Shown: positions 1 to 64,000 of the stretch, piece after piece | Layout of the letters: each line of letters opens with the position of its first letter | How positions within the stretch are numbered: position 1 is the stretch's first letter | Virus record (IMG/VR): IMGVR_UViG_3300008448_000001 | Location: 1 to 64,000 of that record | DNA length: 64,000 nt | Direction: 5' to 3' (one strand) | The notes under the pieces: model-generated | Databases searched by the model: none | Seen by the model: only the letters and a program-made list of their open reading frames with translations | What the model was told of the DNA's origin: nothing | Made by a program: the position numbers and the translations under genes

Positions 1-61
1 CGTTGCTAGAATTTACGCAAGAGAAACGTGAAGAACTTTACGAAATGAACTGGGGGAGATA

Positions 62-385
62 GTGAAACGAATTTACATTTCTGGGCCGATGAAGGGGATA
101 GAGGGTTTGAACCGCGAAGCGTTTGAATCGGCAAGGCTTAGATTGTTGCGTTCTGAGAAGGAGTGGAGCGTCTTTGTCACTGTTCCGCATTTTATTGCAA
201 ACGATGAATGCTGGGACGAATCAACGCCACTCAACGAAATTGCTTCGGTGCTTGTTAGTAATCTCGTTGGATGCGACGCAATCTACATGCTTCGCGGATG
301 GGAGCAGTCGAAGGGAGCGAGGGCGGAGCACGCCGTCGCAGTTTGGATCGGATTGGAGATTATGTATCAAGGGGGTGAAGCATGA
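62..385 (+). CDS. DUF4406-family protein (nucleoside 2-deoxyribosyltransferase-like fold)
   Basis: IYISGPMKG ... CDAIYMLRGWEQSKGARAEH motif typical of DUF4406. Confidence 0.85.
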   Translation: MKRIYISGPMKGIEGLNREAFESARLRLLRSEKEWSVFVTVPHFIANDECWDESTPLNEIASVLVSNLVGCDAIYMLRGWEQSKGARAEHAVAVWIGLEIMYQGGEA

Positions 386-645
386 GTTGGGATAAGCACC
401 ACGACTACAGAATGCAAGACCTGAGAATGCTCGGGCCGATTGCGGCGAGGGTGATTCAGGAGGACTCAAACGAACTTAAAAGTCTACGAGAAGAAAACGA
501 GAAGCTTCGAGAAGAATGCGAGTATATAAAGTCTCTGCTTTTTTCTTCCAGGTTTCAAGCGTTCGCAAACGGTTTTATTTCTTGCGGATTGTTTTTCGGT
601 TTCGTTTTGGTTTCGGTTGTTGTCTACTTGTTAATAGCGGGGTGA
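382..645 (+). CDS. hypothetical protein with coiled coil and C-terminal TM helix
   Basis: ATGA overlap with upstream gene; hydrophobic C-terminus. Confidence 0.65.
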   Translation: MSWDKHHDYRMQDLRMLGPIAARVIQEDSNELKSLREENEKLREECEYIKSLLFSSRFQAFANGFISCGLFFGFVLVSVVVYLLIAG

Positions 646-648
646 AAA

Positions 649-2565
649 ATGAGCGGTTTTAAGGTTGGTGATGAGGTCGTTGTCGTGAGCAACAGCAGGG
701 TTGGCAAGGTTGAAAACCAAAGAACAGCTGATCGCATGTACAACGTACGATTCGAGAACGGAGAGCTGCTTTGCTACAAAGATTATGAGCTGAGCTCGGT
801 GCGTGACTTTTCCAAGGACGTGCGTCTAGCTACTGTCAGTAACGTTCGCGAACTGCTTTTGAGCGATGAGTTCGTGTCGGAATTTGCGCGGAAGTATTCT
901 GAAGCAAAGAAAGTTGTGCTGGAATCAGCTCAACCGCCAAAGGGGCACACGGAAACTCCGAATAAATGGGCTGAGAACCGTCAGGCGATTCCAATACCCG
1001 AAGGATGGCGAGAGTTGTTGGCCCATGAGGTTCCGAAAGCAAGCGACATGAATGACAGCACAGGTGCCTGGCTGGCCAGGGGGGATGGTTCGTCGAGCAT
1101 GTACTTGTACTCCGCAGCTCGCCACATTCGCAAAATCGAACCAGCGAACCCCTCGGAAACTCCGAATGGTTCGATACCGGATCCGGGCGAAGGCTACCGC
1201 ACGCCGCATCCAGGAGACGCAGGAAAGCAAGTCGAGGTGCGAGATTCCGAAGACATCCGACATTGTGATGCCAGGTGGGTTGAGCGGACTTTGGTGGCGG
1301 TTGTAGCTCTCCCTGTTGACTGCTACGACCGAAATGACATGGGGGAGTTTGTTTGCTCTACCGAAGGAAAAGACGCAAAGCACATTTGCCATCTTTGGAG
1401 ATTCGCGAGAATCAAGGAAGAACAGTCGCAAGGCATCGACACTTCGGAAACTCCGAATAGTTCGGTTCCAGAATCCAGCAGCCCTTGGGTTTCGGAAAAA
1501 CAGAAACCCGGCCCCAACGAAGTCTTTCCAAATGAAATACAGGGTGTTTGGGTCGAACCGCAACAGCCAACCGAGTGGATTCCCAAGATTGGCGATAAGG
1601 TGCGGGTAGTTAGGACGGGCAGGGTGGGTGTGAACGGTAAGTTTGGCATTATTGTCGACCTGCCGGGCTATGAGTATGCGGTGCGGATGGAGAGCGAAGG
1701 TTTCACTTTGTGTAACCTAAAGGCCGACGATCTCGAACTCATCGAGGCCGCCAACCCTTCGGAAACTCCGAAGAGTTCGACCGTTAAGCCGGGATACTTC
1801 GACGATATTGATGAAGTGTGGGTTGATGAGCCGAATCCGTTCGACGGTCGCAAGATCGAAGCAAAGCCTACCGAGTGGATCCCCAAGGTCGGGGATAAAG
1901 TGCGGGTGAACTGGCCTGGAAGGGATGGAGACAATGAGGTCGGCGTTATCGTTAATGGCGATGCCGGGGAATACGCGGTTCGGCTTGATCTAGACAACCT
2001 CATTTCGTCTAACCTTAAAGCCAGACACCTCGAACTCATCGAGGCTGCACAAGCTCCCGCCGACCATATTGCCGACGCCAACAAAATGGTTAACCCTTCG
2101 GAAACTCCGAATAGCTCGATCCCTGATCCGTTGAATTGCGTCGGCGAAGTCTGCGACCCAGCCAAACCGATTGGTGTGACCTGTTGTCCGCTTGCGATTC
2201 CTGACGGGTGGAGGGAGCTGGAACCGCATGAGATACCAATGCCGGGCGACTTGCAAGAATGGGGCGGTGCTTGGAAAGAAAGAACTTCTGTCAGCAATCA
2301 CGAATACGAATCGCATCAAATTTTTCACCTTCGCAAAATCGAAACCGCGAAGGAACCAGAGTACCGCGAGCCGACCTACGCTGACCTAGCTAACGGTCCG
2401 ATCGAGGTCGAGGTGAACGATGACGAAAGAGACGAATGTGCCTGGGTCAAGAGAATGCTGTATGCAGTGCTGCCTGCGCACGTAAGAATCCGTTTTGTCT
2501 GCAATTGGCCACGCGAAACCGGGAGTATTCACAGATGGAACTATGCTCGCATCAAAGTGAGCTAG
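649..2565 (+). CDS. mosaic multidomain phage protein (3 KOW/SH3-like domains, 2 IPxGWREL modules, 2 W-x-x-ARIK modules, SETPNSS linkers)
   Basis: 638 aa ORF with internal repeats FKVGDEV/PKIGDKVRV/PKVGDKVRV, IPEGWREL/IPDGWREL, WRFARIK/WNYARIK. Confidence 0.8.
   Translation: MSGFKVGDEVVVVSNSRVGKVENQRTADRMYNVRFENGELLCYKDYELSSVRDFSKDVRLATVSNVRELLLSDEFVSEFARKYSEAKKVVLESAQPPKGHTETPNKWAENRQAIPIPEGWRELLAHEVPKASDMNDSTGAWLARGDGSSSMYLYSAARHIRKIEPANPSETPNGSIPDPGEGYRTPHPGDAGKQVEVRDSEDIRHCDARWVERTLVAVVALPVDCYDRNDMGEFVCSTEGKDAKHICHLWRFARIKEEQSQGIDTSETPNSSVPESSSPWVSEKQKPGPNEVFPNEIQGVWVEPQQPTEWIPKIGDKVRVVRTGRVGVNGKFGIIVDLPGYEYAVRMESEGFTLCNLKADDLELIEAANPSETPKSSTVKPGYFDDIDEVWVDEPNPFDGRKIEAKPTEWIPKVGDKVRVNWPGRDGDNEVGVIVNGDAGEYAVRLDLDNLISSNLKARHLELIEAAQAPADHIADANKMVNPSETPNSSIPDPLNCVGEVCDPAKPIGVTCCPLAIPDGWRELEPHEIPMPGDLQEWGGAWKERTSVSNHEYESHQIFHLRKIETAKEPEYREPTYADLANGPIEVEVNDDERDECAWVKRMLYAVLPAHVRIRFVCNWPRETGSIHRWNYARIKVS
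950..2111. repeat. 5 dispersed copies of palindromic (TT)CGGA-AAC-TCCGAA inside the CDS (encodes [S/T]ETP[N/K])
   Basis: copies at 950-962, about 1145-1173, 1443-1457, 1758-1772, 2097-2111; core CGGAAACTCCGAA identical in all. Confidence 0.9.
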
Positions 2566-2690
2566 GCGAGTTGTTTCTGCCGGTTTGTTGATTTGACGCG
2601 ACCAGTGACACAAACGTGCTGCTGGTCGCACTGGAAATTTCGCGTTACCGTATTAACAGGTTACGCTTTTACTTTAACACAGAGGAAAAC

Positions 2691-3260
2691 ATGGACATAA
2701 CATCACCGCCGTACCCGCGAGTTAGCTGTAACACCGACAGCCTTTATTCCTTACTTCTGTCGCTGGGCGACTGGGTGGAGGAGCACCGGGAGTGGGCTGA
2801 AGCTAAAGCTGAGGAGGCGAACGCGCCGTTTAAGCCGTTTCTGCCGGATCTTTCTTTTTTGAAGCAGCAAAAGCTGGAGCACTTCAAGACGCTTGCAATC
2901 GCTTGTTTGGCTTCAAATTGTAACGCGATGCAGGAAATTCGTACTGCGTACGACCACATTGTTCGAAACAACGAAGAAGTAGAACAATGGGAAAGCCCCA
3001 ATTGCGTTTTTCTGCGACTTACGTTGCTCAGGAAGGCTTCTCTCTTTTTGACGGCTGCTTTTCTGGACAAAGAAAAAAGAGAAGCGAGATGCAAAGAGAT
3101 TCGCGACAGCGCAGGTGGGGAAGTGCGAGTCGTACCGGTTGAATCGCTGCCGCCGGGTTTGTTGGAAAAGATTTTTCCAGCGAGGCAAGAAGGCATATCC
3201 GATGCCGAATTTGACAATCTTTTCAACAGTAATGACCTTCTGGAAGGCGACAATGGTTAA
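2691..3260 (+). CDS. hypothetical protein
   Basis: ATG at 2691 after AGAGG; long ORF. Confidence 0.7.
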   Translation: MDITSPPYPRVSCNTDSLYSLLLSLGDWVEEHREWAEAKAEEANAPFKPFLPDLSFLKQQKLEHFKTLAIACLASNCNAMQEIRTAYDHIVRNNEEVEQWESPNCVFLRLTLLRKASLFLTAAFLDKEKREARCKEIRDSAGGEVRVVPVESLPPGLLEKIFPARQEGISDAEFDNLFNSNDLLEGDNG

Positions 3261-3456
3261 GAAATACAACACCGCGTTTACCGTGTGCTTCAGTGTTGAG
3301 CACGATTTTGAAGACACAGCGGATGTTCCGCTTCCTCTGTTGGTCGCCGGAGCTTTGCGAAGGTTAGCTAACCTTTCGGAAGAGGACCCGCAAGGGGCCC
3401 TGGAATCGTTTGAAGCTTACGACACCTATGAAATTCAAAAACCTGCAACACTGTAA
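3253..3456 (+). CDS. hypothetical protein
   Basis: ATG overlapping end of upstream gene. Confidence 0.6.
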   Translation: MVKKYNTAFTVCFSVEHDFEDTADVPLPLLVAGALRRLANLSEEDPQGALESFEAYDTYEIQKPATL

Positions 3457-3499
3457 ACCGCATAAAACGCCTCAATTTTGAAGCCACGAAAGTCATAAA

Positions 3500-3841
3500 A
3501 TGCATGCTTATAAAAAGAAAAGTCTTGATTGCGTTTCTGGGATGCCGCCCGATTTGGCAGCTAAGCTCGAATGTTCAAATTCGACGGAACTTTTTCGTCT
3601 TGCCGCAGATCACCACACGCAGTATATGACTCTTATCAGTTCTGCTTGGGAAGACGTGACGCCCGTTGTCGCCTGGTTTGAGTCGCAAGGTCTCTACGAG
3701 GCAGGTATTAATTGGCTGTACGAGAACACACCGGATGTTTATTTACGGGCTTTGGCGATCAACCGTCTTATTGCCGGCACTGACAAAAAATTCAAAAGCC
3801 TACAAGCGGCTTGCTGTCCGAAAAAGGCGAATAAGTCGTGA
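3500..3841 (+). CDS. hypothetical protein
   Basis: 113 aa ORF filling the gap. Confidence 0.6.
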   Translation: MHAYKKKSLDCVSGMPPDLAAKLECSNSTELFRLAADHHTQYMTLISSAWEDVTPVVAWFESQGLYEAGINWLYENTPDVYLRALAINRLIAGTDKKFKSLQAACCPKKANKS

Positions 3842-3855
3842 CCGAGTTGACTTAA

Positions 3856-4248
3856 CTAGCGTTGGCTGCTGGCGTGGTTCATTTTGCAATCGACAAACTC
3901 CGGCTGTTGGACCAGGTTTGTAATTTCGTTTTTAACGGCGACCCGGTTTCGGTTGTGGTTCCGAATAGCGACAGCGCGTTTGCCGATTTCGGCTAGGCCT
4001 AGCTCCAGGTCTAGCCCTTTTCGCAAGTCGTACTCGAGATCCCACATTTTCCCGTTGATTTCCTTCAGGCGGGAAACAAGATCCAGAAGCTGCGCATTGT
4101 CTTTGTCGACGCCTTCTCGCAAGTAGTTAATTTGTTTCGAAAGGAGCTCTTTGTCTACTTCGGTTTCGGACAGGCGTTCCATCTTCAGTTCTGCGATCGT
4201 TAGTCTGTCGCAGAGTTCGTTTATTGGCATTGGGATAGGTTTGATCAT
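3856..4248 (-). CDS. DUF6165/DUF4254-like helical protein
   Basis: PINELCDRLTIAELK ... LKEINGKMWDLEYDLRK ... NRNRVAVKNEI pattern; start at 4248 or 4230. Confidence 0.7.
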   Translation of the reverse strand: MIKPIPMPINELCDRLTIAELKMERLSETEVDKELLSKQINYLREGVDKDNAQLLDLVSRLKEINGKMWDLEYDLRKGLDLELGLAEIGKRAVAIRNHNRNRVAVKNEITNLVQQPEFVDCKMNHASSQR

Positions 4249-5356
4249 GTTTAGAAAAATTTTAGCTGTTAGCGATTTGCATTTGTCGGACACCATTTGG
4301 AAACACCGGCCTATCCATGGAGACAGCTACCACAGCTGGAGCTACATTGTGCAGTACGCTGTGCTGGCAGGCGTTGACGCTGTAATTCTAGCGGGCGACA
4401 TCTTGGACAAGCAACTAAATGTTGCAAATCCTGTTGCAAAGCTGAATGCGGGGCTTCTAAAGCTGCGAGACGCCGGAGTGACCGTGCTTTACAATCAGGG
4501 TCAACACGAGTTTCAACGCGACTTACCGTGGATGGACGTGGCCAACTTGGGTGCGAAACATTTAAAAGGCAAGTCGGACTTTTGCTTTTCGAACGGTCTT
4601 CGGATAGCTGGATTCGACTACTGCAACGAGAAAACTCTTGCGGAAAGGCTGGGTGAAATCGAAAAGGATTCTGGACAAGAGTATTTTCTTGTCTGTCACC
4701 AGGTCTGGAAAGATTTCATGGGTGACGTTGGAAAGACACAAGGTTGCTTTGATGATCTACCCAAAAACGTCAGATTTATGTTAACTGGTGATTTCCACCA
4801 AACGATTGTTCGCGAGGTTAGCAAAGATTTGACGGTTTTAAGCCCCGGAAGCACGCATTTGCGCAGCTTGGCGGAGCCGGCGGAAAAGCATTTCTTCGAG
4901 ATAAGTGCTGACCAGAAGGGCTTGTCGATTGAAGTCCGCGACATACCGACTCGGAGATACCTGGAAGTCAAAACAGGTACTTTGCCGTACTTACAGATTT
5001 CTGAGCGGGTTAAAACGTTTGTCGGACAAGATTTCGGAGATCTCCCGGAGGAGCTGCGGAAACCGATTGTTCGAATCGTCCACGGCAAGGATGATTTTGA
5101 TTTTGTGCGGCACATCAAAGAGAGTTTTGACGGCCTTGCTCACTTGTTTTTCAAGCTGAAGACGGTTTCTGTTGACGTTTTAAGTGTGGACACCACGACG
5201 GATGAGAGCCATTTGACGCTTCAAGCTTGTTTGCCGTTTGAGATCAACCCGCAGGGATCGCCTGCGGCCTACGGTTTGGCGTCCGAGCTTTTATCGGGTG
5301 CGGATCCGAACACTGTACTTGAACGTTGGTTAGAGGAGAATTTGAATGCAAATTGA
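4247..5356 (+). CDS. Mre11/SbcD-like metallophosphoesterase nuclease
   Basis: DLH, GDILD, GQHE, CHQ, GDFH motifs; directly upstream of the Rad50-like gene. Confidence 0.9.
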   Translation: MFRKILAVSDLHLSDTIWKHRPIHGDSYHSWSYIVQYAVLAGVDAVILAGDILDKQLNVANPVAKLNAGLLKLRDAGVTVLYNQGQHEFQRDLPWMDVANLGAKHLKGKSDFCFSNGLRIAGFDYCNEKTLAERLGEIEKDSGQEYFLVCHQVWKDFMGDVGKTQGCFDDLPKNVRFMLTGDFHQTIVREVSKDLTVLSPGSTHLRSLAEPAEKHFFEISADQKGLSIEVRDIPTRRYLEVKTGTLPYLQISERVKTFVGQDFGDLPEELRKPIVRIVHGKDDFDFVRHIKESFDGLAHLFFKLKTVSVDVLSVDTTTDESHLTLQACLPFEINPQGSPAAYGLASELLSGADPNTVLERWLEENLNAN

Positions 5357-7487
5357 GACAGTTGAGCTAAAGAACATCGGTCCCCACAGGGAGTTAACCG
5401 CGGAGTTGTCCTCTGGTATCGTCGGCATAGTCGGCGCCAACGGGGCGGGTAAGAGTTCGTTCGTGAACGCTATCTACGCCGCCTTTACGGGTGATTTCAC
5501 ACGCTTCAACGTGGCAACAAAGGCCGAGGCCATTAACAATCAGGCAGCTAAGCACGAAAAGTCTTGGATTAAGATTGTTGGAAACCATGGTTGTAAGCCG
5601 TTTGAGCTGGTTCGAAGCCTGCGTCCGAACGAGGTGACCTTCACATACGGCGACAGTGAGATCGAGACGGCTTCGCAGGTCAATGGCGCAGTTTTCAAGC
5701 TGCTGGGCCTGACGCCAAGCGTTTTTGATCGTTATGTGTTTGTCGAGCAGTGGGAAATGTTCAGCTTTCTTGATGACACGGAAAGCGTGCGGGCTAAAGC
5801 GTTTCAGCACTTGTGTGGAGTCGAGTCGGCCACTTCGCTGCACAAGGCTTGCGTGCAATTCCGGGACAGGCTCACGGCGAAGCAGTCAATTGACAACAGC
5901 CTGGACCTAGAAAGCAACATTGATCAAATTCAGAGGGAAATGCTGCGACTTAAGCGTACGAAGTTCGAAGGCTTGCTGCCCGACGACGAGGCAGCTGAAT
6001 TGCGACAGAAGCGGGATCTTTATCTGAAGGTTTCGCAGCTCGAGTCGCTTAAGTCGCAGGGTCTTATTGACCTCGAAGCATTGAAAAATGTTCTAGGCGA
6101 CAAAGAAAAAGTTTTCCAGGACGTGGAAACAAAGTTTAACAGAGCTGCCGATTGGCTGAAAAAGCACAAGACTTTGCTTGAAGCTGCGGTAGGGACTTTA
6201 CGCGACTGGCAGGCACAAAGCTCTCTTCAATCCAAGCAGGTAAGATGCCGTTCACTTATTAGAGACTGGGAGGCTAAGGTTGAAGCGACCGACGCAGAAA
6301 TAGCTTTGCACGCTGCAAAGTCTCCGAGTTTTTCGAAAGAGGAACTTGCGGGCTTAAAAGCGGAACTTCAAAGTTTAAGAACAAAAGCGAAGGAGTTAAA
6401 AACCGCCGTTAGTAACTTGGAGCAAGGCAGTCGGGCTGTGTGTTCTTCGTGCATGCAGAACATTCCTGCGTCGCATTCGGTGAAATTAAAAGCTGAAGCG
6501 GACGCTGTCGAAAGGCTGGCGGTGGAGAAAGCAAGACAGGTCATGGCCTCGCAGAACTATTGCGATCGGTCGGAATATCTGCTTGAGTTACGAAGAGAGC
6601 AGCAAGGTCTTTTGGTGAAATACCAATCGGAGCTGCAGGGACTGTCGCAGGCTTCGCAGTCGATTGTAACGCAAGACGCGGCAGACAGGGCAACGGCAGC
6701 CCTCGAGCAGCGTAAAAAGGCGGAAGCATCGTTTGCGGAGAGCAAACCGAAGCGAGACAGGTTGAAAGCAGAATTGGACGTGCTGAGAGGCCGCATATCG
6801 AACGCTGAAAGCCAGCTGCAAGAGTACGAGGCTCAGCTTGCAACTTTGACAACGGATCTCGGGTCGGCTGACGCATCGATACAGGAGAAGCTCGAACGGC
6901 ACGACGAGGCTTTACGCCAAAAGGCTGCGGTTTCCGCCGAGTACAAGACTAACGCAACGCAGTTGAGTACTTTGCAGGCGACGTTGAACAAGCTGAAAAC
7001 CTCGCTTGCCCGAGAAGCCAAGACCAGGTCGTTGGCCGAAGTAGTGGACAGGGTCGCTAACGCTTTTCATTGGTCTGGACTACCTAAGCGGGTAGCGCAG
7101 AACAATTTGATGCAGTTGGAAGCGGACATCAATACGCAGCTCGAGCTCTTCAGTTCTCCTTTTTTGGTTGAAACAACTGACGACCTGTCTTTCAAGGCGA
7201 CTTTCCCTGGCAAGCCCAGCGTGTCGGCAAGGCAGCTCAGTGGTGGTCAGAAAGTTATCCTGGCCATTGCTTTTCGGGCGGCTTTGGATAGGCTTTTCGG
7301 GCATAATATTGGGATGTTGTTCCTGGACGAACCTACGGCGGGATTGGACGCAGACAACGTCGCTTACTTCCATGACGCGATGCAGAGCTGGTCTGCAAAC
7401 GTTGGGGCGCAGAAGCAGATTATTGTCATCACGCACGTCCAAGACATGACAAGTGCCTTCGACCAAATTGTAACGATCGATAAATGA
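5346..7487 (+). CDS. Rad50/SbcC-like SMC ATPase
   Basis: Walker A GANGAGKS, long coiled coil with CSSC zinc hook, LSGGQ signature, LFLDEP, ITH. Confidence 0.95.
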   Translation: MQIETVELKNIGPHRELTAELSSGIVGIVGANGAGKSSFVNAIYAAFTGDFTRFNVATKAEAINNQAAKHEKSWIKIVGNHGCKPFELVRSLRPNEVTFTYGDSEIETASQVNGAVFKLLGLTPSVFDRYVFVEQWEMFSFLDDTESVRAKAFQHLCGVESATSLHKACVQFRDRLTAKQSIDNSLDLESNIDQIQREMLRLKRTKFEGLLPDDEAAELRQKRDLYLKVSQLESLKSQGLIDLEALKNVLGDKEKVFQDVETKFNRAADWLKKHKTLLEAAVGTLRDWQAQSSLQSKQVRCRSLIRDWEAKVEATDAEIALHAAKSPSFSKEELAGLKAELQSLRTKAKELKTAVSNLEQGSRAVCSSCMQNIPASHSVKLKAEADAVERLAVEKARQVMASQNYCDRSEYLLELRREQQGLLVKYQSELQGLSQASQSIVTQDAADRATAALEQRKKAEASFAESKPKRDRLKAELDVLRGRISNAESQLQEYEAQLATLTTDLGSADASIQEKLERHDEALRQKAAVSAEYKTNATQLSTLQATLNKLKTSLAREAKTRSLAEVVDRVANAFHWSGLPKRVAQNNLMQLEADINTQLELFSSPFLVETTDDLSFKATFPGKPSVSARQLSGGQKVILAIAFRAALDRLFGHNIGMLFLDEPTAGLDADNVAYFHDAMQSWSANVGAQKQIIVITHVQDMTSAFDQIVTIDK

Positions 7488-8308
7488 CAGATAGACAAAC
7501 CGTTTGTTTGCACGCAGACTCCAACGGCGACGTTTGGAGTCTGCAGGCTGGAAAAGGCATAGTTAGGCCTAAGTTTGACGTTTTACCTGCGTCGGACTTC
7601 TGGGTTGTTGGTTTCCCTTCCAATTATGCCATTCTGACGGAGTTGTACTTTGACACCGTAAGACGTTACAGCGCAAACGAAAAGAATTTGTCCAGCATAT
7701 ATGTCGGCTCGGTTTTTCCTTGGCGTCATTTTGACTGCAAGTCTAAGGATTTCCTGTACGATGTTGTTGCAGTTCCGCCTGCCAAGCGGCAAGCTTCGCA
7801 TTGGCACCTGCTGGACGATGCGTCCATCAGCACGTACTTACTTGCTAAAAGTTTATACGACGCATCTTACGACATGGCGGAGGTGGCCTGGCAAAACCAT
7901 TGTCTGGCCCCTGTTTTTTCGCGACTCGGCTGCGATGCGGACTTAGATCCTGCGATGTTTCTGGTTGCTGACATCTTGGATCCCCGTTGGTTCATGTCAG
8001 CAAACGGAAGTTTCAAGGCTTTGGAGCGGTACTTTGGACTTCAAAAGAGGTCGCACAGACTAGCGGACGCGAAATTTTTCATGCTGTCGGACGCCGTGAA
8101 AGCGATACCGAGCAATAGTTTTTTGCACGCGGAGGCCGAAGTCAGGAATCCGAGAGACAAGCTTTTCGCGATGCCTAGATTGTTTTTGCATTTTTTTGTA
8201 CGACATTGGCTTTCGTTTCAAACGCGGCTTTCGTTTTTTGATCCGTCTTTGTTCTTCAAAAGCCAGAAAGCAAAGCAAATGTACATAGATATTTTCGATC
8301 CGCAGTGA
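7484..8308 (+). CDS. hypothetical protein with IS110/Nop-domain-like C-terminal region
   Basis: AMFLVADILDPRWF...ALERYFGL and RLFLHFFVRHW resemble the conserved blocks of IS110/Nop RNA-binding domains; the ORF is well supported, the fold is tentative. Confidence 0.5.
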   Translation: MTDRQTVCLHADSNGDVWSLQAGKGIVRPKFDVLPASDFWVVGFPSNYAILTELYFDTVRRYSANEKNLSSIYVGSVFPWRHFDCKSKDFLYDVVAVPPAKRQASHWHLLDDASISTYLLAKSLYDASYDMAEVAWQNHCLAPVFSRLGCDADLDPAMFLVADILDPRWFMSANGSFKALERYFGLQKRSHRLADAKFFMLSDAVKAIPSNSFLHAEAEVRNPRDKLFAMPRLFLHFFVRHWLSFQTRLSFFDPSLFFKSQKAKQMYIDIFDPQ

Positions 8309-8787
8309 CAGAGTTTATCGCACGCTTACAGTTTGTCTCGCCTTGCCTGGGTAACGCCAAAGAACCCGGGTCGGGAAGGTTTTTGTTTAGTCGAAACCGC
8401 GAAGGCAAGATAGTTTTCTTGCCTGCTTGGCACAAATCGAACATGGTGATGGCAGCCAATTTGATATCAGGCTATCGCGAAGAAGTGCAACGTATTCTGT
8501 GGAGCACGGTGGTCGATGTAGAGCTGCGTGACAAACGATGGCATCGAGTTTACTATATGAGTGCTGCAGGCAGGGAGCGTTACTCTGTTCACGAGTCAAT
8601 CGCTGCGGGACAGTTGGCAGAAATAAGCCTTTCGCTTCCTGAGAACTTGCCGGTCGATGCTTTTTCGCGTTTGCTGGGGATTGCAGGTAAGCACAAAGGC
8701 TTATCGCCATGGCAACCCGGCACGTATGGGCACTACAGGGTTGTTGACGTGTTTGCGAAACCGACTCTGTTTACGGATAGTGAATAA
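8305..8787 (+). CDS. minimal Cas7-like RAMP protein (phage stand-alone type)
   Basis: N-terminal strand LQFVSPCLG, FSRNREG, HESIAAG and C-terminal G-rich loop GKHKGLSPWQPGTYGHYRV. Confidence 0.7.
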   Translation: MTEFIARLQFVSPCLGNAKEPGSGRFLFSRNREGKIVFLPAWHKSNMVMAANLISGYREEVQRILWSTVVDVELRDKRWHRVYYMSAAGRERYSVHESIAAGQLAEISLSLPENLPVDAFSRLLGIAGKHKGLSPWQPGTYGHYRVVDVFAKPTLFTDSE

Positions 8788-8819
8788 AAAAACCACCCGA
8801 GTTGTGACCCTCGGGTGGT
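8786..8819 (-). terminator. 10-bp hairpin with an A-run on the + strand side (intrinsic terminator in - orientation, or a structural RNA element)
   Basis: ACCACCCGAG 8792-8801 / CTCGGGTGGT 8810-8819, A-run 8786-8792. Confidence 0.5.
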
Positions 8820-8880
8820 AATTGGCTTAGCTGTCGTCGTTGCAGCTGATGCCATTTTAGCTGAAACCCTTTTACTTACA

Positions 8881-10428
8881 ATGGGACGCAGTATGGGTAA
8901 AGAAGTTGTTTTGATAAAAAACGGGAACATTTTGCTTGTTGATCCGGGCGTTGCAGACCAGAAAATAGTGGATATTCTGGGGCCCAAGCTTAGTTTCGAA
9001 TCGTTCCGCAAACTGGTCGGGCGTGAACTGTACGACGCAAAAAGAAACGGTTTAAAGACCTTCGCTATTGATCGGCATATCCTTTTCGAGCTGGACTTCA
9101 AGGGCCGGGTTGCCACGCCGTTTGGGTTTTGGAAAACCATATCTGAAACGCTGAGGGCCGCTGGCTATTCTGTAAGCTACAAGGACAACACGCCGACTGT
9201 CGTGAATCAACAACATAAAGCCGCGAAAAACCGAGCTTTACGTTTTGAGATGTTCATGGATAACATTGCAAGCTATCAGTTGCGAGATCATCAACCGGAG
9301 TTCCTGGATGCCATCATCAGAAACAGCTGTGGACGAATAGACTGCGCACCGGGTTTCGGTAAATCTTTCATGATTGGAATTGTGGCCTCTGTATTCCCTC
9401 GTGCGAGGATCGACGTTGTTTCCAAGCGTGTAGCGGTTCTGCGGGACAGAATTTACCCGGAGCTCACTTCGATGGTGGGTGACGTGGGTATCGTTGGCGG
9501 AGGAAAGAGCATCAAGGATCGCCGAGTTATGTGCTACACGGCTAACTCGTTGAAGCACAGCAAGGCGGACGCAGACATACTGATCGGGGACGAGTGTCAC
9601 GAACTCGCGGCGGATAAGGCGTCAGAGGAGCTCGTTCGCTATCAGGACAGTCGAAATTACGGGCTGTCGGCCAGCCACGACGTTCGTTACGACAACAAGG
9701 ACATGCGTTTGGAGGGCATATTCGGGCCGATCATCTACCGTGTTCCGTACCAGACAGCCCAAGGCTCCGGCCTGGTTGTTCCGATCGAGATAAGATGGAC
9801 AAACGTTAGACTGGACTACAATCCGTGTGCAGGGGTGGACACGGACGATTCTGTAAGGCGTAAACGCATCGGAATATGGACCAACGAATTGCGTAACTTG
9901 GCTATTGCAAACGACGCGAAAGCTTACGACAAGGACACGCAGGTTCTAATCACGGTCGACACAATTACTCACGCTTTTCATCTCAAGAAGCTGCTGCCGG
10001 AATTTACGCTGGTGTACGCGGACGAGGGACTGACGCCCGAGGAGTTGCAGAATTACAAGCGGCAGAAGTTTTGCTCTGCAACGGAGCCGCTGATGGACTT
10101 CACAAGAAAGAAGATGCTGACGCAAAAGTTTGAAAAGGGAGAGCTCAAGAAAGTGATCGCGACAACGGTGTGGAATGTCGGTGTTTCGTTCAACAATTTG
10201 ACTGTGCTTATCCGAGGTAATGGCGGTAGCAGTGCGATCGACAGCACGCAGATTCCTGGTCGCGTAAGTCGTATTGCGGACGGTAAAACTTTCGGTATTA
10301 TCCACGACTACCTCGACGGTTGGGACAAAGGCTTTGATCGTCAAACTAAAGGCCGTCTCAAGGTTTATCGCCAGCACGGTTGGGCGCAGAAATTCCCTGA
10401 CTCGCACCTTGAAAGGCTTTATTCTTAA
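8881..10428 (+). CDS. superfamily 2 DNA helicase (UvsW-like)
   Basis: CAPGFGKS Walker A, DECH, SAS motif III, QIPGRVSR motif VI; start at 8881 or 8893. Confidence 0.9.
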   Translation: MGRSMGKEVVLIKNGNILLVDPGVADQKIVDILGPKLSFESFRKLVGRELYDAKRNGLKTFAIDRHILFELDFKGRVATPFGFWKTISETLRAAGYSVSYKDNTPTVVNQQHKAAKNRALRFEMFMDNIASYQLRDHQPEFLDAIIRNSCGRIDCAPGFGKSFMIGIVASVFPRARIDVVSKRVAVLRDRIYPELTSMVGDVGIVGGGKSIKDRRVMCYTANSLKHSKADADILIGDECHELAADKASEELVRYQDSRNYGLSASHDVRYDNKDMRLEGIFGPIIYRVPYQTAQGSGLVVPIEIRWTNVRLDYNPCAGVDTDDSVRRKRIGIWTNELRNLAIANDAKAYDKDTQVLITVDTITHAFHLKKLLPEFTLVYADEGLTPEELQNYKRQKFCSATEPLMDFTRKKMLTQKFEKGELKKVIATTVWNVGVSFNNLTVLIRGNGGSSAIDSTQIPGRVSRIADGKTFGIIHDYLDGWDKGFDRQTKGRLKVYRQHGWAQKFPDSHLERLYS

Positions 10429-11222
10429 TGTTTTCGAAACCACCAAAACCTTCAAGTAGCTCCAAGCCTGTTCGCAATGAAGGTCTTTCGACCGACAGTC
10501 TTTCAGGTCATGTTTCGCTGTTCAAGCGGACGTATGTCTTAGAGCGTCGAGTTTTGGACATGTGTCGATCAGAGGGAGATTCCCCGGTATACAAGCCTGC
10601 GGCCAGTCTTGACGGCGGTAAACGATACAACACGCCGGAAGAGAAGTCGAAGCAGAACAGCTGGGAAGCAGCTTATCGCGCAGTTGCCTCCATCTGCAAA
10701 CCTGACACGCCGATCGAGTACGTTCGCATACTGTTCAACTCGCTACGGTACAGCTCGTTGCCGACTCCCAACGTGTTGCAGCTGGCTTCGGCGGCTAACG
10801 CGCAAATTGTGCGAGACTATGCAAAAGACGCGTTTAAGCGACTTCAGTCGAGTTTTATAACGGATTCGGCTAGAGCTAAAACGGAAATACTTTTGCGGCT
10901 CGGAGGGAAGGCCGGGACTAGGCAGGCTACGTTTACGGCGATATATTGCACCCTGCTGGATGCACGTTTGGGTTTATCTCCGCTTTACCGTTATTGTTTA
11001 GCGACGGATGCACTTCAAAAAGCACAGAACGAGCGTGAAGCTGGTGTGAACATGGATTTTGGAATTTCGCGTATGCAAACTTACGTGAAAGACTTGGAAT
11101 TCTTGGCAGCTTTCGACTACACCGTTTTTCCGGAAATTTACAGTTCGGTTTACGGAAGTAGTTTGCCGTCTGGTTTTAAAAAATTGGCTTTGTCTTTGGT
11201 GGATTCCGCCAGGGACGCGTAA
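10428..11222 (+). CDS. hypothetical protein in replication module
   Basis: TAATG coupling; 264 aa ORF. Confidence 0.75.
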   Translation: MFSKPPKPSSSSKPVRNEGLSTDSLSGHVSLFKRTYVLERRVLDMCRSEGDSPVYKPAASLDGGKRYNTPEEKSKQNSWEAAYRAVASICKPDTPIEYVRILFNSLRYSSLPTPNVLQLASAANAQIVRDYAKDAFKRLQSSFITDSARAKTEILLRLGGKAGTRQATFTAIYCTLLDARLGLSPLYRYCLATDALQKAQNEREAGVNMDFGISRMQTYVKDLEFLAAFDYTVFPEIYSSVYGSSLPSGFKKLALSLVDSARDA

Positions 11223-11233
11223 AGGAAATCGTC

Positions 11234-12928
11234 ATGAGTGGGCAGCAAAAAGTGCTGTCAGAAGCTCATTTGAAACTCTTTTTGGCTGTCTTGTTTCGCA
11301 ATGAGCAAGTGTTCGAGAGTTTCAAAGCAAGCCTGACAGCGAGTCATTTTGACTTTGCAGGGTATCAACTGCTCTACAAAGTTGTTTGGGATTACTTCAA
11401 CGAAAATCAATGTCTTCCGGATTTGTCGCAGATCAACGCGGACATTGCCAGTTACGTCGAAAAAGAATACTTTTCTCTCGACGATGACGAGTACGACGCG
11501 TTAGACGATTTTCTGTACTACGCTTTTGACCCTGGCCTGTTTAAGGAGCCGGACGGTCCGAAAAGCATCAAGGCAGAAAATTTCGCTTTTAACTTCGCGA
11601 CTAAGTTTTTGCTGGAGCAGCAGAAACGAGCCGCTATTTCTCAGCTGAGTGACCTCAGCGATGTAGGCCAGTTGCCGGCCATCTTTCAACAGGCTACAGC
11701 ACAAACTGAGTCGTTGATGGGTTTGTCGGTTTCCGGGGGCAGAAACCTGACGCTTCCGGTTGGCTGGGATAAACGGGCTGGTGTTTACCTGGAGTCTTGC
11801 GGTGTCAGTTTTCTGGATACCTTTCTTGAGGGTGGAACTGCCCCGGGCGAGGCCTACGGCGTGCTGGCACCGTTCGGATCCTACAAAACTACCTTGGCTG
11901 TAATGCTTTGGTACGCTGCCGCTAAGCAAGCGTGTAGTAAGTACTTGAGCGGGGAGTCGAACGGTAAAAAGGGCTTGGCAGTTCTCGTGTCTTATGAAGC
12001 GCCGTTGCAGGACGAGTTGCGGGACCGACTGCTGATGTATTCAGCACAGATATCTCGAACGCGGCTTCAAGCCATGGGCACGAACGGCGTTTCTATATTT
12101 GGAGTCGACCCGGAGACTCCGCAAGACTACGAAAAGATTTTGTTCAAGGAGCAGATAGCAAACGGTGTTTTTGAACCGGAGATGCAACGGTATGAGCGAG
12201 TTTTGCCGGTCGTGAACGAGCACACAGTTTGTCTTGATTTCACGGGCAGGCACGAGAAGTTTAAGACGGCTGGTAATCGTGGCGTATCGGAAATCGTTTC
12301 CGCGATAAAAGCGGAATTAAAGCGTTGCGGACCGGACTACTACATCGCGACCGTCATAGTCGACTATGTTGGGCTTATGGTGCAAAGAGATGCAACGGTG
12401 GACCCGAAGGAAAAACAACGCGAAGACAGGCTTTACCAGCTCGCAGGATTACAGCTTGTCAATCGCGTTGCTATGCCTTTTAACACACCTGTTTGGGCTT
12501 TTCACCAGCTTTCCGGCGAGGCAAATGCGATATTGAATCCTGCGAAAAGAATGGATCACACGCAAGCTAAAGGCTCTAGAAGTTTTGCCGAAAATCTGGC
12601 TTTCTGTTTTGTGGGTGGTCGTTTGAATGACGATTACATGGGTCAACTTTGTTGCTCCAAGCATCGGCGAGCCGGTCAGCACAATCCTGTGCTGTTAAAG
12701 GTTGACGGCTTGTTTAACACCGTCACGGCACCAGAAGGTTATACCGTGGACAGGCTTGGTAAGATCGTCAGGAAAGACAGCCTAGGTTCTTCGACTGTTT
12801 TGTCTCCGGATATGTTTAGTTCGGTTCCGGGCCTGTCGGAAACAGTAGAAGATCCTTTTGCCGATTACACAGAAGACAGCAGCATGGATTACGCTTCGGA
12901 GCAGGTTTCGAATTTAAGCGAAGAATAA
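11234..12928 (+). CDS. DnaB/gp41-like replicative helicase
   Basis: APFGSYKTT Walker A variant, VSYE, IVDYVGLM Walker B, HQLS, KHR; upstream of primase. Confidence 0.8.
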   Translation: MSGQQKVLSEAHLKLFLAVLFRNEQVFESFKASLTASHFDFAGYQLLYKVVWDYFNENQCLPDLSQINADIASYVEKEYFSLDDDEYDALDDFLYYAFDPGLFKEPDGPKSIKAENFAFNFATKFLLEQQKRAAISQLSDLSDVGQLPAIFQQATAQTESLMGLSVSGGRNLTLPVGWDKRAGVYLESCGVSFLDTFLEGGTAPGEAYGVLAPFGSYKTTLAVMLWYAAAKQACSKYLSGESNGKKGLAVLVSYEAPLQDELRDRLLMYSAQISRTRLQAMGTNGVSIFGVDPETPQDYEKILFKEQIANGVFEPEMQRYERVLPVVNEHTVCLDFTGRHEKFKTAGNRGVSEIVSAIKAELKRCGPDYYIATVIVDYVGLMVQRDATVDPKEKQREDRLYQLAGLQLVNRVAMPFNTPVWAFHQLSGEANAILNPAKRMDHTQAKGSRSFAENLAFCFVGGRLNDDYMGQLCCSKHRRAGQHNPVLLKVDGLFNTVTAPEGYTVDRLGKIVRKDSLGSSTVLSPDMFSSVPGLSETVEDPFADYTEDSSMDYASEQVSNLSEE

Positions 12929-12949
12929 ACGCAGAAAAGGGTAAGTGCA

Positions 12950-14050
12950 GTGGCAGACAAAAAACCCTTAAATATGTTGCTTTACAATCGTATTAAAGCG
13001 ACCTTTAAGAATGTCAGGATAAGTCATCAAAACGAGAAGCAAGAAAGGAACCGTCGAATTGATTTTGTTACCAATCGTGAAACGATCGACATAAAAAACT
13101 GGGGTGAGTCTTACTCTGTCTGCTGCCCGTTTTGCAACGATACTCGCTTTCGGTGTGTGATAAACCACCGGTATGGTACGCTGGACGAACACAACCGGAT
13201 TCAATCTAGGCTTGTGGTTTGCTTTAACGCCGGTTGTCCGCTGGCCTTGAAAACCCAAGACTGCTACGACCGACTTGAGCAGATGCTGACCGGAAGAAAA
13301 CTTTTTGACCTAGCTAAAGCGGAAATCGCAGTCGGTAGCGAGGTAGACATTGACGACTTCAGAATGAACTGGCCAGGTGAAGTTGTTCGCATAGATAAAC
13401 TTCCAGAAGACCATCCGGCTGTTTTGTGGCTTTCCGGAAACCGCGGTTTCAACGTGAAGAAACTCGGCACGTATTACAATGTTCACTGGTGCGTTAAAAG
13501 CAGACATGCTTTATGTCGCGACAGAATTGTCATACCGATTTACATGAACAAGAAGATGGTCGGTTTCCAAACCAGACCGCCTTACGACACAAACTGGAAG
13601 CTTGCGAGTGTTCCCAAGTACTACACCGCCAAGGGCACACCTAAGCGGCAGGTCATCTACAATCTTGGGAACATGATAAAGTGTGAAACCGGAATTGTTG
13701 TAGAGGGTGTTACGAGCGTTTGGCGGGGCGGTGATCCGTTCGGTGCTGTACTCGGTGCTGCTGTGACGCCGGCTCAATACGATTTACTCGTGAAGCACTT
13801 CAAAGACCATGCCGTTGTTTTGCTTTTCGACCCGGATCTGTTGCTAGAAAGCGAGAAGCGGAAAGTTTTGGACAGCTTGGTGGCAATCGAAAAACGCTTG
13901 AACGCGGATTTGAAAGGTGGTTGCTGCTTGGTTTGGTTGCCGGAGGGCACTGATCCGGCGGAATTCGAGGGGAATTTCTTGCGTAATTACATCGTCAATG
14001 CGGCGGCAGAGAAGGGTGTGACGGTCTCTTGGAGGAAGCGAAATGGCTAG
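12950..14050 (+). CDS. DNA primase (Zn-binding plus TOPRIM)
   Basis: CPFC..C.N.GC zinc domain, RIVIPI, FQTR, PKY, VEG, FDPD, LPEGTDP. Confidence 0.85.
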   Translation: MADKKPLNMLLYNRIKATFKNVRISHQNEKQERNRRIDFVTNRETIDIKNWGESYSVCCPFCNDTRFRCVINHRYGTLDEHNRIQSRLVVCFNAGCPLALKTQDCYDRLEQMLTGRKLFDLAKAEIAVGSEVDIDDFRMNWPGEVVRIDKLPEDHPAVLWLSGNRGFNVKKLGTYYNVHWCVKSRHALCRDRIVIPIYMNKKMVGFQTRPPYDTNWKLASVPKYYTAKGTPKRQVIYNLGNMIKCETGIVVEGVTSVWRGGDPFGAVLGAAVTPAQYDLLVKHFKDHAVVLLFDPDLLLESEKRKVLDSLVAIEKRLNADLKGGCCLVWLPEGTDPAEFEGNFLRNYIVNAAAEKGVTVSWRKRNG

Positions 14051-17000
14051 AAAGATAGAGAAGCTCGGCGGTGCCATCAGCGCTTCTGGTAAAGCAACTG
14101 TTGCCGAACAAAGACTTAAGCTGTCGCAGCTGGATAAAATACTTACAGGGTCTGAGATTTACAACTTGGACGCACCAGGTCTGCCTACGCTCTACGGCGG
14201 AAGTGCTTTTATTCAGTATGCTCAGGCGAAGGGCGACAGCAGTGATTCCTTCATGTATGACCTGATAAGGGCAGCTCTTCGGGACAAAGCGTTCGTTTTG
14301 CCAGTTGAAACGGCAGCGCATCAAACGAAAGACGCTCAGTTTTTGCCAGGGCATGTGTGGGGTTCAACTGTGGACGGGCCTAGGCGGGCCAAGATTATGA
14401 TCGTCAACAAAAACCCTTGGGTTTCAGCGATGAAAAACGGTCGTTGTTTTGGCGACGAGGATGGAAAAATCCTCATGGACATTTTTGCAGGCTGCAAGAT
14501 GACAGGTGTCGGAAACATTTACGTTACGCACCTTGTAAAGTTTATGCCGCCCAACGGTAAAACGACTTTCAGGGCTCAGTGGGTGAAGGACGGTGCTTAT
14601 CTTCTGGCACACGAGATCAAAATCGTGCAACCGGATTATATCTTGTGTCTAGGCACTGACGCCAGTAAGGCTTTGCTGGGCGACGGGCACGGTGTTAACG
14701 ACATGCTGGGTAAAGTCGTCAAGCACCGTTACAACGTTGCCTCGAACGAGAAAGACTTGGACTCGAGTTGGCGTGAGGCGAGCGTGATGACTGTCGTGCA
14801 TCCGCGTCAAACGGCAAGAGACCAGTCGGCTATCCGCGCGTTGGAAACGGGCTTAGCCGCCTTTGTAAACTTGACGCAGGGCAAGAACGTTAGCTTTGAC
14901 ACGGAAGTGGACCACAATGTGGTTTCTTCGTTTGATGAATTGATTTACTATTTTTCAGAAATCGACAAAGACTACGACCCTATTGAGGAGGTGATTGCGG
15001 TCGACGCGGAGTGGAACGGACAGCATCCGGTCAACAATGGTTCGTACATGCGGACAATTCAGCTTGCTTGGAAACCGGGAAAGGTAATCGGTATCATTCT
15101 GCATCTTGCAGGGGGTGCCGTTAATTCGGACATTGACGTCAAAAACAATCCCGAAGTTAAATCGTTGTTCAACGCTTTTTTCAAGGGAGGAAACGTCACC
15201 GTCACGCGAGAGGACGGGTCAGAAGCAGTTCTTCGGTTCAAACGCAAGCGTGTAATCGGGCACTTCTTCAACGCGGATTTGGAGTGGCTTGTTGCCTATG
15301 GTATAGACATTCAAGAGTGCTTCTCGTGCAAGCTCTATGACTTGGAAATACCTCCGGCAGATTCCGTACCGAAGGGCGCAAAGAGGCTTTTGAGCTTTTA
15401 CCTTGAAGACGGGTTTAAGCCCGGAGAAACCGTTCCGGCTTGGTACCGGACAAAGTACGAGGGCGGGGCTGACACGGGCCTTATGTGCCACGCGATAGAA
15501 GAGACGGCCAACTACAAGCTTGAGCTGCTTGCGGCCAGGTATCTTAACGCGCACAGATATGACGTGGATTTGCAAGAGTGGAAGACCAGCTACTGCAAAC
15601 AAAAGGGTCTGTCGTCGGAGTCGCTCGAAGGATATGGCGAATGCCCAGACAACGTCTTGCTGCCTTACGGCATGTGGGATGCGGATGTCACGCTTCGACT
15701 TTACTATAAGTTCAATCCTTTGCTCGATAGCGACTACGACGGTAACTGCTGCAGAGAAGCTTTTTGGGAAGCACAAATCGCCACGCCGGCTGTGTTGGAC
15801 ATTCACCGCAGCGGCATGACGCTCGACAGATCACGTGTTGATTTTCTGACGGTGCAGTTCCTTGACGGTCGAACCGCACTGGAGAGTAAAATACGCGAAA
15901 GTTTGAATTGGCCGGACTTCAACATTCGGTCTTTAACGCAGGTGCGAGAGGTCCTTTTCGGGCATTTGCTCAACGGCAAGCGAGACCCTGAGACAGGCGG
16001 TCCCGTTCGTGTGCGGCCAGCCGACGCGATCTCGTTGAACCTTATGCCGCTGTACGATACCAGCAAACCGCCGAAACAGTGGGAAGAGCTTCGACAAAAA
16101 AATGTTGAAAGCCAGCACAGCCCTTGTACCAGCAAGCAGGTTTTGTCAATTCTGGTGCAGACGGTGCCAGACGCAAAAACAAGAGAAATACTTGGGATGC
16201 TTCGGGATCACCGCTTTCTTGACCAAGCGTTGAAAACGGTTTTAAGGCCACCAAATACCGATCCTTGTACACAGGAAACTTGTTATGACGCTGACGGAAA
16301 CATGGAGTACGACAAGGGCCTAGCTTCCGTTTGTTGCTCAGACGGTAAAATCAGGACGCACATATACCAGACGAAGGAGACTGGTAGGTGGTCGAGCGCT
16401 AGACCCAACCTGACGAACATATCGAAGAAGCGTGACAAGGATTTCAAACGCATTCTAGGTAGCAGGTACAAGTATAAACTGCGAAGTATTTTAAAGGCCT
16501 CTCCGGGACACGTTTTCGTTGAAGCTGACTACGTCGGAGCAGAGCTTTTCGGTATGGCTGTTATGTCGGGAGACACAGCCATGATCGAGCACGCAAGGCG
16601 TAACCAGTTGGAGGACACGCACCCCAATTACTATGACATTCACTCGAATGTGGCAGTTAACGCCTTCAAGCTGAAATGCCCTCCAACCAAAAAAGGTCTG
16701 GAGCAGATCAAAAAGGATCACCTCCGCAACGTGGCGAAGTCCGTTATTTTCGGGATTGCTTACGGGCGAGGTGCCAAGGCTATTTCAGTGGGTGCGAAGG
16801 AGGAAGGTATCGATATTTCGGTGGACGAAGCAAGAGCGGTTATCAAGACCATTTTCGCAACGTACCCGAAGCTCGTACCGTTCTTCGAGGGTTGCAAGGA
16901 GCGTGCACGCGGTTACTACTTGGATAGTAATCATCAACCTGTGTCCGTACCGCGATACCTGTGCAACTGCTTTGGGCGATTTAGGCGTTTTCCGGACAGC

Positions 17001-17564
17001 TTTGGCGCTAGCGATTTGGAATCCGAGTTTGAACGGCAAGCTATGAATTTCCCGATTCAAAGCATGATTGCTTCGGTGGCAAGCAGGGCTGTTGGTTACC
17101 TGATTGACTACAGGAACAAGCAGATCAGCCTCGGGCACCACATGTTCAATTTGCTTCTGCAGATCCATGACGCATTGATCTTGGAGGTTCCGTACCGCTA
17201 CGTTAAACACGTGTGCGAGTATGTCATTCCTACGTACATGCGAAAAGCCGTCCCTATTTTCCCGACGCACATTAGCGGTATGCTCGAGGGTGAGCCCACA
17301 GGTGCGGGTCCCTTCTACCTTGGTATTGAGGGGGAGGTGACTACAAACTGGGGCGAGCGTATATTTGACGCGGACGCCAAAAGGCTTGGTCTGCCCGTAG
17401 GTCGTGGCGTTGTAGACGGATGCGTCGTGCACTATAGTCAGACGCCAAAAGCAGGCGAAGAGAGATCCGTTGTGGACGTCTCGAAACCTCGCGTCAAGCG
17501 AGACATAACACCTCCGGATCCGTATGTACCTGGTAAGTTCAAGTCATCAAAACGTAGGCGATAA
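14043..17564 (+). CDS. family A DNA polymerase with N-terminal uracil-DNA-glycosylase-like domain and 3'-5' exonuclease
   Basis: UDG-like block (YVTHLVK, EIKIVQPDYILCLG, HP); Exo I/II/III (VDAE, NADL, YGMWD); TGRWSS; motif A DYVGAEL; motif B RNVAKSVIFGIAYG; motif C QIHD. Confidence 0.95.
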   Translation: MARKIEKLGGAISASGKATVAEQRLKLSQLDKILTGSEIYNLDAPGLPTLYGGSAFIQYAQAKGDSSDSFMYDLIRAALRDKAFVLPVETAAHQTKDAQFLPGHVWGSTVDGPRRAKIMIVNKNPWVSAMKNGRCFGDEDGKILMDIFAGCKMTGVGNIYVTHLVKFMPPNGKTTFRAQWVKDGAYLLAHEIKIVQPDYILCLGTDASKALLGDGHGVNDMLGKVVKHRYNVASNEKDLDSSWREASVMTVVHPRQTARDQSAIRALETGLAAFVNLTQGKNVSFDTEVDHNVVSSFDELIYYFSEIDKDYDPIEEVIAVDAEWNGQHPVNNGSYMRTIQLAWKPGKVIGIILHLAGGAVNSDIDVKNNPEVKSLFNAFFKGGNVTVTREDGSEAVLRFKRKRVIGHFFNADLEWLVAYGIDIQECFSCKLYDLEIPPADSVPKGAKRLLSFYLEDGFKPGETVPAWYRTKYEGGADTGLMCHAIEETANYKLELLAARYLNAHRYDVDLQEWKTSYCKQKGLSSESLEGYGECPDNVLLPYGMWDADVTLRLYYKFNPLLDSDYDGNCCREAFWEAQIATPAVLDIHRSGMTLDRSRVDFLTVQFLDGRTALESKIRESLNWPDFNIRSLTQVREVLFGHLLNGKRDPETGGPVRVRPADAISLNLMPLYDTSKPPKQWEELRQKNVESQHSPCTSKQVLSILVQTVPDAKTREILGMLRDHRFLDQALKTVLRPPNTDPCTQETCYDADGNMEYDKGLASVCCSDGKIRTHIYQTKETGRWSSARPNLTNISKKRDKDFKRILGSRYKYKLRSILKASPGHVFVEADYVGAELFGMAVMSGDTAMIEHARRNQLEDTHPNYYDIHSNVAVNAFKLKCPPTKKGLEQIKKDHLRNVAKSVIFGIAYGRGAKAISVGAKEEGIDISVDEARAVIKTIFATYPKLVPFFEGCKERARGYYLDSNHQPVSVPRYLCNCFGRFRRFPDSFGASDLESEFERQAMNFPIQSMIASVASRAVGYLIDYRNKQISLGHHMFNLLLQIHDALILEVPYRYVKHVCEYVIPTYMRKAVPIFPTHISGMLEGEPTGAGPFYLGIEGEVTTNWGERIFDADAKRLGLPVGRGVVDGCVVHYSQTPKAGEERSVVDVSKPRVKRDITPPDPYVPGKFKSSKRRR

Positions 17565-17569
17565 ATAGA

Positions 17570-18241
17570 ATGTTGCTTTGTATCGAAGGCATTGATGGTT
17601 CGGGCAAAGGAACCATCACCAAGTTGTTAAAGGAGCACTTTGACCGGGCCGGCAAGAAAACACAGTTGTTTTCTTTTCCAGCTTACGGAAAAAACGCTTG
17701 GAGCGAGCTCATCGGAAAGTATTTAGACGGCCAATTTGGACGTTTTCCGATAGAGGTGCAAGCCTCTTTGTTTGCGTTAGAGCGACTTCACTCCAAGGAG
17801 GAGCTGAAGGCGGCATTGGCTTGTAATGACATTGTCTTTTGCGACAGGTATGTTCCGAGCAACTTGGCTTACGCTGCTGCTGGCGTAGAAAGGGAGAGAG
17901 AGCAGCAGATCATTAAATTGATTTTGGATTTAGAGTACGAAAAAATGGGTTTACCTCGCCCCGACGGAATTGTCTTCATGGACATGCCGTTGGATTTGGC
18001 TATCAGCAACGTCGCTAAAAAGCAGGAAAGACGCTACACAAAAAACGTTCTGGATCTGCTTGAAAGGCAGCGAGAGCTGTTGCATAATGTCGCTGGCTTT
18101 TACGCGCAAATGCAGCAGTGGCACCCCGATGCCAAGTTTTTGCGGGTCGATTGCACAACCGGCGAAAAACAGGACGATTTGAGGTATTTTCCAGAGTTAG
18201 TTTCAGAAGTTGTTTCATTTATTCAGAGTTTTTTGGAGTAA
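17570..18241 (+). CDS. tmk: thymidylate (dTMP) kinase
   Basis: IEGIDGSGKGT, SFP, DRYVPSNLAY, LPRPD. Confidence 0.92.
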   Translation: MLLCIEGIDGSGKGTITKLLKEHFDRAGKKTQLFSFPAYGKNAWSELIGKYLDGQFGRFPIEVQASLFALERLHSKEELKAALACNDIVFCDRYVPSNLAYAAAGVEREREQQIIKLILDLEYEKMGLPRPDGIVFMDMPLDLAISNVAKKQERRYTKNVLDLLERQRELLHNVAGFYAQMQQWHPDAKFLRVDCTTGEKQDDLRYFPELVSEVVSFIQSFLE

Positions 18242-18243
18242 CA

Positions 18244-20037
18244 ATGCAAGGACAAAACCGACTACGACCGCGTTCCAAGGCCGCCACAACGCGAAATCTT
18301 TTGCCTTCCGCTGACAACGGAGCCAATTCGCCGCGGAACAATCACTTCATCAACAAAAACGCCAAGAACATCCGGCTTATCCAGCCTGAGTGCTACAAGA
18401 AAGGAGGTCTGCTCTCAATTCGTATCTGGAACATGTTAAATCCAGAGAATCCGGTCGATTTGATGAACGGACGAACTTCGCAGTACGATACGGCGGGGCT
18501 GGAAGGTGTTTCGATTTCTGAACCGGTGTTTGTATGCAGCTACGCAGGCGTGAATCGTAAAACTGACCGCATCATCGGTCACGACGACAAGGATTGCAAC
18601 CCGGTCAGCTACATCATTGCGAGAAGCAAGCAGCACGTTGTCGAAGGCGTCGATTTTTGGGAGGAGCCGTACGTCAAGTTTTGCAAGGTCGCCAAAGACG
18701 CGCACCAAAGTGGACGATTTTCGCAAAACCGCAAGTGGGACCCGGATTGGAACTGTCTTTTGCCGGCCACAATGAACAAGGCTATTTCTCCTTGGAAGCA
18801 GCAGTACTTCATCGTCGGATCGGTCTACAACAACGGCCCGAATTTGGATTTAATACGCGAGTATTCCAGTTACGAGAAGAACGGTAAGCCTTTCGAGAAA
18901 GAGGTCCCGCGTGACGGTGTTCCCTTGGGCGACGCTGCGGAAGACCCGGTGCCACTGATAACGGTGTCGGCAAGCGCTGGGCGTAAGCTTCTGGAGTTGA
19001 TGGTTCGAACGAAAGAGAAGTTCCAAGGCGATCCAGACGTTGATCCTGCGGTGATGTACAAGTACGGCGACCCCTGCGGTAAATTTGATGCGGACACACG
19101 CACTGTCAAAGGAGGTGTTTTCTTCCATCTTTTCAATCCGGATACGTTTGTACCGGACAAGACGGATCCTGTGCACAAGCAACTGGCAGGCAACACGACT
19201 TATGTTTTTGCGGCCAAACAGCCAGACGCCAAAAGTTCGAAGCTGCAGAAGGGCGGCGAGCAGGTAACGCTTTACGAGGCCGCTGTAACCAACGGCATCG
19301 TGGGGCCAAACGGCTTGGTGCTGCGACCTGGTCTAAGCACGGAACAGGTCAACAACATCACGTCAAAACATCTTTTCTTTTGGAAGGACTCGGATCAGGA
19401 TCCGGCGGATTCATTTTTCTTGTTCGAGCCATCGATCGAAGAGCGTTGCATCTGGATTGCTAATGCGTTCAAATTTGTTCCGAACTTGGTAAAGCTTTGT
19501 TGGATGAGCAATCCCGAGTACCTGGCCTTTGACGCGGTCAAAGCTGTTTTGAACAATCGTACGCAGGTCGCTATTCCGGAGTACGATCCCGAGCTAGCGG
19601 AAGAAGACGTGCAGACTACGCCTGTTGCTCCACCGGCTAGTCGCAGCACAAGGCAGCCTAAACCGCAACCAGTTGCAGACGTTCCTTTCGAGGACTTTGA
19701 CGCGGTGGCAGAGGAGGATGTCTCGCAGGTTTCGGTGGAGGATCCAGCCGGATTGGACGCGGAGGACCTGATGGATTCTTTTGAAAACGAAGGTGAAATC
19801 GAAGCCGAAACCGATGATCTTGAAGTCGACGAGGGCGGAGAGATCATCGAACAGTTTCAGCACGTGGAAGCGTTTGAAGACGAGGTTTCTGCGGACTTCG
19901 ACGTTCAAACGGGTGACACCGAAGATGAAGCCGGTGCCAGCGAGGTCGATCCTTTCCAGGCCAGTGTTAACAAGAGCATGGCGGCAGCCAAGGCAATTTC
20001 GCGTTCTTCGTCGCGAGGTTCAAAGCCGAAGGCCTAG
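18244..20037 (+). CDS. hypothetical protein with long acidic C-terminal tail (possible SSB/recombination factor)
   Basis: about 597 aa; D/E-rich tail; lies between tmk and the RecA-like gene. Confidence 0.7.
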   Translation: MQGQNRLRPRSKAATTRNLLPSADNGANSPRNNHFINKNAKNIRLIQPECYKKGGLLSIRIWNMLNPENPVDLMNGRTSQYDTAGLEGVSISEPVFVCSYAGVNRKTDRIIGHDDKDCNPVSYIIARSKQHVVEGVDFWEEPYVKFCKVAKDAHQSGRFSQNRKWDPDWNCLLPATMNKAISPWKQQYFIVGSVYNNGPNLDLIREYSSYEKNGKPFEKEVPRDGVPLGDAAEDPVPLITVSASAGRKLLELMVRTKEKFQGDPDVDPAVMYKYGDPCGKFDADTRTVKGGVFFHLFNPDTFVPDKTDPVHKQLAGNTTYVFAAKQPDAKSSKLQKGGEQVTLYEAAVTNGIVGPNGLVLRPGLSTEQVNNITSKHLFFWKDSDQDPADSFFLFEPSIEERCIWIANAFKFVPNLVKLCWMSNPEYLAFDAVKAVLNNRTQVAIPEYDPELAEEDVQTTPVAPPASRSTRQPKPQPVADVPFEDFDAVAEEDVSQVSVEDPAGLDAEDLMDSFENEGEIEAETDDLEVDEGGEIIEQFQHVEAFEDEVSADFDVQTGDTEDEAGASEVDPFQASVNKSMAAAKAISRSSSRGSKPKA

Positions 20038-20061
20038 TTTATCAGTTTAGTTTTTTGCCTC

Positions 20062-20092
20062 GCGTAGCCGGTTAAGCCGGCTACGCTTCTTT
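20062..20092 (+). terminator. hairpin, probable intrinsic terminator
   Basis: GCGTAGCCGG 20062-20071 / CCGGCTACGC 20077-20086 followed by TTCTTT. Confidence 0.55.
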
Positions 20093-20101
20093 GGAGCTGT
20101 T

Positions 20102-21649
20102 ATGTCCGATTACGATGAGTTCATTGACGACCCTTTGGCTGTGCCGCCGGACGAGCCGAAACCTGCGACAAGCGAACCGGAGGGAGAGATTGCGGCGGAA
20201 CCCGAGGTAATTGATAAGCCCGAAAAGGTGACGAGTACCTCCAAGTCGCAGGCTTCAAAAAAGCCGGATAAAGCTAAAAACGAAAAAAAGAAGGATGTTA
20301 AAAACGCAATTAACCGCAAGGTCGCGGAAGCGAAGCCACAGTCAACAGGTAAGCTTGCGGTTTTTCACGACGATCGAAATTTGACCAAAGCTGGAAAAGC
20401 GGTTTTGGCCGATAAATGGTCGGAAGAAAACCGTGGAAAATCTCGAAACGGCATGATGGCCGCTTTCACGGCTGCGGCGAAAGAGAAATTTGGTGCGACG
20501 AAGGTTTTCGGTAGCAAGCAAGAGCTGGAGCAGCTTTGCGTGGGTATTCCGACTCCGTCGTTGCCAATCGAGTACGTTATTGCAAACGACGTATTGCCGT
20601 TTGCCTTGATGATGCTCGCTGGAAGCTGGGGTTCGTGCAAAAGCTCACTGCTTTTTGAGTTCTTTCGTTGGGTCCACGAGTTGAATGGTCTTCCGTTTCA
20701 CCTTGACACGGAGGCCAAGTTCGACGGCGATTTTGCATGCCGCATTATGCGGCAAACGGAAGGTCCGTTGCCTTTCAATTCCAACCGATGCAATTCCACG
20801 GAGGAGTGGCAGTCCATGTTCACGCACTATGTTTCCGAGGTTAAACGATTGCTTCGAGGGACTAAAGAAGAGCCTGGTCCTGGTGCAACCATTCCTGTTG
20901 CTATTGGTTTGGATTCGCTTGCGGCAAGCTTGTCGGAGGAAATTCAAGACAAGGTGATGGAAGAAGGTTATGCGAATCGGGCACACCCGGTTGACGCGTT
21001 GAAAAATAAAAACTACCTGAATGCGATCATACCGAAGCTTGCCAATCATCCTTTCATGGTTTTCATTGTAAACCATTTGAAGACACGCAAGGACGATCGC
21101 GGTATCGAGCACGCGTACACGTTAGGTGGCGGGAACGTGAACTTCCGAGAATCCATCGAGCTCCACATGTCCGTGTGGCGAAGTAAGTTCAAAAACGCTC
21201 AGTTTGAGGGCATAGGCGTGCGTATAGCCTGTGCAAAAAATTCCTTCGGGCCAACGCATCGCGCCATCAAGACTCGTTTCTTGTGGTGGTACGATGAGGA
21301 CGAGGTTACTGGCGAACTTGTTCAGCGTGTGACCTGGGACTGGGATTGGGCTATATGCGATCTTCTGCAATCAGCGGAAGGCATCAATAAAAACCGGCTG
21401 AAGAAAGCTGACCTGGAGTTGAAGGTCAAATCTGCGGCGGCGGATATTGAGTGCTTGGCTAACATGCGAGCGTTAGGCATGGGTAAGGACGAGTATTTGT
21501 CTTGGCAGGAGGTGGGGCGAATGATCCACGAGAATGCAGAAGTTTCGCAGCGAATACGTGAAGCTTTGGGCATTAAAATACGGCCAAAGCTTGTGGACGG
21601 AATATCGTTGCAGGACATTCAGGCAAAATACAGAAAGGCGGCTGAATAA
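20102..21649 (+). CDS. RecA/UvsX-like recombinase with low-complexity N-terminal extension
   Basis: GSWGSCKS Walker A variant, LDTE, LDSLAA, VNHL, TLGG..VNF, KNSFGP. Confidence 0.85.
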   Translation: MSDYDEFIDDPLAVPPDEPKPATSEPEGEIAAEPEVIDKPEKVTSTSKSQASKKPDKAKNEKKKDVKNAINRKVAEAKPQSTGKLAVFHDDRNLTKAGKAVLADKWSEENRGKSRNGMMAAFTAAAKEKFGATKVFGSKQELEQLCVGIPTPSLPIEYVIANDVLPFALMMLAGSWGSCKSSLLFEFFRWVHELNGLPFHLDTEAKFDGDFACRIMRQTEGPLPFNSNRCNSTEEWQSMFTHYVSEVKRLLRGTKEEPGPGATIPVAIGLDSLAASLSEEIQDKVMEEGYANRAHPVDALKNKNYLNAIIPKLANHPFMVFIVNHLKTRKDDRGIEHAYTLGGGNVNFRESIELHMSVWRSKFKNAQFEGIGVRIACAKNSFGPTHRAIKTRFLWWYDEDEVTGELVQRVTWDWDWAICDLLQSAEGINKNRLKKADLELKVKSAAADIECLANMRALGMGKDEYLSWQEVGRMIHENAEVSQRIREALGIKIRPKLVDGISLQDIQAKYRKAAE

Positions 21650-22188
21650 TGACCGACAGGCCCCAGCATCCGAATAATCCTTTGCTGTCGAAATTCCAGG
21701 CCATGGACGCTGGCGATGTTACGAAAGCAGCTTGGGAGCACAGTAGAATAATGCACATTGTGCAGGTCATGGGTTACAAGACTTTGATTGCGGACTTGAA
21801 GCGTGTCTCGCAAGGAAGCTCGTTTACCTTGGGTGACTTCCACCAGGTGTGCGATGATTTTCCGGTATATCTTTTCGCGGAGACGTTGAAAGGTAGCCCG
21901 CCTATTCACCGGGATAACCGCTCGGTGCATCCGATGTGGTTTAAGTCTTTTACGTCTGTTCCTTTTGTTAAGGCTTACATTGAAAGAAGCAAGACGTTTC
22001 CGGCAGGTCGGCCCGTTGGTATGCTCTTTCCTCGGAAAGGTTTCCAACAGGGTATGATCATTCACGACGGCGATCCCGAGAGATTCGTGCCTCCGGGCTC
22101 AAGCTGTCACCTTTACAGGGGCGACGGCGGGACTACTATGATAGTTCAGCCCTTCACTGGCTTTTTGAACCATTTGAAAACGTTTTAG
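21649..22188 (+). CDS. hypothetical protein
   Basis: TAATG coupling to the RecA-like gene. Confidence 0.7.
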   Translation: MTDRPQHPNNPLLSKFQAMDAGDVTKAAWEHSRIMHIVQVMGYKTLIADLKRVSQGSSFTLGDFHQVCDDFPVYLFAETLKGSPPIHRDNRSVHPMWFKSFTSVPFVKAYIERSKTFPAGRPVGMLFPRKGFQQGMIIHDGDPERFVPPGSSCHLYRGDGGTTMIVQPFTGFLNHLKTF

Positions 22189-22197
22189 GAGTAGGTT

Positions 22198-22983
22198 ATG
22201 ACTTTGAATCTGTCGAAGAAAAGGCAGGCTGTTTTCAACTCAATGTCTGCAACCACGCAGGACATTGCGAAGAAGATCGGCGAAAAAGTGCTGGCAGCGG
22301 GAAAGGTTGGTGTCTTGCTTTATTATGACATAGGGCAGGCCATTGACCTTCTTTACAAGTCGGAAGACTTGGCTGACGCAGAAAAACGCAGCGAGATGCA
22401 AAAGTTGGCAGCTTTCCTGGGTAAGGACGGGTTTAGCCTGACGCAGCTTACGGACTACCGTAACGTAGCGGTAACGTTTCCGCGTGAGTATTTGTTGCAA
22501 CAAGTCGCTGAACCATTGGCCGACGGAAAATACTTGACTTTCGCGCATTTTCGCGAGCTTCAAAAGCTTTCGAGTGAAAGTCGGCGAGAGTCATTGCTGG
22601 TCAAGATACGGAAGAACTCGTTATCGGCAAAAGAACTTTCCGTTGAAATTTCCAGCAAGAAAGAGGCGGACGTCAAGCGGAACGGAGGAAGGAAGCCGGG
22701 GATTCCGAAATCTCCAAACGCCATGTTGCAGAAGCTCATCAACAGCACGCAACAAACAGGAAACTATCTGCACGAGATGCTTGATCCGTTTTCGACGGCT
22801 GTTGCGGAGATTGAGTCGGACGCGTTTGACCCGGCTTTCGTGCAAAATCTTGACGTTGCCATTCTTAAGCTTGAGGAGACCGAGAAGGCTTTGGGCTCGG
22901 CGAGAGAGAAGCTTAAGACGGCTCGATCAAAGTCGGAGGCGGCATCAAAACCGGTAGCGACAGCCGCTAAGAAGTCTTCGTAA
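22198..22983 (+). CDS. hypothetical helical protein
   Basis: AGGAG upstream; 261 aa. Confidence 0.75.
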   Translation: MTLNLSKKRQAVFNSMSATTQDIAKKIGEKVLAAGKVGVLLYYDIGQAIDLLYKSEDLADAEKRSEMQKLAAFLGKDGFSLTQLTDYRNVAVTFPREYLLQQVAEPLADGKYLTFAHFRELQKLSSESRRESLLVKIRKNSLSAKELSVEISSKKEADVKRNGGRKPGIPKSPNAMLQKLINSTQQTGNYLHEMLDPFSTAVAEIESDAFDPAFVQNLDVAILKLEETEKALGSAREKLKTARSKSEAASKPVATAAKKSS

Positions 22984-22987
22984 CGTA

Positions 22988-23806
22988 ATGTTTACGGTGT
23001 GTGTGTTGCTTTATGGCGACTACCCTGAACTGGCTAAGCGCGTGCTAGGGTCTATCTCTAGCACGCATTTAGTCGGAGAAGTTCGTCTTGGGCTTAACGC
23101 AGTGTCCGAGGCGACATTTTCTTTTGCGCAAGAGTGGGCAGCTGAAAAGTCCGCTTCGGTTCCGGTGAAAACATATCGCCCGAGCGGCAACAAAAACGTT
23201 GGCAAGTATCCGTTGATGAGTCGCATGTTTGTTGGCTTGCGTACTTCTCATGTTATGTGGTTCGACGACGACAGCTTTTTAGTTAACGCCGTCCCGGAGT
23301 GGTGGCAAACCGTACTTAGCCACGCTGCTTTATTCGATGTTTACGGAAGTCTGCATCGAATAAAGCAGCGAGGTAACCAGTACTTGGCTATTCCGCAACA
23401 ATCTTGGTTTGGCGGTAAGCCCGTTTCTCCTCGTCACGTATACGACTTTGCCACGGGGGGATGGTGGGTGGGTAATGTTGGTTTTCTGCGTAAGTGGGGC
23501 TACCCTTTTCCGCAGCTGCAACACAACGGAGGTGATTCCGTTCTGGGCGAGTTGGTGCGGCAACAGGGTGCCAAGCTAGGGCACGCCAGCACTTCAGTTG
23601 CAGTTTGCTACTGCGAGGCTTGTGCCAAAGTCTCACAGGCGATCCGATCGCGGCCTATTGGTGGCGTTAACATCAACGTGGGCGGTCGAGCAGGTAGACG
23701 CGGTATAGGCGTTTCCGAGGAGAACTACGTTTTCTCGGACGGCAACCCGTTTCCGTCTTTATTGCATCATTCTTTTGACGTGGAAGTGCTGAATTATGGA
23801 GTTTGA
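22988..23806 (+). CDS. GT-A fold (family 2-like) glycosyltransferase
   Basis: N-terminal beta strand, NVGKYP, VMWFDDDS (DxD), FATGGW, GGD. Confidence 0.7.
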   Translation: MFTVCVLLYGDYPELAKRVLGSISSTHLVGEVRLGLNAVSEATFSFAQEWAAEKSASVPVKTYRPSGNKNVGKYPLMSRMFVGLRTSHVMWFDDDSFLVNAVPEWWQTVLSHAALFDVYGSLHRIKQRGNQYLAIPQQSWFGGKPVSPRHVYDFATGGWWVGNVGFLRKWGYPFPQLQHNGGDSVLGELVRQQGAKLGHASTSVAVCYCEACAKVSQAIRSRPIGGVNINVGGRAGRRGIGVSEENYVFSDGNPFPSLLHHSFDVEVLNYGV

Positions 23807-24353
23807 TATTGAACAAATGAGACCGGAAGACGGCTTTCATTCGCAGGTTGTTGACGGTGAGCTTATTTTTGATTTAACGTACAAAGGCGAAAAAGTTTTT
23901 AGCGAGGTTTTTTCCGACGAAGACTGTTTCAAAGACGCTGGGGACTTCGCGGCATCGCGGCTCGATCGAGTGCGGTTATTGTTGCAGTCGTTCGCGGATT
24001 TTTTCAACGCTGGAGGATCGCTATCCGAGCTTAAAGACTTCAGTCGTGCGACAGCGCAGGCTGTAATTGCGAGGCAAATATGCGATAACCCGGAGTCTCC
24101 CGTTTTGAACTACGGGAAGTATGTTAACGTCGATACGCTGAAGAGCGATCACGTGATGCACACATTTTTAAACGTGGAAACGAACCGCGAAGTGGCTTGG
24201 GAACGGTTTTATTTTATTGACCTGGACGCTCAAATTTTCGAGGACGGAGAGAACCATGTCCGACTTGCCCCCGGTACCTTCGATGTCCATCCCGACAATT
24301 CTTGCGAAGCGGGACAAACTGACAGCGGCCCTGACCTCCTTCTTGGGGAATGA
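23796..24353 (+). CDS. hypothetical protein
   Basis: 185 aa ORF. Confidence 0.65.
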   Translation: MEFDIEQMRPEDGFHSQVVDGELIFDLTYKGEKVFSEVFSDEDCFKDAGDFAASRLDRVRLLLQSFADFFNAGGSLSELKDFSRATAQAVIARQICDNPESPVLNYGKYVNVDTLKSDHVMHTFLNVETNREVAWERFYFIDLDAQIFEDGENHVRLAPGTFDVHPDNSCEAGQTDSGPDLLLGE

Positions 24354-25167
24354 ACTGACGCAGGGTACGTATGACGCCTTTTCGGATAAGCTGTTGGAAG
24401 CTTTGCCCGAGGGTATGCCTTCAAGTTCAGTGCGTAACAGCATAAAAAGCCTCACGGGAAAAGTCCTAACGGACAGCTTGCTGCTGGAACTGTGCTGGCG
24501 AATAGCTGCTAACGTTGACACGTTGTGGGTCGGTAAACCGGTTATCGACTGGACATTCCAGTCGAAATTCGAATGGATCCCGGCTTGCATCGAAGAAATC
24601 CACGTTGTAAAGCAAGATGGCAATTTAAAGCACCGCCTTGTGTTCCAGTCGCTAGCGGGTTCCATTGTTCCGTACAAGCTGGTTCAAAATTGGTCGTTCG
24701 AAAAAACAACCTACTTGGCTGTTTTCAAGGACAGTCGAGGTCTAGGTTTTGGCTTTAACCGGTCTAAGATCAACAAGCGAGGAGAGAACACTGCCAAGCG
24801 TCTTTTCTGGGACTACAGGCAGTGTGTAGGTTTGAGGTGCTTTTTACTACTGGACCCGGTTAAGTCTAAGGCCAGGAATGAACCTGTTGCCACGGAAATC
24901 GGGCACAATTCGGCGACAATGTCCTACAACAAAGGGCTTATAAAAAAGCGAGACAGGAGTATCACCCCTTGCTTTTATCGCCTATCGGACGATATAGAAT
25001 GCCACAACTGTCCGTACGGTTCGGACAGATGTGAAATGGCAACGCACCCTAGAACGTATACCGTATCGGTTTGCAAACAGTGCACAGTGCGTAGTTATCA
25101 CGATTCCGGAGATAGACTTCACCCTGACGTTTGTGTAAACTGTGCGTCTTACAGGAGAAGACAATAA
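24256..25167 (+). CDS. hypothetical protein with Cys-rich (Zn-binding) C-terminus
   Basis: CHNCPYG..RC, CKQC, CVNC motifs. Confidence 0.7.
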   Translation: MSDLPPVPSMSIPTILAKRDKLTAALTSFLGNELTQGTYDAFSDKLLEALPEGMPSSSVRNSIKSLTGKVLTDSLLLELCWRIAANVDTLWVGKPVIDWTFQSKFEWIPACIEEIHVVKQDGNLKHRLVFQSLAGSIVPYKLVQNWSFEKTTYLAVFKDSRGLGFGFNRSKINKRGENTAKRLFWDYRQCVGLRCFLLLDPVKSKARNEPVATEIGHNSATMSYNKGLIKKRDRSITPCFYRLSDDIECHNCPYGSDRCEMATHPRTYTVSVCKQCTVRSYHDSGDRLHPDVCVNCASYRRRQ

Positions 25168-25169
25168 CA

Positions 25170-25676
25170 ATGCAAGCTAGAATGTCCAAGGGCGACGACC
25201 GCCTTTACAACCCAGGAAGAGACGTTGCCCACAATTTTAAAGAGGTTATGGAGTCGGTTGCGGCCAGGCTCGAAGACTCTGCATGTTGGAAGGAGCTCCG
25301 GGAGGTCTTGGCTCGCGAGAAGGTAACGGACAATGACTTGGGTGAGGCATGTGCGGCTTACTGTCGTTACTTGGTAACGTCCGCCAACTCACCAAAGGTT
25401 CCCATGGCGGAGGCGATCGAACTTGCTGGCTTTTTCAAAACAAAGCCGGCGGCACAGGTTGCAGTCATGGCGATGATCGGTACCGTGTACGCGGGCATTC
25501 AGCACGTCGGAATTCGGGAAGCAACGCTTGGAGGCGTTGGGCCTTTGCAAGACGCGAAGTCTTTGGTTCGCGAGGCGGAGTCGCTAACGCGTTACATGCG
25601 TTATCCTCGTTGGTTTCGAAAAGCGTACCGGTTTTGCGTTAAGCTAAAAACGGCTTTAGCCGCTTCTTCCTCTTAG
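25170..25676 (+). CDS. hypothetical protein
   Basis: AGGAG upstream; 168 aa. Confidence 0.7.
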   Translation: MQARMSKGDDRLYNPGRDVAHNFKEVMESVAARLEDSACWKELREVLAREKVTDNDLGEACAAYCRYLVTSANSPKVPMAEAIELAGFFKTKPAAQVAVMAMIGTVYAGIQHVGIREATLGGVGPLQDAKSLVREAESLTRYMRYPRWFRKAYRFCVKLKTALAASSS

Positions 25677-25690
25677 GTGAACGCTGGCTC

Positions 25691-26671
25691 ATGATAGTAA
25701 ACGAATGGAGTCCAAGGTTTAAGAAACAATACGGAGGTCGTTTCCCGCGATCCTACCTTTGTTTCGACACCGAGTTTACTGGTAACAGCCAGCAGAGTGA
25801 CCTCGTAATGGAGATCGGCCACGTTATAGTCGAAGATAACGTGGTCGTGGACCACGGAAGCTTTGTGCTTAACTGGTACGCAGCCAAGATAGACGCGGGA
25901 TGGTTGGATTATAAGCTTGGCAGTCTACGAAGTGTTATCGGCGAAAGTTGGCGATTAAATCCGGCTTTCGTCAAATCAAAAGGGCACGATCCGCTTAACG
26001 TACTTCGTTTCTATCATGAATTGTTTGACGCTTGGAAGAAAAGAGATTTGCCGTTCGTCGCTCAAAATGGAGTTTGGGCGGACGAGAAAATGATCCGCAG
26101 TAATTTTAATCGTTTCCTAAACAGGAATTTTGAGCTGCCTTCTTCCGGTTACTTTGACACGGGCGTGCTATTCAAGGCAAATCGTGTCTTTGAGCCGGAC
26201 AGTCCCTTTAAGGCGTACAAGAACATCGTTTTCCCGGTCGCAGGTGAGTCGCTCCGAGATTACTTTATACGCATAGCTGGCGTCAAGATTTCGGGTTTGA
26301 AGTGGAACATGTCCGCTATACTTGCTTTCTACGGACTCACGGAAAAACACGCTATTGACGTCGGGCAGCTCCACGGTGCGGCATTTGACGCGATGTGCGT
26401 GCACCACATCATGCAGCACTACCGGTCATTGGTGGTGGAAGAAACTGCCAACGAGACGGTAAGCGTCGATACGTCTAAAAGCGATACGCCTGTGGATCCC
26501 TTTTCGGCGAAAGGGTTGGGGGAGCTTGTCGAAAGGGAAATAGCCGAAATTGAGGTTGACTTGCAAGCTAAAAAGGTTGAAAGTTTATCACCGCTGCCGA
26601 CAATAAGCAGACCTGCTAGAAACACACCCGCCGTATCGCCTTCCCAGCGAAGAAAGCAAAGGCCAGTTTGA
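25691..26671 (+). CDS. DEDDh 3'-5' exonuclease (DnaQ-like)
   Basis: FDTEFTG, AQN...D, DT, HGAAFDA. Confidence 0.85.
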   Translation: MIVNEWSPRFKKQYGGRFPRSYLCFDTEFTGNSQQSDLVMEIGHVIVEDNVVVDHGSFVLNWYAAKIDAGWLDYKLGSLRSVIGESWRLNPAFVKSKGHDPLNVLRFYHELFDAWKKRDLPFVAQNGVWADEKMIRSNFNRFLNRNFELPSSGYFDTGVLFKANRVFEPDSPFKAYKNIVFPVAGESLRDYFIRIAGVKISGLKWNMSAILAFYGLTEKHAIDVGQLHGAAFDAMCVHHIMQHYRSLVVEETANETVSVDTSKSDTPVDPFSAKGLGELVEREIAEIEVDLQAKKVESLSPLPTISRPARNTPAVSPSQRRKQRPV

Positions 26672-27138
26672 TGTCTGAAGAGTATCAGTTTTATGTGCCA
26701 CAGGACAAGCTTGCGGACTACAGGGTTAAACACGCCCCGGCAGCTTGTCCTATTCTCGGCATGACCGGTGAAAAATTCCATCCAGTGGTCGACCACGATC
26801 ACAAGTCCGGCAGAATACGTGGCGTGATTTCGCTGGAGGTTAACGCTTTGATAGGCAAGGCGGAGAACTTCTATCGAAGCCGATGCGTGAACACTTCGGT
26901 TTCGTTGCCAGACGCTTTACGGCTTATTGCGGATTACTTGGAATCGTCGCAGGGCCCGTACCACCCTGTCGGCATTAGGCAGGTCGCCAAGCGTTTCGGG
27001 CGTTTGCCCAAGAAAGACCAAATTGATACCCTTCTTTCGATGGGGGTCGCCACAAGCCAAATTGAGGCTTGCAAGAGCGCGGCTAAAAGACAGGCTTTGT
27101 GGCGTAAATCGGTAGTTGCCGGAAGGGGCGTAAGCTGA
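26668..27138 (+). CDS. endonuclease VII-like (Holliday junction resolvase)
   Basis: CPIL ... VVDHDHKSGRIRGVI...N...GK. Confidence 0.85.
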   Translation: MMSEEYQFYVPQDKLADYRVKHAPAACPILGMTGEKFHPVVDHDHKSGRIRGVISLEVNALIGKAENFYRSRCVNTSVSLPDALRLIADYLESSQGPYHPVGIRQVAKRFGRLPKKDQIDTLLSMGVATSQIEACKSAAKRQALWRKSVVAGRGVS

Positions 27139-27857
27139 TGCTAATTTTCGTGAATTGGAGCGAGACGAGTCAAGTTATCAAGTGGTGGGAGCAGCAACTC
27201 ACTCGTGTGTCCGAGTTGCCTAAGGAAGACAGGGCTGCGTACACGGCAGACGCTGTGGCTGCAAGTCCGGAGTTTCAAGTGTTGCTCAAGCAATGCGAAG
27301 AGCCTTTTAAAGTGCTTGATCAAATGCAAAGCGCGGATCCTTTTAATTACTCGCTCATGGCAGTGCGTTTCACCGTTCCGAGCTTGCAGAAGTCGGCAAA
27401 GTACAGCCTTTCCAACCGACTGCCCGGCGTTCCGGACGCTAAGCCTCCTGTAAGCCTGGCCTGCAAATCTTTTCTGTCGGCCACGTTCAAGGACTTTTTC
27501 TTTCAGTACTTGAAGCCGAAAGCTGAAAACAACTTCACATTCGTCAGTTTTACAAGTGAGACAGACTTTTTTCAACTACTCGTGAACGCGTGCGCTGTGT
27601 TAGACAGTCCCATACCGCAGGGTATCGCGGCTTTCTCGCGTTGCAACCACATACGTGTCGACGAGAGCGAGGCTTTGCGACTAGTGCAAACCTACGTGCG
27701 TTTGAATAAGGTTAAGCTGCAGCAGGCAGGCACACTCGCTACACACGAAGAGCTGCTTAAGAACTATCAGCCTGGCGTCAGCGTGGACAGTTCAAGCCTA
27801 TTGCTACTCACGGCGGCGAACATTCAAGGTATCACGGAAACGGAGTCTTCAAGTTAG
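27138..27857 (+). CDS. hypothetical protein
   Basis: TGATG coupling; 239 aa. Confidence 0.7.
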   Translation: MLIFVNWSETSQVIKWWEQQLTRVSELPKEDRAAYTADAVAASPEFQVLLKQCEEPFKVLDQMQSADPFNYSLMAVRFTVPSLQKSAKYSLSNRLPGVPDAKPPVSLACKSFLSATFKDFFFQYLKPKAENNFTFVSFTSETDFFQLLVNACAVLDSPIPQGIAAFSRCNHIRVDESEALRLVQTYVRLNKVKLQQAGTLATHEELLKNYQPGVSVDSSSLLLLTAANIQGITETESSS

Positions 27858-27859
27858 TC

Positions 27860-28573
27860 GTGAGCGACATACAACTGCACGAAGATAAGCATTATGTTTT
27901 CAAGCCCTTTCGGGTTCCCAAGTATCGCGTTCAGTTCCAGAACGCAAGGAGCTTGGTGAACATACCGGGTTACGTGTGGTACACGCCCGCAGCTTTGTAT
28001 TTGTGGGGTCGATTCACGGAAAAAAATTTGTCCGATCTGGTCGACAAGTACAACCTGTCTGTTTTCTGGTACCAATTCGACAAGCCTATCTTTTCCGGTT
28101 TCTCTTTAGCGGAAGACAAGTCTTGGAATCACTTGCTGTGGGCAGTACGCGTGGATGAGTACTCGAAGCTTGTCGACGGCATACTTGAGACAGTTCAGTT
28201 TGACTTGGACAACTCGATTTTGTACCAGTACGCACTGCAGCGTTTGCAAATCTACGATCCTTTAGCGGTTGACCTGGATCGCGTTGTCACACCGAAAACT
28301 CCCGTTTTGGAGATAAGTGCTTTCGCAGTTTTGTCCAACAAAATGCAGTGTGCTTTCGACAGCAAAAAACCGTTGAAAGCTTTGCCCGGCATGGTATCGT
28401 ATCCCCCGGACAATCTGCACATTAAAGCTGCGCAAAGGTTGTTCCGGCTGTCGCACAAAGATGCGGACGCCGCGTTTTCGGCGTACAAGCGAGTCATGTC
28501 CGAGATACAGGACGAGGCTTATTTTTTGGATGTCAAGAACAAGAAAACGAACTTAAGAATTAAAGGCAAGTAA
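27860..28573 (+). CDS. hypothetical protein
   Basis: 237 aa ORF. Confidence 0.7.
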   Translation: MSDIQLHEDKHYVFKPFRVPKYRVQFQNARSLVNIPGYVWYTPAALYLWGRFTEKNLSDLVDKYNLSVFWYQFDKPIFSGFSLAEDKSWNHLLWAVRVDEYSKLVDGILETVQFDLDNSILYQYALQRLQIYDPLAVDLDRVVTPKTPVLEISAFAVLSNKMQCAFDSKKPLKALPGMVSYPPDNLHIKAAQRLFRLSHKDADAAFSAYKRVMSEIQDEAYFLDVKNKKTNLRIKGK

Positions 28574-28825
28574 ATGACAACAGGCAACCAGGCGGACAAG
28601 ACCTTTCCGGTAGACAGCCTACAGGCTTTCTTGCTTCCTAATCAGGTGCTGCAATTGAAGCTGTTCGCTGCCGACTCGATAGAAGACCTGGAAGAGCAGA
28701 TAAACGACTGGGTTCGTAGCACGCATGCGATTGTGGCGGTACCCGGCGCCATAACAATTTCCGGGGGTTTGTTACGGGTCGGATTGTCGTATGTCCCGGC
28801 GAGCGAGGGTGTATCACATGCCTAA
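28574..28825 (+). CDS. hypothetical protein
   Basis: abuts upstream stop. Confidence 0.6.
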   Translation: MTTGNQADKTFPVDSLQAFLLPNQVLQLKLFAADSIEDLEEQINDWVRSTHAIVAVPGAITISGGLLRVGLSYVPASEGVSHA

Positions 28826-29423
28826 CGACAAGAAGCCGATTTTGGTTGCAATCGACGCTATGATGCAGGCCATTGCGGCTAAAAAAGCAGTATGCGACGA
28901 ATACGACTTGGAGTATTCAGAGCTTTTAAAGACTTTGCCTTCGGATGTCGCGGAGTCTTTTTCTGCGATGGGGTCAAAGGAGGCCGAGGAAGTCGGATTG
29001 CCCTCGCTTAAATACTGTCTTTGCGAAAGTCCCGAAGGTGATTACCCGGCGGTCTATGCTTACAACAACCTACCGGACCTTGTTAAGGCGATTCATTCAC
29101 GAATAGGTAAAGAGACCGCTGTCTCTGTTTTCTACGGGTTACCGCTTGTGTTGACTAAGTTGCCGAAGGCAGACGGATCAGCGGATTACTATTTACGGCT
29201 TCCAAACCAGACAGCCGTGAAATTGACTAAAGCCGGTGAATTGGACGTGTCAGCTGTGGCGGATTTAGATGAAGGCACTAAGATGGAGATCTTGGAGCAC
29301 GGTTGGATGGGTTCGGATGCCTACATGCAGTCGCAGTACTTCCGGGACGGCACAACGGATCCGTTCCAGGAAGTCGAGCAAAAGAAGTTTGAAGGCGACG
29401 ACGAAGACAATTTGACAGCGTAA
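28818..29423 (+). CDS. hypothetical protein
   Basis: ORF in operon context. Confidence 0.7.
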   Translation: MPNDKKPILVAIDAMMQAIAAKKAVCDEYDLEYSELLKTLPSDVAESFSAMGSKEAEEVGLPSLKYCLCESPEGDYPAVYAYNNLPDLVKAIHSRIGKETAVSVFYGLPLVLTKLPKADGSADYYLRLPNQTAVKLTKAGELDVSAVADLDEGTKMEILEHGWMGSDAYMQSQYFRDGTTDPFQEVEQKKFEGDDEDNLTA

Positions 29424-29433
29424 AGGAACGACA

Positions 29434-30159
29434 ATGAACAGTTACAAGCCTAGCAGCGTGTTACCGGGAGCGACGGAGATACCTTCGAGTATTGGCGACC
29501 TGATGGACGGAAGGTCGTCAGGCTTTGACCACAACAAACCAGGTATCGTCGTGATAGATCCGGACGACGCCAACTCCATTGTGCTTGATATGCGACAGGT
29601 TTCCAGGGAGGCACTTGAAAAGGCATCTAGCAGTTCTTTGGGCGGTTCGGATTACTTTCAACGACTGGCCGAGGACACGAAGCGAAACGAGGTCGCAAAT
29701 GCGACGCACAGGTCGGATTTCCCTGCAGAAGCTGCGGTCATACCTTTACCCGCCGTGGCAGTTTCGGCTTCCAGTGCGGAAGAGGCGGCAGCTTTCCGGC
29801 CAAGCCACCCTCAGCCTGGGATTGACGCGTCAGCTATAAAAGCGGCTTTTAGTACGCTAGGCATCCCGTTTTTGGCGTCTGCTGTTCCGGCCAAGCCCGC
29901 GTTTACGGTATATTTTGAGTTTGCACAACTGGGAACGATGTCCGCAAGGTATCATCAAGTGGTTGACGCGAAGGAGTGCCTGGTTCTGGTTTATGATTCC
30001 CGTTTCGAGTATGGTCAGCAGTACTTGCCGCCAAACTTAGGACCGGAGCAGACGATCAGCGTCGGAGTGGCTGAAACCGGCTCATCCTATAACGTGGCAT
30101 CGCTGGGACTCAGTTGGACGCTTGGTTGTTTGGACTTCGTACTTTTGATTAAGGCGTAA
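29434..30159 (+). CDS. hypothetical protein
   Basis: AAGGA upstream; 241 aa. Confidence 0.7.
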   Translation: MNSYKPSSVLPGATEIPSSIGDLMDGRSSGFDHNKPGIVVIDPDDANSIVLDMRQVSREALEKASSSSLGGSDYFQRLAEDTKRNEVANATHRSDFPAEAAVIPLPAVAVSASSAEEAAAFRPSHPQPGIDASAIKAAFSTLGIPFLASAVPAKPAFTVYFEFAQLGTMSARYHQVVDAKECLVLVYDSRFEYGQQYLPPNLGPEQTISVGVAETGSSYNVASLGLSWTLGCLDFVLLIKA

Positions 30160-30164
30160 ACAAG

Positions 30165-30350
30165 ATGGAAAAAAACGGTGCTATCGGCGAAAACACGCCG
30201 TGCGAAAAACCAGGGTGTTGTCGGAGGCAAACTGAAAAGCTGGCACAGCAGACTTTTCAGTTTCCAACGGACAAGCAAGCCGCGGACGAGCAAGAGAGTT
30301 GCCTTATGAAAGATGCCGCTGACGCGGTTAAACAGGCAACATTGAAGTAG
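30165..30350 (+). CDS. small hypothetical protein
   Basis: fills the gap before the portal-like gene. Confidence 0.5.
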   Translation: MEKNGAIGENTPCEKPGCCRRQTEKLAQQTFQFPTDKQAADEQESCLMKDAADAVKQATLK

Positions 30351-30372
30351 TTAGTTTTTAGCGAGATCTGCA

Positions 30373-32307
30373 ATGACATACCAAGGCGCAAGCATTCCGT
30401 TCTTCAGTCGCGGGGCTGGTGCATCGCAAGGTGAACACGGTTTTGCAGATCCGTTTAATGACATTGCAACTACGCAGATGCCGACCACGATCAAGTCGGC
30501 TCTGTGGTGGTCCGAGTATGTTTGGCAGATAATGGGTACGTACCGCACCGCTATGGAGCGACTCGTATCGTATTTCTTGAGCGACATCGAGATTGGTGGC
30601 GAGGATATTGGCGACGACGAAAAAAGAAAATACAAGGACTACTTGGGACAGCAACTGAATTTGATGCAGTTCTTGTCGACGGCCATGCGAGACAGGCTTT
30701 GCTACGGTAATTTTTTCGGTAGTGTTATCGTTCCTTTTCGCAGGCACTTGAAATGTCCTTGTAGCAGTTGTAAGGCGGGTAACATGTATCCGCTGCGAGT
30801 CGTTTACGAAAACTTTGATTTTCAGTTTGATGCGTCTTTTAACTTCGTGGCGACTTGCCCTAAAACGGGTTGGCGTGGGCCCTGGGTGGTGGTGGACAAG
30901 CCCAAGGAAGAGTCGGAGCACCTCATCCTCAAGACGTGGAACCCGCACGAAATCGAGATTCTGCACGACCCGTATACCAACGAGACAGCGTACCTGTGGC
31001 GAATTCCGGAATACTACAAGCGTATGGTCAAGGAAGGTAATCTTTATCACCTGGAACGCTCGCCCAAGGCCGTACTTGAAGCTATCCGCACGGACAAGCT
31101 TTTCCGCTTTCACCCTGACGCCATTTACCACATGAAAGAGCCTACTTTGGCCGGTATTCGAGCGATGGGATGGGGTTTACCTCGCAGCCTCATAAATTAC
31201 AGACAAATATGGAATCTGCAGGTTCTTCGACGGTACAACGAAGCAATTGCACTGGATTACATCATACCCTTCCGATTGATAACGCCCGAGGTTCGTTCTG
31301 GAGGCGGCGGTGCCGGTGGTTTTGCAATGAACGACCCGATGTCGTCTTATAACATGGGCGACTTCCGGTCGCAGATTCGCAACATGATCAATCGACGTCG
31401 ACGAGACCCGTCAGGGTGGAACATGCTGCCTTTTCCCGTTAAGTATCAGATACTCGGCGGCGAAGCAAGCCAGCTGGCTCCTACGGAAATGATTACGCAA
31501 GCGTACGACTCGCTTCTCAACGAGTCCGGCGTTCCGGTTGACTTCTACCAAGGTACGCTGAGTGTGCAAGCTGCACCTGTTGGTTTGCGTTTGTTCGAGA
31601 GCCAGCACCGTGCATTGGTGACCGACGCCAACAACCTTGTTCAGTGGATCATGAATACGGTCGCACGCATAATGAGTTGGCAGAAGGCCGAATGCAAGCT
31701 TAAACCGGTTACTATTTCGGACGACATGCAGAAGCAAATGGCTGCGTTGCAGCTGATGATGGCACAACAGTTGTCGGGCCAGTCTGGCCTAGCCGCAGTT
31801 GGTTTCGACTGGGAAACAGAACAACGACGTTTGGCGGACGAGGCAAGGCGGCAGCAAGAGATGCAGGCTCGCATGCAAGAAGAGATGGAGCAGGCTGGAT
31901 TTGCCGCAGAGATCTCCAAGGGCATAAACCCGGCAACACAAGGCGGGCAGCCAGGTGCAGCGGCTCCGGGCGGAGCAGCCGGCGGTGGGCAACAGGGTGC
32001 AAACCCTGCTGGTCCTGACGCACAGTCGGCTATGGGTGCGGGACAGACTCCGGTCACGGCTTACGTGCAAAGCATGAGTCCGAATGCGGCGATTACGCCT
32101 AACGACCTGGAGGCGGCAGCATCGCAGCTGGCACAAGAGCTTCTAGGACTGCCAGAGGGTGTCAAGGACTCGGAGCTTAGAAAGCTGAAACAGTTCAACC
32201 CGATATTGCACAGCCGGGTACGGGCTAAGATGGACGAGCATCGGCAACAAATTAGGAACCAGGGCGGGGCTATGTTGCAGCAACAAATGGCACAGGGGCA
32301 AATGTGA
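30373..32307 (+). CDS. putative portal protein
   Basis: 644 aa; helical N-terminus with DRLCYGNFF (portal D...YGN-type motif), IYH, GVP, Q/G/A-rich tail; function inferred. Confidence 0.55.
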   Translation: MTYQGASIPFFSRGAGASQGEHGFADPFNDIATTQMPTTIKSALWWSEYVWQIMGTYRTAMERLVSYFLSDIEIGGEDIGDDEKRKYKDYLGQQLNLMQFLSTAMRDRLCYGNFFGSVIVPFRRHLKCPCSSCKAGNMYPLRVVYENFDFQFDASFNFVATCPKTGWRGPWVVVDKPKEESEHLILKTWNPHEIEILHDPYTNETAYLWRIPEYYKRMVKEGNLYHLERSPKAVLEAIRTDKLFRFHPDAIYHMKEPTLAGIRAMGWGLPRSLINYRQIWNLQVLRRYNEAIALDYIIPFRLITPEVRSGGGGAGGFAMNDPMSSYNMGDFRSQIRNMINRRRRDPSGWNMLPFPVKYQILGGEASQLAPTEMITQAYDSLLNESGVPVDFYQGTLSVQAAPVGLRLFESQHRALVTDANNLVQWIMNTVARIMSWQKAECKLKPVTISDDMQKQMAALQLMMAQQLSGQSGLAAVGFDWETEQRRLADEARRQQEMQARMQEEMEQAGFAAEISKGINPATQGGQPGAAAPGGAAGGGQQGANPAGPDAQSAMGAGQTPVTAYVQSMSPNAAITPNDLEAAASQLAQELLGLPEGVKDSELRKLKQFNPILHSRVRAKMDEHRQQIRNQGGAMLQQQMAQGQM

Positions 32308-33098
32308 TGCGGATAGGCTTTGTCTGCCCAACATACAAGGCAAAAGAGCTGCACCGTTACACGGAAAAGTCGCTAGTCTCGTTTTTTCGTACAACTCCGG
32401 GCGGGCTAGCGGTTGTCGTCGACGATGGGTCAATCGGCTTCGACAATGCTTACGCTCGTCGTTTAAAGGCGTTGGCACCGACGGAAAACCAAATAGTCAT
32501 CGAACGCTTTGATTCGCAGTTGGGCCTGACTCGCAGTTGGAATAAAGGGCTTTCAATTTGCATGGAGCAGAGGGCAGACTATGCAATTGCTGGAAACAAT
32601 GATGTTGTTTTTACACCTAAGTGGTACGAAGGCATGGTGCAGTTAGCCGCCATCTCCTTTTCACTGGTGGGACCGCTTTCAAACGCTCCCGGGATAACGG
32701 CAAAAGGCCAGCAAGAGATTTCTAGGTACATTAAACCCTACAAGTTGACGGACGACCAAGAAACCTTAGACGGATACGCGAAAAGATTGCTGGAGCGCTA
32801 CACGGGTAACTTTGTGGTAAGTAAAATCAACGGTTTTTTTCAGTTTGCTTCAATGGCTGCCTGGAATGCAGGTAAGTACGACGCAAATCATTTTTACCGT
32901 CCAGCTAATTTCTTCAACGCGGCGGGTAAGAAAAATCCAACTCCGTTTACAACGCTCAACGAAGACGAGCTGCAAGCCCGATGGGCGAAACTGGGGATGA
33001 AATCGGCCATCAGTTTGAGCAGTTTTATCTTCCACTACAGGGCCGTGACTCGCGGCGACAAGTACAAGAAAGGTCAGTGGTTCAGACAAAATGACTAA
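32304..33098 (+). CDS. glycosyltransferase family 2
   Basis: VCPTY, VVVDDGS, GLTRSWNKG, NNDV. Confidence 0.85.
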   Translation: MMRIGFVCPTYKAKELHRYTEKSLVSFFRTTPGGLAVVVDDGSIGFDNAYARRLKALAPTENQIVIERFDSQLGLTRSWNKGLSICMEQRADYAIAGNNDVVFTPKWYEGMVQLAAISFSLVGPLSNAPGITAKGQQEISRYIKPYKLTDDQETLDGYAKRLLERYTGNFVVSKINGFFQFASMAAWNAGKYDANHFYRPANFFNAAGKKNPTPFTTLNEDELQARWAKLGMKSAISLSSFIFHYRAVTRGDKYKKGQWFRQND

Positions 33099-33798
33099 CG
33101 TAGTTGTTTACAGTTGCGTGACCGGTGGTTACGACAAACTTGAAAACACGTTTTTGGCTTCAAGTAATGTTCCTGAAAACGGCGTAAAATACGTTCTGTT
33201 TTCGGATAAGCAACGTGGTTCAGCGGGAAAGCTGACGACTGCAAAAGGCGTCGAATGGGAAGTCAGACCGCTTATCTGGCAACATCGCTTCTGCGGCAGG
33301 CGGACGGCTCGATGGCACAAGCTTAACCCGGAGACCTTCACGGAGCAGGGCGACATTTCGATCTGGATTGATGCATCGCAGCGAATAAAGGTCGAGAGGT
33401 TTGTTGAACGACTGCTGGCAGCCACAGTGCAAAAAACGCCGCAGGTTGACATCTTTTCTTTCAAGCACCCGCAGCGGAACTGCATCTACCAGGAGTTGCA
33501 AGCTTGCATTGACTACCGAAAAGACAACCCGGTTTTGATGCGAAAACAGATTGAGTTTTATCACACGGAAGGCTACCCGGCGTCCAACGGGCTCGTGGAG
33601 ACCGCTTGTGTTGTTCGCCGACACACACCGAGTTCAGTCAGATTTGATCGTCTGTGGTGGTACATGCTGGATCACCACAGTTTGAGAGACCAGCTTAGCT
33701 TTAACTACGTTGCCTGGAAGAATGCCACGGCTTTCGGTAGGATACCCGGGTGTAGGTTAAATTCGCCCTTCTTCGACTTTGTGCCGCACGGCTCTTGA
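33091..33798 (+). CDS. DUF616 (TOD1/MUCI70-like) glycosyltransferase
   Basis: VVYSCVTGGYD, WIDAS, KHPQRNCIYQE, RDQLSFNYVAWK. Confidence 0.88.
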   Translation: MTNVVVYSCVTGGYDKLENTFLASSNVPENGVKYVLFSDKQRGSAGKLTTAKGVEWEVRPLIWQHRFCGRRTARWHKLNPETFTEQGDISIWIDASQRIKVERFVERLLAATVQKTPQVDIFSFKHPQRNCIYQELQACIDYRKDNPVLMRKQIEFYHTEGYPASNGLVETACVVRRHTPSSVRFDRLWWYMLDHHSLRDQLSFNYVAWKNATAFGRIPGCRLNSPFFDFVPHGS

Positions 33799-33807
33799 AA
33801 GAAAAGC

Positions 33808-34875
33808 ATGACAAAAGTTGGCATCTACGTCGATTACAAGCACAACGATACAACGCTCGCTGCCGTCATGCTTGGGAACTGGTTTATTAGAAGCGGTAAT
33901 CCGGTTCGCTTCATCTCAAACGGGCCGGTGGCGAGAAACGTCGATGACTATTGGGACTCAAAAGTTCTGCGCGACTTTTCCGGGCAGGGTGGATGCTATT
34001 CTGGTCTGTCGCACGTCTTTTGGTTTTATCCGGACGAGCTGAGCTTGAAAGCGGCTAAGTTCGAGGCAAGCCAGAGCGACATGGTCGCGGATCCGCGTCA
34101 TTTTTACGTCCCAGGTTGGTGTGACGTGGCTCCACTTTCGGATGATTTTTTGCTTAACGCGGACAAGACAATTTCTCTAAGCCAAGACTCCGCGATTTGG
34201 TTAAGCTCAAAGTGTCGTGACTTCGAGGTAAACACGGCCTGGTCCAACTTGTGTGCAGCAGACAAATTGCTTGCGATGAAAAACGGGCGGGTGGAAAACG
34301 ACAAAATCAAAATTCTGGTACTGTTGGGCTCAGACTTCTCTACGACTATTGGCGAAGAGTTGTTTGAAGTCATTGCAAATTTGCTCCGGCTGTACCGAGG
34401 TTTACATGTTACTTTCGCGCTGGAGCGATCGCTGCCAAAGCCTCAACGGCGGCGGCTGGCCGGGTTAATTCAAGCGTTCGGATCTCGCGTGTGCCGTAGA
34501 GGTGTTGTGCCTTACAGTCGATATCACGAGATGGCATATTCGCACGACTGGGTTTATCTGGCTTGCTCTTCTTTTCGTCACGGTGCCTTAATTCCGCATT
34601 TAGAGGTAAGTGGAACTCCGCTCATTTGTCACGACGTTCCTCCAGCGAGATCGTACATAGCCGGAAAATTGTCAGGGTTACTCGTTCCTACAACGGTGAC
34701 GGACACTTTAAAACCGTCTGGAATTGTTTGTTTCGACTCGCTGATGGCGACGCTGGGGCATGCGGCGGAGCTCAACGAGCTAAGCCTAAAGGGCTTGCAG
34801 CGGAACGCATACGCTGGAAGGCGTAAGCGAATTCAGGATTTTGAGCGATTCCTTTTGAAAGAAGTGCTGGTTTAA
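33808..34875 (+). CDS. divergent GT-B (family 4-like) glycosyltransferase
   Basis: C-terminal GVVPY...MAYSHD...GALIPHLEVSGTPLICHDVP...GLLVP resembles the GT4 nucleotide-sugar-binding domain. Confidence 0.55.
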   Translation: MTKVGIYVDYKHNDTTLAAVMLGNWFIRSGNPVRFISNGPVARNVDDYWDSKVLRDFSGQGGCYSGLSHVFWFYPDELSLKAAKFEASQSDMVADPRHFYVPGWCDVAPLSDDFLLNADKTISLSQDSAIWLSSKCRDFEVNTAWSNLCAADKLLAMKNGRVENDKIKILVLLGSDFSTTIGEELFEVIANLLRLYRGLHVTFALERSLPKPQRRRLAGLIQAFGSRVCRRGVVPYSRYHEMAYSHDWVYLACSSFRHGALIPHLEVSGTPLICHDVPPARSYIAGKLSGLLVPTTVTDTLKPSGIVCFDSLMATLGHAAELNELSLKGLQRNAYAGRRKRIQDFERFLLKEVLV

Positions 34876-34972
34876 TTCTGCGGCATAAATGCTCAAGCAA
34901 ACGCACGGGTCGCTTGAAATCAGCGAAGACTGTGTTAGAACTATTTCTTCAACTTTTAAAACGGAGTCGAGG

Positions 34973-35536
34973 ATGGCGGACTACGCGTTCGAAAAAAACT
35001 ATTGGGGAAACTGCACGAATACTTTTGACGAAGAACAAAAGCATTTTGTGTACGCTCGCTGCATGGGAATACCGCTTGGGCATCATTCGTTTACCCCTGC
35101 GTGTGACAGGATACTGGACGTTGGCGGTGGCCCGGCCAGTATGCTGCTCAAAGTCGAAAAATTAAAAGAGGGTTTGGTCTGGGATCCTATCGCGTACCCT
35201 CAATGGACAGTGGACCGATACGCGGCGGCTAACATATCGGTTCGTACATTACCCGGTGAGTTGCTGAACGCAGCGGGCTGGGACGAAGTGTGGATGTACA
35301 ACTGTTTGCAACATACAAATAACCCGGAGAAGATTGTAAAAAATTGCCTCCGGGCGGGTAAAGTCTTTCGCATTTTTGAGTGGTTGGACATCCCCCCGCA
35401 CGACGGGCATCCGACGATGCTTACGGAAAGCCTGCTGAACGGTTGGCTTGCGACAAAGGGAACTGTGAAGTTCCTTGACGGCGTAAACGGTTGCTTGGGC
35501 AAGTCCTACTCTGCTGTTTTAACCGGTTTGACCTGA
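34973..35536 (+). CDS. class I SAM-dependent methyltransferase
   Basis: ILDVGGGP motif I, WDP, WDEVWMYNCLQH. Confidence 0.8.
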   Translation: MADYAFEKNYWGNCTNTFDEEQKHFVYARCMGIPLGHHSFTPACDRILDVGGGPASMLLKVEKLKEGLVWDPIAYPQWTVDRYAAANISVRTLPGELLNAAGWDEVWMYNCLQHTNNPEKIVKNCLRAGKVFRIFEWLDIPPHDGHPTMLTESLLNGWLATKGTVKFLDGVNGCLGKSYSAVLTGLT

Positions 35537-35546
35537 CTTCGAGTTT

Positions 35547-35891
35547 TTGTTCTTTACTACAGCGTTTGGAGGTACCCCCACCTTGGCGGAAAATTCTACG
35601 GGCTCATTTTTAACTTCTCCGGCTCCAGGGAAACAATCAAGCGATTTGTTGACAATGATTGCGCAGGAGTACGGCAAACCGCTCACAGGCGAAGTTGTTG
35701 CTTTTTTGGGTTTTGCACGCGGTTATTTGGAAAAGAATCGTCCAGCGGAAATCATTACGTTGCCTAACAACGTCGGTCTCAAGCTGACGAACTTCGTGGA
35801 AGTCCGAGTTTTCCCGGATCAGCCGGGAATGCAAGTCGGAGATGGGTCAATGGCAAGCAACGACCCTGGCATATCCATCAACAGGCAATGA
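35547..35891 (+). CDS. hypothetical protein
   Basis: ORF in operon; start uncertain. Confidence 0.5.
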   Translation: MFFTTAFGGTPTLAENSTGSFLTSPAPGKQSSDLLTMIAQEYGKPLTGEVVAFLGFARGYLEKNRPAEIITLPNNVGLKLTNFVEVRVFPDQPGMQVGDGSMASNDPGISINRQ

Positions 35892-36124
35892 TGTTGCAAC
35901 TTAATCCGCCTTTACCTCCGACGACACCAAGAGGTAAAGGCTTTGCTCATTTCTTAATTGACTACTCACAAGAACACGATCTTTTGTGGGTTGTGTTTTT
36001 GGATGATACCGGTGAAAGCTGGACGTTCAACAACCGAGAAATACGCTTGCAGTCGAACATTACTATGGGAAGGCCGAGCAATTCGACCAAGGAAGGTTAT
36101 GCCAAAGAACCCGATTCAGATTGA
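35888..36124 (+). CDS. conserved small phage protein (QLNPPLP...IDYSQEHDLLWVV type)
   Basis: recognisable phage motif; ATGA overlap. Confidence 0.7.
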   Translation: MMLQLNPPLPPTTPRGKGFAHFLIDYSQEHDLLWVVFLDDTGESWTFNNREIRLQSNITMGRPSNSTKEGYAKEPDSD

Positions 36125-36533
36125 AGAAAAAGTAGCCTTGATGCCCGCGACGAGGGTAAAACCTAAATACCCTTTCTGGCCGGTTACTTTCCGGTCGGTC
36201 ACGGCTCCGGAAGCGGTTAATGTTACCTTTGGAGACGCGGCAGACTCAGAAGAGTTTCAGATGAAGGCGTCCTTGGTTTTCTTAAGTGTGCAAGGTCTTT
36301 CTCTGCCCAACGCGTTCTGTCTTGAGTTCGACAAACCGGTGTCGATACTTAGAAAAGAAAGCGCCGCTTTTGACAACGCAATTACAAGCTTTTCAACGCT
36401 GGGAAACACGTCAAACTTGATCTTAGAGACCTCGAAGTTTTCCGTGGTATGCTACAGGCCGGTTTGCGTTTCTGCAGATCAAAGGTATGCGAATTTCTTT
36501 TTCAAGCAGGGGCCGGACGCGTGGACGGTTTGA
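36099..36533 (+). CDS. hypothetical protein
   Basis: ATG after GGAAGG. Confidence 0.55.
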   Translation: MPKNPIQIEEKVALMPATRVKPKYPFWPVTFRSVTAPEAVNVTFGDAADSEEFQMKASLVFLSVQGLSLPNAFCLEFDKPVSILRKESAAFDNAITSFSTLGNTSNLILETSKFSVVCYRPVCVSADQRYANFFFKQGPDAWTV

Positions 36534-36580
36534 CCGGGATTGATTCTTGATCGATTACAACTCGGAGATGACTTAATCGG

Positions 36581-36610
36581 GCGGCCTGCGTTCGCAGGCT
36601 GTCTTTTTTT
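36581..36610 (+). terminator. rho-independent terminator ending the core module
   Basis: GCGGCCTGCG-TT-CGCAGGCTGT hairpin followed by a T7 run. Confidence 0.8.
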
Positions 36611-36680
36611 GTTTGTAGCGACTGGCGATACGGGCACCTTTCGTCGGTCCTTGTTTTTCGGTGCCGGATAGGGAGCGGCA

Positions 36681-36959
36681 ATGGATGATTTTTCGCTTGA
36701 CCTAACGGGGTTAAATACCCCGAACTTGCTCGAGCTGAGCACAACGCACCTTAGTCTGCCGGTTGCAGAGTGGTGCAAAGGAAAGTGCTGCATGGAGAAT
36801 GAACACGGTTTCTTCTTTAACGTGCTGGACGCGGAAGGCACTGATTGTCATCCGCACGTCGCAACGATTTTGAAAGCAGCGCATAAGGCAGGCTTTCACT
36901 ATGTCTGGTTTGACTCTGACGCAGCGGTTTGTGCGTCTTTACCTGCTTATGATTGGTAG
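36681..36959 (+). CDS. DUF5983-like protein
   Basis: LELSTTHL ... GFF ... WFDSDA ... LPAYDW. Confidence 0.65.
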   Translation: MDDFSLDLTGLNTPNLLELSTTHLSLPVAEWCKGKCCMENEHGFFFNVLDAEGTDCHPHVATILKAAHKAGFHYVWFDSDAAVCASLPAYDW

Positions 36960-36971
36960 AAAGGTTTTACA

Positions 36972-37748
36972 ATGGCTAGTCTTATTTTAAATCACAGTAT
37001 TGACGTTTGGCTTAGTGACCCGGTTATCCGTCACTTTGTGACGGTGACAAGGGGAAATATCCGGTTTTCACCGCCGTTGGCGGATCAAGAAGCTGTAGAG
37101 GCGAACGAGTCGGCGATTGTGGTTTTGCTTCAAACGGAAGTTACAAGAGTTTTACGCGAAACCTTTGGACATTATTGGAGGCTCGGCGACGACGGAAGCG
37201 AGAGAGTTGTCTGGTCGAGTGCACCGGAAGAACAGGCGTATGTGTCCGGTTTGCTTTATACCGCATTTCCGGACGTTGATCGTTTTTGTACCGAGCTAGA
37301 TCTGTCGCAGATGGTTGGAAAACAACCGTTTAAACGCATTTCACTGCAGCCGATGTTCGATAAAGCTTGGAAAAGGTTTGTCGTTGAGAAGCGCAGACCT
37401 GGCTTTTCAGGTGGCATCTGCAGTTACCGGTCGATGCGAGAAAAAGGGGGGCACACTGAAGAATGCCGTTGTGCTGTGGGTTGGTCGTTGCCCAACATAC
37501 CTGCGATTCTTGAAAGACAAGTAGGCTTGCCGTCGCTGGTCGAAGCATACCCTTTTTTGTTTGAAAAAGACCTGGTGTACCTTGAACACAAGTCTAAGGT
37601 TTTGCACGACATACAGTATCGTTTGCACGACAAATGCGTTAGCAAGGCTGACGGAGAATGGTATTCGGACGTTGACCTGTCAAAGGTTTATCGTGAGTTT
37701 GCCGAGGAATTCGGATTGAAAGTGCCAGAGGCAGACGCATGTTCGTAA
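36972..37748 (+). CDS. hypothetical protein (C-terminal half paralogous to 38049-38456)
   Basis: LQxxFxKAW..F...C.Y...RCA.G.SLP...Q..LHD shared. Confidence 0.75.
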   Translation: MASLILNHSIDVWLSDPVIRHFVTVTRGNIRFSPPLADQEAVEANESAIVVLLQTEVTRVLRETFGHYWRLGDDGSERVVWSSAPEEQAYVSGLLYTAFPDVDRFCTELDLSQMVGKQPFKRISLQPMFDKAWKRFVVEKRRPGFSGGICSYRSMREKGGHTEECRCAVGWSLPNIPAILERQVGLPSLVEAYPFLFEKDLVYLEHKSKVLHDIQYRLHDKCVSKADGEWYSDVDLSKVYREFAEEFGLKVPEADACS

Positions 37749-37999
37749 CTATAGTTCTTTCGGATCTGGAAGGTATATCGCCCAGTCTACAGGGCGAGGG
37801 CTTTTCTTTCTCTGAGGCTAAGGAGTCTTTGCGAAAGCACGCAGCAGAGAGCAGAGCGTTTTTGCCTTGTGGTTGGGAGCAGGATGTTAATTCGACGTAC
37901 AGTAAGCTCTCCCCGACCTGTTTGCGAGTTGAGGACCAGTACGTCGGTTCAGAGATGACCATGGAGCCTTTTGTCGTGACTGTCGAAGTCGCGCTTTAG
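37739..37999 (+). CDS. hypothetical protein
   Basis: overlaps upstream stop. Confidence 0.55.
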   Translation: MFVTIVLSDLEGISPSLQGEGFSFSEAKESLRKHAAESRAFLPCGWEQDVNSTYSKLSPTCLRVEDQYVGSEMTMEPFVVTVEVAL

Positions 38000-38048
38000 C
38001 GGCTCAGCAGCAAAACAGGTTTGTAAGTTTTAAACGAAAAGGAGCATT

Positions 38049-38456
38049 TTGATGACAAAGTTGATTTCATTGCAGTCGATTTTCAACAAAGCGTGGCGGA
38101 ATTTTGTTATGGACGGGAAACCTCCGGCGTATGAAAACGGTCATTGCTACTACATTATGCCCGACGGTCGTCGTTGTGCCATAGGCCTTTCGCTTCCTCC
38201 GGACATCCTGGTGGATGTAGCGAAAGTGGAAATGTCGTTCTCCGAGGTGGTTGCGCGTTACCCGGATATTTTTGGGCCTTGCGTGCTGACATTGTCGGGA
38301 GATCAACAAGATATTTTTCAAGCCATGTTGCACGACGACTTGGTTTCTTTGTTTACCGACGGTTGGAAAAGTGGTGTTTCTCTTCGGAACGAGTACATCG
38401 GTACCGCAGAACGATTTGGCCTTAGCATACCCAGGAAAAAACATGAAAGATCTTGA
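38049..38456 (+). CDS. hypothetical protein (paralog of the 36972-37748 C-terminal domain)
   Basis: AAGGAG RBS; shared motifs. Confidence 0.75.
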   Translation: MMTKLISLQSIFNKAWRNFVMDGKPPAYENGHCYYIMPDGRRCAIGLSLPPDILVDVAKVEMSFSEVVARYPDIFGPCVLTLSGDQQDIFQAMLHDDLVSLFTDGWKSGVSLRNEYIGTAERFGLSIPRKKHERS

Positions 38457-38586
38457 GAAGTTGGACAGGGAGCTCGAGCAGCGGGATATTGCCAATTCGC
38501 CCTCTTGGCTTGACATTTCTGTTTTTTGCTTGAACCTTTTTACGTTCTGCGTGGTGTGTTTTATTCTTTACCGACTTTTATGGTGA
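38443..38586 (+). CDS. small membrane protein
   Basis: C-terminal hydrophobic helix. Confidence 0.5.
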   Translation: MKDLEKLDRELEQRDIANSPSWLDISVFCLNLFTFCVVCFILYRLLW

Positions 38587-38590
38587 CCGC

Positions 38591-38902
38591 ATGACAGTGA
38601 AAGCGTTGACGAGTACTATCGGCTCCAAGCTAGAGGAGCAGCAAAAACTTTTAAAACAGCTTGCTATGTGGGCTGACGTCAAATCGCAAGGCATTGACTG
38701 CGAAACGGTAAAAAGCTTTGGATTCAAAGAATCGTACGTCACTTCCGCAGAGCGGATTCTTCTCCGAAGGCAGCAACCAGGTTGGATGCTGTTTTCAAGC
38801 CTCTTACACCGTTATGGTGAAGAGCACTTTAACTACGTTCGATTGAAAGACGATCGAATCGTGGCTCTTAAAACCGCAATTAAAAGACCTGAACACAGGT
38901 AG
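38591..38902 (+). CDS. hypothetical protein
   Basis: 103 aa ORF. Confidence 0.6.
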   Translation: MTVKALTSTIGSKLEEQQKLLKQLAMWADVKSQGIDCETVKSFGFKESYVTSAERILLRRQQPGWMLFSSLLHRYGEEHFNYVRLKDDRIVALKTAIKRPEHR

Positions 38903-38915
38903 AAAGAAACTATTC

Positions 38916-39485
38916 ATGGGTTGGATTATCGAAAGTACGGGACTTGTTGTTGATGGTAACACGCTTAAGAGAATGGCTGCCGCAGGTACTATTGATCGGA
39001 ACACGATGATACGGTCGAAGTCTAAAAACCGATCGGTTCGTGCGGGCGATATCTCAAGCCTTGTCTGGCCAGACGAGGGCACGGATGTTTTCGCGGATTT
39101 TCCGCCAATACAAAGTCCCCCGTCGTACTTTAGTTCCGAGACGACTGCCTTCCAAGCGGATTCTTCTGCGTTCACCGAAGAAGCTGCGACACCGACGCAG
39201 CGTGCGACCGGGATTCTCGACTTGGCCTTCGAGGTTCCCATCACGCCGGTGCTCGCCTCGCTGATCTGGTTTTTGTGGCTGGTAGGCGGTTCGTTGGTTT
39301 GCGTGTTGGCCGTTGTCTTCCACCTGTTGAACCTGAAGAACAACCCGGAAGGTGCGGCGGCCAGGTCGATAGGAATGGCGGTCGCCAGCTACATCCTCAC
39401 GACGATTCTGCTTCGAGTCGTCTTGGAGTGTGTGGTCGTGTTTTTTAAGATTGCAGAACACCTGCGTTCGATTGCCAGAAAATAA
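38916..39485 (+). CDS. GYF_2-like plus DUF4282 membrane protein
   Basis: LKRMAAAGTIDRNTMI N-terminus; DLAFEVPITP...two TM helices...RVVLECVVVFFKIAEHLRSI. Confidence 0.75.
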   Translation: MGWIIESTGLVVDGNTLKRMAAAGTIDRNTMIRSKSKNRSVRAGDISSLVWPDEGTDVFADFPPIQSPPSYFSSETTAFQADSSAFTEEAATPTQRATGILDLAFEVPITPVLASLIWFLWLVGGSLVCVLAVVFHLLNLKNNPEGAAARSIGMAVASYILTTILLRVVLECVVVFFKIAEHLRSIARK

Positions 39486-39499
39486 CGAAAGGGCGACTT

Positions 39500-39817
39500 G
39501 TGACCAGCAGCATAAACAAAATTCTTGCTTTGCCGTGCAACAAAGGGTACTCCGTGTGGGGGGCCCAAATGGGGCGACGAGATCAGCAGCAGGGTTCGGC
39601 GGAACGGTTACACTTGCAGCGTGTGTCGATCTCGCAAGGTTACGACACGGGCGGGGCATACTGGGGCCTCGGTGAGCAGCTCTGGTGTGCTTTTTCTCCG
39701 GATAGCACAGAAAACACGGAGCCTGTTCGTGTTTTTGTGCGTGCCGGTTCAAGGGAAAAGGCAAAGGAACTGGTCCTGGAGCTTTTACCTGCCGGCGATT
39801 GGCGGTTTTTTAAATGA
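39500..39817 (+). CDS. conserved phage hypothetical protein
   Basis: GAQMGR ... GYDTGGAYWG ... FVRAGSRE motif. Confidence 0.7.
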   Translation: MTSSINKILALPCNKGYSVWGAQMGRRDQQQGSAERLHLQRVSISQGYDTGGAYWGLGEQLWCAFSPDSTENTEPVRVFVRAGSREKAKELVLELLPAGDWRFFK

Positions 39818-39860
39818 GCGAGTTGCAAGGTAAGCCGCCTGTCAAAACGAAGGAGGTGGA

Positions 39861-40136
39861 TTGGCCGTGGTTAAAAAATCGACGTTGATTCTTCGTTCGT
39901 TAGGCTTGTCTGACAATGATAGGCGGCTTCCGGTTCGAAAGATGGAAGACAGGTTATTCAAAGACGCAAGCGACCGTCTTTGGGTTTTGACGTATTTGGA
40001 AGGTGCTGTGCAGCTCCGGGAAAGTCTGTCCGGAGAGCAAAAAAAAGCAACGCATCTTTCCGACTTGGTTGTTTTCTACAGCGAGCACGAGTTCGATCTC
40101 TACTTGAAAAAGATAAGTGAAGACGAGCTCAGCTAG
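39861..40136 (+). CDS. hypothetical protein
   Basis: AGGAGG RBS. Confidence 0.6.
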   Translation: MAVVKKSTLILRSLGLSDNDRRLPVRKMEDRLFKDASDRLWVLTYLEGAVQLRESLSGEQKKATHLSDLVVFYSEHEFDLYLKKISEDELS

Positions 40137-40141
40137 AAAGG

Positions 40142-40525
40142 TTGATTGTGTCTCATCCTTATCACCACGCCTTGTCTTCAGTGAAGAAATGGGGCGTCTT
40201 GCCGGAAGACTATTTGGCGATACACAGTTGGTTTGACGAAAGTAAGTCCGCATACGCGGACATTCGCCACCGTGCCCTTCGGCATCATTCCGAGGGCATA
40301 TTTGAATGCGAGCAGGAGTTTGGCGTGACTCTCACTAATTCCAGCGGCAGGGTAGTTCCGGTTCGAGCTATTGGCGAACAACACGTCAACGAGGACTGCG
40401 GATTCATACCTTCCATGAAAGATTGGTTGCAGCATATAGCCTTGCAGCCTTGGATGTCGCGTGTTGGGGTTAAGCTTTCTGTGACTTTGCAATTAGAAGG
40501 GGAAAAAGAAAATGTCAGAGGTTAA
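40142..40525 (+). CDS. DUF6915-like protein
   Basis: HPYHHALSS.KKWG...IH.WFDESK...RHRALRHHSEGIF...IGEQHV.ED. Confidence 0.8.
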   Translation: MIVSHPYHHALSSVKKWGVLPEDYLAIHSWFDESKSAYADIRHRALRHHSEGIFECEQEFGVTLTNSSGRVVPVRAIGEQHVNEDCGFIPSMKDWLQHIALQPWMSRVGVKLSVTLQLEGEKENVRG

Positions 40526-40883
40526 ACCGTTAGACAAAGATATTTACAATCGCGCAAAAGCTGCCGGGATAACGTCAATCCTTTTGATGTTTGAAGGCGG
40601 CAGCGACGAGGGTTTTTTGCAGGTAGACGCCGAGTACGCCGATGCCGAAAAACCGGACAATTCTGCGGTGGAAAACGGGCGCCACGAGTCGTTTTTAGAC
40701 GATCTTTACGAGTGGGCGGAAGAGGCCTATGCCTTTGATGGCAATGGAGACGGTAGTGGTCCGTACGGTTTTGACGTCACGTACAACCTGGAAAACGGCT
40801 TAGTTTCCATGGAAACATGGGAGACAGGTGAAGTTTACGACGCTGCGATTGTCTCGGATCTTGCGATTAACGAAGAGGATTAA
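40512..40883 (+). CDS. DUF6878-like acidic protein
   Basis: GI..I...FEGGSDEG motif; adjacent to the DUF6915-like gene. Confidence 0.6.
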   Translation: MSEVKPLDKDIYNRAKAAGITSILLMFEGGSDEGFLQVDAEYADAEKPDNSAVENGRHESFLDDLYEWAEEAYAFDGNGDGSGPYGFDVTYNLENGLVSMETWETGEVYDAAIVSDLAINEED

Positions 40884-41117
40884 ATGGCCAGAAAAGCAAA
40901 AACGATCGTGCATGTCAACCAGCACAAGATTCGCGCTAACCTGAAGAAGTGTGTCAACGAACCGGTTATAACCGTCAAGCATCGCGGCACCAATGTTTAT
41001 GCGCACGAGGTGCGAGTTGATGGGCCGTGCGTGCTCAAGTATTCTCCGGACAATCCGCTCAGTTGCGGGGCTCGTGTGTGGATCGAAACCACTGCTACCG
41101 TAACTGTCGTACGCTAG
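40884..41117 (+). CDS. conserved phage hypothetical protein
   Basis: HVNQHKIRAN...PVITVK...PLSCGARVWIET. Confidence 0.8.
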   Translation: MARKAKTIVHVNQHKIRANLKKCVNEPVITVKHRGTNVYAHEVRVDGPCVLKYSPDNPLSCGARVWIETTATVTVVR

Positions 41118-41171
41118 CGGACAGGCTGTTTCACTTTCCAAACAATTTTTCACGTGAAGGGTTAACATAGA

Positions 41172-41447
41172 ATGCTTAACGAAATACAGTCCAAACTGGC
41201 CGAACTGCGGACGGAGGCAAAGCGGCTTTCTAGGGCACAGAACATCCTTTACAACTGTCACTGCTACGACATTTCGGCGAATACGCAGAGCGGGGACGTT
41301 AGCCTGAGTTTCGTCTTTAAGGACAAAAATATTCAGGCGAAAATCCAAGAGGTCCTGAATGCGCAAATTGATGAAATCTTGGACCGTATCAACTCGATCG
41401 AGTCACGTCTCAACACTGCTCTTGCTGGCTTCAAGGTGGACGAATGA
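41172..41447 (+). CDS. hypothetical coiled-coil protein
   Basis: ORF in + strand run. Confidence 0.6.
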   Translation: MLNEIQSKLAELRTEAKRLSRAQNILYNCHCYDISANTQSGDVSLSFVFKDKNIQAKIQEVLNAQIDEILDRINSIESRLNTALAGFKVDE

Positions 41448-41656
41448 CCGAAACGATTGAAGTCAAGGTAAAGGTCACGTTGCTGAAAAAGGTTGACGGC
41501 GAGTCCGACGTGGTGCGTGAAGTGGTACAGGCGGTAATAGACGGCGTCAATCATCCGGAGATAAAAGAGGTTGAGCTTGTTGATTTCTGCGCGGGAGATT
41601 TCAAGTCCCCGTTCAAGCCGCAAAAGACGCCGTCTGCGTCGTTTGAACTATTTTAA
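41444..41656 (+). CDS. hypothetical protein
   Basis: ATGA overlap. Confidence 0.6.
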   Translation: MTETIEVKVKVTLLKKVDGESDVVREVVQAVIDGVNHPEIKEVELVDFCAGDFKSPFKPQKTPSASFELF

Positions 41657-41673
41657 CTTTGAAAGGAAAACAA

Positions 41674-42246
41674 ATGGCCACTCGAGCTACTTATTGCTTT
41701 GAGCCCTCCTCGAACAGCCCCAGACGACGGAAACATTTTGTTTACAGCCACCACGACGGTTATCCGGAGGGTGCGGCTGTTTACTTTTACGATGCGCTGC
41801 AGCACGACGGCAAAGGCAACTTTGCCACAGTTTTCATTAAGGCAAACCACCATGCGGAGTTGACGGACAGCCACGAACACCATAGCGATACCGAGTACCG
41901 GTACGATATTACGGGCGAAGGCCCGGAGGCAAAGATTGTAGCCCGGCGACTTTTGGATTCAAAAGTGGTTTTCTGTGGTTCGTTGCATGAATTTATCAAC
42001 TGTAATTCAAGGGATATCCCAGGCTTTACGCCTTTCAAAGAGATAAAACGTCCCCTTTATCCGCCGCAATTCGTGACGGAGGCCATGGCGAAAAAGTTAC
42101 TTTCGGTGCCGGTTTCCTACTTGTTTTGCACGGCAAAAACCGGCAGGCGGTCAGCCAATTGGCAAGATTGCCTCGCAGATGTCAATGCAATTTTGAAGGT
42201 CTTCCCGGAGCTGACGCCGAATAATTTTTCGGAGTTGACTGCATGA
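41674..42246 (+). CDS. conserved phage protein (MxTR...YxHxDGYP family)
   Basis: MATRA ... YSHHDGYPEG ... HSDTEYRY. Confidence 0.75.
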   Translation: MATRATYCFEPSSNSPRRRKHFVYSHHDGYPEGAAVYFYDALQHDGKGNFATVFIKANHHAELTDSHEHHSDTEYRYDITGEGPEAKIVARRLLDSKVVFCGSLHEFINCNSRDIPGFTPFKEIKRPLYPPQFVTEAMAKKLLSVPVSYLFCTAKTGRRSANWQDCLADVNAILKVFPELTPNNFSELTA

Positions 42247-42488
42247 CAGCAAAAGATTTAACGACGACGTACGAATTCATTGATTGGATAGGCGAAAAGA
42301 ACGTGGTAACAATGAAAGGCGAAATCATATTGTCGTGCCCGGAACACCACATCTACATCGCACAGCTAGCCAGGCGGGCGTTTCGTGTCCATTACGGGCT
42401 CCAGCATTCGTTCCACGGTACGCTTGAAAACGCAACCGTAGAATTTGGCAATTGCTTTCTGCAAGCAAATGCTGCAATCACTGATTAA
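42243..42488 (+). CDS. hypothetical protein
   Basis: ATGA overlap. Confidence 0.6.
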   Translation: MTAKDLTTTYEFIDWIGEKNVVTMKGEIILSCPEHHIYIAQLARRAFRVHYGLQHSFHGTLENATVEFGNCFLQANAAITD

Positions 42489-42550
42489 CTCGCATATCGC
42501 CTCACGTGGGCGGTCTCTTTCAAACAACAGTAGTACAAGGGTATTTCAAC

Positions 42551-43303
42551 GTGGCTGATAAATATTCTGGAACGATTCGCATTGGCGGTAGCGTCACCGA
42601 GGAGGAACTTGAAAAAATTCAAGGTTTGTTTGAACAGTGCTTAGATTTCTTGTCGGATGGTGAGTTGCGTGAGAACGGAACGGGTGATTTTGTCGAATGC
42701 GAAGAAAACGCCTTCAAGAAAGTAATTGCTTTTTGCAACCGACAAAATATCGCGCTGTCTTTAGTCTGGCACAAAAAGCGAGGGGCAGACAGCGTCGTGG
42801 AGTACTGGTTAGCCGGTAGCCACAAGGAGTATCTTGCTAACTGCGACGGCGATGTTGTGGTCAAGCTTTCCGATCTGGAATCGCACACTGATACTTCGGT
42901 TGCAGATTTCATCGAAGAGCTTGAGGTTCCTGTTTTCCCGCCGTTCGAACTTGTCAAAACCGACAAAAGCGAGCCGCAAGGCTTCGATACTGCGCATCTT
43001 AGTGGTGACGCACTTGTGGCGGCTAAGGCGGTGTTGAAGGCTCTTGGGCCCAATCCGTGCGGCAGCGGAGTTAGAGCTTTTTGGACGCCGGACGAATGGA
43101 TTGCTCGCAACGAGAAATTTGGCACGGACTCCATTCTTATTTTGTGCCACGACGGAGGCGACCTCGCCGTAATGTGTAATTGGGACTACGGTCAGTACGA
43201 ACTTTTTCAAAAGCTTGAGAAAAGGCTCAAAAAACACGGATACTACTGCGTGCAGCAAACTAGCTGGTACTCCGCGGTGTACCGTATACCGACAAGCAGC
43301 TAA
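42551..43303 (+). CDS. hypothetical two-domain protein
   Basis: long ORF; start GTG 42551 uncertain. Confidence 0.65.
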   Translation: MADKYSGTIRIGGSVTEEELEKIQGLFEQCLDFLSDGELRENGTGDFVECEENAFKKVIAFCNRQNIALSLVWHKKRGADSVVEYWLAGSHKEYLANCDGDVVVKLSDLESHTDTSVADFIEELEVPVFPPFELVKTDKSEPQGFDTAHLSGDALVAAKAVLKALGPNPCGSGVRAFWTPDEWIARNEKFGTDSILILCHDGGDLAVMCNWDYGQYELFQKLEKRLKKHGYYCVQQTSWYSAVYRIPTSS

Positions 43304-43313
43304 CACGGTTTTG

Positions 43314-43363
43314 GGGCTTGAACACGAGGGCACCGGTTCGCCGGTGCCCGACTGTTCGAGTCT
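43314..43363 (+). other. 50-nt intergenic stem-loop (9-bp upper stem, UUCG loop, 3x3 internal loop, 11-bp lower stem)
   Basis: GGGCACCGG-TTCG-CCGGTGCCC flanked by GGGCTTGAACA / TGTTCGAGTCT. Confidence 0.75.
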
Positions 43364-43411
43364 GATTGGCAGAACTTGATGTTTTCTTTAGCGTAACAGG
43401 AGATTTGCAGC

Positions 43412-43642
43412 ATGTCGGAAGACGTGAACGAGAAATTGAAAAGACTGTTGGCGGCGGTGGACGTGCTTTTGCTGAACGCTGTGGATTTAGACGAGTGTTT
43501 TGTTGACGACGACAACGACGACGAGGACGACGACTACCCGGAAGACGAAGACGGGATACGTTGGTATCACGACTGGTTCGAGCTTAAAGAAGCTCGGGAT
43601 CAGTTTAAAGACAACACTGGAGTTCAAACACAAAGGGGTTAA
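43412..43642 (+). CDS. acidic hypothetical protein
   Basis: AGGAG RBS. Confidence 0.6.
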   Translation: MSEDVNEKLKRLLAAVDVLLLNAVDLDECFVDDDNDDEDDDYPEDEDGIRWYHDWFELKEARDQFKDNTGVQTQRG

Positions 43643-43643
43643 A

Positions 43644-43712
43644 ATGTGCGCTTGCGCTCAACCAAACATTAACGGGCATTATGGCTATCGTTGGCAACCT
43701 AAAGACGAGTAA
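43644..43712 (+). pseudogene. probable truncated gene (22 aa) ending inside the cassette repeat
   Basis: AAAGGGG then ATG; MCACAQPNINGHYGYRWQPKDE, stop TAA supplied by the repeat. Confidence 0.4.
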
Positions 43713-43754
43713 CTGATACCAACAAATGAGGAGTAAAATATTCCCTTTTCATTC

Positions 43755-44105
43755 ATGGAGAAAATTATGATTCGAGCAGAAGCGTGGAGCGATTGTCAAC
43801 AATTTAGGATCGAATTCGATGCAACTTTGTGGGCAGAGCAAGCCAGTGACAAAGCCTTAATTGATTTAGGCCAATGTGAATGTCGTGGGGATTATCCTGC
43901 CGATGATGTCGTTATGTTCATGGCTGATCACGATGAAAAGGCCGCAAGTCTATTTGAATTTATTCAGATAGTACAAACTCAACCATACAACGGCGACACT
44001 AACGGCTTTGAATGTGCAGTTGATGAAGATGATCTTCGTAAATGGCTGCAAGAGCATAAACCTCATCTTGTGGAACAAGTGTTTTCCGGGCTGTATTACG
44101 AGTAA
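43755..44105 (+). CDS. hypothetical protein (cassette 1)
   Basis: 116 aa; stop codon inside repeat 2. Confidence 0.7.
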   Translation: MEKIMIRAEAWSDCQQFRIEFDATLWAEQASDKALIDLGQCECRGDYPADDVVMFMADHDEKAASLFEFIQIVQTQPYNGDTNGFECAVDEDDLRKWLQEHKPHLVEQVFSGLYYE

Positions 44106-44145
44106 CTGATACCAACAATAAGGGCATCACTCGTTGGAGATTTTT

Positions 44146-44439
44146 ATGAAATATGAACAAGTTTTGTTGGTTGATGGTGTTGTCGCTGTCGAAATGGAAA
44201 GAATCGTTCAGAATCCTGATTCAAGCGTCAAGGGCGACAGCGTTGAATTTGATGAAGAAGTTGTATTTGAAAATGGGACTCGTATGGCAATTCAGGTTTG
44301 TGCCGGCGGAAATCCCACCGCAGAACCTTGTTGGACGCAAGGTGTTTTGTTTGCACCTAATGGAACTGAATTAGGATGTACTGATGTAGGTGAGTCGTTT
44401 CTCGGCGAATATCATATTGCTGATGGCGATGATGAATAA
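44146..44439 (+). CDS. hypothetical protein (cassette 2a)
   Basis: GGAG RBS. Confidence 0.7.
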   Translation: MKYEQVLLVDGVVAVEMERIVQNPDSSVKGDSVEFDEEVVFENGTRMAIQVCAGGNPTAEPCWTQGVLFAPNGTELGCTDVGESFLGEYHIADGDDE

Positions 44440-44463
44440 CATCCCCCTTTTTTATGGAGTTCT

Positions 44464-44793
44464 ATGCTGAAACCGTATGTAATTCAAAATCAAAACGGCA
44501 CTGAGTGTTGGTCAAATCATGATGGGTGGGTTGACATAACATCAGCCACCCGATTCAGTGAACAAGAAAGACTCACAGTAAATCTTCCAATGTATGGCAG
44601 ATGGACTACACTGTGGGAAGTCAACAGTATTCAATTTGCTCGATTCATTGCGGAGTGTGAGGCTTGTGGAGTTTTCACCGACGAAGCTCGTCTTGAGGAA
44701 GTAGCTGAATCAATGGATCTGGACATTGATGAGGTTTTTGAACTTGTCAGTCGGGCACAAGAAAGTTGGGACGATTACAAAGCAAGTATCTGA
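44464..44793 (+). CDS. hypothetical protein (cassette 2b)
   Basis: GGAG RBS; stop TGA inside repeat 3. Confidence 0.7.
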   Translation: MLKPYVIQNQNGTECWSNHDGWVDITSATRFSEQERLTVNLPMYGRWTTLWEVNSIQFARFIAECEACGVFTDEARLEEVAESMDLDIDEVFELVSRAQESWDDYKASI

Positions 44794-44957
44794 TACCAAC
44801 AAGTGAAGCATCACTTTTCGAATCTTGCTTTGTGCCGTTCAGGCATTGTGGATTGTGTGGGCGGCGGCGCCGTCATTGAAAGATGGACAGCTTACAGTAT
44901 CCCTGAACTCAAAGAACTATTTAAGCTAGCTAAAAAGCAGCAAGAAAGGTGTCAAGC

Positions 44958-45503
44958 ATGAAACAAGTACCTGTGGCAAAAAGAATGCGTAAAGCGCTTC
45001 AAGCCCTTTACGGGAAACGCGAAGACCTTGATACGATGGTCACGGACGCATTGGCGGACTTACGGCACCTGTGCGACGTACACTCTATTGACTTCTACAA
45101 TTGCGATCGGATCGCGTACTCTCATTACGTGGTGGAATTGAAAGACAAGGAGCGACTAAAGCAAAAAAATGCGGTGGAGTCGCATGAGCTTTCGTCCGCA
45201 GAGGCAAAACATAAATTGCACGAAAAAATCGAAGAACGATTGTCGTTTCATAGCGAGGCGAGCGGCGAGAACCCGGACGTGCTTTCCGCTTCTTGTTTGT
45301 ACGTCAGCCCGATAAGGGCAGACCTGCACATCTTCACAGTAGAGGAGTTTCGCGAGTCATGCAAAAACAAGTCTCTTATTGACGCGGACGGTTGGGGGCA
45401 CCCTGCCAAAGCCAACAAACAAGACCGGTCGATCCGGATCGTTCCATCGAAATTAGATCGAATTCCGAGCGATGCTACGCATATTGTCTGGTACAACCGC
45501 TAG
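44958..45503 (+). CDS. hypothetical two-module protein
   Basis: DALADLRHLCD motif; C-terminal FTVEEF...DGWG...THIVWYNR motif. Confidence 0.7.
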   Translation: MKQVPVAKRMRKALQALYGKREDLDTMVTDALADLRHLCDVHSIDFYNCDRIAYSHYVVELKDKERLKQKNAVESHELSSAEAKHKLHEKIEERLSFHSEASGENPDVLSASCLYVSPIRADLHIFTVEEFRESCKNKSLIDADGWGHPAKANKQDRSIRIVPSKLDRIPSDATHIVWYNR

Positions 45504-45572
45504 CTTCGGTACCGTGCCGAACGTTGCAAGATTTTGAGTACGATCATTAGCTTTTTTTAAGGATATTTTGAC

Positions 45573-46130
45573 ATGACAACCTGGCCAAAAATTTGTTTAT
45601 ACGCTGCCGTTGAACACTGGCTCGCTTCGCCGACCGTAGGACGGCTCATCGAGCAAGCCCTGCAAAATGCGGGGGCGACCCCCTTGGAAATCCAGGAGAT
45701 TTCCGGGGACGACTTCGCCGATTGCGTTGAGAATTTCCAGTGCGATGTTTATTCGCATTTGAACGACTACGGCGGGGATGTCGAGTTCGTGCGTCATCCG
45801 CAAACACACGGAATCGGGGTCATCTACTACTACCCCATACCAGCGGACAAGCAGTTCGATCCCCAAATCGTCGTTAAGGCCGTTGACGAAGCACTGGAAT
45901 CGTCGCAACTCGCCGCCCTGCCTTTCTTCACGCAGCACGCTAAGCGGTTGCTGGCGGGGCTGCGAGAAGCCAAAGCCGCCAAGGTCGCTGACATCACTGA
46001 AACTAGCCTACGTTTGCTTCGAGAGGCCGTTCAACTGCTCCTAGACCTCAAAGCAGACCCAAGCGTCCGATTTCAGGGCCCGCACATCCTAAAGATCAGT
46101 GACTTCTTGGCGAAGGTCGTCAAGTCGTAA
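45573..46130 (+). CDS. hypothetical protein
   Basis: 185 aa; AAGGA upstream. Confidence 0.65.
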   Translation: MTTWPKICLYAAVEHWLASPTVGRLIEQALQNAGATPLEIQEISGDDFADCVENFQCDVYSHLNDYGGDVEFVRHPQTHGIGVIYYYPIPADKQFDPQIVVKAVDEALESSQLAALPFFTQHAKRLLAGLREAKAAKVADITETSLRLLREAVQLLLDLKADPSVRFQGPHILKISDFLAKVVKS

Positions 46131-46212
46131 CGTCGTAACGTACAACCACTAGCCGATGGAGACGGATCAGGCTTGGGATAAGTCAACATCAAAACCAAAC
46201 AAGAGGAATTAT

Positions 46213-46641
46213 ATGAAAACAACATTCTCAATCACTAGCGTAGATTCACACAGAATCAGCTTTTGTATTGGCGAGGATGCTGGTGGTTATTCTTGTGTTC
46301 GGGTTCCAGGAATCCAACCCGGTTATATTTCTACTGGTCGTTCTGTGCAACCCGGAACAGAAATTAAAGTCTGGTGCTTTGAATACGAGCCGATGCCGTG
46401 GTATGGAGTCGTCACCGATCAAGACTTAATCAATAAGATTGTAAAACAAGACAAAGACGATTGGATGCCAACATTGATTAAGTCAGCATTGCAAATTGCT
46501 GCCGAAGCAGACCAACTTTTGTACTTGGTTCAAAAGACGGTCGAAATAGCAGAAAAGGCCGCTTACCTCAAAGGTCGAACTGATCACGCGCAAGAAATCG
46601 TCAAGAGTTTGGGACTTGAACAATACCTAGTTCGATTCTAA
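46213..46641 (+). CDS. hypothetical protein
   Basis: AGAGGA RBS. Confidence 0.65.
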   Translation: MKTTFSITSVDSHRISFCIGEDAGGYSCVRVPGIQPGYISTGRSVQPGTEIKVWCFEYEPMPWYGVVTDQDLINKIVKQDKDDWMPTLIKSALQIAAEADQLLYLVQKTVEIAEKAAYLKGRTDHAQEIVKSLGLEQYLVRF

Positions 46642-46770
46642 CACCCGCAAAATCGTTGATTTATTGGTCAAGGTGGTCAAGAAATAACGCGCAACCAGAT
46701 CTGACCCGTTGCCATCGGCAACTGGTCTCGCTTGGGTTTTCGGTTTAAGTTTTTTTTGGAGGTTTTGAAT

Positions 46771-47082
46771 ATGGCGGCTAACAGCAACGACGATTGTGGG
46801 GACGAAAATGAAGTGTGCATCGACTGCGGAAGCGAACACATTGAAGAGGGCACATGCGTAGATTGCCAGACCAAGGACTTTGCGGAAACACACGACGAGA
46901 CCCACGAAGAGGCCCGAAGGTTTGCGTTTGCGACTGATTCGGAGTTGGGATTCATTGAGGCGGCCACGTTCGAGGCGGCTTGCGCAGTCCTTAAGACCCT
47001 TCTTCCGGATGCCGCCGTAAACAACGGAGGCTGGGGTTGGGTTCGCAACGAGGACGGCGAACTGTTTGAGATTAACTGTTAG
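46771..47082 (+). CDS. hypothetical protein with CxxC...CxxC Zn ribbon
   Basis: GGAGG RBS; CIDC, CVDC. Confidence 0.65.
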   Translation: MAANSNDDCGDENEVCIDCGSEHIEEGTCVDCQTKDFAETHDETHEEARRFAFATDSELGFIEAATFEAACAVLKTLLPDAAVNNGGWGWVRNEDGELFEINC

Positions 47083-47097
47083 GCTTCACCGTCTTTC

Positions 47098-47120
47098 GCC
47101 GGATAGGCTCTGGTTTTTTT
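47098..47120 (+). terminator. short hairpin plus T-run
   Basis: GCCGGA-TAGGC-TCTGGT then TTTTTT. Confidence 0.45.
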
Positions 47121-47240
47121 GTGTAGGTTTTTCGGTTTCAGTTTTTACTTTGGAGGTTTGATTGTGGCGGCCATTTTGCGTGGCTTAGCTGCTTCAAACA
47201 GCTTTTTATTTGTGACTGATTTTTAAAGAAGGTGCATAAC

Positions 47241-47726
47241 ATGGTTGAGTGTGGAAGTATTGAGTCTCGCGGAACGAGACTTTTTCAAGCTTCGCAGACG
47301 ACAGCGGGTTTGGTCGGAATAGTGCTCAAAGTGCTTGACCTCCAGGACGAATTAAGCGCTACGCATAAAGACTTGTGCGAGGTGAATGACGAACTGCAGG
47401 CTGCCAAGGAAGCTTTGCAGGCTACCAAGGAAGCCTTGCAGGTCTCGCAAAGCGGGGCCAGCCCAGCGGCGACGATTTTTGAGTTTCCCGACGCAATCCG
47501 AATCTCGGAGTTTGCTACTGCGGACGGGTTCTTATCGAATCCGCCCGGCGAGGAGACTTGGATCGGCGCGCTCAGCCACAAAACTGAGCTGGACGTTCGG
47601 GCAATTCTCTCAGGATTGCCCACCGAGGTGGGCTTGCATAAGTTTCTAGCGGCCTACAAGAAGGGCGACAAACTGCTGCATGCTCTCATCAAGGTCTGGG
47701 TCGTTCCAGTTGCAGAGGAGAACTAG
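47241..47726 (+). CDS. hypothetical coiled-coil protein
   Basis: ELQAAKEALQATKEALQ heptads. Confidence 0.65.
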   Translation: MVECGSIESRGTRLFQASQTTAGLVGIVLKVLDLQDELSATHKDLCEVNDELQAAKEALQATKEALQVSQSGASPAATIFEFPDAIRISEFATADGFLSNPPGEETWIGALSHKTELDVRAILSGLPTEVGLHKFLAAYKKGDKLLHALIKVWVVPVAEEN

Positions 47727-47960
47727 ATGGCAACACCCCCAAACGTCAACAAGGTACGCCGCTACGAACAGTGGCGTACCGGACAACTTGACAGGCTTTA
47801 TAACAAGCCTTGCTGTTCTGCAAACGGTGACTACTTAGATGGTTGGTATAATCCAAGTCAGGTAGTTCCAGACTTTCTAACAGTCGGTGAAGCATTCACA
47901 TTGAAGCGTCATTTCGATTGTGCGTATGCTCGACAGTTAGAACAGTATGCCAAAGACTAG
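47727..47960 (+). CDS. hypothetical protein
   Basis: GAGGAG RBS; abuts upstream stop. Confidence 0.6.
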   Translation: MATPPNVNKVRRYEQWRTGQLDRLYNKPCCSANGDYLDGWYNPSQVVPDFLTVGEAFTLKRHFDCAYARQLEQYAKD

Positions 47961-47975
47961 CGAGACAAGGGCGAC

Positions 47976-48149
47976 CGGAATAGGGGCTTTGTAGCCGCTA
48001 TTCCGAGCAATGCAGACTGCCCGAAAACCGCATGAAGAAAGCCGTGCCCGAAGCGAAAGGGCTAGTGCGGAAGGTTATAAGACGGGTAGCTCCGGCAACA
48101 AATCCGGGCAGTCTGAATCGCTCTTTGCGTGATCACGCAAACGTAGAGC
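47976..48149 (+). ncRNA. candidate structured non-coding RNA of unknown family
   Basis: 220-bp intergenic gap containing nested stems, including a perfect 11-bp CAGACTGCCCG / CGGGCAGTCTG pair. Confidence 0.5.
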
Positions 48150-48183
48150 TGACAGTTTTTAAGTAATACAAGCCAGAGGGCAA

Positions 48184-49059
48184 ATGATGACGAACACTAA
48201 TGAAAAGATAAAGCCAAAGCCGAAGTCAAAGGCAAAGCCGAAGCCGAAGAAAAAGCCGGAGAAGGGTTTAACGACTAAGGCTGAAAGAGATTTAGCGGAG
48301 AGCATTGGTTTTAAAGGCAGATACCTTTCTAAGTTGCTACAGGAAGCCGCAAAGTACTGTAAGTTTCAAGGCGGGCAATGCCTCCCGGATGCGGCCAGCT
48401 ACTTGCGTGAAATAGCAAGGCAGCACGCTGTGAAGGTAAAACAGCAGTGGGGAATGTCTGTTCGACAGTACAACCTGTTGCAAAAGAAAGCAAATTGGCT
48501 GCTCAGATCGTTTTCGACCGGTTATTCGATGGGGGAGCTGCGACGGCTTGTCGTCGACGGAAAGGACTTCTGCGTCGATGACAACCGGCGATACTATTCG
48601 AAATCTTACAGGTTCTCGGCAAAACACGGTGAAATCACTGTCCAGCTTACGCTGCAAGACTTGAAAAATATTAGGCGGATTGAAGGTGTCTGGACGGTTC
48701 GCCGCAAGGGGACAGCTGCAAGTTGGCTTGAGTCTCGCAGTTCACTCAGTAAATACCAGGTCACCATGGTCGACGGCCATTTGGTTGGCACATCGCACGG
48801 CAAAACCGTCGCAGAGTGTCACGGACTTGAAGCAGGAAAAGCTATTCGCAATGACACGGGAGAGGTCAAATTTCTCAACCGATTCATCGGGTTTGCAGAT
48901 CGAAGGCTCGCAGGGGCTTGCGAAATCGGCGTACGAGCCTTCTGTGATCGACACAATTTGAACATCGATTTCGGGTACCGGATCGATTTCTTATTGAGTC
49001 TTAACGACAACATTGCAGTACCTTACCTTGATCGCTTGGCGAAGAAGCTGCAGCGATAG
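48184..49059 (+). CDS. basic hypothetical protein with KP-rich N-terminus
   Basis: 291 aa; C-terminal GACEIGVRAFC motif. Confidence 0.75.
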   Translation: MMTNTNEKIKPKPKSKAKPKPKKKPEKGLTTKAERDLAESIGFKGRYLSKLLQEAAKYCKFQGGQCLPDAASYLREIARQHAVKVKQQWGMSVRQYNLLQKKANWLLRSFSTGYSMGELRRLVVDGKDFCVDDNRRYYSKSYRFSAKHGEITVQLTLQDLKNIRRIEGVWTVRRKGTAASWLESRSSLSKYQVTMVDGHLVGTSHGKTVAECHGLEAGKAIRNDTGEVKFLNRFIGFADRRLAGACEIGVRAFCDRHNLNIDFGYRIDFLLSLNDNIAVPYLDRLAKKLQR

Positions 49060-49097
49060 GTAGGTTTTTTGATGTAGTTTTCACCTTGGAGCATAAC

Positions 49098-49469
49098 ATG
49101 GCCTCATGTCCAATCATCAAGTTAGATGTCAAGCCGCGACAGCAGAAGATCGGAGAAACTCGCGAGCAATACCTCAAGCGAGCCCTTAGGTTCTGTCGCA
49201 CCGCGAGTGACAAGCTGTTTGCCACTGGCGAATACCGATATTGCCACGTGTCTTTCATGATTCGCGATACGTTGTTGGCCGTCGAATCGGCGTTTCCCGA
49301 CTTGGGTACGTTCGGTGTCGAAGGCTTCGAGGCCGGGCGGAACTCTCGCTCGCCCGCGGTATCGTATCTCAACACCGGCGACCCTTACGATAGCACCCTC
49401 CTGTACGTCAATGGTCGATATCGGGTCGGCTGTTGGGGTTCTTACGTCGAACGCGGAGACTACCCGTAG
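49098..49469 (+). CDS. conserved phage hypothetical protein
   Basis: TFGVE...YLNTGDPYDSTL...CWG..VE. Confidence 0.75.
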   Translation: MASCPIIKLDVKPRQQKIGETREQYLKRALRFCRTASDKLFATGEYRYCHVSFMIRDTLLAVESAFPDLGTFGVEGFEAGRNSRSPAVSYLNTGDPYDSTLLYVNGRYRVGCWGSYVERGDYP

Positions 49470-49494
49470 CCTTTTCCTTGGAGGTAAATTTACT

Positions 49495-49845
49495 TTGGCT
49501 AAATTCAAATTGCAGCACTTGTTGCCCGAACTGGTTGCGGACTTCCGGGTTGTGCTTAGCGCGTACTGTTTGCCCGAGGACATCTCCGAAGTTATTGCGG
49601 AGATGTCCATTGCACGAGCGTTTGAAATTTTGAACGTCGTAAGTCGCGACCACGCTTACGACGACAGCCACCCGGCTTTTGTTTCCGGACAGTGGCGAAG
49701 AGTCCTACCTTTTGACGGTCGAAAGTATTGTTTCTATTACGTTGACGACGCGACCGACGATCACGTTCGCACTTTGTTGAAACACGTCATTAAGGAGTTG
49801 CAAAACAAAAACGCGGCACCGGTTGCAAATACGGCAAGCGATTAG
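49495..49845 (+). CDS. hypothetical protein
   Basis: GGAGG then TTG start. Confidence 0.6.
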   Translation: MAKFKLQHLLPELVADFRVVLSAYCLPEDISEVIAEMSIARAFEILNVVSRDHAYDDSHPAFVSGQWRRVLPFDGRKYCFYYVDDATDDHVRTLLKHVIKELQNKNAAPVANTASD

Positions 49846-49874
49846 TTTCAGGTTTTTACCCCGAAAGGAAAAGC

Positions 49875-50096
49875 ATGGGAAAATGCAAAAATTGTGTTTT
49901 TTGGGACGGGCAAGAGTGTGATTCGGTCGGTAGAGGGGACGAGGGTTTCGGGTGGCGTCAAAACCCCCTGATACAGTTTGAAATTGAAGCAACAGCCTCA
50001 GACGATACCAACCTGCAAACCAAATTGCTGACAGGCCCGGAGTTCGGTTGTGTCAGGTTTAAAGAAAAGGAAGGCAGCCGTGAAAAAGAAAACTAA
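49875..50096 (+). CDS. small Cys-containing phage protein
   Basis: CKNCVFW ... TGPEFGCVRF. Confidence 0.7.
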   Translation: MGKCKNCVFWDGQECDSVGRGDEGFGWRQNPLIQFEIEATASDDTNLQTKLLTGPEFGCVRFKEKEGSREKEN

Positions 50097-50478
50097 AGAG
50101 CCGGGGAGCGGTTCTCGGCTTTTGGTAAATATACTTGGCGAACAATCGCTGGATGAAATGAACCGAGAAGCCTTTATGCAACTATTGCAACAAAAGAAAG
50201 CTAAGAAGCTGCGATCCCCAAATGCGATAGGTGCAACGCGAATCAAGTTAGCGGAGATTGTCAGCAAGTGCCTTGGAGTTGAGTGCACGCCGAACGATCT
50301 TTATCCGGCTAAGGGTGCGTGGAGAACTGACGTGAGGTTAGATGTCTACCGCTGGGAGATTGTCGCCACAAAGGGCAATATCCCTTTTGTTGCTGGTTGC
50401 TGGGATACCATGACAGATTGCGTGAAGGCAGGTGCAGTGCATTGTGTCGACGGCGTTATTTACTTAGGGCGAGAGTAG
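50080..50478 (+). CDS. hypothetical protein
   Basis: ORF in + strand run. Confidence 0.6.
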   Translation: MKKKTKEPGSGSRLLVNILGEQSLDEMNREAFMQLLQQKKAKKLRSPNAIGATRIKLAEIVSKCLGVECTPNDLYPAKGAWRTDVRLDVYRWEIVATKGNIPFVAGCWDTMTDCVKAGAVHCVDGVIYLGRE

Positions 50479-50539
50479 CCCTACAACCGCCTCTGCTGGG
50501 ATAGGCTCCGGCTCTTTCAAAGATCTAAAGGTTGAAACT

Positions 50540-50809
50540 ATGAAAAGCTACGTTCTAAAATTTGCTGGCAGTGGTGAAGTTTGTGAGGGCTATTTCGAAA
50601 ACGACAGCGAGGCGATTGCATTCGCCGAATCCGTCCTCGAATTTCGCGGACACGAGCCGAGCAAACTTGTTCGCGGCGGCTGGGATGCGGATGGACAAAA
50701 CGACGACGGCGCACAATGCTACCGTATGTTGTTTTGGGCCAACGAGGATGACGCCGAAAACGACGCAGGTGCGAAGTCTATTGCCCAACTTTGCAAGGTT
50801 GGACGGTAA
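50540..50809 (+). CDS. hypothetical protein
   Basis: AAAGG RBS. Confidence 0.65.
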   Translation: MKSYVLKFAGSGEVCEGYFENDSEAIAFAESVLEFRGHEPSKLVRGGWDADGQNDDGAQCYRMLFWANEDDAENDAGAKSIAQLCKVGR

Positions 50810-50828
50810 GCATGGCAGAAAGGCAAGC

Positions 50829-51182
50829 ATGTTAAATGTAGGCATTAAATGGCTTGCGACATTGCCGCAAGGCGGTCGCGAGTTAGTTCACGCAGACACG
50901 CCAGGCGAAGCGAGACGCGTCTTCAACGAAAAATACGGCAAATTGCCTTCCACGTTACGGCTCTTTTCAGGCTTTCCTCGCCTTTACGCGTTTGATCTGA
51001 TTTTCGGCGAAACGGTTTTTCGGCGTGATTTGTTTCCAGCGATTGACTCGAACGCGTGGGTCTTGATTGAGAGTCGGCACCGTTTGGAGGAGTATCTTTG
51101 CACCACTCCAGAGGTTGCCGTGTTTGTTCCACCGTTCCGCGCGACACCGGCAAGTCCGGGGCAGTGGCGAATGGAAGGCTGA
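50829..51182 (+). CDS. hypothetical protein
   Basis: GAAAGG RBS. Confidence 0.55.
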   Translation: MLNVGIKWLATLPQGGRELVHADTPGEARRVFNEKYGKLPSTLRLFSGFPRLYAFDLIFGETVFRRDLFPAIDSNAWVLIESRHRLEEYLCTTPEVAVFVPPFRATPASPGQWRMEG

Positions 51183-51248
51183 ACAAAAGAAGACCGTTTA
51201 ATCGGCTACTTCGTAGACTTTATTTTCACACTTAACAGGAAAGTTTTA

Positions 51249-51911
51249 ATGTCAAACCTAGGTAAAAAAGAAGAAGAAGCTATACGCGAAAAGCTTCAAA
51301 AAATGATTTTGTGCGTTGGCATCGGCAACGAAGATTCCGCCTGCTCTGTAGCCGCGATTAACTTGGTCCTGAGCGGGAGACTGACGGACGACATACCGGA
51401 CTGCATGTCGGAGGGTATCGGATCGTGGATCATCAGGGTTCAAGATGAAATGCCCGCAGATATGCGGAACAGTGCGAAGTGGAAATCGTTGCTGCCGTAT
51501 GCCGCCGGAACAGGCCGTCTGTACGAAAAACAAAGAGTGGAGTTGATATTGGACTGGGTGTGGTGCGAGGTAGTTCCTGCTTTGGTTCCTTACGCCGACA
51601 GGAACGGTTTCCTTGCAGATTGGGACGCTGTGATAACACTAAAAACCATCGAAGCAGTGGATATCGCGTTCACCGCTTCTAAGCAGTACGAACACGCCGC
51701 CTTCTACGATTTTTGCCTTGCACTGCGTACCATTATTCTTGCCGGGCATAGCCCGTCGCTTGTGGGGTACGAGGCTGCCTCAGTCGCAGCGCTTGCTTGC
51801 TTGCTTGGAGGCACGTGGGAAGCGTTTGAACCGTGTGAGTTACTGGAAGATTTGATTAACGTTGACCCGTCGTTTTATGCAGACGGGGAAGGGGCGTCAC
51901 CCGCAACCTAA
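51249..51911 (+). CDS. conserved phage hypothetical protein
   Basis: ACSVAAI...TDD.PDCMS...QD.MP...LLP.AAGT motif. Confidence 0.75.
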   Translation: MSNLGKKEEEAIREKLQKMILCVGIGNEDSACSVAAINLVLSGRLTDDIPDCMSEGIGSWIIRVQDEMPADMRNSAKWKSLLPYAAGTGRLYEKQRVELILDWVWCEVVPALVPYADRNGFLADWDAVITLKTIEAVDIAFTASKQYEHAAFYDFCLALRTIILAGHSPSLVGYEAASVAALACLLGGTWEAFEPCELLEDLINVDPSFYADGEGASPAT

Positions 51912-51937
51912 AAGCGGTTTTAACCTAGGAGTAACAT

Positions 51938-52174
51938 TTGAACGCAATAGAGAGTCGTGAGATTTCCGCCAGTGTCTGGGGTGTAAAGTTGTACGGGTCT
52001 GGTTTCTTGGTCCGTTGGTTGAAAAAGGGCGATCGTTTCACGTGGCCTTTAGATAAAAATGAAATCCCGCAGGTGTACGTTTACAAAGGAAGAGGCTGGT
52101 ATAGTCGAGAAGGTGACCAGCGTTGTTTTCGTACAGGCGTGTTTTGTTGTTGCAACAAGTTGGAGGATAAATGA
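51938..52174 (+). CDS. hypothetical protein
   Basis: AGGAG RBS, TTG start. Confidence 0.55.
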   Translation: MNAIESREISASVWGVKLYGSGFLVRWLKKGDRFTWPLDKNEIPQVYVYKGRGWYSREGDQRCFRTGVFCCCNKLEDK

Positions 52175-52380
52175 GCAAAAAAGACTTACCTTTATTTCAA
52201 CAGAATCGTTACTACACGCACGAGCGAAACGGCATGTTTTATGTTGTTCGTTTCTTCCGTGGTAGCAACTGTGCCTTTACTGCTGGTTTTTCAAGCGAAG
52301 ATGCTCGGCGTACCTGGGTGGAGGCGAACTGTTTAGGTTTCGTTCCGTTCAAAGTCGAGCACGACAATCATAGTACTTAA
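52171..52380 (+). CDS. hypothetical protein
   Basis: GGAGG RBS; ATGA overlap. Confidence 0.6.
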   Translation: MSKKDLPLFQQNRYYTHERNGMFYVVRFFRGSNCAFTAGFSSEDARRTWVEANCLGFVPFKVEHDNHST

Positions 52381-52384
52381 CACG

Positions 52385-53038
52385 TTGGAGGCATCCGTGT
52401 CGATTACAATAACTGAATCCCTTTTAAACCGTCTTAGCGAACGCATTCAAGATGACTTGCTGTGTTTGCTAGATGGGTCTGACGTACAGTCGGCATCGCT
52501 CGAACGACTTAAAACGTTGTCTTGCCAGATCGTTGTTGATCGTGTAAATGAAACAAAGGCGACACAATCTGAGTTGAATGCAAGCGACAACCAGCTACTT
52601 CAACGGTTATCGCAGGTAGAGGCTCAAGTCGCAAAGCTGAAAGAAAGACCTGTGGCGGACAAAAAGAGAAGCAAGAAAAAGCGTCGCGAACGCGACGCGG
52701 GCGGTACCCCTACTGCAAAAAGCTTGGGAGCTTACAGCGCCGAAGAAGTTCGAGAAATGCTCATTAGGCACTTCATAAGTTTGATCGACGATCTAGCGTC
52801 GCAGCAAAACACACGAAAGGCCTTGGAAGATCTGATCTTCAGAATACTCTGCGTCTTTGACGGTGTTGTTGCGGCTTTCCCTGCGTTCAACATCGTCCCT
52901 TTTCCGCATCCTCGTGATAAAGCTTACCTCGAAAGCTGCGGAGAAAAATGGTTCAACGGGGACGACGTAATCAACGATTGCGAGCTGCGAATTTTATTCC
53001 TGGAAAGGCTTAGCGCTAGAAAGCCGAGAGAAACTTGA
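52385..53038 (+). CDS. hypothetical protein
   Basis: C-terminal AYSAEEVRE...DG...PHP.DK motif. Confidence 0.7.
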   Translation: MEASVSITITESLLNRLSERIQDDLLCLLDGSDVQSASLERLKTLSCQIVVDRVNETKATQSELNASDNQLLQRLSQVEAQVAKLKERPVADKKRSKKKRRERDAGGTPTAKSLGAYSAEEVREMLIRHFISLIDDLASQQNTRKALEDLIFRILCVFDGVVAAFPAFNIVPFPHPRDKAYLESCGEKWFNGDDVINDCELRILFLERLSARKPRET

Positions 53039-53388
53039 TGCGAGAGTCAAGCAAAGAAAGCCTACGAATACGCCGGTGTTGGAACGCGGGTGATACGCTA
53101 AGCGAAGCTTCAAAAAGGATGCGAAAGCTGGGTTTCACGGATACGAGATTGCTTATAACCGAGTGGCGCAAAATGAAAAAGCTGTTCGGATGCCGTAGTG
53201 CGCCTGCCTGGTACGTCAACGGTTGGAAGAAGCCGTCCGAAAATCCAGTTTACGCTGAAGCGGAACTGTCACAATTCGTTGGCCCTCCTGGTCTTTACGG
53301 TTCAGGAACTTACGGCGATTGGGCGGGTATCACTGGACCTGGCAAGTGGTTACGCGACATTTTAGCGGAGGGCAGCAATGCAGGTTGA
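53035..53388 (+). CDS. hypothetical protein
   Basis: coupled start. Confidence 0.55.
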   Translation: MMRESSKESLRIRRCWNAGDTLSEASKRMRKLGFTDTRLLITEWRKMKKLFGCRSAPAWYVNGWKKPSENPVYAEAELSQFVGPPGLYGSGTYGDWAGITGPGKWLRDILAEGSNAG

Positions 53389-53683
53389 AACGGATTATGG
53401 CGGTCGACTGTTTGCGGCGGGTGATATTGTTCTTACACTCTCGGGGCGTAAGACCTCGCCGTTTCCGAAGGTTACACCTCGTACGCTCAAGAAAGTCGAC
53501 AAGTGGTTGCTGCAGAACGCTTACGACGAAGCCGTTGCACGTGGAGACAATTTTAACGCGGTCGTTTTTAAGAGTGATTTGGAATGCAAAAGCATTCCGC
53601 AGGCTAGTAAGGATTCGGCGGAAATTTATCTTTTTGAGTGGCAGCCGGTAGTTCAGCCGTCAATACTCAAAGCTATGGGTTAG
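53378..53683 (+). CDS. conserved phage hypothetical protein
   Basis: LT.SGRKTSPFP...WL..NA..EA.ARGD.FN. Confidence 0.7.
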   Translation: MQVETDYGGRLFAAGDIVLTLSGRKTSPFPKVTPRTLKKVDKWLLQNAYDEAVARGDNFNAVVFKSDLECKSIPQASKDSAEIYLFEWQPVVQPSILKAMG

Positions 53684-53764
53684 CTTCGACGCGACAGGCA
53701 GGTTGCGTGATACGAGTAACACAAGCAGTTTACAGTTTTAACATTCTTTGAAGGAGGAATACGG

Positions 53765-54226
53765 ATGAAAAGCAAGTTTGAAGCGTTGAAAGAGTTCCAG
53801 AGTTGGCCTGCGGCTTACCGGGATTTTTGTCTTGATTATTTGGACAGCCTTGAGCCTGACGCCAAGTCTGACACGCTCGAATCGCAGGTGGCGGAAGCGT
53901 GCAAAGTAATCAATTTGAGAAATGAAGTCTCAGTTTGTCCGCACGCGGAGGATTCGGAGCCTTACGAGGTTGAGGGTTCCCGGGGTGCGCAGAGAAAGTG
54001 GGACGCTAAAGAGAAAGCCAAAATAGCGGAGCTTGTCTCCCGCAGTTACCTTTCGGTGGAAGAAGCTTACGCCGAATTCCATATCCTGTTTCCATGGCGG
54101 TCGTTTGATGCCTTTTCGGCCAGGTACAAAGGTGCGGTACGCTACGCAAAGTCGAAGAAAGACAAAGGTACGCCGCCGAGTACGGAGCAAGGCAACGATT
54201 CTGGAGAACTTGGCGACTTTAATTGA
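53765..54226 (+). CDS. putative Myb/SANT-like DNA-binding protein (paralog 1)
   Basis: KFEALKEFQSW N-terminus; RKWDAKE...RSFDAFSARY. Confidence 0.6.
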   Translation: MKSKFEALKEFQSWPAAYRDFCLDYLDSLEPDAKSDTLESQVAEACKVINLRNEVSVCPHAEDSEPYEVEGSRGAQRKWDAKEKAKIAELVSRSYLSVEEAYAEFHILFPWRSFDAFSARYKGAVRYAKSKKDKGTPPSTEQGNDSGELGDFN

Positions 54227-54307
54227 CGCATTTTCGGCGTGTTTATTTTTGTTCAACTGGACGTTTTCGCGTACAAAATTTTTGATTGTTTGAATTGGAG
54301 GTTCAAA

Positions 54308-54643
54308 GTGAAAAATAAGTTTGAAGCGTTGATGGAGTTTCAAAGTTGGTCAAACGACAGCCAACTTCTTTGTCAGGAGTGGAGTCTTTCGACAGCCGAA
54401 AAAACCCAGGTCGCAACGCCGTTGGTTTCGATGCGGGTTATCGCAAAGAAAACTAAAAAGGTAGCGTCTCGCAAGCGCTGGGATGAAGACGAACAGCGTA
54501 TGATTGAAGCCTTCGCAGAAACCCGGATGTCACCAAATGACATCTTTGCAATGTACAAGAAGCAAGGCGGCAAACGAACTTCGGGCTCGGTTTTATCGCG
54601 AATAGGCGAGATTCGAAGTGCTAAGGGGGACCTGGGGCTTTAA
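54308..54643 (+). CDS. putative Myb/SANT-like DNA-binding protein (paralog 2)
   Basis: GGAGG plus GTG; KFEALMEFQSW; RWDEDE...RTSGSVLSRI. Confidence 0.6.
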   Translation: MKNKFEALMEFQSWSNDSQLLCQEWSLSTAEKTQVATPLVSMRVIAKKTKKVASRKRWDEDEQRMIEAFAETRMSPNDIFAMYKKQGGKRTSGSVLSRIGEIRSAKGDLGL

Positions 54644-54658
54644 CTTCGAGCCGTGAGC

Positions 54659-54706
54659 AAACTTTCCGCGACTTAAGCCCGTGGCAGTCGCGGAAAGTTT
54701 TTGTTT
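54659..54706 (+). terminator. 15-bp inverted repeat followed by T-rich tract
   Basis: AAACTTTCCGCGACT 54659-54673 / AGTCGCGGAAAGTTT 54686-54700. Confidence 0.65.
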
Positions 54707-54736
54707 CCAATGTTTTAGTTTTGAAAGGAAATAACG

Positions 54737-56800
54737 ATGTCAAATGAAATGCAGGGCAAAAGCGAAACGAGCGAAATCAAGGATGAACGCCAGGGACCGG
54801 CGTCGCCTGGAGACGGTTATCGCTTCCTTGGGCCTAAGGAACTTGTTCTCGAAGGTGACGAGTTTTGGCACAATGAACTCGGATGGTTCGAGTCCAGAAA
54901 AGATAGTTGTCGTGACAAAAAGCAATCTAATTCGGTCAAATACCGACGTCGAAACAAGTTTAGCGAAGGTGAGTTTGTGCGGATTGTAAAGCCTTTAGAC
55001 GGGGCGACCGGATGGGGAGATTGGGCGGACGAACTTGACGGTAAGGTGGTTAAGATCACGCATTCTTCCCAGGACGGATTATATGATGGTGAATCGCATT
55101 GGTATCGACTGGAAGGTTGCTCCCTTCTGTACTTTCGCGCCGACTGGCTAGCCCCTGCGTCCGCCGAGGCGGCCAAGAAGACCGAAGAAGTTAAAGCACC
55201 GGCAGTCTCAAAGGATAAACGCCAGGGACCGGCGTCGCCTGGAGTCGGCTACCGCTTTCTTGAGCCCGAGGAACTTGTCGTCGAGGGCGACGAGTTTTGG
55301 TCCGGGATTGACAGCCGGTGGGAGGCCAGCGGTATGTACCGCCACAAGGGGGAGCAAGCTGCTCGTTTGTACCGTCGCCGCAACGAGTTCAAAGACGGTG
55401 AAATGGTGCGGGTCGTGAAACCTTTGGATGTCGAGCAGGAACCAAAGTGGGTGGAAAGCATGGACGGCTTTGACGGCCAGATACACGCTGTTCACAGCGC
55501 GGCACTAAAGTCTGGCCGTTTCCACTATTTCCTTCAAGGCACTGAAACTTGGAAGTTCAACGGCGACTGGCTAGCCCCTGCGTCCGCTGAACAAAAGGCC
55601 GAGGAAGCCAAAAAGGCCGAAGCGGGCGGGGAAGCTAAAGCAACGGCAGTCTCGAAGGATAAATGCCCAGGATCGGCAGAGCCTGGAGACGGTTACAGGC
55701 TCCTTGACCCTAGGGAACTTGTCGTCGAAGGCGACGAGGTTTGGAGTTATCAAAACACATGGATCAGTTCCGGAAACTATAGACGTAGCGGCAGGGAACA
55801 ATCGAATACTGCCAAGTATCGACGCCGCAACAAGTTCGCCGTAGGTGAACTTGTGAGGATCGTCAAGCCGTTGGACACAAAGGTCGGGCCGGGATGGCTG
55901 TCTTGTTTTGATCGCTGGATCAATGAAAACAAGGTGTTTACCATCGCCGAGTCAACACCCTCGCGCAACTACGAGGTCGCGGAAAACTGCTACTCCTTTG
56001 CCCCGAACTGGTTAGCCCCAGCCTCCAAGGAGCAAAAGGCCCAGAAGGAAGAGGAAGCCAAAAAGGCCGAGGAAGCCAAAAAGGCTGAGGAAACCAACAA
56101 GGCCGAGGAAGCCAAAAAGGCCGAGGAAGCCAAAAAGGCTGAGGAAACCAAAAAGGCCGAAGAAGACCGCCGTTGCCCGGCAGAACCGGGCGAAGCCTAC
56201 CGTTTCCTTGACCCCAAGGAACTCGTCGTCGAAGGCGACGAGGTTTGGGCATGTGCTAGCTCTGGTGGCTACGAGTGGGTGCCTACCTTAAACCACCGCT
56301 CGGCGGCTGGGAAACAAGGTGCTGGGTTTAGGTATCGTCGCCGCAACAAGTTTGCCGAAGGCGAACTTGTGAGGATCGTGAAACCTTTGGAAACGCCTGG
56401 GCCGCACGGGTGGGTAACTGCGATGAACGCGCTTGACGGCAGGGTAGGCACGATCAGGCTTTCTTTGCAGGGTAGTGAATCGTGGTACAAGATGAAAGAC
56501 TGTTTCCTCTGGCGCTTTTACGGCGACTGGCTAGCCCCTGTGCCAGCCAAACAAAAGGCTGATGAAGCCAAGAAGACCGAGGACGCAGACAAGGTAGCTG
56601 AAGTCGCGGCTACTGACCCGTGGCTATCACCCACAACAGACACGGTCGAACGTGCGATAACGCCACTTTTTGCGGTAAATGTTCACGCACCGTTTACGTT
56701 GCAAGACCTTGCGGAATTCGTGATGGCAGCGAAAAAAGAAAACGGCGAGTATTTCACCCTTCGGCTGGAGGGGGATTGGCTTCAGATTGGCCGAGATTAG
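54737..56800 (+). CDS. repeat protein with four tandem modules of about 145 aa and a KKAEE(A/T) linker
   Basis: 4x PGxxYRxLxPxELVxEGDExW...YRRRNxF..GE.VR.VKPL...WLAP. Confidence 0.85.
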   Translation: MSNEMQGKSETSEIKDERQGPASPGDGYRFLGPKELVLEGDEFWHNELGWFESRKDSCRDKKQSNSVKYRRRNKFSEGEFVRIVKPLDGATGWGDWADELDGKVVKITHSSQDGLYDGESHWYRLEGCSLLYFRADWLAPASAEAAKKTEEVKAPAVSKDKRQGPASPGVGYRFLEPEELVVEGDEFWSGIDSRWEASGMYRHKGEQAARLYRRRNEFKDGEMVRVVKPLDVEQEPKWVESMDGFDGQIHAVHSAALKSGRFHYFLQGTETWKFNGDWLAPASAEQKAEEAKKAEAGGEAKATAVSKDKCPGSAEPGDGYRLLDPRELVVEGDEVWSYQNTWISSGNYRRSGREQSNTAKYRRRNKFAVGELVRIVKPLDTKVGPGWLSCFDRWINENKVFTIAESTPSRNYEVAENCYSFAPNWLAPASKEQKAQKEEEAKKAEEAKKAEETNKAEEAKKAEEAKKAEETKKAEEDRRCPAEPGEAYRFLDPKELVVEGDEVWACASSGGYEWVPTLNHRSAAGKQGAGFRYRRRNKFAEGELVRIVKPLETPGPHGWVTAMNALDGRVGTIRLSLQGSESWYKMKDCFLWRFYGDWLAPVPAKQKADEAKKTEDADKVAEVAATDPWLSPTTDTVERAITPLFAVNVHAPFTLQDLAEFVMAAKKENGEYFTLRLEGDWLQIGRD
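56051..56158 (+). repeat. 18-bp tandem repeat x6 (54-bp higher-order unit x2) encoding EEAKKA
   Basis: GAGGAAGCCAAAAAGGCY units. Confidence 0.9.
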
Positions 56801-56864
56801 CGGGTAGGTGCGAAAATGTTTCGCAATCCCGACACGGTTTGAATTCACTTAAAGGAGCCTGAAA

Positions 56865-57110
56865 TTGGCGACAGCGGAAATTGACGAGCTTGCCAAGAAA
56901 TACGCTTTCAATATCGTCACTAGTCCTGACACGACTTGTACGGTTGATGCGTTTTTGGAAGCGTTGGAACAAGACAAAATTCACGAAGGTGCCTCCGTGT
57001 GGGCTCCATTCGAGCACATGACTGCTGCGGATCTTTTTGAAACGTTTGAGATGTTGGCCGATTCGCACATCGGCTTTTTTTGTGAGACCTCTGATTTAGG
57101 CTTGGAGTAG
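56865..57110 (+). CDS. hypothetical protein
   Basis: AAGGAG RBS, TTG start. Confidence 0.6.
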   Translation: MATAEIDELAKKYAFNIVTSPDTTCTVDAFLEALEQDKIHEGASVWAPFEHMTAADLFETFEMLADSHIGFFCETSDLGLE

Positions 57111-57116
57111 GAATAA

Positions 57117-58214
57117 ATGCATAGTTTTAAAATTGGTGATCGTGTTCGAATGAATGATTCTTTTTCGGGCGTAGTCAGAAGTGTTACGCCAGAGTTTGGG
57201 CTAGTTTCAGTCATAGAGGACAGTGAGGAAAGGATTGTAACTGTTGCCGTGAACTTACTCGATCTAATCCCGGGAGAAGACGAAAGACCGGCACAGCCGT
57301 GTCATGTGGTTTTCTATGTCCACGGGCCGGCTAAAAGGCCGAAGCGGTCAGCTCTTTACGTTGGCGGTAAACTTCAAAGGACTTCAGAGAGCATATCCCT
57401 TTTTGACTTGTGGAGCGAGATTGGCGCGCGTCCGTGCACAATTGAAAAACGGACACTCTTTTTAAACTGTTCCAGCTGGCCGGAGAGACTTGCCGAATTG
57501 GAAGATCTCGTAAATCAGTCGAACAATGAGAATGCGAAAGAAGCTGCCGGAATTTCAAACGCAAAGAAAGTCACTTTGCCTGAGGTGAAGGAAGATCCTT
57601 TGCCGCAGGAGCAGCCTTCCTGTTCGTCCCCTTTGCAAACGCTGCCTTCGGGTCAACTTGCAAAAGCGTCCTCGCCAGAGTTAGACGACGCAATGTTGGA
57701 ACAATTTCGATGGGTGCAGCCGCAATATCGCGAACCCGTGCAAGCAGACGTGGCGAAAGGCCCGATTGAATGTGAAGTACGACATTCTTCGCTTTTTTCG
57801 TCTTGGAAGCGGAGGAACTTAATTGCAGTCCTTCCGGTTGATTACCCTGGTCGTTTTATTGCGCTCGCACCGTCATCATCCCCCGCCAAAACGTCAACCG
57901 CGAGTTGGCAGATGGCTCGAATCGAGATCAAACGACCTGACACTTCGAACCCACCTTGCTCGATTGGTGAAGCTTGCACGTTTTCACCAGGCGACTGGGT
58001 TGCGGTAAACAAGCCGAGCCGAGATACTGCTTGGTCGACGACATGGCCGACATGGCTACGGGAGATGGATCGCTACGACGGTCTTGTCGCGAAGGTTTAC
58101 GGGGAGTTCGAGGGCATGGTCTATTTCACGGGCGACATGCCGAACGAGAATGGCGGCAAATACGCGTATCACGTTGACTGGCTGAAGCGGGTCGATGCAC
58201 CTGCGGCGAGGTAA
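57117..58214 (+). CDS. mosaic protein sharing KOW-like and YREP...ARI modules with 649-2565
   Basis: FKIGDRVR; YREPVQADVAKGPIECEV...WKRRNLIAVLP...WQMARIE; FSPGDWVAVNKP...DWL. Confidence 0.8.
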   Translation: MHSFKIGDRVRMNDSFSGVVRSVTPEFGLVSVIEDSEERIVTVAVNLLDLIPGEDERPAQPCHVVFYVHGPAKRPKRSALYVGGKLQRTSESISLFDLWSEIGARPCTIEKRTLFLNCSSWPERLAELEDLVNQSNNENAKEAAGISNAKKVTLPEVKEDPLPQEQPSCSSPLQTLPSGQLAKASSPELDDAMLEQFRWVQPQYREPVQADVAKGPIECEVRHSSLFSSWKRRNLIAVLPVDYPGRFIALAPSSSPAKTSTASWQMARIEIKRPDTSNPPCSIGEACTFSPGDWVAVNKPSRDTAWSTTWPTWLREMDRYDGLVAKVYGEFEGMVYFTGDMPNENGGKYAYHVDWLKRVDAPAAR

Positions 58215-58234
58215 TGCCAGAGAGAATTCTCTCG

Positions 58235-58263
58235 TTGTGTTAACTATTCGGATTTACCATAAT
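58235..58263 (+). promoter_or_regulatory. sigma70-like promoter
   Basis: TTGTGT-17 nt-CATAAT upstream of GGAGG and ATG 58287. Confidence 0.45.
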
Positions 58264-58286
58264 GTGAGCCATGGAGGGCCCGCACT

Positions 58287-59672
58287 ATGCCTTATGCGTC
58301 CGAAGCACAGCGTCGATTTTTCAATGCAAACCGTAAAAGTTTAGAGTCCGAGGGAGTTGATGTGGATGAGTGGAACAGCTCGTCGAGAGGGAAAAAACTT
58401 CCGGAAAAAAAAGCAAACACTCCCGGACAGACTGGAAACATTCCGGTTACTCCACCGCTACCCGTAAGACCAAAGGCTGCTCCGTCGGCCCACATTCCAC
58501 GCCCTGCACGTCGCCAGACTACTCTGGCTGACATGCAGGGCAACCAGGCGATGGCGACTCAAAAAGTCGCTACGCCTTTTTTTTATCTATTGGGCGATTT
58601 GGCTAAGGCTGCGGCGCAGGTGAAATACGCCCGTCTTGGCGATTTACCGGCATCTAAACCGGATGCGGGGGTTGGAAACACGGCTTTAGCTGGAAATGCA
58701 ACGCAGAACTCGCCAAAACCCGCGGCACCGTTTAAAGGCGGTCCAGGTAAAAAAGGCCTAGGTGTGCCCATGACTCTGCTGGATCGCATGGGGTTAGGCT
58801 CCGGTGCGGCGGATGGAACTTTGCAGGCAAACCTAAGCAATCTAGCTTCCAGCGTTGGTGATTTTGCAACCAGTCCGCTTGGAATCGGTGCGGGGCTTGG
58901 ATTGGGCGCCCTTGGCACTGGCATGTACTTGGGTAGCAGGCGTAAACGCGATGACGACGAGAAGGAGGCAGGTCTCGGTGCGTTGGCTAAATACGCTGCA
59001 GGGCAGTCCGAAGCAAAGCGTAAAAGCGAGGCTAACGAAATCGTAGATATGAATTCCATCGGCGGAAACGTAGCTGACTGTTTGTCGCCATTTAGCTGGG
59101 GTGGCGAACGTGCGGGCAGGTCCCAGGCTATGGCTGAGGCTGCGGGAGATGGGGCAGACATTAACGTAAGGCACCCTGGCGCTACTTCCTTGCTGTTTGG
59201 TGCTGGCGGTGGGGCTCTAGGTAGTTCTTTCGGTCCGGCAGGTGCGGCAGCTGGCTCGTTAGCAGGAGTATTACTTTCCGGGTTGATGCGAAGGCAGGAA
59301 ATGCAACGTATCAACGATTTATATGATGAAAGCGCAGCAGGTGGCAAGCTAAAACCAAAACACCCCGATTTTTCCGGGTTGTCAGCTGCGTTTTTACCTT
59401 TAAGGGGGCCACACCGGACAGGGCAGCTTGAGGCTAGCAGGGTTATGTCCGGTGCAAGAGACCCGAAAGCTAGGCGTAAAGATGGCACTCGAGATGCACT
59501 TTATGGGGTGGATAGTACTGTGCCGTTTGCGGGACTTTTACACGGCTACGCACAAAACCTTAAAACTCAGTTTGCATCGCCGTCGACTGCGACGGAAGCC
59601 GAAAAGCCAGAAAAAGAGGCTGGCATTAAGCTATTGGCTATGTTATCAGCTAAATTCGTAAGTGGGGCTTGA
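58287..59672 (+). CDS. putative virion-associated modular protein with Gly-rich hydrophobic segments
   Basis: MPYASEAQRRFF N-terminal motif; glycine-zipper-like segments; KxA motifs. Confidence 0.7.
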   Translation: MPYASEAQRRFFNANRKSLESEGVDVDEWNSSSRGKKLPEKKANTPGQTGNIPVTPPLPVRPKAAPSAHIPRPARRQTTLADMQGNQAMATQKVATPFFYLLGDLAKAAAQVKYARLGDLPASKPDAGVGNTALAGNATQNSPKPAAPFKGGPGKKGLGVPMTLLDRMGLGSGAADGTLQANLSNLASSVGDFATSPLGIGAGLGLGALGTGMYLGSRRKRDDDEKEAGLGALAKYAAGQSEAKRKSEANEIVDMNSIGGNVADCLSPFSWGGERAGRSQAMAEAAGDGADINVRHPGATSLLFGAGGGALGSSFGPAGAAAGSLAGVLLSGLMRRQEMQRINDLYDESAAGGKLKPKHPDFSGLSAAFLPLRGPHRTGQLEASRVMSGARDPKARRKDGTRDALYGVDSTVPFAGLLHGYAQNLKTQFASPSTATEAEKPEKEAGIKLLAMLSAKFVSGA

Positions 59673-60858
59673 GTTGCATGCAAACCACAGAAATACAAAA
59701 GCTGGCTGGAAACTTGTTCTTCGATCAAGGAATACCCACTAGGCTTACTACCACGTTAGCCGGTGGACTAGGCGGTGCGGGGCTTGGTGGGTTTTTAGAT
59801 TACATGTCTAGCCCTGCAAATGAGGTGGGATATGACGGTATTGTAGCTGGCGGCCTGTTGGGTTCGACATTAGGGTATAGGGCTAAACCTTTTGTTAATC
59901 TTCTGATGGGACGTCACCCTCTGGAAGAAGAGTTAGTTAGACAAGGGCAGGCAGAACGAGAAGCGTACCGAAATAGAAAACCTGATTTTGAATCGTCTTT
60001 ATCCGACGTGTTGCCTGAAGGTTACGAATCAAAAGCGAGAAGTGCGGCTTCTAAGTATCGAGACGGAATTAAAACACACGACGGTGATCTTCGAAATGAA
60101 TTCGCACAGTCGCTTTCTCCGAAAGATTTTACAAGAAAAATTAGAGGGTTTTTCGAACACGGGTTGGACGACACTACTGGTGGTTATTATTTAGGCGGAA
60201 GCGAATCGCCTAGTGACAATGTAATGGTCGCTAACCCTAATAGAATGGATCAGTTTGCAAACACATTGTCACATGAGTTGACGCACTCAACTCAGGAAGA
60301 TTACTTTAAAGGAAAAGGTTTAAGGCCAGCTCCCGGTGGTTTTGTACCTACGCTTAAATCCATTCTAGCTTCAAAAGCAAATGACGAATTCAAGGATGTG
60401 ATTGACCAGTTTAGTACCGGAAATCACGGCGATTATTTGTCGTATAAGTTCGAAGAGGAAGCGTTTTTAGCCGACATTAAACGTAAATATTTCGAAGCTA
60501 CTAACAAGATCGTAGACTCGCACGATGCCGCAACCGAAGCGTTAAATTGGCTATTGTCCGGGTCTAGTAAAGACCGAGCAAGCGAACGAATTAGGCAGCA
60601 GTTGATTCAAAAAAACTTGCTTGCCAGCACTTTGGTGGGCATGGAAACTCAAAGAAAGTTTGATCCTCGTAATCTTCGCAAGCCTGGAACTCCGCTAAGC
60701 CCAGACACAAGAAAAATATTCGATTATTTCAATTGGTTGAAAGGCCGAATGCCTGGTTTAGTGAAAAACAAAAGCCGAGAAAACACTAAAATGGCTAGTA
60801 ACAATTTTATTGGGCTTTTGGCTGTGAGTTGCATGCAAACCACAGAAATACAAAAGCT
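59670..60858 (+). repeat. 34-bp exact direct repeat pair
   Basis: TGAGTTGCATGCAAACCACAGAAATACAAAAGCT at 59670-59703 and 60825-60858. Confidence 0.95.
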
Positions 60859-61870
60859 AGCGACTGCGGCTGCTTTAGGTAGCAGACGTAAAAAAAAGCA
60901 AAAAGAACCGGGTTTTGGCGAGTTGGCAGCTCCGTCTACTTGGCTTGCCGGGCTGGGGGCAGCCGGTGCCGGTGGACTGGGTACGGCTTACGGATTAGGC
61001 TCCGACAAACAAATTCAGCGTGTGATCGACGCAGCCAATAGCTACGATCCGGCAGTTTTTACAGAAGGTAAGTTACCTCCAAACCAAACCGGCTTAACCT
61101 ATTACCAAAAAATGCTTTCGCCGGGGGCTCAGCTTAAACCTTTTGGTATTCCGGTTGGTGAGTTGCTAGTAAAGCTCAGGAGCAGTCCTGAGATAATGAA
61201 AGCACTCGGTACCAGAGAAGCTCTTTTACCTACGTTAGCGGAGCAGAGGGGCATTAACGGGGCTACGCACTATGAGATGTTTTCAAGAGGGCCTATTGCC
61301 GCGTATGCGCATCAAATGAAAGCAAAGTATCCTGATGTAAAAGTACCCGAGACACTGGCAGGTGTATCCGAAGCGAATTACACGGATTGGATGAACCGTA
61401 AACTGGAAGATTTTATCGCTAGTGAAACAAAACAAAGGATAAATCCATTTGAAATCAACCTGAATTTTTTACCGCACGAGGACCAGACTGCGATGATGGA
61501 ACGTTTTCACGCATCTTTGCCTGCTGCTGTTATGCAGTATAAAAGAGAGGTCGAAAATCCCGGCCCAGCGTATGCTTCGCAAACTCGCAACTATTTACCC
61601 AAAGCCAAAGCTTACGCCGACTTTAGGAATCAGCTAAAGAATATCGGTGTTACTGCTGGGGGTGCCGCCATAGGTGGTGGTCTTGCAAACGCGATTTACA
61701 ACGCGTTGGTAGCTAAAAAGAAGCGTTCTAGTTTGGGTCAGTGGGGTTCGGCTTTGTTGGGAACAGGTCTAGGCGGAGCTGGTTCTTATCTTGTTGGAAC
61801 CGAACCAGGTCGAGCTGTTTCAGGCGCTTGGCTAAAAACCCTTATCGATAAGCTTTCCAGGGGGACCTAA
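59678..61870 (+). CDS. putative virion protein with HExxH zincin-like domain and glycine zippers
   Basis: TLSHELTHSTQ with downstream EEEAF; GGLGGAGLGG segments. Confidence 0.7.
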   Translation: MQTTEIQKLAGNLFFDQGIPTRLTTTLAGGLGGAGLGGFLDYMSSPANEVGYDGIVAGGLLGSTLGYRAKPFVNLLMGRHPLEEELVRQGQAEREAYRNRKPDFESSLSDVLPEGYESKARSAASKYRDGIKTHDGDLRNEFAQSLSPKDFTRKIRGFFEHGLDDTTGGYYLGGSESPSDNVMVANPNRMDQFANTLSHELTHSTQEDYFKGKGLRPAPGGFVPTLKSILASKANDEFKDVIDQFSTGNHGDYLSYKFEEEAFLADIKRKYFEATNKIVDSHDAATEALNWLLSGSSKDRASERIRQQLIQKNLLASTLVGMETQRKFDPRNLRKPGTPLSPDTRKIFDYFNWLKGRMPGLVKNKSRENTKMASNNFIGLLAVSCMQTTEIQKLATAAALGSRRKKKQKEPGFGELAAPSTWLAGLGAAGAGGLGTAYGLGSDKQIQRVIDAANSYDPAVFTEGKLPPNQTGLTYYQKMLSPGAQLKPFGIPVGELLVKLRSSPEIMKALGTREALLPTLAEQRGINGATHYEMFSRGPIAAYAHQMKAKYPDVKVPETLAGVSEANYTDWMNRKLEDFIASETKQRINPFEINLNFLPHEDQTAMMERFHASLPAAVMQYKREVENPGPAYASQTRNYLPKAKAYADFRNQLKNIGVTAGGAAIGGGLANAIYNALVAKKKRSSLGQWGSALLGTGLGGAGSYLVGTEPGRAVSGAWLKTLIDKLSRGT

Positions 61871-61884
61871 TTTTGGAATCGACC

Positions 61885-63333
61885 ATGTGTGCTGTAAAAA
61901 TTTTGGCTAAACAAGCCGCAGACGAAAGCAATGCTCTGTTTAACTATGTCGGGCTACCTTTAGCTATGGCTGGAGGCGGCGCATTACTTGGAGCAGGATT
62001 GGGGGCAGCACAGCATCCAATTTCAGAAGCGTTTGAAACGGATAAATCACCCGAGAGCAGGCTTCAGCGGTTAAAGCAAAAATTAGTAAGCGGTTCCATT
62101 GGCGGTGCAGGCGCCGGCTTAGGTGTACTACTCTCCAGGACAATTAATCGGTATTTAGACAAAGACGCAGCATCCCGTTGCTGGAAAGGTTACGAGCCTG
62201 TACCGGGTAAAACTCCTTACAGCGAAGACAGTTGCAAGCCGGTTGGTTCCAAAGCAAAGAAAAAGGAAAAGAAAGCAGCAGGCTGCGGCTGTGGTGGTCA
62301 AAAGTGCGACAACTGCGGCACGGCACCTTGCGAGTGCAACTCCGGCGCAGATCCTTCACGTGCGGTGAAAATTGCCGCAGCCAGGCTTATCATCAAAGTG
62401 GCAGGGACGCGGGGTCTATGGGACAACGTCCACGCTAAACGGAAACGAGGCGAAAAGCCTGCTAAGCCAGGCGAGAAGGATTATCCGGACAGCAAGTCGT
62501 GGAACGCCACAGTGAAGGCTGGTGCAGTCGATAAGCTCATTTCGATGCTTGCCACTGGCAGACTCAAGCGGGCAGGTATCTTTTATCGAGATCTAGAAAC
62601 ACCTTCGGCGACTATCGTCAATGATGACGACCGCTACGGATTGGCCGCAATGCGGACTCAAGAACCTCGTATGTTAACGCGTTTATTTAGTAACCCGGAA
62701 ACTGACGCTTTGACGGCTTTGAGTGAGCTGAAAGCGAACAAACCGGAAAGCTTAGAGCGAACTACCCTTCCTGGGCGACATCTTTCGAACGAGTTTGGAG
62801 CTACGCTTCAAAAACTTTATCCTTCTCGATACCGTGACCCACAAGAAGGCGAATTATTTTCAACGTTAACAGATTTGATCGACGAGGAGCCCGAGCCTGC
62901 ATCCCGTAAAGACGTACAGGCAACGCGTCGACGATATGCTCCCATGATGCATCAACGGTATGCGTCTCAAGCCGATAAAGAAATGATCAGTAAACTTTTT
63001 TCCGCTTTGGAAAAAAGCTATTCAGAGCGCAAAACGAAAGCAGCCAGCGACATTGTTGCTTTAGCTAAGATTGCAGCCGAAGGTGCTTGGACTCGCTCCG
63101 AAGGTAAAAGCGAGTCCGGAGGGCTGAACGCTAAAGGCCGAGCCAGCCTTAAAGCACAAGGGCACGACATCAAACCGCCCGTGACCGAGGATAACCCCAC
63201 CGGTGAGCGAGCTGACCGCAGGGCAAGCTTTTGCGCTAGAATGTCCGGAATGAAGCGAAAGCGAACAAGTGCTGAAACGGCAAGAGACCCGGATAGCCGC
63301 ATCAATAAATCCTTGCGAAAATGGAAATGTTAA
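61885..63333 (+). CDS. modular virion-type protein with C-terminal DUF6321-like domain
   Basis: RCWKGYEPVPGK, GLWDNVHAKRKRG, AWTRSEGK..SGGLNAKGRAS...RRASFCARM...SRINKSLRKWKC modules. Confidence 0.75.
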   Translation: MCAVKILAKQAADESNALFNYVGLPLAMAGGGALLGAGLGAAQHPISEAFETDKSPESRLQRLKQKLVSGSIGGAGAGLGVLLSRTINRYLDKDAASRCWKGYEPVPGKTPYSEDSCKPVGSKAKKKEKKAAGCGCGGQKCDNCGTAPCECNSGADPSRAVKIAAARLIIKVAGTRGLWDNVHAKRKRGEKPAKPGEKDYPDSKSWNATVKAGAVDKLISMLATGRLKRAGIFYRDLETPSATIVNDDDRYGLAAMRTQEPRMLTRLFSNPETDALTALSELKANKPESLERTTLPGRHLSNEFGATLQKLYPSRYRDPQEGELFSTLTDLIDEEPEPASRKDVQATRRRYAPMMHQRYASQADKEMISKLFSALEKSYSERKTKAASDIVALAKIAAEGAWTRSEGKSESGGLNAKGRASLKAQGHDIKPPVTEDNPTGERADRRASFCARMSGMKRKRTSAETARDPDSRINKSLRKWKC

Positions 63334-64000
63334 ATGCAAAGCAAAACCCAGCCCCGGCATATCCTTGTAAGCGGTCACAGTGGTGCAGGTAAATCCACTG
63401 TGTCCGAGGCTTTGGCTAAGAAGCTCAAAATGCCTTTGCTATCGATAGACAATCACCCTGAGTTTCAAACGTTCCTGACGTCTAACCCGGCTGCAAGCCA
63501 CTTAGACCCTCGGCACGCGGAGGGTACGGCTTTTCACGATCTTATTAAGCGGTTAGCTGCTGAAACACTAGCTGAGGCCGACTCGCCTTCCGTTGTAGAG
63601 GGAACTCAGCTAACCCACTTAGAGCCAGAAGAACTGAGCAATTTTGCTGATCGCATTTATGTCCGGGGCAACGCAAGACAGGTTCAAGCTCAGCGGCTTG
63701 CAAGAGCTAAAGCAAGGTGGGATGAGAAAGGTAAAACTTGGACTAAAGATGTAACGGATCGCAAGAAAAAGCTAGGCAAAGCTGTTTATAGCTTTCACGA
63801 TCAACACGTAAAAAACTACAGTCGTATTCCTGGTACGATCAAGTACGATTGGCGTAATGCAAATAGCTTTGACGATTTGCTTACAAATCTGAAAGCTAGC
63901 CGCGAGAAAACTGCAGCAGTTCGCCAGCTGCTTTCTAAAGCGGAGCTTACGGGCTCACGTGGTAGAGCCCAGGTTCACATAGACCCGGCTGTCATTGACC
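63334..64000 (+). CDS. P-loop nucleotide-kinase-like domain protein (partial, runs off the window)
   Basis: my translation: ILVSGHSGAGKST...LLSID...VVEG...QRLAR; no stop before 64000. Confidence 0.75.
   Translation, partial: MQSKTQPRHILVSGHSGAGKSTVSEALAKKLKMPLLSIDNHPEFQTFLTSNPAASHLDPRHAEGTAFHDLIKRLAAETLAEADSPSVVEGTQLTHLEPEELSNFADRIYVRGNARQVQAQRLARAKARWDEKGKTWTKDVTDRKKKLGKAVYSFHDQHVKNYSRIPGTIKYDWRNANSFDDLLTNLKASREKTAAVRQLLSKAELTGSRGRAQVHIDPAVID

What the first reader, a model, noticed from the sequence alone, without database searches (positions are those of the whole stretch)
7484..8308. Degenerate IS110/Nop-like protein without clear catalytic motifs
Seen: NHCLAPVFSRLG...PAMFLVADILDPRWF...ALERYFGL and a terminal RLFLHFFVRHW helix. 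These parallel the IS110 '..IPGIG..AA.LLAEIGD..RF.....L..YAGL' block and its terminal helix. The following 'SG' serine loop and a clear N-terminal DEDD are not evident, and there are no IS-like ends; the gene overlaps both neighbours. Inference: a domesticated, non-transposing RNA-binding Nop-fold protein (TasA-like).
Basis: inference. Interest (0 to 1): 0.6.

Follow-up and report, generated by a model that had tools for sequence, protein, structure and literature searches.

The report
Array-less TasR-like protein beside a RAMP
The flagged gene encodes a compact relative of the RNA-guided TasR/IS110 proteins with a degenerate nuclease site; in a clade of freshwater jumbo phages it always sits between an SbcCD-like nuclease and a small CRISPR-type RAMP protein in the replication module, with no guide-RNA array anywhere in the genome.

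Summary
The ORF at 7484-8308 (274 aa, called X here) is real and conserved. A profile search found 54 cluster representatives. No Pfam, PHROG, NCBIfam or PDB sequence match explains it.

A confident AlphaFold model (pLDDT 92) matches TIGR-TasR over both domains (Z 11.7, 229 residues). Weaker matches are TasH (Z 8.2, C-terminal half) and the IS110 recombinases IS621 and ISCro4 (Z 6.7 and 6.5).

- The DEDD tetrad, the IS110 serine and the TasR coiled coil are absent.
- The complete 204.8-kb phage genome holds no TIGR array and no VIPR-type array.
- In 10 of 10 loci sampled, X follows an SbcC-like gene. A gene follows X in all ten: in seven it was confirmed as the 160-aa protein Y, in L016 it is an untested 180-aa ORF, and in two it is cut by the contig end.
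- Y folds as a Cas7/Csm3-type RAMP (Z 11.8) and weakly matches the Vipr protein of phage SUSP1.

X is not a transposon. It is best read as an array-less TasR-like protein recruited, with a RAMP, into the phage's SbcCD/replication operon. RNA binding and the actual function are inferred, not shown. A 2026 preprint mentions such an array-less "compact TasR" clade. I found no report of the RAMP and SbcCD linkage in the papers I searched.

The parts
7484..8308 (+). X: 274-aa compact TasR-like protein, the flagged gene
   Evidence: ORF. Family of 54 representatives. Model pLDDT 92.1, pTM 0.89. TasR 9mty_B Z 11.7 over 229 residues; IS621 Z 6.7.
7484..7813 (+). N-terminal RuvC/RNase H-like domain of X (about residues 1-110) with a degenerate active site
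   Evidence: Beta-beta-beta-alpha-beta topology. Matches to YqgF/RuvX, the Tex/Spt6 YqgF domain, and Cas12/TnpB RuvC at Z 4-6. Conserved positions are H10 89%, D12 72%, N47 100% and H108 74%; there is no conserved Glu.
7814..8305 (+). C-terminal IS110/Nop-type helical domain of X (about residues 111-274), carrying the DPRW...YFGL block and the terminal W242 helix
   Evidence: TasH 21kl_B Z 8.2 and 9w02_A Z 7.6 over residues 114-272. Invariant P167, R168 and W242. phrog_4285 'transposase' matches this region in relatives P0046 and P0053.
7514..7544 (+). Stable hairpin inside the 5' end of the X coding sequence (10-11 bp stem, 8-nt loop)
   Evidence: MFE -26.3 kcal/mol, z -3.4. The 9-bp core stem (CAGACTCCA / TGGAGTCTG), including its synonymous codon positions, is identical in 4 loci whose X proteins are 41-59% identical. 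A comparably strong hairpin lies in the first 120 nt of X in 9 of 9 loci, against a background of 0-12%.
8305..8787 (+). Y: 160-aa single-domain RAMP (Cas7/Csm3-like, Vipr-like), translationally coupled to X
   Evidence: Model pLDDT 95.4. Foldseek gave 128 PDB hits at E<=1e-3; the best is Csm3 at 3e-7, and all 31 rows printed are type III (incl. III-E Craspase) or type VII CRISPR effector-complex chains. VIA Z 11.8 (Csm), 11.7 (Cmr), 11.0 (gRAMP). The Y profile hits the SUSP1 Vipr gene at E 9.7e-5; hhalign E 3e-4.
8786..8847 (+). Conserved non-coding element directly 3' of Y: an A-run, a 10-11 bp hairpin (8792-8819), then a nearly invariant tract of about 24 nt
   Evidence: Three stem pairs show compensatory changes. 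The 30-nt window 8818-8847 ties (0.91, with an SbcC segment) for the most conserved stretch of the 4.5-kb region, on a par with segments inside the SbcC and helicase genes. It is essentially single-copy in the genome. No Rfam family matches.
4151..5356 (+). SbcD/Mre11-like metallophosphoesterase, first gene of the operon
   Evidence: Pfam Metallophos; phrog_100 SbcD-like.
5346..7487 (+). SbcC/Rad50-like ATPase, overlapping X by 4 nt
   Evidence: Pfam SMC_N, AAA_23 and SbcC_Walker_B; phrog_77 at 1e-42.
8881..10428 (+). SF2 DNA helicase. The true start is probably ATG 8881 or 8893, not GTG 8815
   Evidence: phrog_16 at 3e-40, ResIII and Helicase_C. Start inferred from the alignment of the intergenic region in relatives.

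Best explanation
X is a compact, array-less member of the TasR/IS110 structural lineage. It has a RuvC-like N-terminal domain that has lost the canonical acidic tetrad, and an IS110/Nop-type C-terminal domain without the TasR coiled coil.

It is not a mobile element and not a stand-alone defence locus. It is a fixed core gene of a four-gene, translationally coupled operon (SbcD-like, SbcC-like, X, Y) at the head of the replisome module. That module continues with a helicase, a DnaB/RecA-like protein, a Toprim primase-like protein and a UDG-PolA fusion. The operon belongs to a clade of uncultured freshwater jumbo phages. Y is a small Cas7/Vipr-like RAMP.

The shown steps are the fold, the loss of catalytic motifs, the invariant synteny and the absence of arrays.

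The inferred mechanism is as follows. X binds nucleic acid through its Nop-type domain, most likely a structured RNA or an RNA-DNA hybrid. It uses the dead RuvC-like domain as a DNA-contact module rather than a cutter, as the nuclease-dead TasR proteins do. Together with RAMP Y it would give the co-expressed SbcCD nuclease and helicase a sequence- or structure-specific handle during recombination-dependent replication. If a guide is used, it is a fixed RNA from the locus rather than a variable array. The candidates are the conserved 62-nt element 3' of Y and the hairpin in the 5' end of X.
For: Fold of X:
- TasR Z 11.7 over 229 of 274 residues; Foldseek E 6e-4 with nothing else significant.
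- TasH Z 8.2 and 7.6 on the C-terminal domain; IS621 Z 6.7 and ISCro4 Z 6.5 on both domains. Unrelated hits score Z 6.1 or less.
- The best Atlas shape match is a viral Transposase_20 cluster, TM 0.56.
- phrog_4285 'transposase' is hit by 3 of 54 relatives in the DPRW region.

Catalytic loss: there is no conserved Glu, D12 is only 72% conserved, and no Ser follows YFGL.

Coiled coil: the helices after the RuvC domain are 14 and 9 residues long. In TaTasR they are about 30 and 27 residues, as given in preprint 10.64898/2026.09.09.750476.

Synteny: SbcC then X in 10 of 10 loci, followed by a confirmed Y in seven, down to about 24% X identity. ORFs overlap by 4 nt.

Y is a RAMP. It is the second most conserved protein of the module after the helicase, whereas X is among the fastest-evolving.

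No arrays in the complete genome.

Conserved RNA-like elements flank the X-Y pair.

Precedent: nuclease-dead TasR and TasA act as RNA-guided DNA binders, and an array-less compact TasR clade in dense viral genomes has been noted as an open question.
Against: - No sequence-level significance to Tas, IS110 or Nop in Pfam, NCBIfam or PDB chains. Kinship rests on structure prediction.
- There is no RNA evidence at all. No RNA-seq run holds the locus.
- The X-Y complex prediction gave no answer.
- The well-conserved H10, N47, H108 and H139 in and beside the RuvC-like domain could form a non-canonical active site, so 'non-cutting' is not proven.
- The two hairpins could be ordinary mRNA processing, stability or terminator elements. 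The one after Y scores as a minus-strand terminator.
- A protein-only role in recombination would fit the housekeeping context equally well.
Confidence: 0.55

Rival explanations
1. X and Y form a divergent VIPR-type system. Y would be the Vipr RAMP that polymerises on a guide RNA, and X its accessory (Vap) protein. It would be used for inter-phage conflict or gene silencing, with a non-canonical or single vrRNA that my scans missed.
For: Y has a minimal single-RRM RAMP fold. The Y profile picks out exactly the SUSP1 gene flanked by YNNGG repeats, at E 9.7e-5, and hhalign gives E 3e-4. VIPR loci are typically a two-gene vipr-plus-vap pair in phages. Some types have a single vrRNA or another consensus. 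A conserved structured non-coding element lies directly 3' of Y.
Against: The genome has no YNNGG run of 5 or more units and no 5-nt periodic tract. There are no long intergenic flanks. X and Y are universal core genes at a fixed place in the replisome module, and Y is nearly as conserved as the helicase. That is unlike an arms-race accessory system. The hhalign probability is only 40% over 60 columns.
Confidence: 0.15
2. X is the effector of an ordinary TIGR-Tas system whose tigRNAs escaped detection. They might be embedded in coding sequence, encoded far away, or built on very divergent box C/D motifs.
For: The closest structure is TasR. Stem-loop tigRNAs can lie inside the tas ORF, and arrays lack sequence conservation. 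A strong hairpin lies in the 5' end of X in most lineages.
Against: The whole 204.8-kb genome was scanned. Periodicity at 20-79 nt and k-mer chains find only coding repeats. The CUU/CCA-N9-12-UG stem-loop motif occurs at chance level: 9 hits against 5-9 in shuffles, dispersed. The X hairpin has an 8-nt loop, too small for two 9-nt spacers. The coiled-coil dimerisation element that positions the two spacers is missing. The gene has a housekeeping context in 10 of 10 loci.
Confidence: 0.1
3. X works without RNA, as a structure-specific DNA-binding or DNA-cleaving factor for recombination. It would act as a RuvC/RuvX-like junction or flap factor with SbcCD. The Nop-like domain would serve only as a DNA- or protein-binding scaffold, and Y as an ssDNA binder.
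For: The N-terminal domain resembles YqgF/RuvX, poxvirus and mitochondrial resolvases at Z 4-5. The operon includes SbcCD and precedes a branch-type SF2 helicase. No recombination-junction resolvase was noticed in this module. Polar residues are conserved at the places where RNase H-fold active sites lie.
Against: The acidic residues needed for two-metal catalysis are not conserved. The two-domain match to RNA-guided proteins is far stronger than to any resolvase. The partner Y belongs to a fold class known for RNA binding.
Confidence: 0.15
4. X is a decaying IS110-family transposase, or the resemblance is a chance or model artefact.
For: There is no Pfam match.
Against: There are 54 divergent representatives with intact ORFs of similar length. 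The gene is single-copy. Synteny is fixed and the ORFs overlap. There is no serine or DEDD to decay from in any member. The model is high-confidence, and its top five hits all come from one structural lineage.
Confidence: 0.03

Closest known systems
TIGR-TasR (TaTasR, PDB 9MTY; Faure et al. [quoted passage not shown] 2026 (bioRxiv 10.64898/2026.09.09.750476)
   Same: Both have a RuvC-like N-terminal domain plus a Nop-type C-terminal domain of similar size. TasR is the best structural match (Z 11.7, 229 residues). The RuvC site is degenerate, as in nuclease-dead TasR proteins. Both are viral and lie in a densely packed genome with no array and no coiled coil, which is exactly how the preprint describes that clade.
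   Different: No sequence-profile link could be shown here. No tigRNA of either architecture was found. The preprint gives no neighbours or function for its clade, and its identifiers are not yet public, so identity of the two clades is inferred. The fixed SbcCD-X-RAMP operon inside a replisome module is not described there.
IS110-family bridge-RNA recombinases (IS621, PDB 8WT9; ISCro4, PDB 9T56)
   Same: Both have the same two-domain plan (Z 6.5-6.7 over about 220 residues). The C-terminal block 'A..L.A.I.DPR.F...L..YFGL' parallels the Transposase_20 'LLAEIGD..RF...L..YAGL' block.
   Different: X has no DEDD tetrad and no catalytic Ser loop. Pfam PF01548 and PF02371 do not match. There are no element ends, the gene is single-copy, and its position is fixed.
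VIPR systems (a Vipr RAMP, a Vap accessory protein and vrRNA; bioRxiv 10.64898/2026.04.26.720920), for the neighbour Y and the pair as a whole
   Same: Both are a phage-encoded minimal RAMP next to one accessory gene predicted to touch DNA. The Y profile weakly but specifically hits the SUSP1 Vipr gene.
   Different: There are no YNNGG repeats and no long intergenic flanks. The pair has a core-gene distribution inside a replication module. A TasR-like fold is not described among the Vap proteins in the text I could read.
Box C/D snoRNP Nop5/Nop56/58 and Prp31 (Nop domain)
   Same: They belong to the same wider structural superfamily as the Tas and IS110 C-terminal domain, according to Faure et al. 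2025.
   Different: No Nop-domain chain appeared among the top structural hits. The Pfam Nop model does not match. Partners such as fibrillarin or L7Ae were not looked for.

Membership tests
IS110-family transposase | Match to Pfam DEDD_Tnp_IS110 (PF01548) and Transposase_20 (PF02371) | tested here: not met
   No Pfam hit up to E 1 for X itself, up to E 10 for X and its 6 closest relatives, or up to E 1 for the 54 family members. A PF02371 search of the whole genome found nothing at E<=10.
IS110-family transposase | DEDD catalytic tetrad in the RuvC-like domain | tested here: not met
   The only acidic column above 50% in residues 1-125 is D12 (72%). Gly occupies the expected Glu site, and D111 is 44% conserved. 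Residue mapping is by topology, not by superposition.
IS110-family transposase | Catalytic serine in the loop after the YAGL block | tested here: not met
   No conserved Ser in columns 186-200 of the 54-sequence alignment.
IS110-family transposase | Two-domain fold (RuvC-like plus Tnp/Nop-like) | tested here: met
   IS621 8wt9_C Z 6.7 (224 residues) and ISCro4 9t56_A Z 6.5 (219 residues).
IS110-family transposase | Mobile element with ends, bridge RNA, and multiple or variable insertion sites | tested here: not met
   Single copy in the genome. Same neighbours in 10 of 10 loci, with overlapping ORFs.
TIGR-Tas (TasR) | Nop-type C-terminal domain | tested here: met
   TasR Z 11.7 over the whole protein. 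TasH Z 8.2 and 7.6 over residues 114-272.
TIGR-Tas (TasR) | N-terminal RuvC domain (active or inactivated) | tested here: met
   RNase H-like topology aligned with TasR from residue 5. The acidic tetrad is not conserved, as in the nuclease-dead TasR proteins described.
TIGR-Tas (TasR) | Coiled-coil dimerisation helices between the RuvC domain and the CTD | tested here: not met
   The helices at 112-125 and 129-137 are 14 and 9 residues long. TaTasR has about 30 and 27 residues, K109-D138 and A142-H168. Oligomeric state was not tested.
TIGR-Tas (TasR) | Associated TIGR array (dual-repeat 36-nt units, or stem-loop units with box C/D) | tested here: not met
   Whole-genome scans found nothing: autocorrelation, k-mer chains, and a motif-plus-stem scan at chance level. 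The largest real non-coding gap is about 520 nt. Very divergent units could still be missed.
TIGR-Tas (TasR) | Sequence-profile membership in the published Tas set | not testable with these tools
   No Tas HMM or sequence set is on hand. PDB chain sequences, including 9MTY, are not hit by the family profile at E<=10.
VIPR (for Y and the X-Y pair) | Vipr-type minimal RAMP (RRM core, G-loop, thumb) | tested here: inconclusive
   The RAMP fold is clear, and a G-rich C-terminal loop is conserved. The link to the SUSP1 Vipr protein is weak: E 9.7e-5 and hhalign E 3e-4 at probability 40%.
VIPR (for Y and the X-Y pair) | vrRNA with tandem YNNGG units flanking vipr | tested here: not met
   There is one 4-unit run in the whole genome, which is the chance level, and no 5-nt periodic tract. 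As a positive control, the same scan finds runs of 12, 6, 5 and 4 units at the SUSP1 locus.
RuvC/RuvX Holliday-junction resolvases | RNase H fold with conserved acidic catalytic residues | tested here: not met
   Fold similarity is only Z 4-5, and the acidic residues are not conserved.

The most novel reading that the evidence does not exclude
Two protein lineages otherwise known only from RNA-guided systems have been hard-wired together into a phage's core SbcCD and replisome operon. They are a TasR/IS110-type Nop protein and a Vipr/Cas7-type RAMP. With a fixed, locus-encoded RNA they would direct or license the Mre11-Rad50-like nuclease and helicase at specific sites, for example an origin R-loop, genome ends, or recombination intermediates. 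That would be a housekeeping, array-less RNA-guided step in phage DNA replication.
Probability: 0.2. Interest if true: 0.9.

Novelty: new variant of a known kind. Interest (0 to 1): 0.7.

Why it matters
TIGR-Tas and VIPR were described only in 2025-2026, as accessory guide-RNA systems of phages. A 2026 preprint left open what an array-less, coiled-coil-less 'compact TasR' clade in dense viral genomes does.

This locus gives that question a concrete and testable setting. The protein is a universal core gene of a jumbo-phage clade. It is co-transcribed with SbcCD and always sits near a strongly conserved RAMP (confirmed next to it in seven of ten loci). Two conserved RNA-like elements lie at the borders of the pair.

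If the pair binds a fixed RNA, it would show guide-RNA machinery turned to a replication or recombination task. It would also link the TasR/IS110 and RAMP lineages in one operon. If the pair binds no RNA, it is a clean example of exaptation of both folds for DNA metabolism.

Tried and rejected
**Searches that found nothing useful**
- Sequence searches on X against Pfam, PHROGs, NCBIfam, PADLOC and PDB chains, and tblastn against 50,697 phage records for X, for a distant relative and for Y.
- ESM-Atlas feature search. It gave DUF772 at 0.85, below the level at which such hits mean anything, and the Atlas's own model of X is poor (pLDDT 0.30). I rejected it as a lead.
- BFVD viral structure library: no match better than E 0.56.
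- Rfam: nothing at gathering score in the window, and only one sub-threshold chance match near Y.
- Public sequencing runs: the locus occurs in mostly lake and freshwater metagenomes (also several 'fungus metagenome' runs) from 14 studies, but no RNA run holds it. I therefore did not use read laying.

**Array hunts in the whole genome**
- Every periodic region turned out to be a coding repeat: collagen-like, pentapeptide-like, or Ala/Gly/Pro-rich.
- The stem-loop tigRNA motif occurs at chance level.
- YNNGG and 5-7-nt periodicity scans were negative.
- The conserved 15-mer of the element after Y is not a repeated promoter-like motif. Only one other intergenic near-match exists, at 47177.

**Complex prediction**
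- The X-Y run scored 0.00 with verdict 'no answer'. It is not evidence either way.

- The search for related loci could not use the 54-sequence alignment.
- One PHROG scan failed because I included a non-coding reference.

**Not possible with these tools**
- I could not obtain coordinates for a residue-level superposition on TasR.
- I could not build an IS110 or Tas alignment for hhalign.

No other genetic code was needed.
Full report
**Setting**

The window is the first 64 kb of a complete 204,794-bp virus record with short direct terminal repeats. I located the repeat at about 102 nt. Nearly all genes lie on the + strand and the genome is densely packed. The largest real non-coding gap is about 520 nt. 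The DNA polymerase is only about 25% identical to that of any cultured phage. Near-identical DNA occurs in mostly lake and freshwater metagenomes (plus several runs labelled fungus metagenome) from 14 studies. This is therefore an uncultured freshwater jumbo phage.

**The observation**

ORF 7484-8308 (+) encodes 274 aa, called X here. X overlaps the upstream and downstream ORFs by 4 nt each.

- Pfam, PHROGs, NCBIfam, PADLOC and PDB chain sequences give nothing for X.
- The word-based protein search found only six relatives.
- Because that left the protein open, I ran the exhaustive profile search, which found 54 representatives of 240-324 aa.
- In their alignment N47, P167, R168 and W242 are invariant. 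W107, H139, D166, W169, F252 and F258 are at least 90% conserved.

**Fold**

With the 54-sequence alignment, AlphaFold2 gives pLDDT 92.1 and pTM 0.89. The model has an N-terminal beta-beta-beta-alpha-beta domain of the RNase H type, followed by an all-helical domain.

| Search | Match | Score | Region of X |
|---|---|---|---|
| Foldseek, PDB | TIGR-TasR 9MTY, the only significant target | E 6e-4 | both domains |
| VIA-align, no Foldseek prefilter | TasR 9mty_B | Z 11.7, 229 residues | 5-272 |
| VIA-align | TasH 21kl_B, 9w02_A | Z 8.2, 7.6 | 114-272 |
| VIA-align | IS621 8wt9_C | Z 6.7 | 4-259 |
| VIA-align | ISCro4 9t56_A | Z 6.5 | 3-257 |
| VIA-align | unrelated RNase H-fold domains (Spt6/Tex YqgF, RuvX, TnpB/Cas12 RuvC) | Z 6.1 or less | N-terminal domain only |
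| ESM Atlas, by shape | 321-aa viral cluster, 89% with Pfam Transposase_20 | TM 0.56 | 4-260 |

Three of the 54 relatives hit phrog_4285 ('transposase') weakly (best E 1e-4); in the two I could identify, P0046 and P0053, the match lies in or just before the DPRW region. The BFVD library of viral models has no match.

The precise statement is that X is TasR-like (RuvC plus Nop), not TasA-like.

**What is missing**

In the RuvC-like domain the only acidic column above 50% is D12 (72%). The strand end where RuvC, IS110 and Cas9 carry the catalytic Glu is Gly in most members. D111 is 44% conserved. This mapping is by topology, because I had no coordinates for a superposition.

The conserved polar residues are instead H10 (89%), N47 (100%), H108 (74%) and H139 (91%). 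They lie where RNase H-fold active sites lie, so the site is remodelled rather than simply decayed. I cannot exclude a non-canonical activity.

No Ser is conserved after YFGL, so the IS110 serine is absent. The helices after the RuvC domain are 14 and 9 residues long. The TaTasR coiled coil has about 30 and 27 residues (boundaries quoted), so the dimerisation coiled coil is reduced to a stub.

**Guide arrays**

I read Faure et al. 2025 for the dual-repeat TIGR architecture. I read Xu et al. 2026 for the stem-loop architecture.

- Over the whole genome, autocorrelation at periods 20-79 and k-mer chain searches find only coding repeats. These are a collagen-like ORF, pentapeptide-like ORFs, and Ala/Gly/Pro-rich or Lys-rich tracts.
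- A scan for boxC-N9-12-boxD-loop-boxC-N9-12-boxD flanked by a stem of at least 5 bp gives 9 hits, against 5-9 in shuffled genomes. The hits are dispersed and none lies near X.

[quoted passage not shown] They call its guide source an open question. X fits that description in every respect I can test. Their identifiers are not public, so I cannot prove identity.

**Context**

I sampled 10 independent loci. They range from 98% down to about 24% X identity, and they include the peripheral members and those that hit phrog_4285.

- In all ten, X directly follows an SbcC/Rad50-like gene.
- In all ten a gene follows X directly. In seven of them (the query's own locus makes eight) it was confirmed as Y by alignment or profile search. 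L016 has an untested 180-aa ORF there, and in the other two the contig ends inside the gene.
- Where the contig reaches further, the full order is SbcD-like, SbcC-like, X, Y, SF2 helicase, a 264-aa protein, a 564-aa protein, a 366-aa protein and a UDG-PolA fusion.
- The 564-aa protein has faint AAA_25/RecA-like hits in relatives. The 366-aa protein has a weak Toprim/DnaG-like hit.

X is therefore a core gene of the replication and recombination module, not a mobile or accessory gene.

**The neighbour Y**

The 160-aa ORF at 8305-8787 has no family hit, but it has more than 268 relatives on contigs of up to 236 kb. Its model has pLDDT 95.4.

- Foldseek gives 128 PDB hits at E<=1e-3. The best is Csm3 at 3e-7, and every one of the 31 rows printed is a chain of a type III (including type III-E Craspase) or type VII CRISPR effector complex.
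- VIA-align gives Z 11.8 (Csm), 11.7 (Cmr), 11.0 (gRAMP) and 10.1 (Csm3) over essentially the whole protein. More than forty of the top 50 are CRISPR RAMPs.
- A conserved Gly-rich loop precedes the last strand.

A literature search led to the VIPR preprint, which describes phage-encoded minimal RAMPs (Vipr) with an accessory gene and YNNGG-repeat guide RNAs.

- The Y profile, searched over the 90.7-kb genome of phage SUSP1, hits one place at E 9.7e-5.
- That place is the 195-aa gene flanked by long intergenic regions. My scan finds YNNGG runs of 12, 6, 5 and 4 units there, which identifies it as the SUSP1 vipr locus.
- hhalign gives E 3e-4 with probability 40% over the C-terminal 60 columns.

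Y is therefore a RAMP and possibly a distant Vipr relative. The same scan finds no YNNGG run beyond chance and no 5-nt periodic tract in this phage.

Across distant loci Y is the second most conserved protein of the module, at 0.71-0.88 bits per residue. The helicase scores 0.75-1.03 and X only 0.11-0.21. A complex prediction for X with Y gave no answer.

**RNA-like elements at the borders of the pair**

Directly after the Y stop codon lies an A-run, then a 10-11 bp hairpin (8792-8819) in which three pairs show compensatory changes. A nearly invariant tract of about 24 nt follows. The window 8818-8847 is tied for the most conserved 30 nt of the 4.5-kb region, equal to segments inside the SbcC and helicase genes. 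The element is essentially single-copy and matches no Rfam family. The pattern scan scores the hairpin as a minus-strand terminator. This region also shows that the helicase probably starts at ATG 8881 or 8893.

Inside X, nt 31-61 of the ORF (7514-7544) form a hairpin with a 10-11 bp stem (z -3.4). Its 9-bp core stem, including the synonymous codon positions, is identical in four loci whose X proteins are only 41-59% identical. A comparably strong hairpin occurs in the first 120 nt of X in all 9 loci examined. The local background frequency is 0-2% for six of the eight relatives tested against their own sequence, 9-12% for the two GC-rich ones, and about 1-2% for the query locus against its own genome.

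These elements may be ordinary mRNA processing or stability signals. They are also the only candidates for a fixed RNA ligand.

**Interpretation**

Shown:
- X has the TasR/IS110 two-domain fold.
- X lacks the DEDD tetrad, the IS110 serine and the coiled coil.
- X is a single-copy core gene, translationally coupled to SbcC upstream and to a RAMP downstream.
- The complete genome has no recognisable TIGR or VIPR array.

Inferred:
- X binds RNA or RNA-DNA hybrids through the Nop-type domain.
- X uses the dead RuvC domain to contact DNA, as nuclease-dead TasR proteins do.
- X acts with Y to give SbcCD and the helicase specificity during recombination-dependent replication.
- If a guide is used, it is a fixed RNA from the locus.

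The rivals are a divergent VIPR system, an ordinary TIGR system with undetected guides, a protein-only recombination factor, and a decaying transposase. They are weighed in their own sections. The transposase reading is effectively excluded.

**Novelty**

TasR, nuclease-dead TasR and an array-less compact clade are in the literature. In the papers I could search, I found no report linking a Tas-like protein to a RAMP or to SbcCD. I therefore rate this a new variant of a known kind. It has clear experimental handles on an open question.

Noticed in passing
window 8305-8787: The 160-aa ORF translationally coupled to the flagged gene is a single-domain Cas7/Csm3-like RAMP. It has more than 268 relatives and no family annotation, and its profile weakly hits the Vipr gene of phage SUSP1.
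   Followed up: yes
window 8786-8847: A conserved non-coding element lies after the RAMP gene. It has an A-run, a hairpin with three compensatory pairs, and then an invariant tract of about 24 nt. It is as conserved as segments inside the SbcC and helicase genes, is single-copy, and matches no Rfam family.
   Followed up: partly
window 7514-7544: A 10-11 bp hairpin lies inside the 5' end of the flagged ORF, with synonymous sites frozen in four loci. Strong hairpins occur in the first 120 nt of the gene in all nine loci examined.
   Followed up: partly
window 8815-8893: The helicase ORF listed from GTG 8815 probably starts at ATG 8881 or 8893. The stretch before it is the conserved non-coding element.
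   Followed up: partly
window 14043-17564: A 1173-aa fusion combines a uracil-DNA-glycosylase-superfamily domain, a 3'-5' exonuclease and a family A DNA polymerase. It is conserved in all related loci that reach that far.
   Followed up: no
window 12950-14050 and 11234-12928: The 366-aa ORF has a weak Toprim/DnaG-like hit. Relatives of the 564-aa ORF have faint AAA_25 or RecA-like ATPase hits. They are probably the primase and the replicative helicase or recombinase of the module.
   Followed up: no
window 3856-4296 (minus strand): A 146-aa minus-strand ORF lies just upstream of, and overlaps, the SbcD-like gene. Minus-strand genes of 123-125 aa sit at the same place in L003 and L005. Homology was not tested, and the SbcD start may be the downstream Met.
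   Followed up: no
G000:C1 159105-161882: A 925-aa ORF with a long collagen-like Gly-Pro-Gln repeat (9, 18 and 36-nt periodicity). It mimics a 36-nt array in periodicity scans.
   Followed up: partly
G000:C1 168017-169467 and 197575-198129: ORFs built of 15-nt (five-residue) repeats, resembling pentapeptide-repeat proteins, are present in at least three copies.
   Followed up: no
window 48196-48264 and 56051-56165: Two coding low-complexity repeats: a Lys/Ala/Pro-rich hexanucleotide repeat at the start of ORF 48184-49059, and an 18/54-nt Glu-Ala-Lys repeat in ORF 54737-56800.
   Followed up: no
G000:C1 1-102 and 204693-204794: The direct terminal repeat of the record is only about 102 nt long.
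   Followed up: partly
window 5346-7487: The best PADLOC match of the SbcC-like ATPase is the Lamassu SMC protein LmuB (1e-37). I take this as generic Rad50/SMC similarity, given the adjacent SbcD-like gene and phrog_77.
   Followed up: no

What the first reader, a model, noticed from the sequence alone, without database searches (positions are those of the whole stretch)
7484..10428. Candidate RNA-guided module: Nop/IS110-like protein, minimal Cas7-like RAMP and SF2 helicase inside a phage replisome cluster
Seen: sbcC, the 274-aa ORF and the 160-aa ORF are translationally coupled (ATGA and GTGA overlaps), followed by twin hairpins and a DECH helicase. The 160-aa protein has RAMP hallmarks and the 274-aa protein has IS110/Nop-like blocks. 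Established: RAMPs (Cas7) and Nop domains (IS110 bridge recombinases, TIGR-Tas, box C/D RNPs) are independent guide-RNA-binding scaffolds, and type IV-A CRISPR pairs Cas7 with a helicase. Inference: two such scaffolds side by side, between Mre11-Rad50 and a helicase and with no cas1/cas2 or CRISPR array, may be an undescribed RNA-guided system. Alternatively they are a domesticated recombination/replication complex. I found no guide array in this window.
Basis: partly seen in the sequence, partly recalled or inferred. Interest (0 to 1): 0.85.

Follow-up and report, generated by a model that had tools for sequence, protein, structure and literature searches.

The report
Array-less Vipr-like RAMP in phage replisome operon
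The 160-residue protein really is a minimal CRISPR-type RNA-binding (RAMP) protein, a divergent relative of the recently described phage 'Vipr' guide-RNA proteins. Here it has no guide-RNA repeats nearby and is a fixed part of the DNA-replication operon of a widespread group of roughly 200-kb phages seen in freshwater and other metagenomes. Its 274-residue neighbour shows no sign of being IS110/Nop-like.

Summary
**Observation:** mostly confirmed. The ATGA and GTGA overlaps, two hairpins and a DECH SF2 helicase are all present.

**ORF-B (8305-8787):**
- Its model has the RAMP topology. All 50 top PDB matches are Cas7, Csm3, Cmr4, Cmr1 or type VII Cas7 (E about 1e-6).
- Its family (198 clusters) is homologous to Vipr proteins that sit next to real YNNGG vrRNA arrays (hhalign 97.8%, E 1e-12).
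- It forms a separate clade (100/100 support) and is about 45 residues shorter, lacking the insertion where SUSP1 Vipr has its alpha-bundle.
- The arginines equivalent to R138 and R179, conserved in array-linked Viprs, are replaced. The G-loop reads S-P-aromatic instead of G-D-aromatic-R-P.
- No period-5 repeat array, CRISPR-like array or Rfam RNA occurs in the 64-kb window. None occurs within 6-10 kb of the gene in seven divergent lineages.
- All seven lineages keep the order SbcD, SbcC, (ORF-A), RAMP, XPB-like helicase, about 200 aa, DnaB-like, primase, PolA.

**ORF-A (7484-8308):** a conserved orphan family with no IS110, Nop or other match.

**Verdict:** a new, probably exapted variant of the VIPR/RAMP kind. 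Its nucleic-acid partner is unknown. About 140 kb of the genome could not be scanned.

The parts
4151..5356 (+). sbcD/Mre11-like phosphoesterase. The true start may lie downstream of the TTG at 4151.
   Evidence: Metallophos and PHROG SbcD-like hits. A similarly sized gene is called directly upstream of sbcC in nearly all related loci, with a Metallophos hit on record only in L013; in L010 a 131-aa ORF intervenes.
5346..7487 (+). sbcC/Rad50-like ATPase
   Evidence: PHROG 77 at E 1e-42, plus SMC_N and SbcC_Walker_B. Its stop overlaps the ORF-A start.
7484..8308 (+). ORF-A, 274 aa. A conserved orphan protein that follows sbcC in 6 of 7 lineages; fold and function unknown.
   Evidence: Six close homologues. 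Remote homologues lie at the same position in L007, L014 and L010. No family, PDB or fold match. The AF2 model has pLDDT 56.
8305..8787 (+). ORF-B, 160 aa. A Vipr-superfamily minimal RAMP of the array-less 'SP' clade.
   Evidence: AF2 model with pLDDT 77 and pTM 0.75, showing a beta-alpha-beta-(hairpin)-beta-alpha-beta topology. Top 50 Foldseek PDB hits are all Cas7, Csm3, Cmr4, Cmr1 or type VII Cas7. The four BFVD matches with E below 0.001 are 194-275-aa viral proteins, one of them named a RAMP. hhalign against array-adjacent Viprs gives 97.8%, E 1e-12 over 147 columns. The Vipr HMM picks ORF-B as the best ORF in the window.
8518..8601 (+). Codons for the predicted thumb beta-hairpin (residues 72-99). 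It ends in the nearly invariant H96-E97, which aligns with R138-P139 of SUSP1 Vipr.
   Evidence: Residue roles in SUSP1 Vipr are from bioRxiv 10.64898/2026.04.26.720927.
8686..8730 (+). Codons for the glycine-rich loop (residues 128-142, GKHKGLSPWQPGTYG).
   Evidence: G132 and G142 are invariant; G128, S134 and P135 are nearly invariant across 106 family members. The motif contrasts with the G-[GC]-[DR]-[WFY]-R-P of array-linked Viprs.
8792..8819 (.). 10-bp G+C-rich hairpin directly after ORF-B. It has an A-run upstream and no T-run downstream, so by consensus it is a minus-strand-type terminator.
   Evidence: Two compensatory pair changes in L003/L004. Unrelated strong hairpins occupy the same position in L014 and L139.
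8823..8854 (+). Second, weaker stem-loop in the ORF-B/helicase spacer.
   Evidence: MFE fold. It lies in a spacer no more conserved than the flanking genes: 72% against 64-74% nucleotide identity to L003.
8881..10428 (+). XPB-like SF2 helicase with a DECH box. The ORF is open from the GTG at 8815; other clades start at the equivalent of 8881-8893.
   Evidence: ResIII + Helicase_C, and PHROG 16 at E 3e-40. Best PDB relatives are archaeal XPBII at E 1.6e-10. It is directly downstream of the RAMP gene in 7 of 7 lineages.
10428..14050 (+). 264-aa orphan (10428-11222), DnaB-like helicase (11234-12928) and primase (12950-14050). This is the conserved continuation of the operon.
   Evidence: The same order is seen in all related loci.
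14043..17564 (+). Family A DNA polymerase, fused to a UDG domain in relatives.
   Evidence: PHROG 17 at E 6.5e-78. UDG + DNA_pol_A in the syntenic loci.

Best explanation
ORF-B is a divergent member of the Vipr branch of the RAMP superfamily. This branch holds the minimal one-RRM proteins that, in VIPR systems, polymerise along a guide RNA.

In this phage lineage the gene is not a mobile two-gene VIPR cassette. It is a fixed gene of the replication-recombination operon, translationally coupled to sbcC and ORF-A and always followed by an XPB-like SF2 helicase, a DnaB-like helicase, a primase and PolA.

Shown:
- The fold and the homology to Vipr.
- The separate clade and the altered reading residues.
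- The missing insertion between beta1 and helix-1.
- The absence of vrRNA-type repeats near the gene.
- The invariant synteny.

Inferred:
- The protein still coats a single-stranded nucleic acid through helix-1, thumb and G-loop. The nucleic acid is most likely RNA, possibly ssDNA. The protein is basic and the aromatic G-loop residue is kept.
- It does not read the GGY/NN code.
- It has been exapted to act with the XPB-like translocase, and in most clades ORF-A, on phage DNA during replication or recombination. Possible roles are stabilising or forming R-loop or ssDNA intermediates next to SbcCD processing.

ORF-A is a lineage-specific partner of unknown fold, not an IS110/Nop protein.
For: Fold:
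- The AF2 model has RAMP topology with a thumb hairpin and G-loop.
- All top-50 PDB matches are Cas7-type RAMPs, with E from 2e-6 and TM 0.49-0.65.
- Viral RAMP-like matches appear in BFVD.
- ESM Atlas structural neighbours are RAMP, Csm4 and Csb2.

Homology to Vipr:
- The best PDB sequence hit of the family profile is the SUSP1 Vipr protein.
- The family HMM finds about 200-aa ORFs lying beside YNNGG arrays, with E down to 2e-8.
- Profile-profile comparison gives 97.8%, E 1e-12.
- The reciprocal HMM search picks ORF-B.

Distinct clade:
- A 100/100 split separates it from array-linked Viprs.
- The motifs are SP-aromatic against GD-aromatic-RP, and HE against RP.
- Median length is 167 against 211 aa, with no helices between beta1 and helix-1.

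No arrays:
- Scanners that recover all four SUSP1 vrRNAs find nothing in the window or the syntenic loci.
- TRF, direct-repeat and Rfam searches are negative.

Core synteny:
- It holds in 7 of 7 informative lineages, down to about 25% identity and across 44-68% GC.
- No homologue of ORF-A or of the window's SbcC, DnaB-like helicase or primase lies next to any of at least 120 array-bearing loci. Eight of those loci do carry an SF2 helicase weakly similar to the window's helicase family, E 1e-8 to 1e-3.

Charge: the family is basic, median pI 9.3.
Against: - No RNA or DNA ligand was observed. No RNA-seq run holding the locus was listed.
- Only 64 kb of a 205-kb genome could be read, so distal guide genes are not excluded.
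- The residue argument is imperfect. D177 is itself replaced by R in some array-linked Viprs, and the aromatic residue that stacks on G2 is retained.
- The published VIPR types include variants with NNNNG-like repeats and helicase accessory genes. Their figures and data could not be read, so this clade may already be one of them.
- The AF2 model rests on a 6-sequence alignment.
- The tree is unrooted, and the two groups were ascertained differently.
Confidence: 0.5

Rival explanations
1. It is a bona fide VIPR system: RNA-guided DNA binding, with the helicase and/or ORF-A as accessory 'vap' genes. Its vrRNAs would be encoded more than 10 kb away, or would use a repeat code that my scans do not recognise.
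For: - Full-length homology to Vipr.
- The aromatic G-loop residue is retained.
- The preprint reports types with helicase accessory genes, single vrRNAs, and NNNGG, YNNNG or NNNNG variants.
- Array-bearing loci L036 and L091 do pair a Vipr with an SF2 helicase.
- About 140 kb of the genome was not seen.
- Structured spacers follow the RAMP gene in some lineages.
Against: - No period-5 signal of any base composition in 64 kb, or within 6-10 kb in seven lineages. The same test scores 19-20 out of 20 on all four SUSP1 vrRNAs.
- In three lineages the RAMP gene is 0-19 nt from the helicase gene, with no long flanking spacers.
- The arginines equivalent to R138 and R179, conserved in array-linked Viprs, are lost.
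- The gene behaves as a core operon gene, not as a variable cassette.
Confidence: 0.25
2. It is an RNA-binding regulator or processing factor of the replication operon. It would be Cas6-like in hairpin recognition or cleavage, or a T4 RegA-like translational repressor, acting on the hairpin next to its own gene.
For: - A strong G+C-rich hairpin lies directly after the RAMP gene in the window and L003 (with compensatory changes), and in L014 and L139.
- An H-E pair is nearly invariant.
- Cas6 RAMPs are hairpin-specific endoribonucleases, and T4 regA lies within its replication gene cluster (established knowledge).
Against: - The hairpin is absent where the RAMP and helicase genes abut (L007, L010, L013).
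- Structural matches are to backbone Cas7/Csm3 subunits, not Cas6.
- The hairpins may simply be terminators or stabilisers.
Confidence: 0.13
3. It is a single-strand DNA-binding or annealing protein of the recombination machinery, an SSB or mediator substitute built on a RAMP fold and acting with SbcCD and UvsX.
For: - Its position is between SbcCD and the helicases, with a UvsX-like recombinase at 20102-21649 and endonuclease VII at 26668-27138.
- No recognisable SSB was found among 38 window proteins scanned against PHROGs.
- The protein is basic and of a filament-forming kind.
Against: - No RAMP is known to act as an SSB.
- Most window proteins are orphans, so a missing SSB hit means little.
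- The region beyond about 38 kb was scanned only in part.
Confidence: 0.1

Closest known systems
VIPR type II (Escherichia phage SUSP1 Vipr + Vap1 + vrRNAs; bioRxiv 10.64898/2026.04.26.720920 and .720927; PDB 36pp)
   Same: Phage-encoded, single-RRM minimal RAMP of about 160-200 aa. It has helix-1, a thumb and a C-terminal AG...G...aromatic...YGxFxV G-loop. Homology is detectable by profile. No cas genes and no CRISPR array.
   Different: - SUSP1 has four YNNGG vrRNA genes in long spacers flanking vipr (recovered). Here there are none.
- SUSP1 R138, D177 and R179 correspond here to H, P and a variable residue.
- ORF-B lacks the roughly 25-45-residue insertion between beta1 and helix-1, where the alpha-bundle (K33) lies.
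- ORF-A is unrelated to Vap1.
- The SUSP1 locus is an accessory cassette lost by deletion in many relatives, whereas this gene is fixed in a replication operon.
Helicase-associated VIPR loci (e.g. IMG/VR loci L036 and L091), probably the preprint's helicase-vap type
   Same: A Vipr-family RAMP encoded next to an SF2 helicase in a phage contig.
   Different: - Those loci carry long YNNGG arrays between vipr and the helicase.
- Their Viprs have the GD-F-RP motif and fall on the other side of the 100/100 split.
- Their helicases are 620-750 aa and only weakly similar, E 1e-6 to 1e-8.
- No SbcCD, DnaB or primase context.
CRISPR type III Csm3/Cmr4 and type VII Cas7 backbone subunits
   Same: These are the best structural matches to the model: RRM core, thumb and G-loop.
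   Different: - No sequence-level similarity.
- ORF-B is smaller.
- No Cas10, Cas5, Cas11 or Cas6 partners and no CRISPR array.
Type IV-A CRISPR (Csf Cas7 backbone plus DinG helicase)
   Same: The concept of a RAMP filament paired with an SF2 helicase and no nuclease (established knowledge).
   Different: - The helicase here is XPB-like, not DinG.
- No Csf1, Csf3 or Cas6 and no array.
- PADLOC finds no cas or defence model for ORF-A or ORF-B.
Archaeal XPB (XPBII)-Bax1 and phage T4 UvsW-type SF2 helicases
   Same: The downstream helicase is most similar to XPBII. Its position in a replication/recombination cluster resembles phage accessory helicases.
   Different: No Bax1-like nuclease was detected. 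ORF-A and ORF-B have no counterpart in those systems.

Membership tests
RAMP superfamily (Cas5/Cas6/Cas7-like) | Ferredoxin/RRM-like beta-alpha-beta-beta-alpha-beta core | tested here: met
   AF2 model (pLDDT 77, pTM 0.75): E2-10, H40-54, E65-71, hairpin E76-82/E92-99, E104-111, H117-130, E144-151.
RAMP superfamily (Cas5/Cas6/Cas7-like) | Glycine-rich loop between helix-2 and the last strand | tested here: met
   G128, G132 and G142 are invariant or nearly invariant in 106 sequences.
RAMP superfamily (Cas5/Cas6/Cas7-like) | Thumb beta-hairpin and overall structural similarity to solved RAMPs | tested here: met
   All 50 best PDB matches are Cas7, Csm3, Cmr4, Cmr1 or type VII Cas7; E 1.8e-6 to 1.3e-4, probability 1.00.
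CRISPR-Cas system | CRISPR array and further cas genes nearby | tested here: not met
   No arrays by TRF or direct-repeat search. No PADLOC or Pfam cas hits. Only one RAMP-like ORF in the window.
VIPR system | Vipr protein: homology to the minimal RAMP encoded beside vrRNA arrays | tested here: met
   hhalign of A3 against A5 gives 97.8%, E 1e-12, 147 columns. HMM hits in both directions.
VIPR system | vrRNA genes: 9-16 YNNGG (or NNNGG, YNNNG, NNNNG) tandem repeats plus a tail in DNA flanking vipr | tested here: not met
   None in the 64-kb window or within 6-10 kb in seven lineages. The same scans recover all four SUSP1 vrRNAs. The remaining 140 kb or so of the genome was not available.
VIPR system | Residues that read the GGY motif in SUSP1 Vipr (H17, R138, D177, W178, R179) | tested here: not met
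   By alignment these correspond to N17 or variable, H96, P135, W136 (aromatic kept) and Q137 or variable. R138 is nearly invariant and R179 invariant in 31 array-linked Viprs.
VIPR system | Alpha-helical bundle between beta1 and helix-1 that holds the skipped target base | tested here: inconclusive
   ORF-B has only about 29 loop residues there with low pLDDT and no helix. Array-linked Viprs have an insertion at this place, and median length is 211 against 167 aa. No solved or predicted Vipr structure could be superposed.
VIPR system | Minimal locus (vipr + vap) flanked by long spacers; an accessory, variable cassette | tested here: not met
   The gene is embedded in the sbcCD-helicase-dnaB-primase-polA operon with 4-nt overlaps. 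Synteny is invariant in 7 of 7 lineages.
VIPR system | Vipr co-purifies with its RNA and silences matching DNA | not testable with these tools
   No RNA run holding the locus was listed.
IS110 recombinase / Nop-domain proteins (for ORF-A) | Match to DEDD_Tnp_IS110, Transposase_20 or Nop profiles | tested here: not met
   No Pfam, NCBIfam, PHROG or PADLOC hit at E up to 1 for ORF-A. Across its nine homologues there are only three single-member Pfam hits at E 0.13-0.36, none of them these families. PDB sequence and profile searches give nothing related; the best is an ATP synthase gamma subunit at E 0.06.
IS110 recombinase / Nop-domain proteins (for ORF-A) | Conserved DEDD catalytic residues in an RNase H-like N-terminal domain | tested here: not met
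   Invariant columns across clades are G15, G43, G75, W107, Y118, H139, P167, R168, W169, G185, R221, W242, F252 and F258. No acidic residue is invariant.
IS110 recombinase / Nop-domain proteins (for ORF-A) | Fold similarity | tested here: inconclusive
   The model has pLDDT 56. The best Foldseek E is 0.37 with no transposase or Nop hit. The Atlas models are also poor.
XPB-like SF2 helicase (for the 8881-10428 gene) | SF2 motifs (Walker A GxGKS, DExH box, Helicase_C) and closest relatives | tested here: met
   ResIII + Helicase_C. The G-K of the GxGK[ST] Walker A motif and the D-E-x-H of the DExH box are invariant in 6 lineages. Archaeal XPBII matches at E 1.6e-10.

The most novel reading that the evidence does not exclude
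The 'SP-clade' Vipr is a nucleic-acid-guided or nucleic-acid-loaded filament built into a phage replisome. One possibility is a RAMP-RNA complex that opens duplex DNA into R-loops at origins or breaks, for the XPB-like helicase, DnaB and primase to use. It would read a code other than GGY/NN. That would be the first RAMP with a housekeeping role in DNA replication, and a second recognition code in the lineage proposed to predate CRISPR.
Probability: 0.2. Interest if true: 0.9.

Novelty: new variant of a known kind. Interest (0 to 1): 0.68.

Why it matters
VIPR was described only in 2026. It is proposed as the viral ancestor of CRISPR RAMPs, and it is defined by the GGY/NN repeat code.

This report describes a large sister clade of at least 198 clusters at 50% identity. 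It occurs in roughly 200-kb phages; the window's own phage is seen in many freshwater and lake metagenomes. The clade keeps the fold but loses the arginines conserved in array-linked Viprs, loses the bundle insertion and has no nearby arrays. It is instead locked into the replication-recombination operon next to an XPB-like helicase.

Two readings are possible:
- RAMPs have a non-defence, replisome-associated function.
- A second, unrecognised guide architecture exists.

Either result bears on how RNA-guided systems arose and would give a new minimal nucleic-acid-binding scaffold.

Tried and rejected
**Uninformative or negative searches**
- Direct family searches of ORF-A and ORF-B (Pfam, PHROGs, PADLOC, NCBIfam, PDB sequences) found nothing.
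- Megablast and tblastn against cultured phages found no relative of the locus or of ORF-B. The nearest polymerase is only about 25% identical.
- The search for related loci with the broad RAMP alignments failed because they are too diverse.
They cannot say whether this contig has arrays elsewhere, but they supplied the array-linked comparison set.

**Rejected ideas about ORF-A**
- A second RAMP: hhalign gives 1%.
- A Vap1 homologue: hhalign gives 0.2%.

**Rejected candidate guide elements**
- Period-6 signals turned out to be coding repeats. These are K/A and GAC repeats in the window, and Gly-Tyr repeat ORFs in L003. They are absent from the extra 2.5 kb upstream of the window start in L002.
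- The ORF-B/helicase spacer is no more conserved than its flanking genes and is missing in three lineages.

**Other**
- Metatranscriptome support: no RNA run holding the locus was listed.
- The minus-strand promoter-like site plus terminator around 8790-8880 was noted but rests on consensus matches only.

Full report
**What is there**

The window is the first 64 kb of IMG/VR contig IMGVR_UViG_3300008448_000001, which is 204,794 bp. Nearly all genes are on the + strand, and GC skew is positive throughout.

The finding sits in one operon:

| Gene | Coordinates |
|---|---|
| sbcD-like | 4151-5356 |
| sbcC-like | 5346-7487 |
| ORF-A, 274 aa | 7484-8308 |
| ORF-B, 160 aa | 8305-8787 |
| SF2 helicase | 8815/8881-10428 |
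| 264-aa orphan | 10428-11222 |
| DnaB-like helicase | 11234-12928 |
| primase | 12950-14050 |
| family A DNA polymerase | 14043-17564 |
| thymidylate kinase | 17570-18241 |
| UvsX-like recombinase | 20102-21649 |

- The ATGA (7484-7487) and GTGA (8305-8308) overlaps are real. They recur in a relative with 57% protein identity (L003).
- After ORF-B there are two stem-loops, at 8792-8819 and 8823-8854. The fold z-score is -4.7.
- The first stem-loop keeps its pairing in L003/L004 through two G-C to A-U double changes.
- The helicase has a DECH box. Its nearest solved relatives are archaeal XPBII at E 1.6e-10.
- The phage has no close cultured relative.
- Its DNA is found in many freshwater and lake metagenomes from separate studies.

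**ORF-B is a RAMP**

- Sequence libraries gave nothing.
- An exhaustive profile search found a large family: 198 clusters at 50% identity with E up to 0.001, and 138 with E up to 1e-10.
- AlphaFold2 on the close homologues gave a usable model with pLDDT 77 and pTM 0.75. It shows beta1, a long loop, helix-1, beta2, a beta-hairpin, beta3, helix-2, a glycine-rich loop and beta4.
- In Foldseek against the PDB, all 50 best matches are Cas7-type RAMPs: Csm3, Cmr4, Cmr1 and type VII Cas7. E runs from 1.8e-6, probability is 1.00, and query TM is 0.49-0.65.
- Against BFVD the four significant matches are 194-275-aa viral proteins, one of them annotated as a RAMP.
- The ESM Atlas independently gave RAMP, Csm4 and Csb2 structural neighbours.

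**It belongs to the Vipr branch**

- A profile of 106 family members (A3) had as its best PDB sequence hit 'SUSP1 Vipr protein' (36pp), matching over the G-loop.
- VIPR (Viral Interference Programmable Repeat) was described in 2026 (bioRxiv 10.64898/2026.04.26.720920). It consists of three parts:
  - a minimal RAMP (Vipr);
  - an accessory gene (vap);
  - vrRNAs made of 9-16 YNNGG repeats plus a 3' tail, encoded in the spacers flanking vipr.
- Vipr protomers polymerise on the vrRNA and read DNA through the NN dinucleotides (10.64898/2026.04.26.720927).
- I fetched the SUSP1 locus (L005). I also fetched at least 120 IMG/VR loci carrying 8 or more perfect YNNGG units.
- The ORF-B family HMM hits ORFs of roughly 180-260 aa lying beside those arrays, with E down to 2e-8. 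SUSP1 Vipr is among them.
- An alignment of 31 such array-linked proteins (A5) matches the ORF-B family profile over 147 columns, at 97.8% probability and E 1e-12.
- An HMM of A5 picks ORF-B as the best ORF in the whole window, at E 6.7e-7.

**It is a distinct, array-less clade**

- In a maximum-likelihood tree, the 106 family members and 32 array-linked Viprs fall on opposite sides of one branch with 100/100 support. The tree is unrooted and the two sets were ascertained differently.
- Array-linked Viprs carry AG-x3-G-[LIV]-[GC]-[DR]-[WFY]-R-P...[YF]GxFxV. The ORF-B family carries AG-x-Y-x-G-[LI]-S-P-[WFY]-x-P...YGxFxV.
- Mapping onto SUSP1 Vipr, with residue roles:

| SUSP1 Vipr residue | Role in SUSP1 | ORF-B family |
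|---|---|---|
| D177 | reads G1 | invariant P135 |
| R179 | holds Y3 | variable |
| R138-P139 | thumb; salt bridge to G2 | nearly invariant H96-E97 |
| W178 | stacks on G2 | kept as an aromatic |

- R179 is invariant and R138 nearly invariant in the 31 array-linked proteins.
- Caveat: D177 is itself R in one array-linked subclade.
- The family is also shorter, with a median of 167 against 211 aa. It lacks the insertion between beta1 and helix-1, where SUSP1 Vipr has its alpha-bundle.

The array searches gave the following:

- My scanners covered YNNGG, NNNGG, YNNNG and NNNNG, plus a base-agnostic period-5 test.
- They recover all four SUSP1 vrRNAs, with scores of 19-20 out of 20.
- They find nothing above chance in the 64-kb window.
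- In the syntenic loci they give only a few marginal hits, in G+C-rich loci. Those I placed on the gene maps lie inside called genes.
- TRF, direct-repeat and Rfam searches are also negative.

**The context is a core replication operon**

- I looked up family members down to about 25% identity.
- Every contig long enough to judge shows the same order. That is seven lineages, with GC from 44 to 68% and contigs up to 214 kb.
- The order is SbcD, SbcC, 0-2 ORFs, RAMP, XPB-like helicase, a protein of about 200 aa, DnaB-like helicase, primase, UDG-PolA.
- In three lineages the RAMP and helicase genes are 0-19 nt apart, which leaves no room for a guide gene.
- None of the array-bearing loci has a homologue of ORF-A or of this SbcC, DnaB-like helicase or primase.
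- A few of them (for example L036 and L091) do pair a canonical Vipr with a longer SF2 helicase, with arrays lying between the two genes.
- These are probably the helicase-accessory type mentioned in the preprint. I could not read that paper's figures or data. I therefore cannot say whether the present clade is already classified there.

**ORF-A**

- It has six close homologues.
- It has remote homologues at the same position after sbcC in L007, L014 and L010. The A1 profile gives E about 3e-8 for the first two, L010 is linked through BLAST to L007 at 5e-11, and hhalign to L007 gives 92%.
- A similarly sized gene occupies that position in L136 and L139.
- It is absent in L013, where the RAMP gene follows sbcC directly.
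- No library, PDB profile, fold search or Atlas search gives a credible match.
- No acidic residue is invariant.
- It is unrelated to the RAMP family and to SUSP1 Vap1.
- The IS110/Nop reading is therefore unsupported. The fold remains unknown because the model is poor, with pLDDT 56.

**How it most likely works**

Shown: a Vipr-family RAMP, basic (median pI 9.3), fixed in and co-translated with a replication-recombination operon, always followed by an XPB-like translocase, and lacking the GGY-code hallmarks.

Inferred:
- It still binds a single-stranded nucleic acid as an oligomer, as Cas7 and Vipr do.
- It does so without the GGY/NN code.
- It has been exapted to act with the helicase (and ORF-A) on replication or recombination intermediates.

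Rivals:
- A true VIPR whose guides lie elsewhere or use an unrecognised code. About 140 kb was not seen.
- A Cas6- or RegA-like RNA-binding regulator acting on the hairpin after its gene. Such hairpins recur in four lineages but are absent in three.
- An SSB or mediator substitute. No SSB was recognised among the 38 window proteins scanned against PHROGs, which is weak evidence.

No RNA-seq run holding the locus was listed, so no ligand is shown.

**Verdict**

- The Nop/IS110 half is not supported.
- The 'undescribed RNA-guided system' is now partly described as VIPR.
- This is a new variant of that kind: an array-less, replisome-embedded Vipr clade whose partner nucleic acid and function are unknown.

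Noticed in passing
L003:125-446 and L003:451-752: Two tandem small ORFs, about 9.3-9.9 kb upstream of the ORF-A homologue. Each is made of roughly 40 GGC-NAC hexamers (Gly-Tyr/Asp/Asn repeats), with shared 5' and 3' ends and good Shine-Dalgarno sites. They are probably Gly/Tyr-rich proteins. The 'GGY+NNN' look is superficially guide-like. They are absent from the window and from the 2.5 kb upstream of it in L002.
   Followed up: partly
window 649-2565 (continues upstream in L002:1-2517): A 638-aa ORF built of about 100-aa (about 300-nt) tandem repeats that share the motif AACCCTTCGGAAACTCCGAA. It has no PHROG match.
   Followed up: no
window 8815-8880: The helicase ORF is open from the GTG at 8815 and would add a hydrophobic 22-residue N-terminal extension (MVIGLAVVVAADAILAETLLLT). 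This extension is also open and similar in L003. Other clades start at the equivalent of 8881-8893, so the true start is uncertain.
   Followed up: partly
window 8792-8819; L014:8384-8496; L139:6522-6710: A strong G+C-rich hairpin lies directly after the RAMP gene in several lineages, with unrelated sequences. The L139 spacer (189 nt) folds at -89 kcal/mol. In the window the hairpin has the form of a minus-strand terminator, with a promoter-like site on the minus strand at 8881-8854.
   Followed up: partly
window 26668-27138 and 20102-21649: Endonuclease VII-like (PHROG 423, E 9e-19) and UvsX-like recombinase genes lie downstream of the replication operon. Together with SbcCD they suggest recombination-dependent replication.
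   Followed up: no
L007, L010, L013, L136 (polymerase genes); contig 1hz6ASF9: In relatives the family A polymerase is fused to an N-terminal UDG domain. In one contig it also carries an intein with a LAGLIDADG domain.
   Followed up: no
window 54737-56800 (repeats at 56008-56182) and 48184-49059: Coding 18-nt (EEAKKA-type) and AAAGCC (Lys/Ala) tandem repeats lie inside large ORFs. They caused the period-6 hits and a weak spurious match to the Vipr HMM (E 0.0012).
   Followed up: partly
L007:1947-2222 (minus strand); L139:1214-1357: Small CsrA-family genes lie a few kb upstream of sbcD in two related lineages.
   Followed up: no

What the first reader, a model, noticed from the sequence alone, without database searches (positions are those of the whole stretch)
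8305..8787. Stand-alone 160-aa Cas7-like RAMP with no visible array
Seen: beta1 LQFVSPCLG, FSRNREGKIVFLPAWHK (the equivalent of the RAMP 'G.P.IP.S..KG' block), a thumb-like RVYYMSAAGRERYSVHESIAAG, and a C-terminal LGIAGKHKGLSPWQPGTYGHYRV G-rich loop. This fits my recollection of minimal phage RAMPs, including the Vipr type reported with short GGY-NN-patterned RNAs, but the protein is very small and its G-loop is degenerate (GLSPW). No GGY-NN tract was visible in the intergenic regions I read. Inference: it uses a different RNA, binds ssDNA as a filament, or sequesters host crRNA as an anti-CRISPR.
Basis: partly seen in the sequence, partly recalled or inferred. Interest (0 to 1): 0.75.

Follow-up and report, generated by a model that had tools for sequence, protein, structure and literature searches.

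The report
Vipr-like RAMP in phage replication module
A 160-residue protein of an uncultured 205-kb freshwater phage has the same fold as the backbone subunits of CRISPR effector complexes and is most like the newly described viral Vipr proteins, but it has no guide-RNA repeats and sits as a long-inherited gene inside the phage's DNA replication and recombination block, pointing to a use of this fold outside RNA-guided interference.

Summary
It belongs to a metagenome-only family of about 200 clusters at 50% identity.

**Sequence link to Vipr.** Profile-profile comparison with SUSP1-type Vipr gives P = 2.8e-8 (controls P >= 0.03).

**It is not a canonical VIPR system.**
- The complete genome and 1.24 Mb of related loci hold no GGY/NN tract above chance. 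The same scan finds all SUSP1 vrRNAs.
- The guanine-reading residues of Vipr are replaced.
- Most family members have no intergenic space beside the gene.
- Two relatives carry a canonical VIPR cassette as well.

**Context.** The gene always lies directly upstream of an SF2 helicase, in a block SbcD-SbcC-x-RAMP-helicase-DnaB-primase-PolA. It co-diverges with the helicase (r = 0.93) and has been lost several times.

**Best reading (inferred).** A non-programmable binder of single-stranded nucleic acid that works with the helicase and nuclease in recombination-dependent replication.

The parts
8305..8787 (+). Gene for the 160-aa minimal Cas7/Vipr-like RAMP (the finding)
7484..8308 (+). Upstream 274-aa ORF of unknown function ('up274' family, shared DPRW[FY] motif). 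Its stop overlaps the RAMP start by 4 nt.
   Evidence: No Pfam, PHROG or Atlas assignment. Detected by tblastn in 34 of 68 loci. A homologous 300-360-aa ORF sits between SbcC and the helicase even in loci that lack the RAMP gene.
8788..8892 (+). Conserved 105-nt spacer. Hairpin 1 lies at 8792-8819 behind an A-run, hairpin 2 at about 8823-8854, and an invariant 22-mer at 8817-8838. It is specific to the target's subclade.
   Evidence: Alignment A4. Three covarying pairs in hairpin 1. The 22-mer is single-copy in the genome. The spacer is about 101-108 nt only in the window, L012-L016 and L018-L019; elsewhere it is -8 to +15 nt. It reads as terminator-like only on the minus strand. No Rfam family.
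8893..10428 (+). SF2 (ResIII / Helicase_C) DNA helicase, start placed by homology. It is the invariant downstream neighbour of the RAMP gene.
   Evidence: Pfam and PHROG phrog_16. Start conserved as M-G/A-K-E. Adjacent in 67 of 68 loci and in 57 of 57 loci.
4151..5356 (+). SbcD/Mre11-like metallophosphoesterase
   Evidence: Syntenic in 65 of 68 loci.
5346..7487 (+). SbcC/Rad50-like SMC ATPase
   Evidence: phrog_77, E 1e-42. Syntenic in 67 of 68 loci.
10428..11222 (+). 264-aa ORF of unknown function between the helicase and DnaB
   Evidence: Poorly conserved: detected in 7 of 68 loci.
11234..12928 (+). DnaB-like replicative helicase
   Evidence: phrog_19. Syntenic in 67 of 68 loci.
12950..14050 (+). 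DNA primase
   Evidence: phrog_47, E 2.4e-33. Syntenic in 67 of 68 loci.
14043..17564 (+). UDG-domain / family A DNA polymerase fusion
   Evidence: Pfam families recorded on homologues. Syntenic in 67 of 68 loci.
20102..21649 (+). Weak UvsX-like recombinase candidate
   Evidence: phrog_97, E 2.5e-9. PF00154 RecA was not detected.

Best explanation
SHOWN.
- The ORF encodes a genuine minimal Cas7-type RAMP. Its nearest structural and sequence relatives are the viral Vipr proteins.
- It belongs to a separate family that is not a VIPR system. It has no GGY/NN RNA. Most members have no flanking non-coding space. The guanine-reading residues of Vipr are replaced.
- Canonical Vipr can coexist with it in one genome.
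- The family is a vertically inherited resident of the replication-recombination block (Mre11/Rad50-like nuclease, SF2 helicase, DnaB, primase, PolA) of a clade of roughly 185-230-kb uncultured phages. The gene always lies directly upstream of the SF2 helicase and is usually translationally coupled to it. It evolves at the helicase's rate.

INFERRED.
- The protein keeps the nucleic-acid-binding scaffold of RAMPs: a basic core, the N-terminus of helix 1, the thumb hairpin, the G-loop glycines and a stacking aromatic.
- It most likely coats a single strand (ssDNA, or the RNA or displaced strand of an R-loop) as an oligomer, either without sequence preference or with a fixed one.
- It would work with the adjacent helicase and the nuclease during recombination-dependent replication or repair. 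That makes it a non-programmable accessory factor rather than an RNA-guided interference device.

Confidence is about 0.9 for the identity and context. It is about 0.35 for the mechanism.
For: Fold:
- the top 50 PDB hits are all Cas7-type RAMPs (E 2e-6 to 1e-4).
- the Atlas model of the nearest viral cluster (probably family, kinship not shown) aligns with PF03787 RAMPs.

Vipr kinship:
- founder Viprs at ranks 1, 2, 4, 5 and 7.
- hhalign 95% probability, P = 2.8e-8.
- three disjoint subfamilies each hit the same Vipr region, and controls give P >= 0.03.
- the top PDB sequence hit is SUSP1 Vipr.

Not canonical VIPR:
- no pentamer tract in the complete genome. The same scans find 12-, 6-, 5- and 4-unit tracts in SUSP1.
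- chance level in 1.24 Mb of related loci, except for two loci that hold a canonical Vipr.
- H17, D177 and R179 are replaced.
- no spacer in most loci.
- a canonical Vipr coexists in L053 and L071, but in only 2 of 141 loci.

Replication context:
- synteny in 67 of 68 loci.
- 57 of 57 directly upstream of the helicase.
- present in all major helicase clades.
- Mantel r = 0.93, 0 of 999 permutations as high; mean distances 0.56 against 0.54.
- basic core, median pI 9.3.
- the module has a nuclease, helicases, a primase, a polymerase and a UvsX-like gene, but no recognisable SSB, mediator or loader.
Against: - There is no direct evidence of nucleic-acid binding, oligomerisation or helicase contact. 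The one complex prediction returned 'no answer'.
- The gene was lost at least 8 times on the helicase tree, with nothing in its place. It is therefore not indispensable to the module.
- The nearly invariant H96-E97 pair is not explained by mere binding and could be catalytic.
- The target's subclade has a strongly conserved structured spacer right after the gene. That spacer could be an RNA partner.
- Failure to detect an SSB is weak evidence in so divergent a phage.
- C-terminal tails are not SSB-like.
Confidence: 0.42

Rival explanations
1. It is a non-canonical RNA-guided Vipr. The protein still assembles on a guide RNA, but the guide lacks GGY/NN periodicity. It would be encoded elsewhere, taken from a transcript, or (in the target's subclade) derived from the conserved 105-nt spacer. 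The SF2 helicase would act as its accessory (vap-like) enzyme on the DNA target.
For: - Vipr is the nearest relative.
- The VIPR paper states that types III-V have nuclease or helicase accessory genes, and that some vrRNAs have only NNNGG, YNNNG or NNNNG periodicity.
- The stacking aromatic at the W178 position is kept in 82 of 96 members.
- The spacer is conserved, single-copy and structured, with covariation.
Against: - No periodic tract of any of the four published kinds exceeds chance in the complete genome or in related loci.
- Most family members have no non-coding space next to the gene, so any guide would have to be distal.
- Vertical inheritance at a fixed site, at the rate of a core enzyme, is unlike the sporadic canonical VIPR cassettes found in only 2 of 141 loci.
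- The base-reading residues are lost.
Confidence: 0.2
2. It is an RNA-processing or RNA-cleaving RAMP (Cas6- or Csm3-like). It would use the invariant H96-E97 pair, for example to cut the operon transcript at the hairpin after its own gene, or to remove RNA from primers or R-loops.
For: - H96 (94 of 96) and E97 (95 of 96) are the most conserved polar residues. They sit where Vipr has the R-x-R-P thumb base.
- RAMPs include metal-independent RNases. This rests on established knowledge of Cas6 and Csm3, not on a test here.
- Conserved hairpins follow the gene in several subclades.
Against: - No alignment places H96-E97 on a known RAMP catalytic site. The N-terminal and thumb parts of the HH alignment are low-confidence.
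- Hairpins are absent where the gene abuts the helicase gene.
- Nothing was tested biochemically.
Confidence: 0.12
3. It is an anti-CRISPR or anti-defence decoy. As a Cas7 mimic, it would sequester host crRNA or poison host type I, III or IV effector assembly.
For: It has the Cas7-like fold. It has been lost repeatedly, as expected of conditionally useful genes. It is confined to viruses.
Against: - Its position inside the replication operon is fixed.
- It is translationally coupled to the helicase.
- It co-diverges with the helicase at a core-gene rate across very deep divergence. This is unlike anti-defence genes, which sit in variable accessory regions.
- Its nearest kin are Viprs, not host Cas7s.
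- It gives no PADLOC hit.
Confidence: 0.07

Closest known systems
[quoted passage not shown]
   Same: - Single-RRM minimal RAMP with thumb and G-loop, phage-encoded, with no cas genes or CRISPR array.
- Nearest neighbours by fold.
- The only significant sequence relative.
- Colinear motifs: beta1 P-x-L, the G-x-V-x-F-x-P block against G-P-Y-I-P-G, and A-G-x-x-x-G ... aromatic ... G-x-F-x-V.
- Basic protein.
   Different: - About 35 residues shorter; it lacks the insertion after beta1.
- Cross-family HMM scores are only 3-18 bits.
- No GGY/NN vrRNA and, in most loci, no flanking intergenic space.
- The contact residues H17, D177 and R179 are replaced, and R-x-R-P at the thumb base becomes H-E-A-F.
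- It is a fixed, vertically inherited replication-module gene, not a sporadic cassette.
- It coexists with canonical Vipr in L053 and L071.
Cas7-family backbone subunits of class 1 CRISPR effectors (Csm3, Cmr4, Cas7-11 domains, type VII Cas7)
   Different: 7-14% identity and no sequence-level hit. No crRNA, no array and no partner Cas proteins. Shorter than Csm3. A catalytic Asp equivalent was not identified.
Accessory single-strand-binding and mediator factors of phage recombination-dependent replication (T4 gp32, UvsY, gp59, UvsW.1). This is a functional analogy only.
   Same: A small protein encoded among an Mre11/Rad50-type nuclease, an SF2 (UvsW-like) helicase, a replicative helicase, a primase, a polymerase and a UvsX-like gene. 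None of these accessory functions is otherwise recognisable in the genome.
   Different: An unrelated fold (RRM/RAMP, not OB or helical). No acidic C-terminal tail. No biochemical evidence. The gene is dispensable in some lineages.

Membership tests
RAMP superfamily (Cas7-like) | Ferredoxin/RRM-like core fold | tested here: met
RAMP superfamily (Cas7-like) | Glycine-rich loop between helix 2 and the last strand | tested here: met
   G128 in 94 of 96, G132 in 96 of 96 and G142 in 96 of 96 members, in the loop 131-143 before strand 144-151. This region aligns to the Vipr G-loop at P = 2.8e-8.
RAMP superfamily (Cas7-like) | Thumb-like beta-hairpin inserted in the core | tested here: inconclusive
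   The hairpin 79-85/91-99 lies between core strands 65-72 and 104-111, inside the region aligned to Csm3. Coordinates were not inspected residue by residue, so equivalence to the Cas7 thumb is inferred.
RAMP superfamily (Cas7-like) | Association with a CRISPR array and cas genes | tested here: not met
   The neighbours are replication genes. No repeat array near the gene was seen in any scan, and there is no Rfam family in the window.
VIPR system (Vipr + vrRNA) | Vipr-type minimal RAMP (fold neighbours and sequence homology) | tested here: met
   The founder Viprs X1U2U4, A0A2D6XG06, A0A1F4YLN4, A0A0F9A1L0 and A0A661D0E2 rank 1, 2, 4, 5 and 7. hhalign gives P = 2.8e-8 with controls P >= 0.03. 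Only 43 columns are confidently aligned, and HMM cross-scores are 3-18 bits.
VIPR system (Vipr + vrRNA) | vrRNA: tandem GGY/NN (YNNGG) pentamers or the related NNNGG, YNNNG or NNNNG tracts | tested here: not met
   In the whole 204,794-bp genome on both strands: 1 hit against 0.65 expected for YNNGG x4, and at most 5 of 9 GG-phased pentamers, equal to the shuffle. The only period-5 G signal comes from pentapeptide-repeat coding sequence. Positive control: SUSP1 gives 9 of 9. Related loci are at chance level, apart from L053 and L071, which hold a canonical Vipr.
VIPR system (Vipr + vrRNA) | Long intergenic regions flanking the vipr gene | tested here: not met
   Upstream there is a 4-nt overlap with the preceding ORF. 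Downstream there are 105 nt in the target's subclade and -8 to +15 nt in most other loci.
VIPR system (Vipr + vrRNA) | Residues that read the GGY motif (SUSP1 H17, R138, D177, W178, R179) | tested here: not met
   In type II Vipr: H17 in 36 of 39, R138 in 39 of 39, D177 in 33 of 39, R179 in 39 of 39. At the aligned positions of the target family: His in 4 of 96, Pro in 91 of 96 in place of D177, and G/R/K/Q in place of R179. Only the aromatic at the W178 position is kept (82 of 96). The R138 region reads H-E (alignment, low confidence outside the G-loop).
VIPR system (Vipr + vrRNA) | Adjacent accessory (vap) gene acting on DNA | tested here: inconclusive
   An SF2 helicase is always adjacent, and the paper lists helicases among vap functions. 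Here, however, the helicase is part of a conserved replication block and persists where the RAMP gene is absent. The complex prediction gave no answer.
VIPR system (Vipr + vrRNA) | Forms a ribonucleoprotein filament that binds dsDNA by a gapped code | not testable with these tools
   This needs purification, RNA co-purification and binding assays. No RNA run was listed as holding the locus.
OB-fold SSB (PF00436), considered for function only | OB fold / SSB profile match | tested here: not met
   No Pfam hit. The fold is RRM/RAMP. The tails are not acidic. Any SSB-like role would be by analogy, not by membership.

The most novel reading that the evidence does not exclude
RAMPs have a role in viral DNA replication that is independent of, and possibly older than, RNA-guided interference. 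In the strongest version, this protein assembles on a transcript or displaced strand to form or stabilise an R-loop (as Vipr does on its targets) at a replication or recombination intermediate. The neighbouring UvsW-like SF2 helicase then remodels that intermediate. That would make a replisome accessory the evolutionary source, or an early offshoot, of the Vipr and CRISPR effector backbone.
Probability: 0.12. Interest if true: 0.9.

Novelty: new variant of a known kind. Interest (0 to 1): 0.72.

Why it matters
- Vipr was proposed in 2026 as the viral ancestor of all CRISPR RAMPs, and every described Vipr works with GGY/NN guide RNAs. This family is a second lineage of viral RAMPs, found only in metagenomes so far.
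- It keeps the RNA-binding scaffold but has no such RNA.
- It has been fixed for a very long time inside a phage replication-recombination operon, next to a helicase.
- If it binds nucleic acid without a programmable guide, the RAMP filament has a housekeeping use in viruses. That gives a concrete candidate for what RAMPs did before, or besides, guided interference.
- If instead it uses an unrecognised guide, it widens the VIPR code.
- Either outcome can be tested directly with a small, confidently modelled protein.

Tried and rejected
**No direct match**
- Direct sequence annotation gave nothing: no Pfam, PHROG, PADLOC or PDB hit for the single protein or the 6-sequence profile. A scan of 96 members against Pfam gave only noise.
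- Pairwise BLASTP against SUSP1 Vipr found nothing. Only profile methods see the link.
- GenBank phages gave no tblastn hit for three family representatives and no near DNA match, so there is no cultured carrier.
- Cellular genomes hold no relative of the target's subfamily. Wider alignments could not be used for that scan.

**Hypotheses rejected**
- An apparent excess of period-5 G on the minus strand turned out to be pentapeptide-repeat coding sequence. It is not vrRNA.
- SSB-like acidic C-terminal tail: tails are variable, 44% negative and 27% positive.
- Replication origin at the conserved spacer: GC skew is uniformly positive across the window with no switch, which gives no support.
- The spacer as a generic promoter or terminator motif: its core 22-mer is single-copy. 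The spacer as a family-wide RNA partner: it is confined to one subclade.
- Non-orthologous displacement: loci without the RAMP gene have nothing in its place.

**Tests that gave no answer**
- RAMP-helicase complex prediction: no answer, not evidence either way.
- Transcript evidence: no RNA run was listed as holding the locus.
- The supplementary tables of the VIPR paper are not held. Whether any of its seven types includes this family could not be checked.
Full report
**1. The observation**

The window is the first 64 kb of a 204,794-bp virus record with direct terminal repeats and estimated 100% completeness. Its start overlaps the stop of a 274-aa upstream ORF by 4 nt and matches the N-termini of all homologues.

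It is a conserved gene. A word-based search found five close homologues at 52-93% identity. An exhaustive profile search of 1.84 billion cluster representatives found 198 clusters at E <= 1e-3 and 138 at E <= 1e-10, almost all 140-200 aa. Sources name them only 'hypothetical protein'. They come almost entirely from JGI/IMG, Logan and ENA metagenomes, with no UniRef entry. Atlas clusters of the family are 97-100% viral.

The phage occurs in many lake and freshwater metagenomes. It has no cultured relative: PolA is at most 25% identical to any GenBank phage, and three family representatives gave no tblastn hit.

**2. The fold**

No sequence library recognises the protein. Two structure predictions were made:
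- With 6 sequences: pLDDT 77.
- With 96 sequences: pLDDT 97 and pTM 0.88. The order of elements is strand 2-10, helices 40-54 and 58-62, strands 65-72, 79-85, 91-99 and 104-111, helix 117-130, strand 144-151.

Structure searches gave the following:
- Foldseek against PDB returned 107 matches at E <= 1e-3. The top 50 are all Cas7-type RAMP subunits: Csm3/Csm5, Cmr4/Cmr1 and type VII Cas7.
- In BFVD the best match is annotated 'Cas system-associated RAMP superfamily protein'.
- The Atlas model of the nearest viral cluster (probably a family member, kinship not shown) aligns with PF03787 RAMPs and with Csm4.

**3. Kinship with Vipr**

The VIPR preprints describe Vipr as a minimal phage RAMP that polymerises on vrRNAs made of 9-16 YNNGG units plus a 3' tail. 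The resulting complex binds dsDNA by a gapped code.

Among 2.3 million AlphaFold DB clusters, the query's top hit is X1U2U4. All five founder Vipr accessions listed in that paper's methods fall at ranks 1, 2, 4, 5 and 7.

I located the SUSP1 locus in KT454805.2. The 195-aa ORF carries the published contact residues H17, E71, M72, R138, C173, D177, W178 and R179 (position 175 reads V against the paper's T175). Its flanks hold YNNGG tracts of 12, 6, 5 and 4 units.

The sequence comparisons gave:
- Pairwise BLASTP against the target sees nothing.
- hhalign of the 96-sequence family alignment against a 39-sequence SUSP1-type alignment gives 95% probability and P = 2.8e-8 over helix 2, the G-loop and the last strand.
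- Reversed, column-shuffled and unrelated profiles give P >= 0.03.
- Three non-overlapping subfamily alignments each hit the same Vipr region, at P = 3.5e-5, 1.7e-5 and 6.4e-8.
- The best hit of the family profile in all PDB sequences is 'SUSP1 Vipr protein', 36pp, at E = 0.018.

With relaxed settings the alignment is colinear over the whole protein. It pairs beta1 (P13, L15, A18) and the G-x-V-x-F-x-P-x-W-W block with Vipr's G-P-Y-I-P-G-x-N-I, and it shows one insertion of about 30 residues in Vipr. That part is low-confidence.

**4. Why it is not a VIPR system**

(a) RNA. The regexes that recover every SUSP1 vrRNA find only chance-level hits in the complete genome: 1 against 0.65 expected for YNNGG x4. 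A degenerate phase scan gives at most 5 of 9 GG-phased pentamers, equal to the shuffle, against 9 of 9 in SUSP1. An excess of period-5 G on the minus strand is the coding sequence of pentapeptide-repeat genes. Across 1.24 Mb of related loci the four published tract types are at shuffle level, apart from two loci.

(b) Those two loci carry a canonical VIPR in addition to the family gene.
- L053 has, in order, tRNA-Gln, an array of nine YNNGG tracts, an HNH-type ORF, and a 234-aa Vipr that scores 164 bits against the Vipr profile.
- L071 has a 194-aa Vipr (33 bits) and a period-5 tract directly upstream of its family gene.
- Family members score only 0-10 bits against the Vipr profile, and Viprs score 6-18 bits against the family profile.
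- Canonical Vipr occurs in 2 of 141 distinct loci and is not detected in the target genome.

(c) Contact residues. In type II Vipr, H17, R138, D177 and R179 are near-invariant. At the aligned family positions His occurs in 4 of 96 members, D177 is Pro in 91 of 96, and R179 is variable. The scaffold glycines (G132 and G142, 96 of 96), F/Y144 and an aromatic at the W178 position (82 of 96) are kept. The thumb base reads H96-E97 (94 and 95 of 96).

(d) Space. The 105-nt spacer after the gene is confined to the target's subclade. In most loci the helicase start lies -8 to +15 nt from the RAMP stop.

**5. Context**

All genes run on the plus strand, in this order:
1. SbcD-like nuclease subunit
2. 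SbcC-like ATPase
3. up274, the 274-aa ORF of unknown function
4. the RAMP gene
5. SF2 helicase
6. a 264-aa ORF
7. DnaB-like helicase
8. primase
9. UDG-PolA fusion

A thymidylate kinase and a weak UvsX-like gene lie further on.

The evidence for a stable place in this block is:
- The order holds in 67 of 68 RAMP-anchored viral loci at 25-40% protein identity, many of them from 185-229-kb contigs.
- In 80 helicase-anchored loci, 57 have the RAMP gene, always immediately upstream of the helicase. The other 23 have SbcC, an up274-family ORF and the helicase, with nothing in its place.
- On a quick maximum-likelihood helicase tree the gene is present in all major clades and on both sides of the midpoint root. 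Absences need at least 8 changes, including one well-supported clade of 10. Several absences sit on long branches and could be missed divergent copies.
- RAMP and helicase pairwise distances correlate (Pearson r = 0.93, Mantel 0 of 999). Their means are almost equal, 0.56 against 0.54.

The gene is thus ancient, vertically inherited and under constraint like a core enzyme. It is also dispensable in some lineages.

**6. Mechanism**

What is shown is a basic (median pI 9.3) minimal RAMP that keeps the nucleic-acid-binding scaffold, has lost the guanine readers, has no periodic RNA, and sits in a fixed place beside an SF2 helicase within a T4-like set of recombination-dependent replication genes. 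That set lacks a recognisable SSB, mediator or loader (these negatives are weak evidence).

What is inferred is that the protein coats a single strand (ssDNA, or the RNA or displaced strand of an R-loop) and cooperates with the helicase and nuclease.

Nothing biochemical was testable here:
- The helicase-RAMP complex prediction returned 'no answer'.
- No RNA run was listed as holding the locus.

The rival explanations are:
- An unrecognised guide RNA with the helicase as a vap-like partner. The conserved, single-copy, covarying spacer of the target's subclade keeps this alive.
- A Cas6/Csm3-like nuclease using H96-E97.
- An anti-CRISPR decoy, disfavoured by the fixed operon position and the core-like evolutionary rate.

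**7. Novelty**

The fold and the Vipr concept are known. A Vipr-related family without vrRNA, fixed in a replication operon, is not mentioned in the VIPR preprint: the word 'replication' does not occur in it. A full-text search for 'Cas7-like', 'phage', 'helicase' and 'RAMP' together found only two general CRISPR reviews.

The preprint's survey used NCBI NR, where this family is almost absent. Its supplementary tables are not held, so I could not exclude that one of its seven types overlaps this family. I rate the finding a new variant of a known kind, of high interest for the origin and functional range of RAMPs.

Noticed in passing
L053:2247-3897 (IMGVR_UViG_3300022752_005685), about 6-8 kb upstream of that phage's RAMP-like gene: A complete canonical VIPR cassette. 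In order: tRNA-Gln (2247-2317), an array of nine YNNGG tracts (2321-2821) whose units end in a conserved GGATTTATTT-like tail, a 120-aa HNH-type ORF (weak Pfam hit, E 0.004), and a 234-aa Vipr (164 bits against the SUSP1-type profile). A tRNA directly abutting the vrRNA array may serve in its processing.
   Followed up: partly
L071:9282-9948 (IMGVR_UViG_3300017991_000051): A divergent 194-aa Vipr (33 bits; G-loop GGALIGLGTYRGVFGKFHV), followed by a single period-5 C-N-N-N-G tract of 12-14 units (9879-9948). Both are inserted immediately upstream of that phage's RAMP-like gene. The two RAMP lineages are therefore adjacent here, which may be chance or may hint at a duplication or insertion hotspot.
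   Followed up: partly
window 8788-8892: A spacer that is better conserved than the flanking proteins across phages at 52-58% protein identity. It holds an A-run, a 10-bp hairpin with three compensatory pair changes and an invariant loop, an invariant single-copy 22-mer, and a second hairpin. It looks terminator-like only on the minus strand, where no genes lie. Its function is unknown; it could be a regulatory site, an attenuator or a small RNA.
   Followed up: partly
G000 (own genome, outside the window) about 168085-168570, 168951-169211 and 197643-197888: Long 15-nt-period coding repeats that encode A-N-L-type pentapeptide repeats on the plus strand. This suggests at least two or three pentapeptide-repeat proteins (DNA-mimic-like) in this phage.
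   Followed up: no
window 7484-8308 and homologues (e.g. L100:4488-5522, L123:4725-5639): The 'up274' family of 270-360-aa ORFs shares a DPRW[FY] motif and, in many members, SLGG[FW]HE. It always lies between SbcC and the RAMP or helicase gene, even where the RAMP gene is absent. It has no Pfam, PHROG or Atlas assignment, and its Atlas model is poor (pLDDT 0.30).
   Followed up: partly
window 14043-17564: A 1173-aa polymerase in which homologues carry a uracil-DNA-glycosylase domain fused to the 3'-5' exonuclease and family A polymerase domains.
   Followed up: no
window 1-64000: All substantial ORFs lie on the plus strand, with uniformly positive GC skew (0.04-0.19 per 2 kb). There are no tRNA genes and no Rfam family at gathering score. 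Larger gaps without long ORFs (e.g. 43303-44949) were not examined.
   Followed up: no
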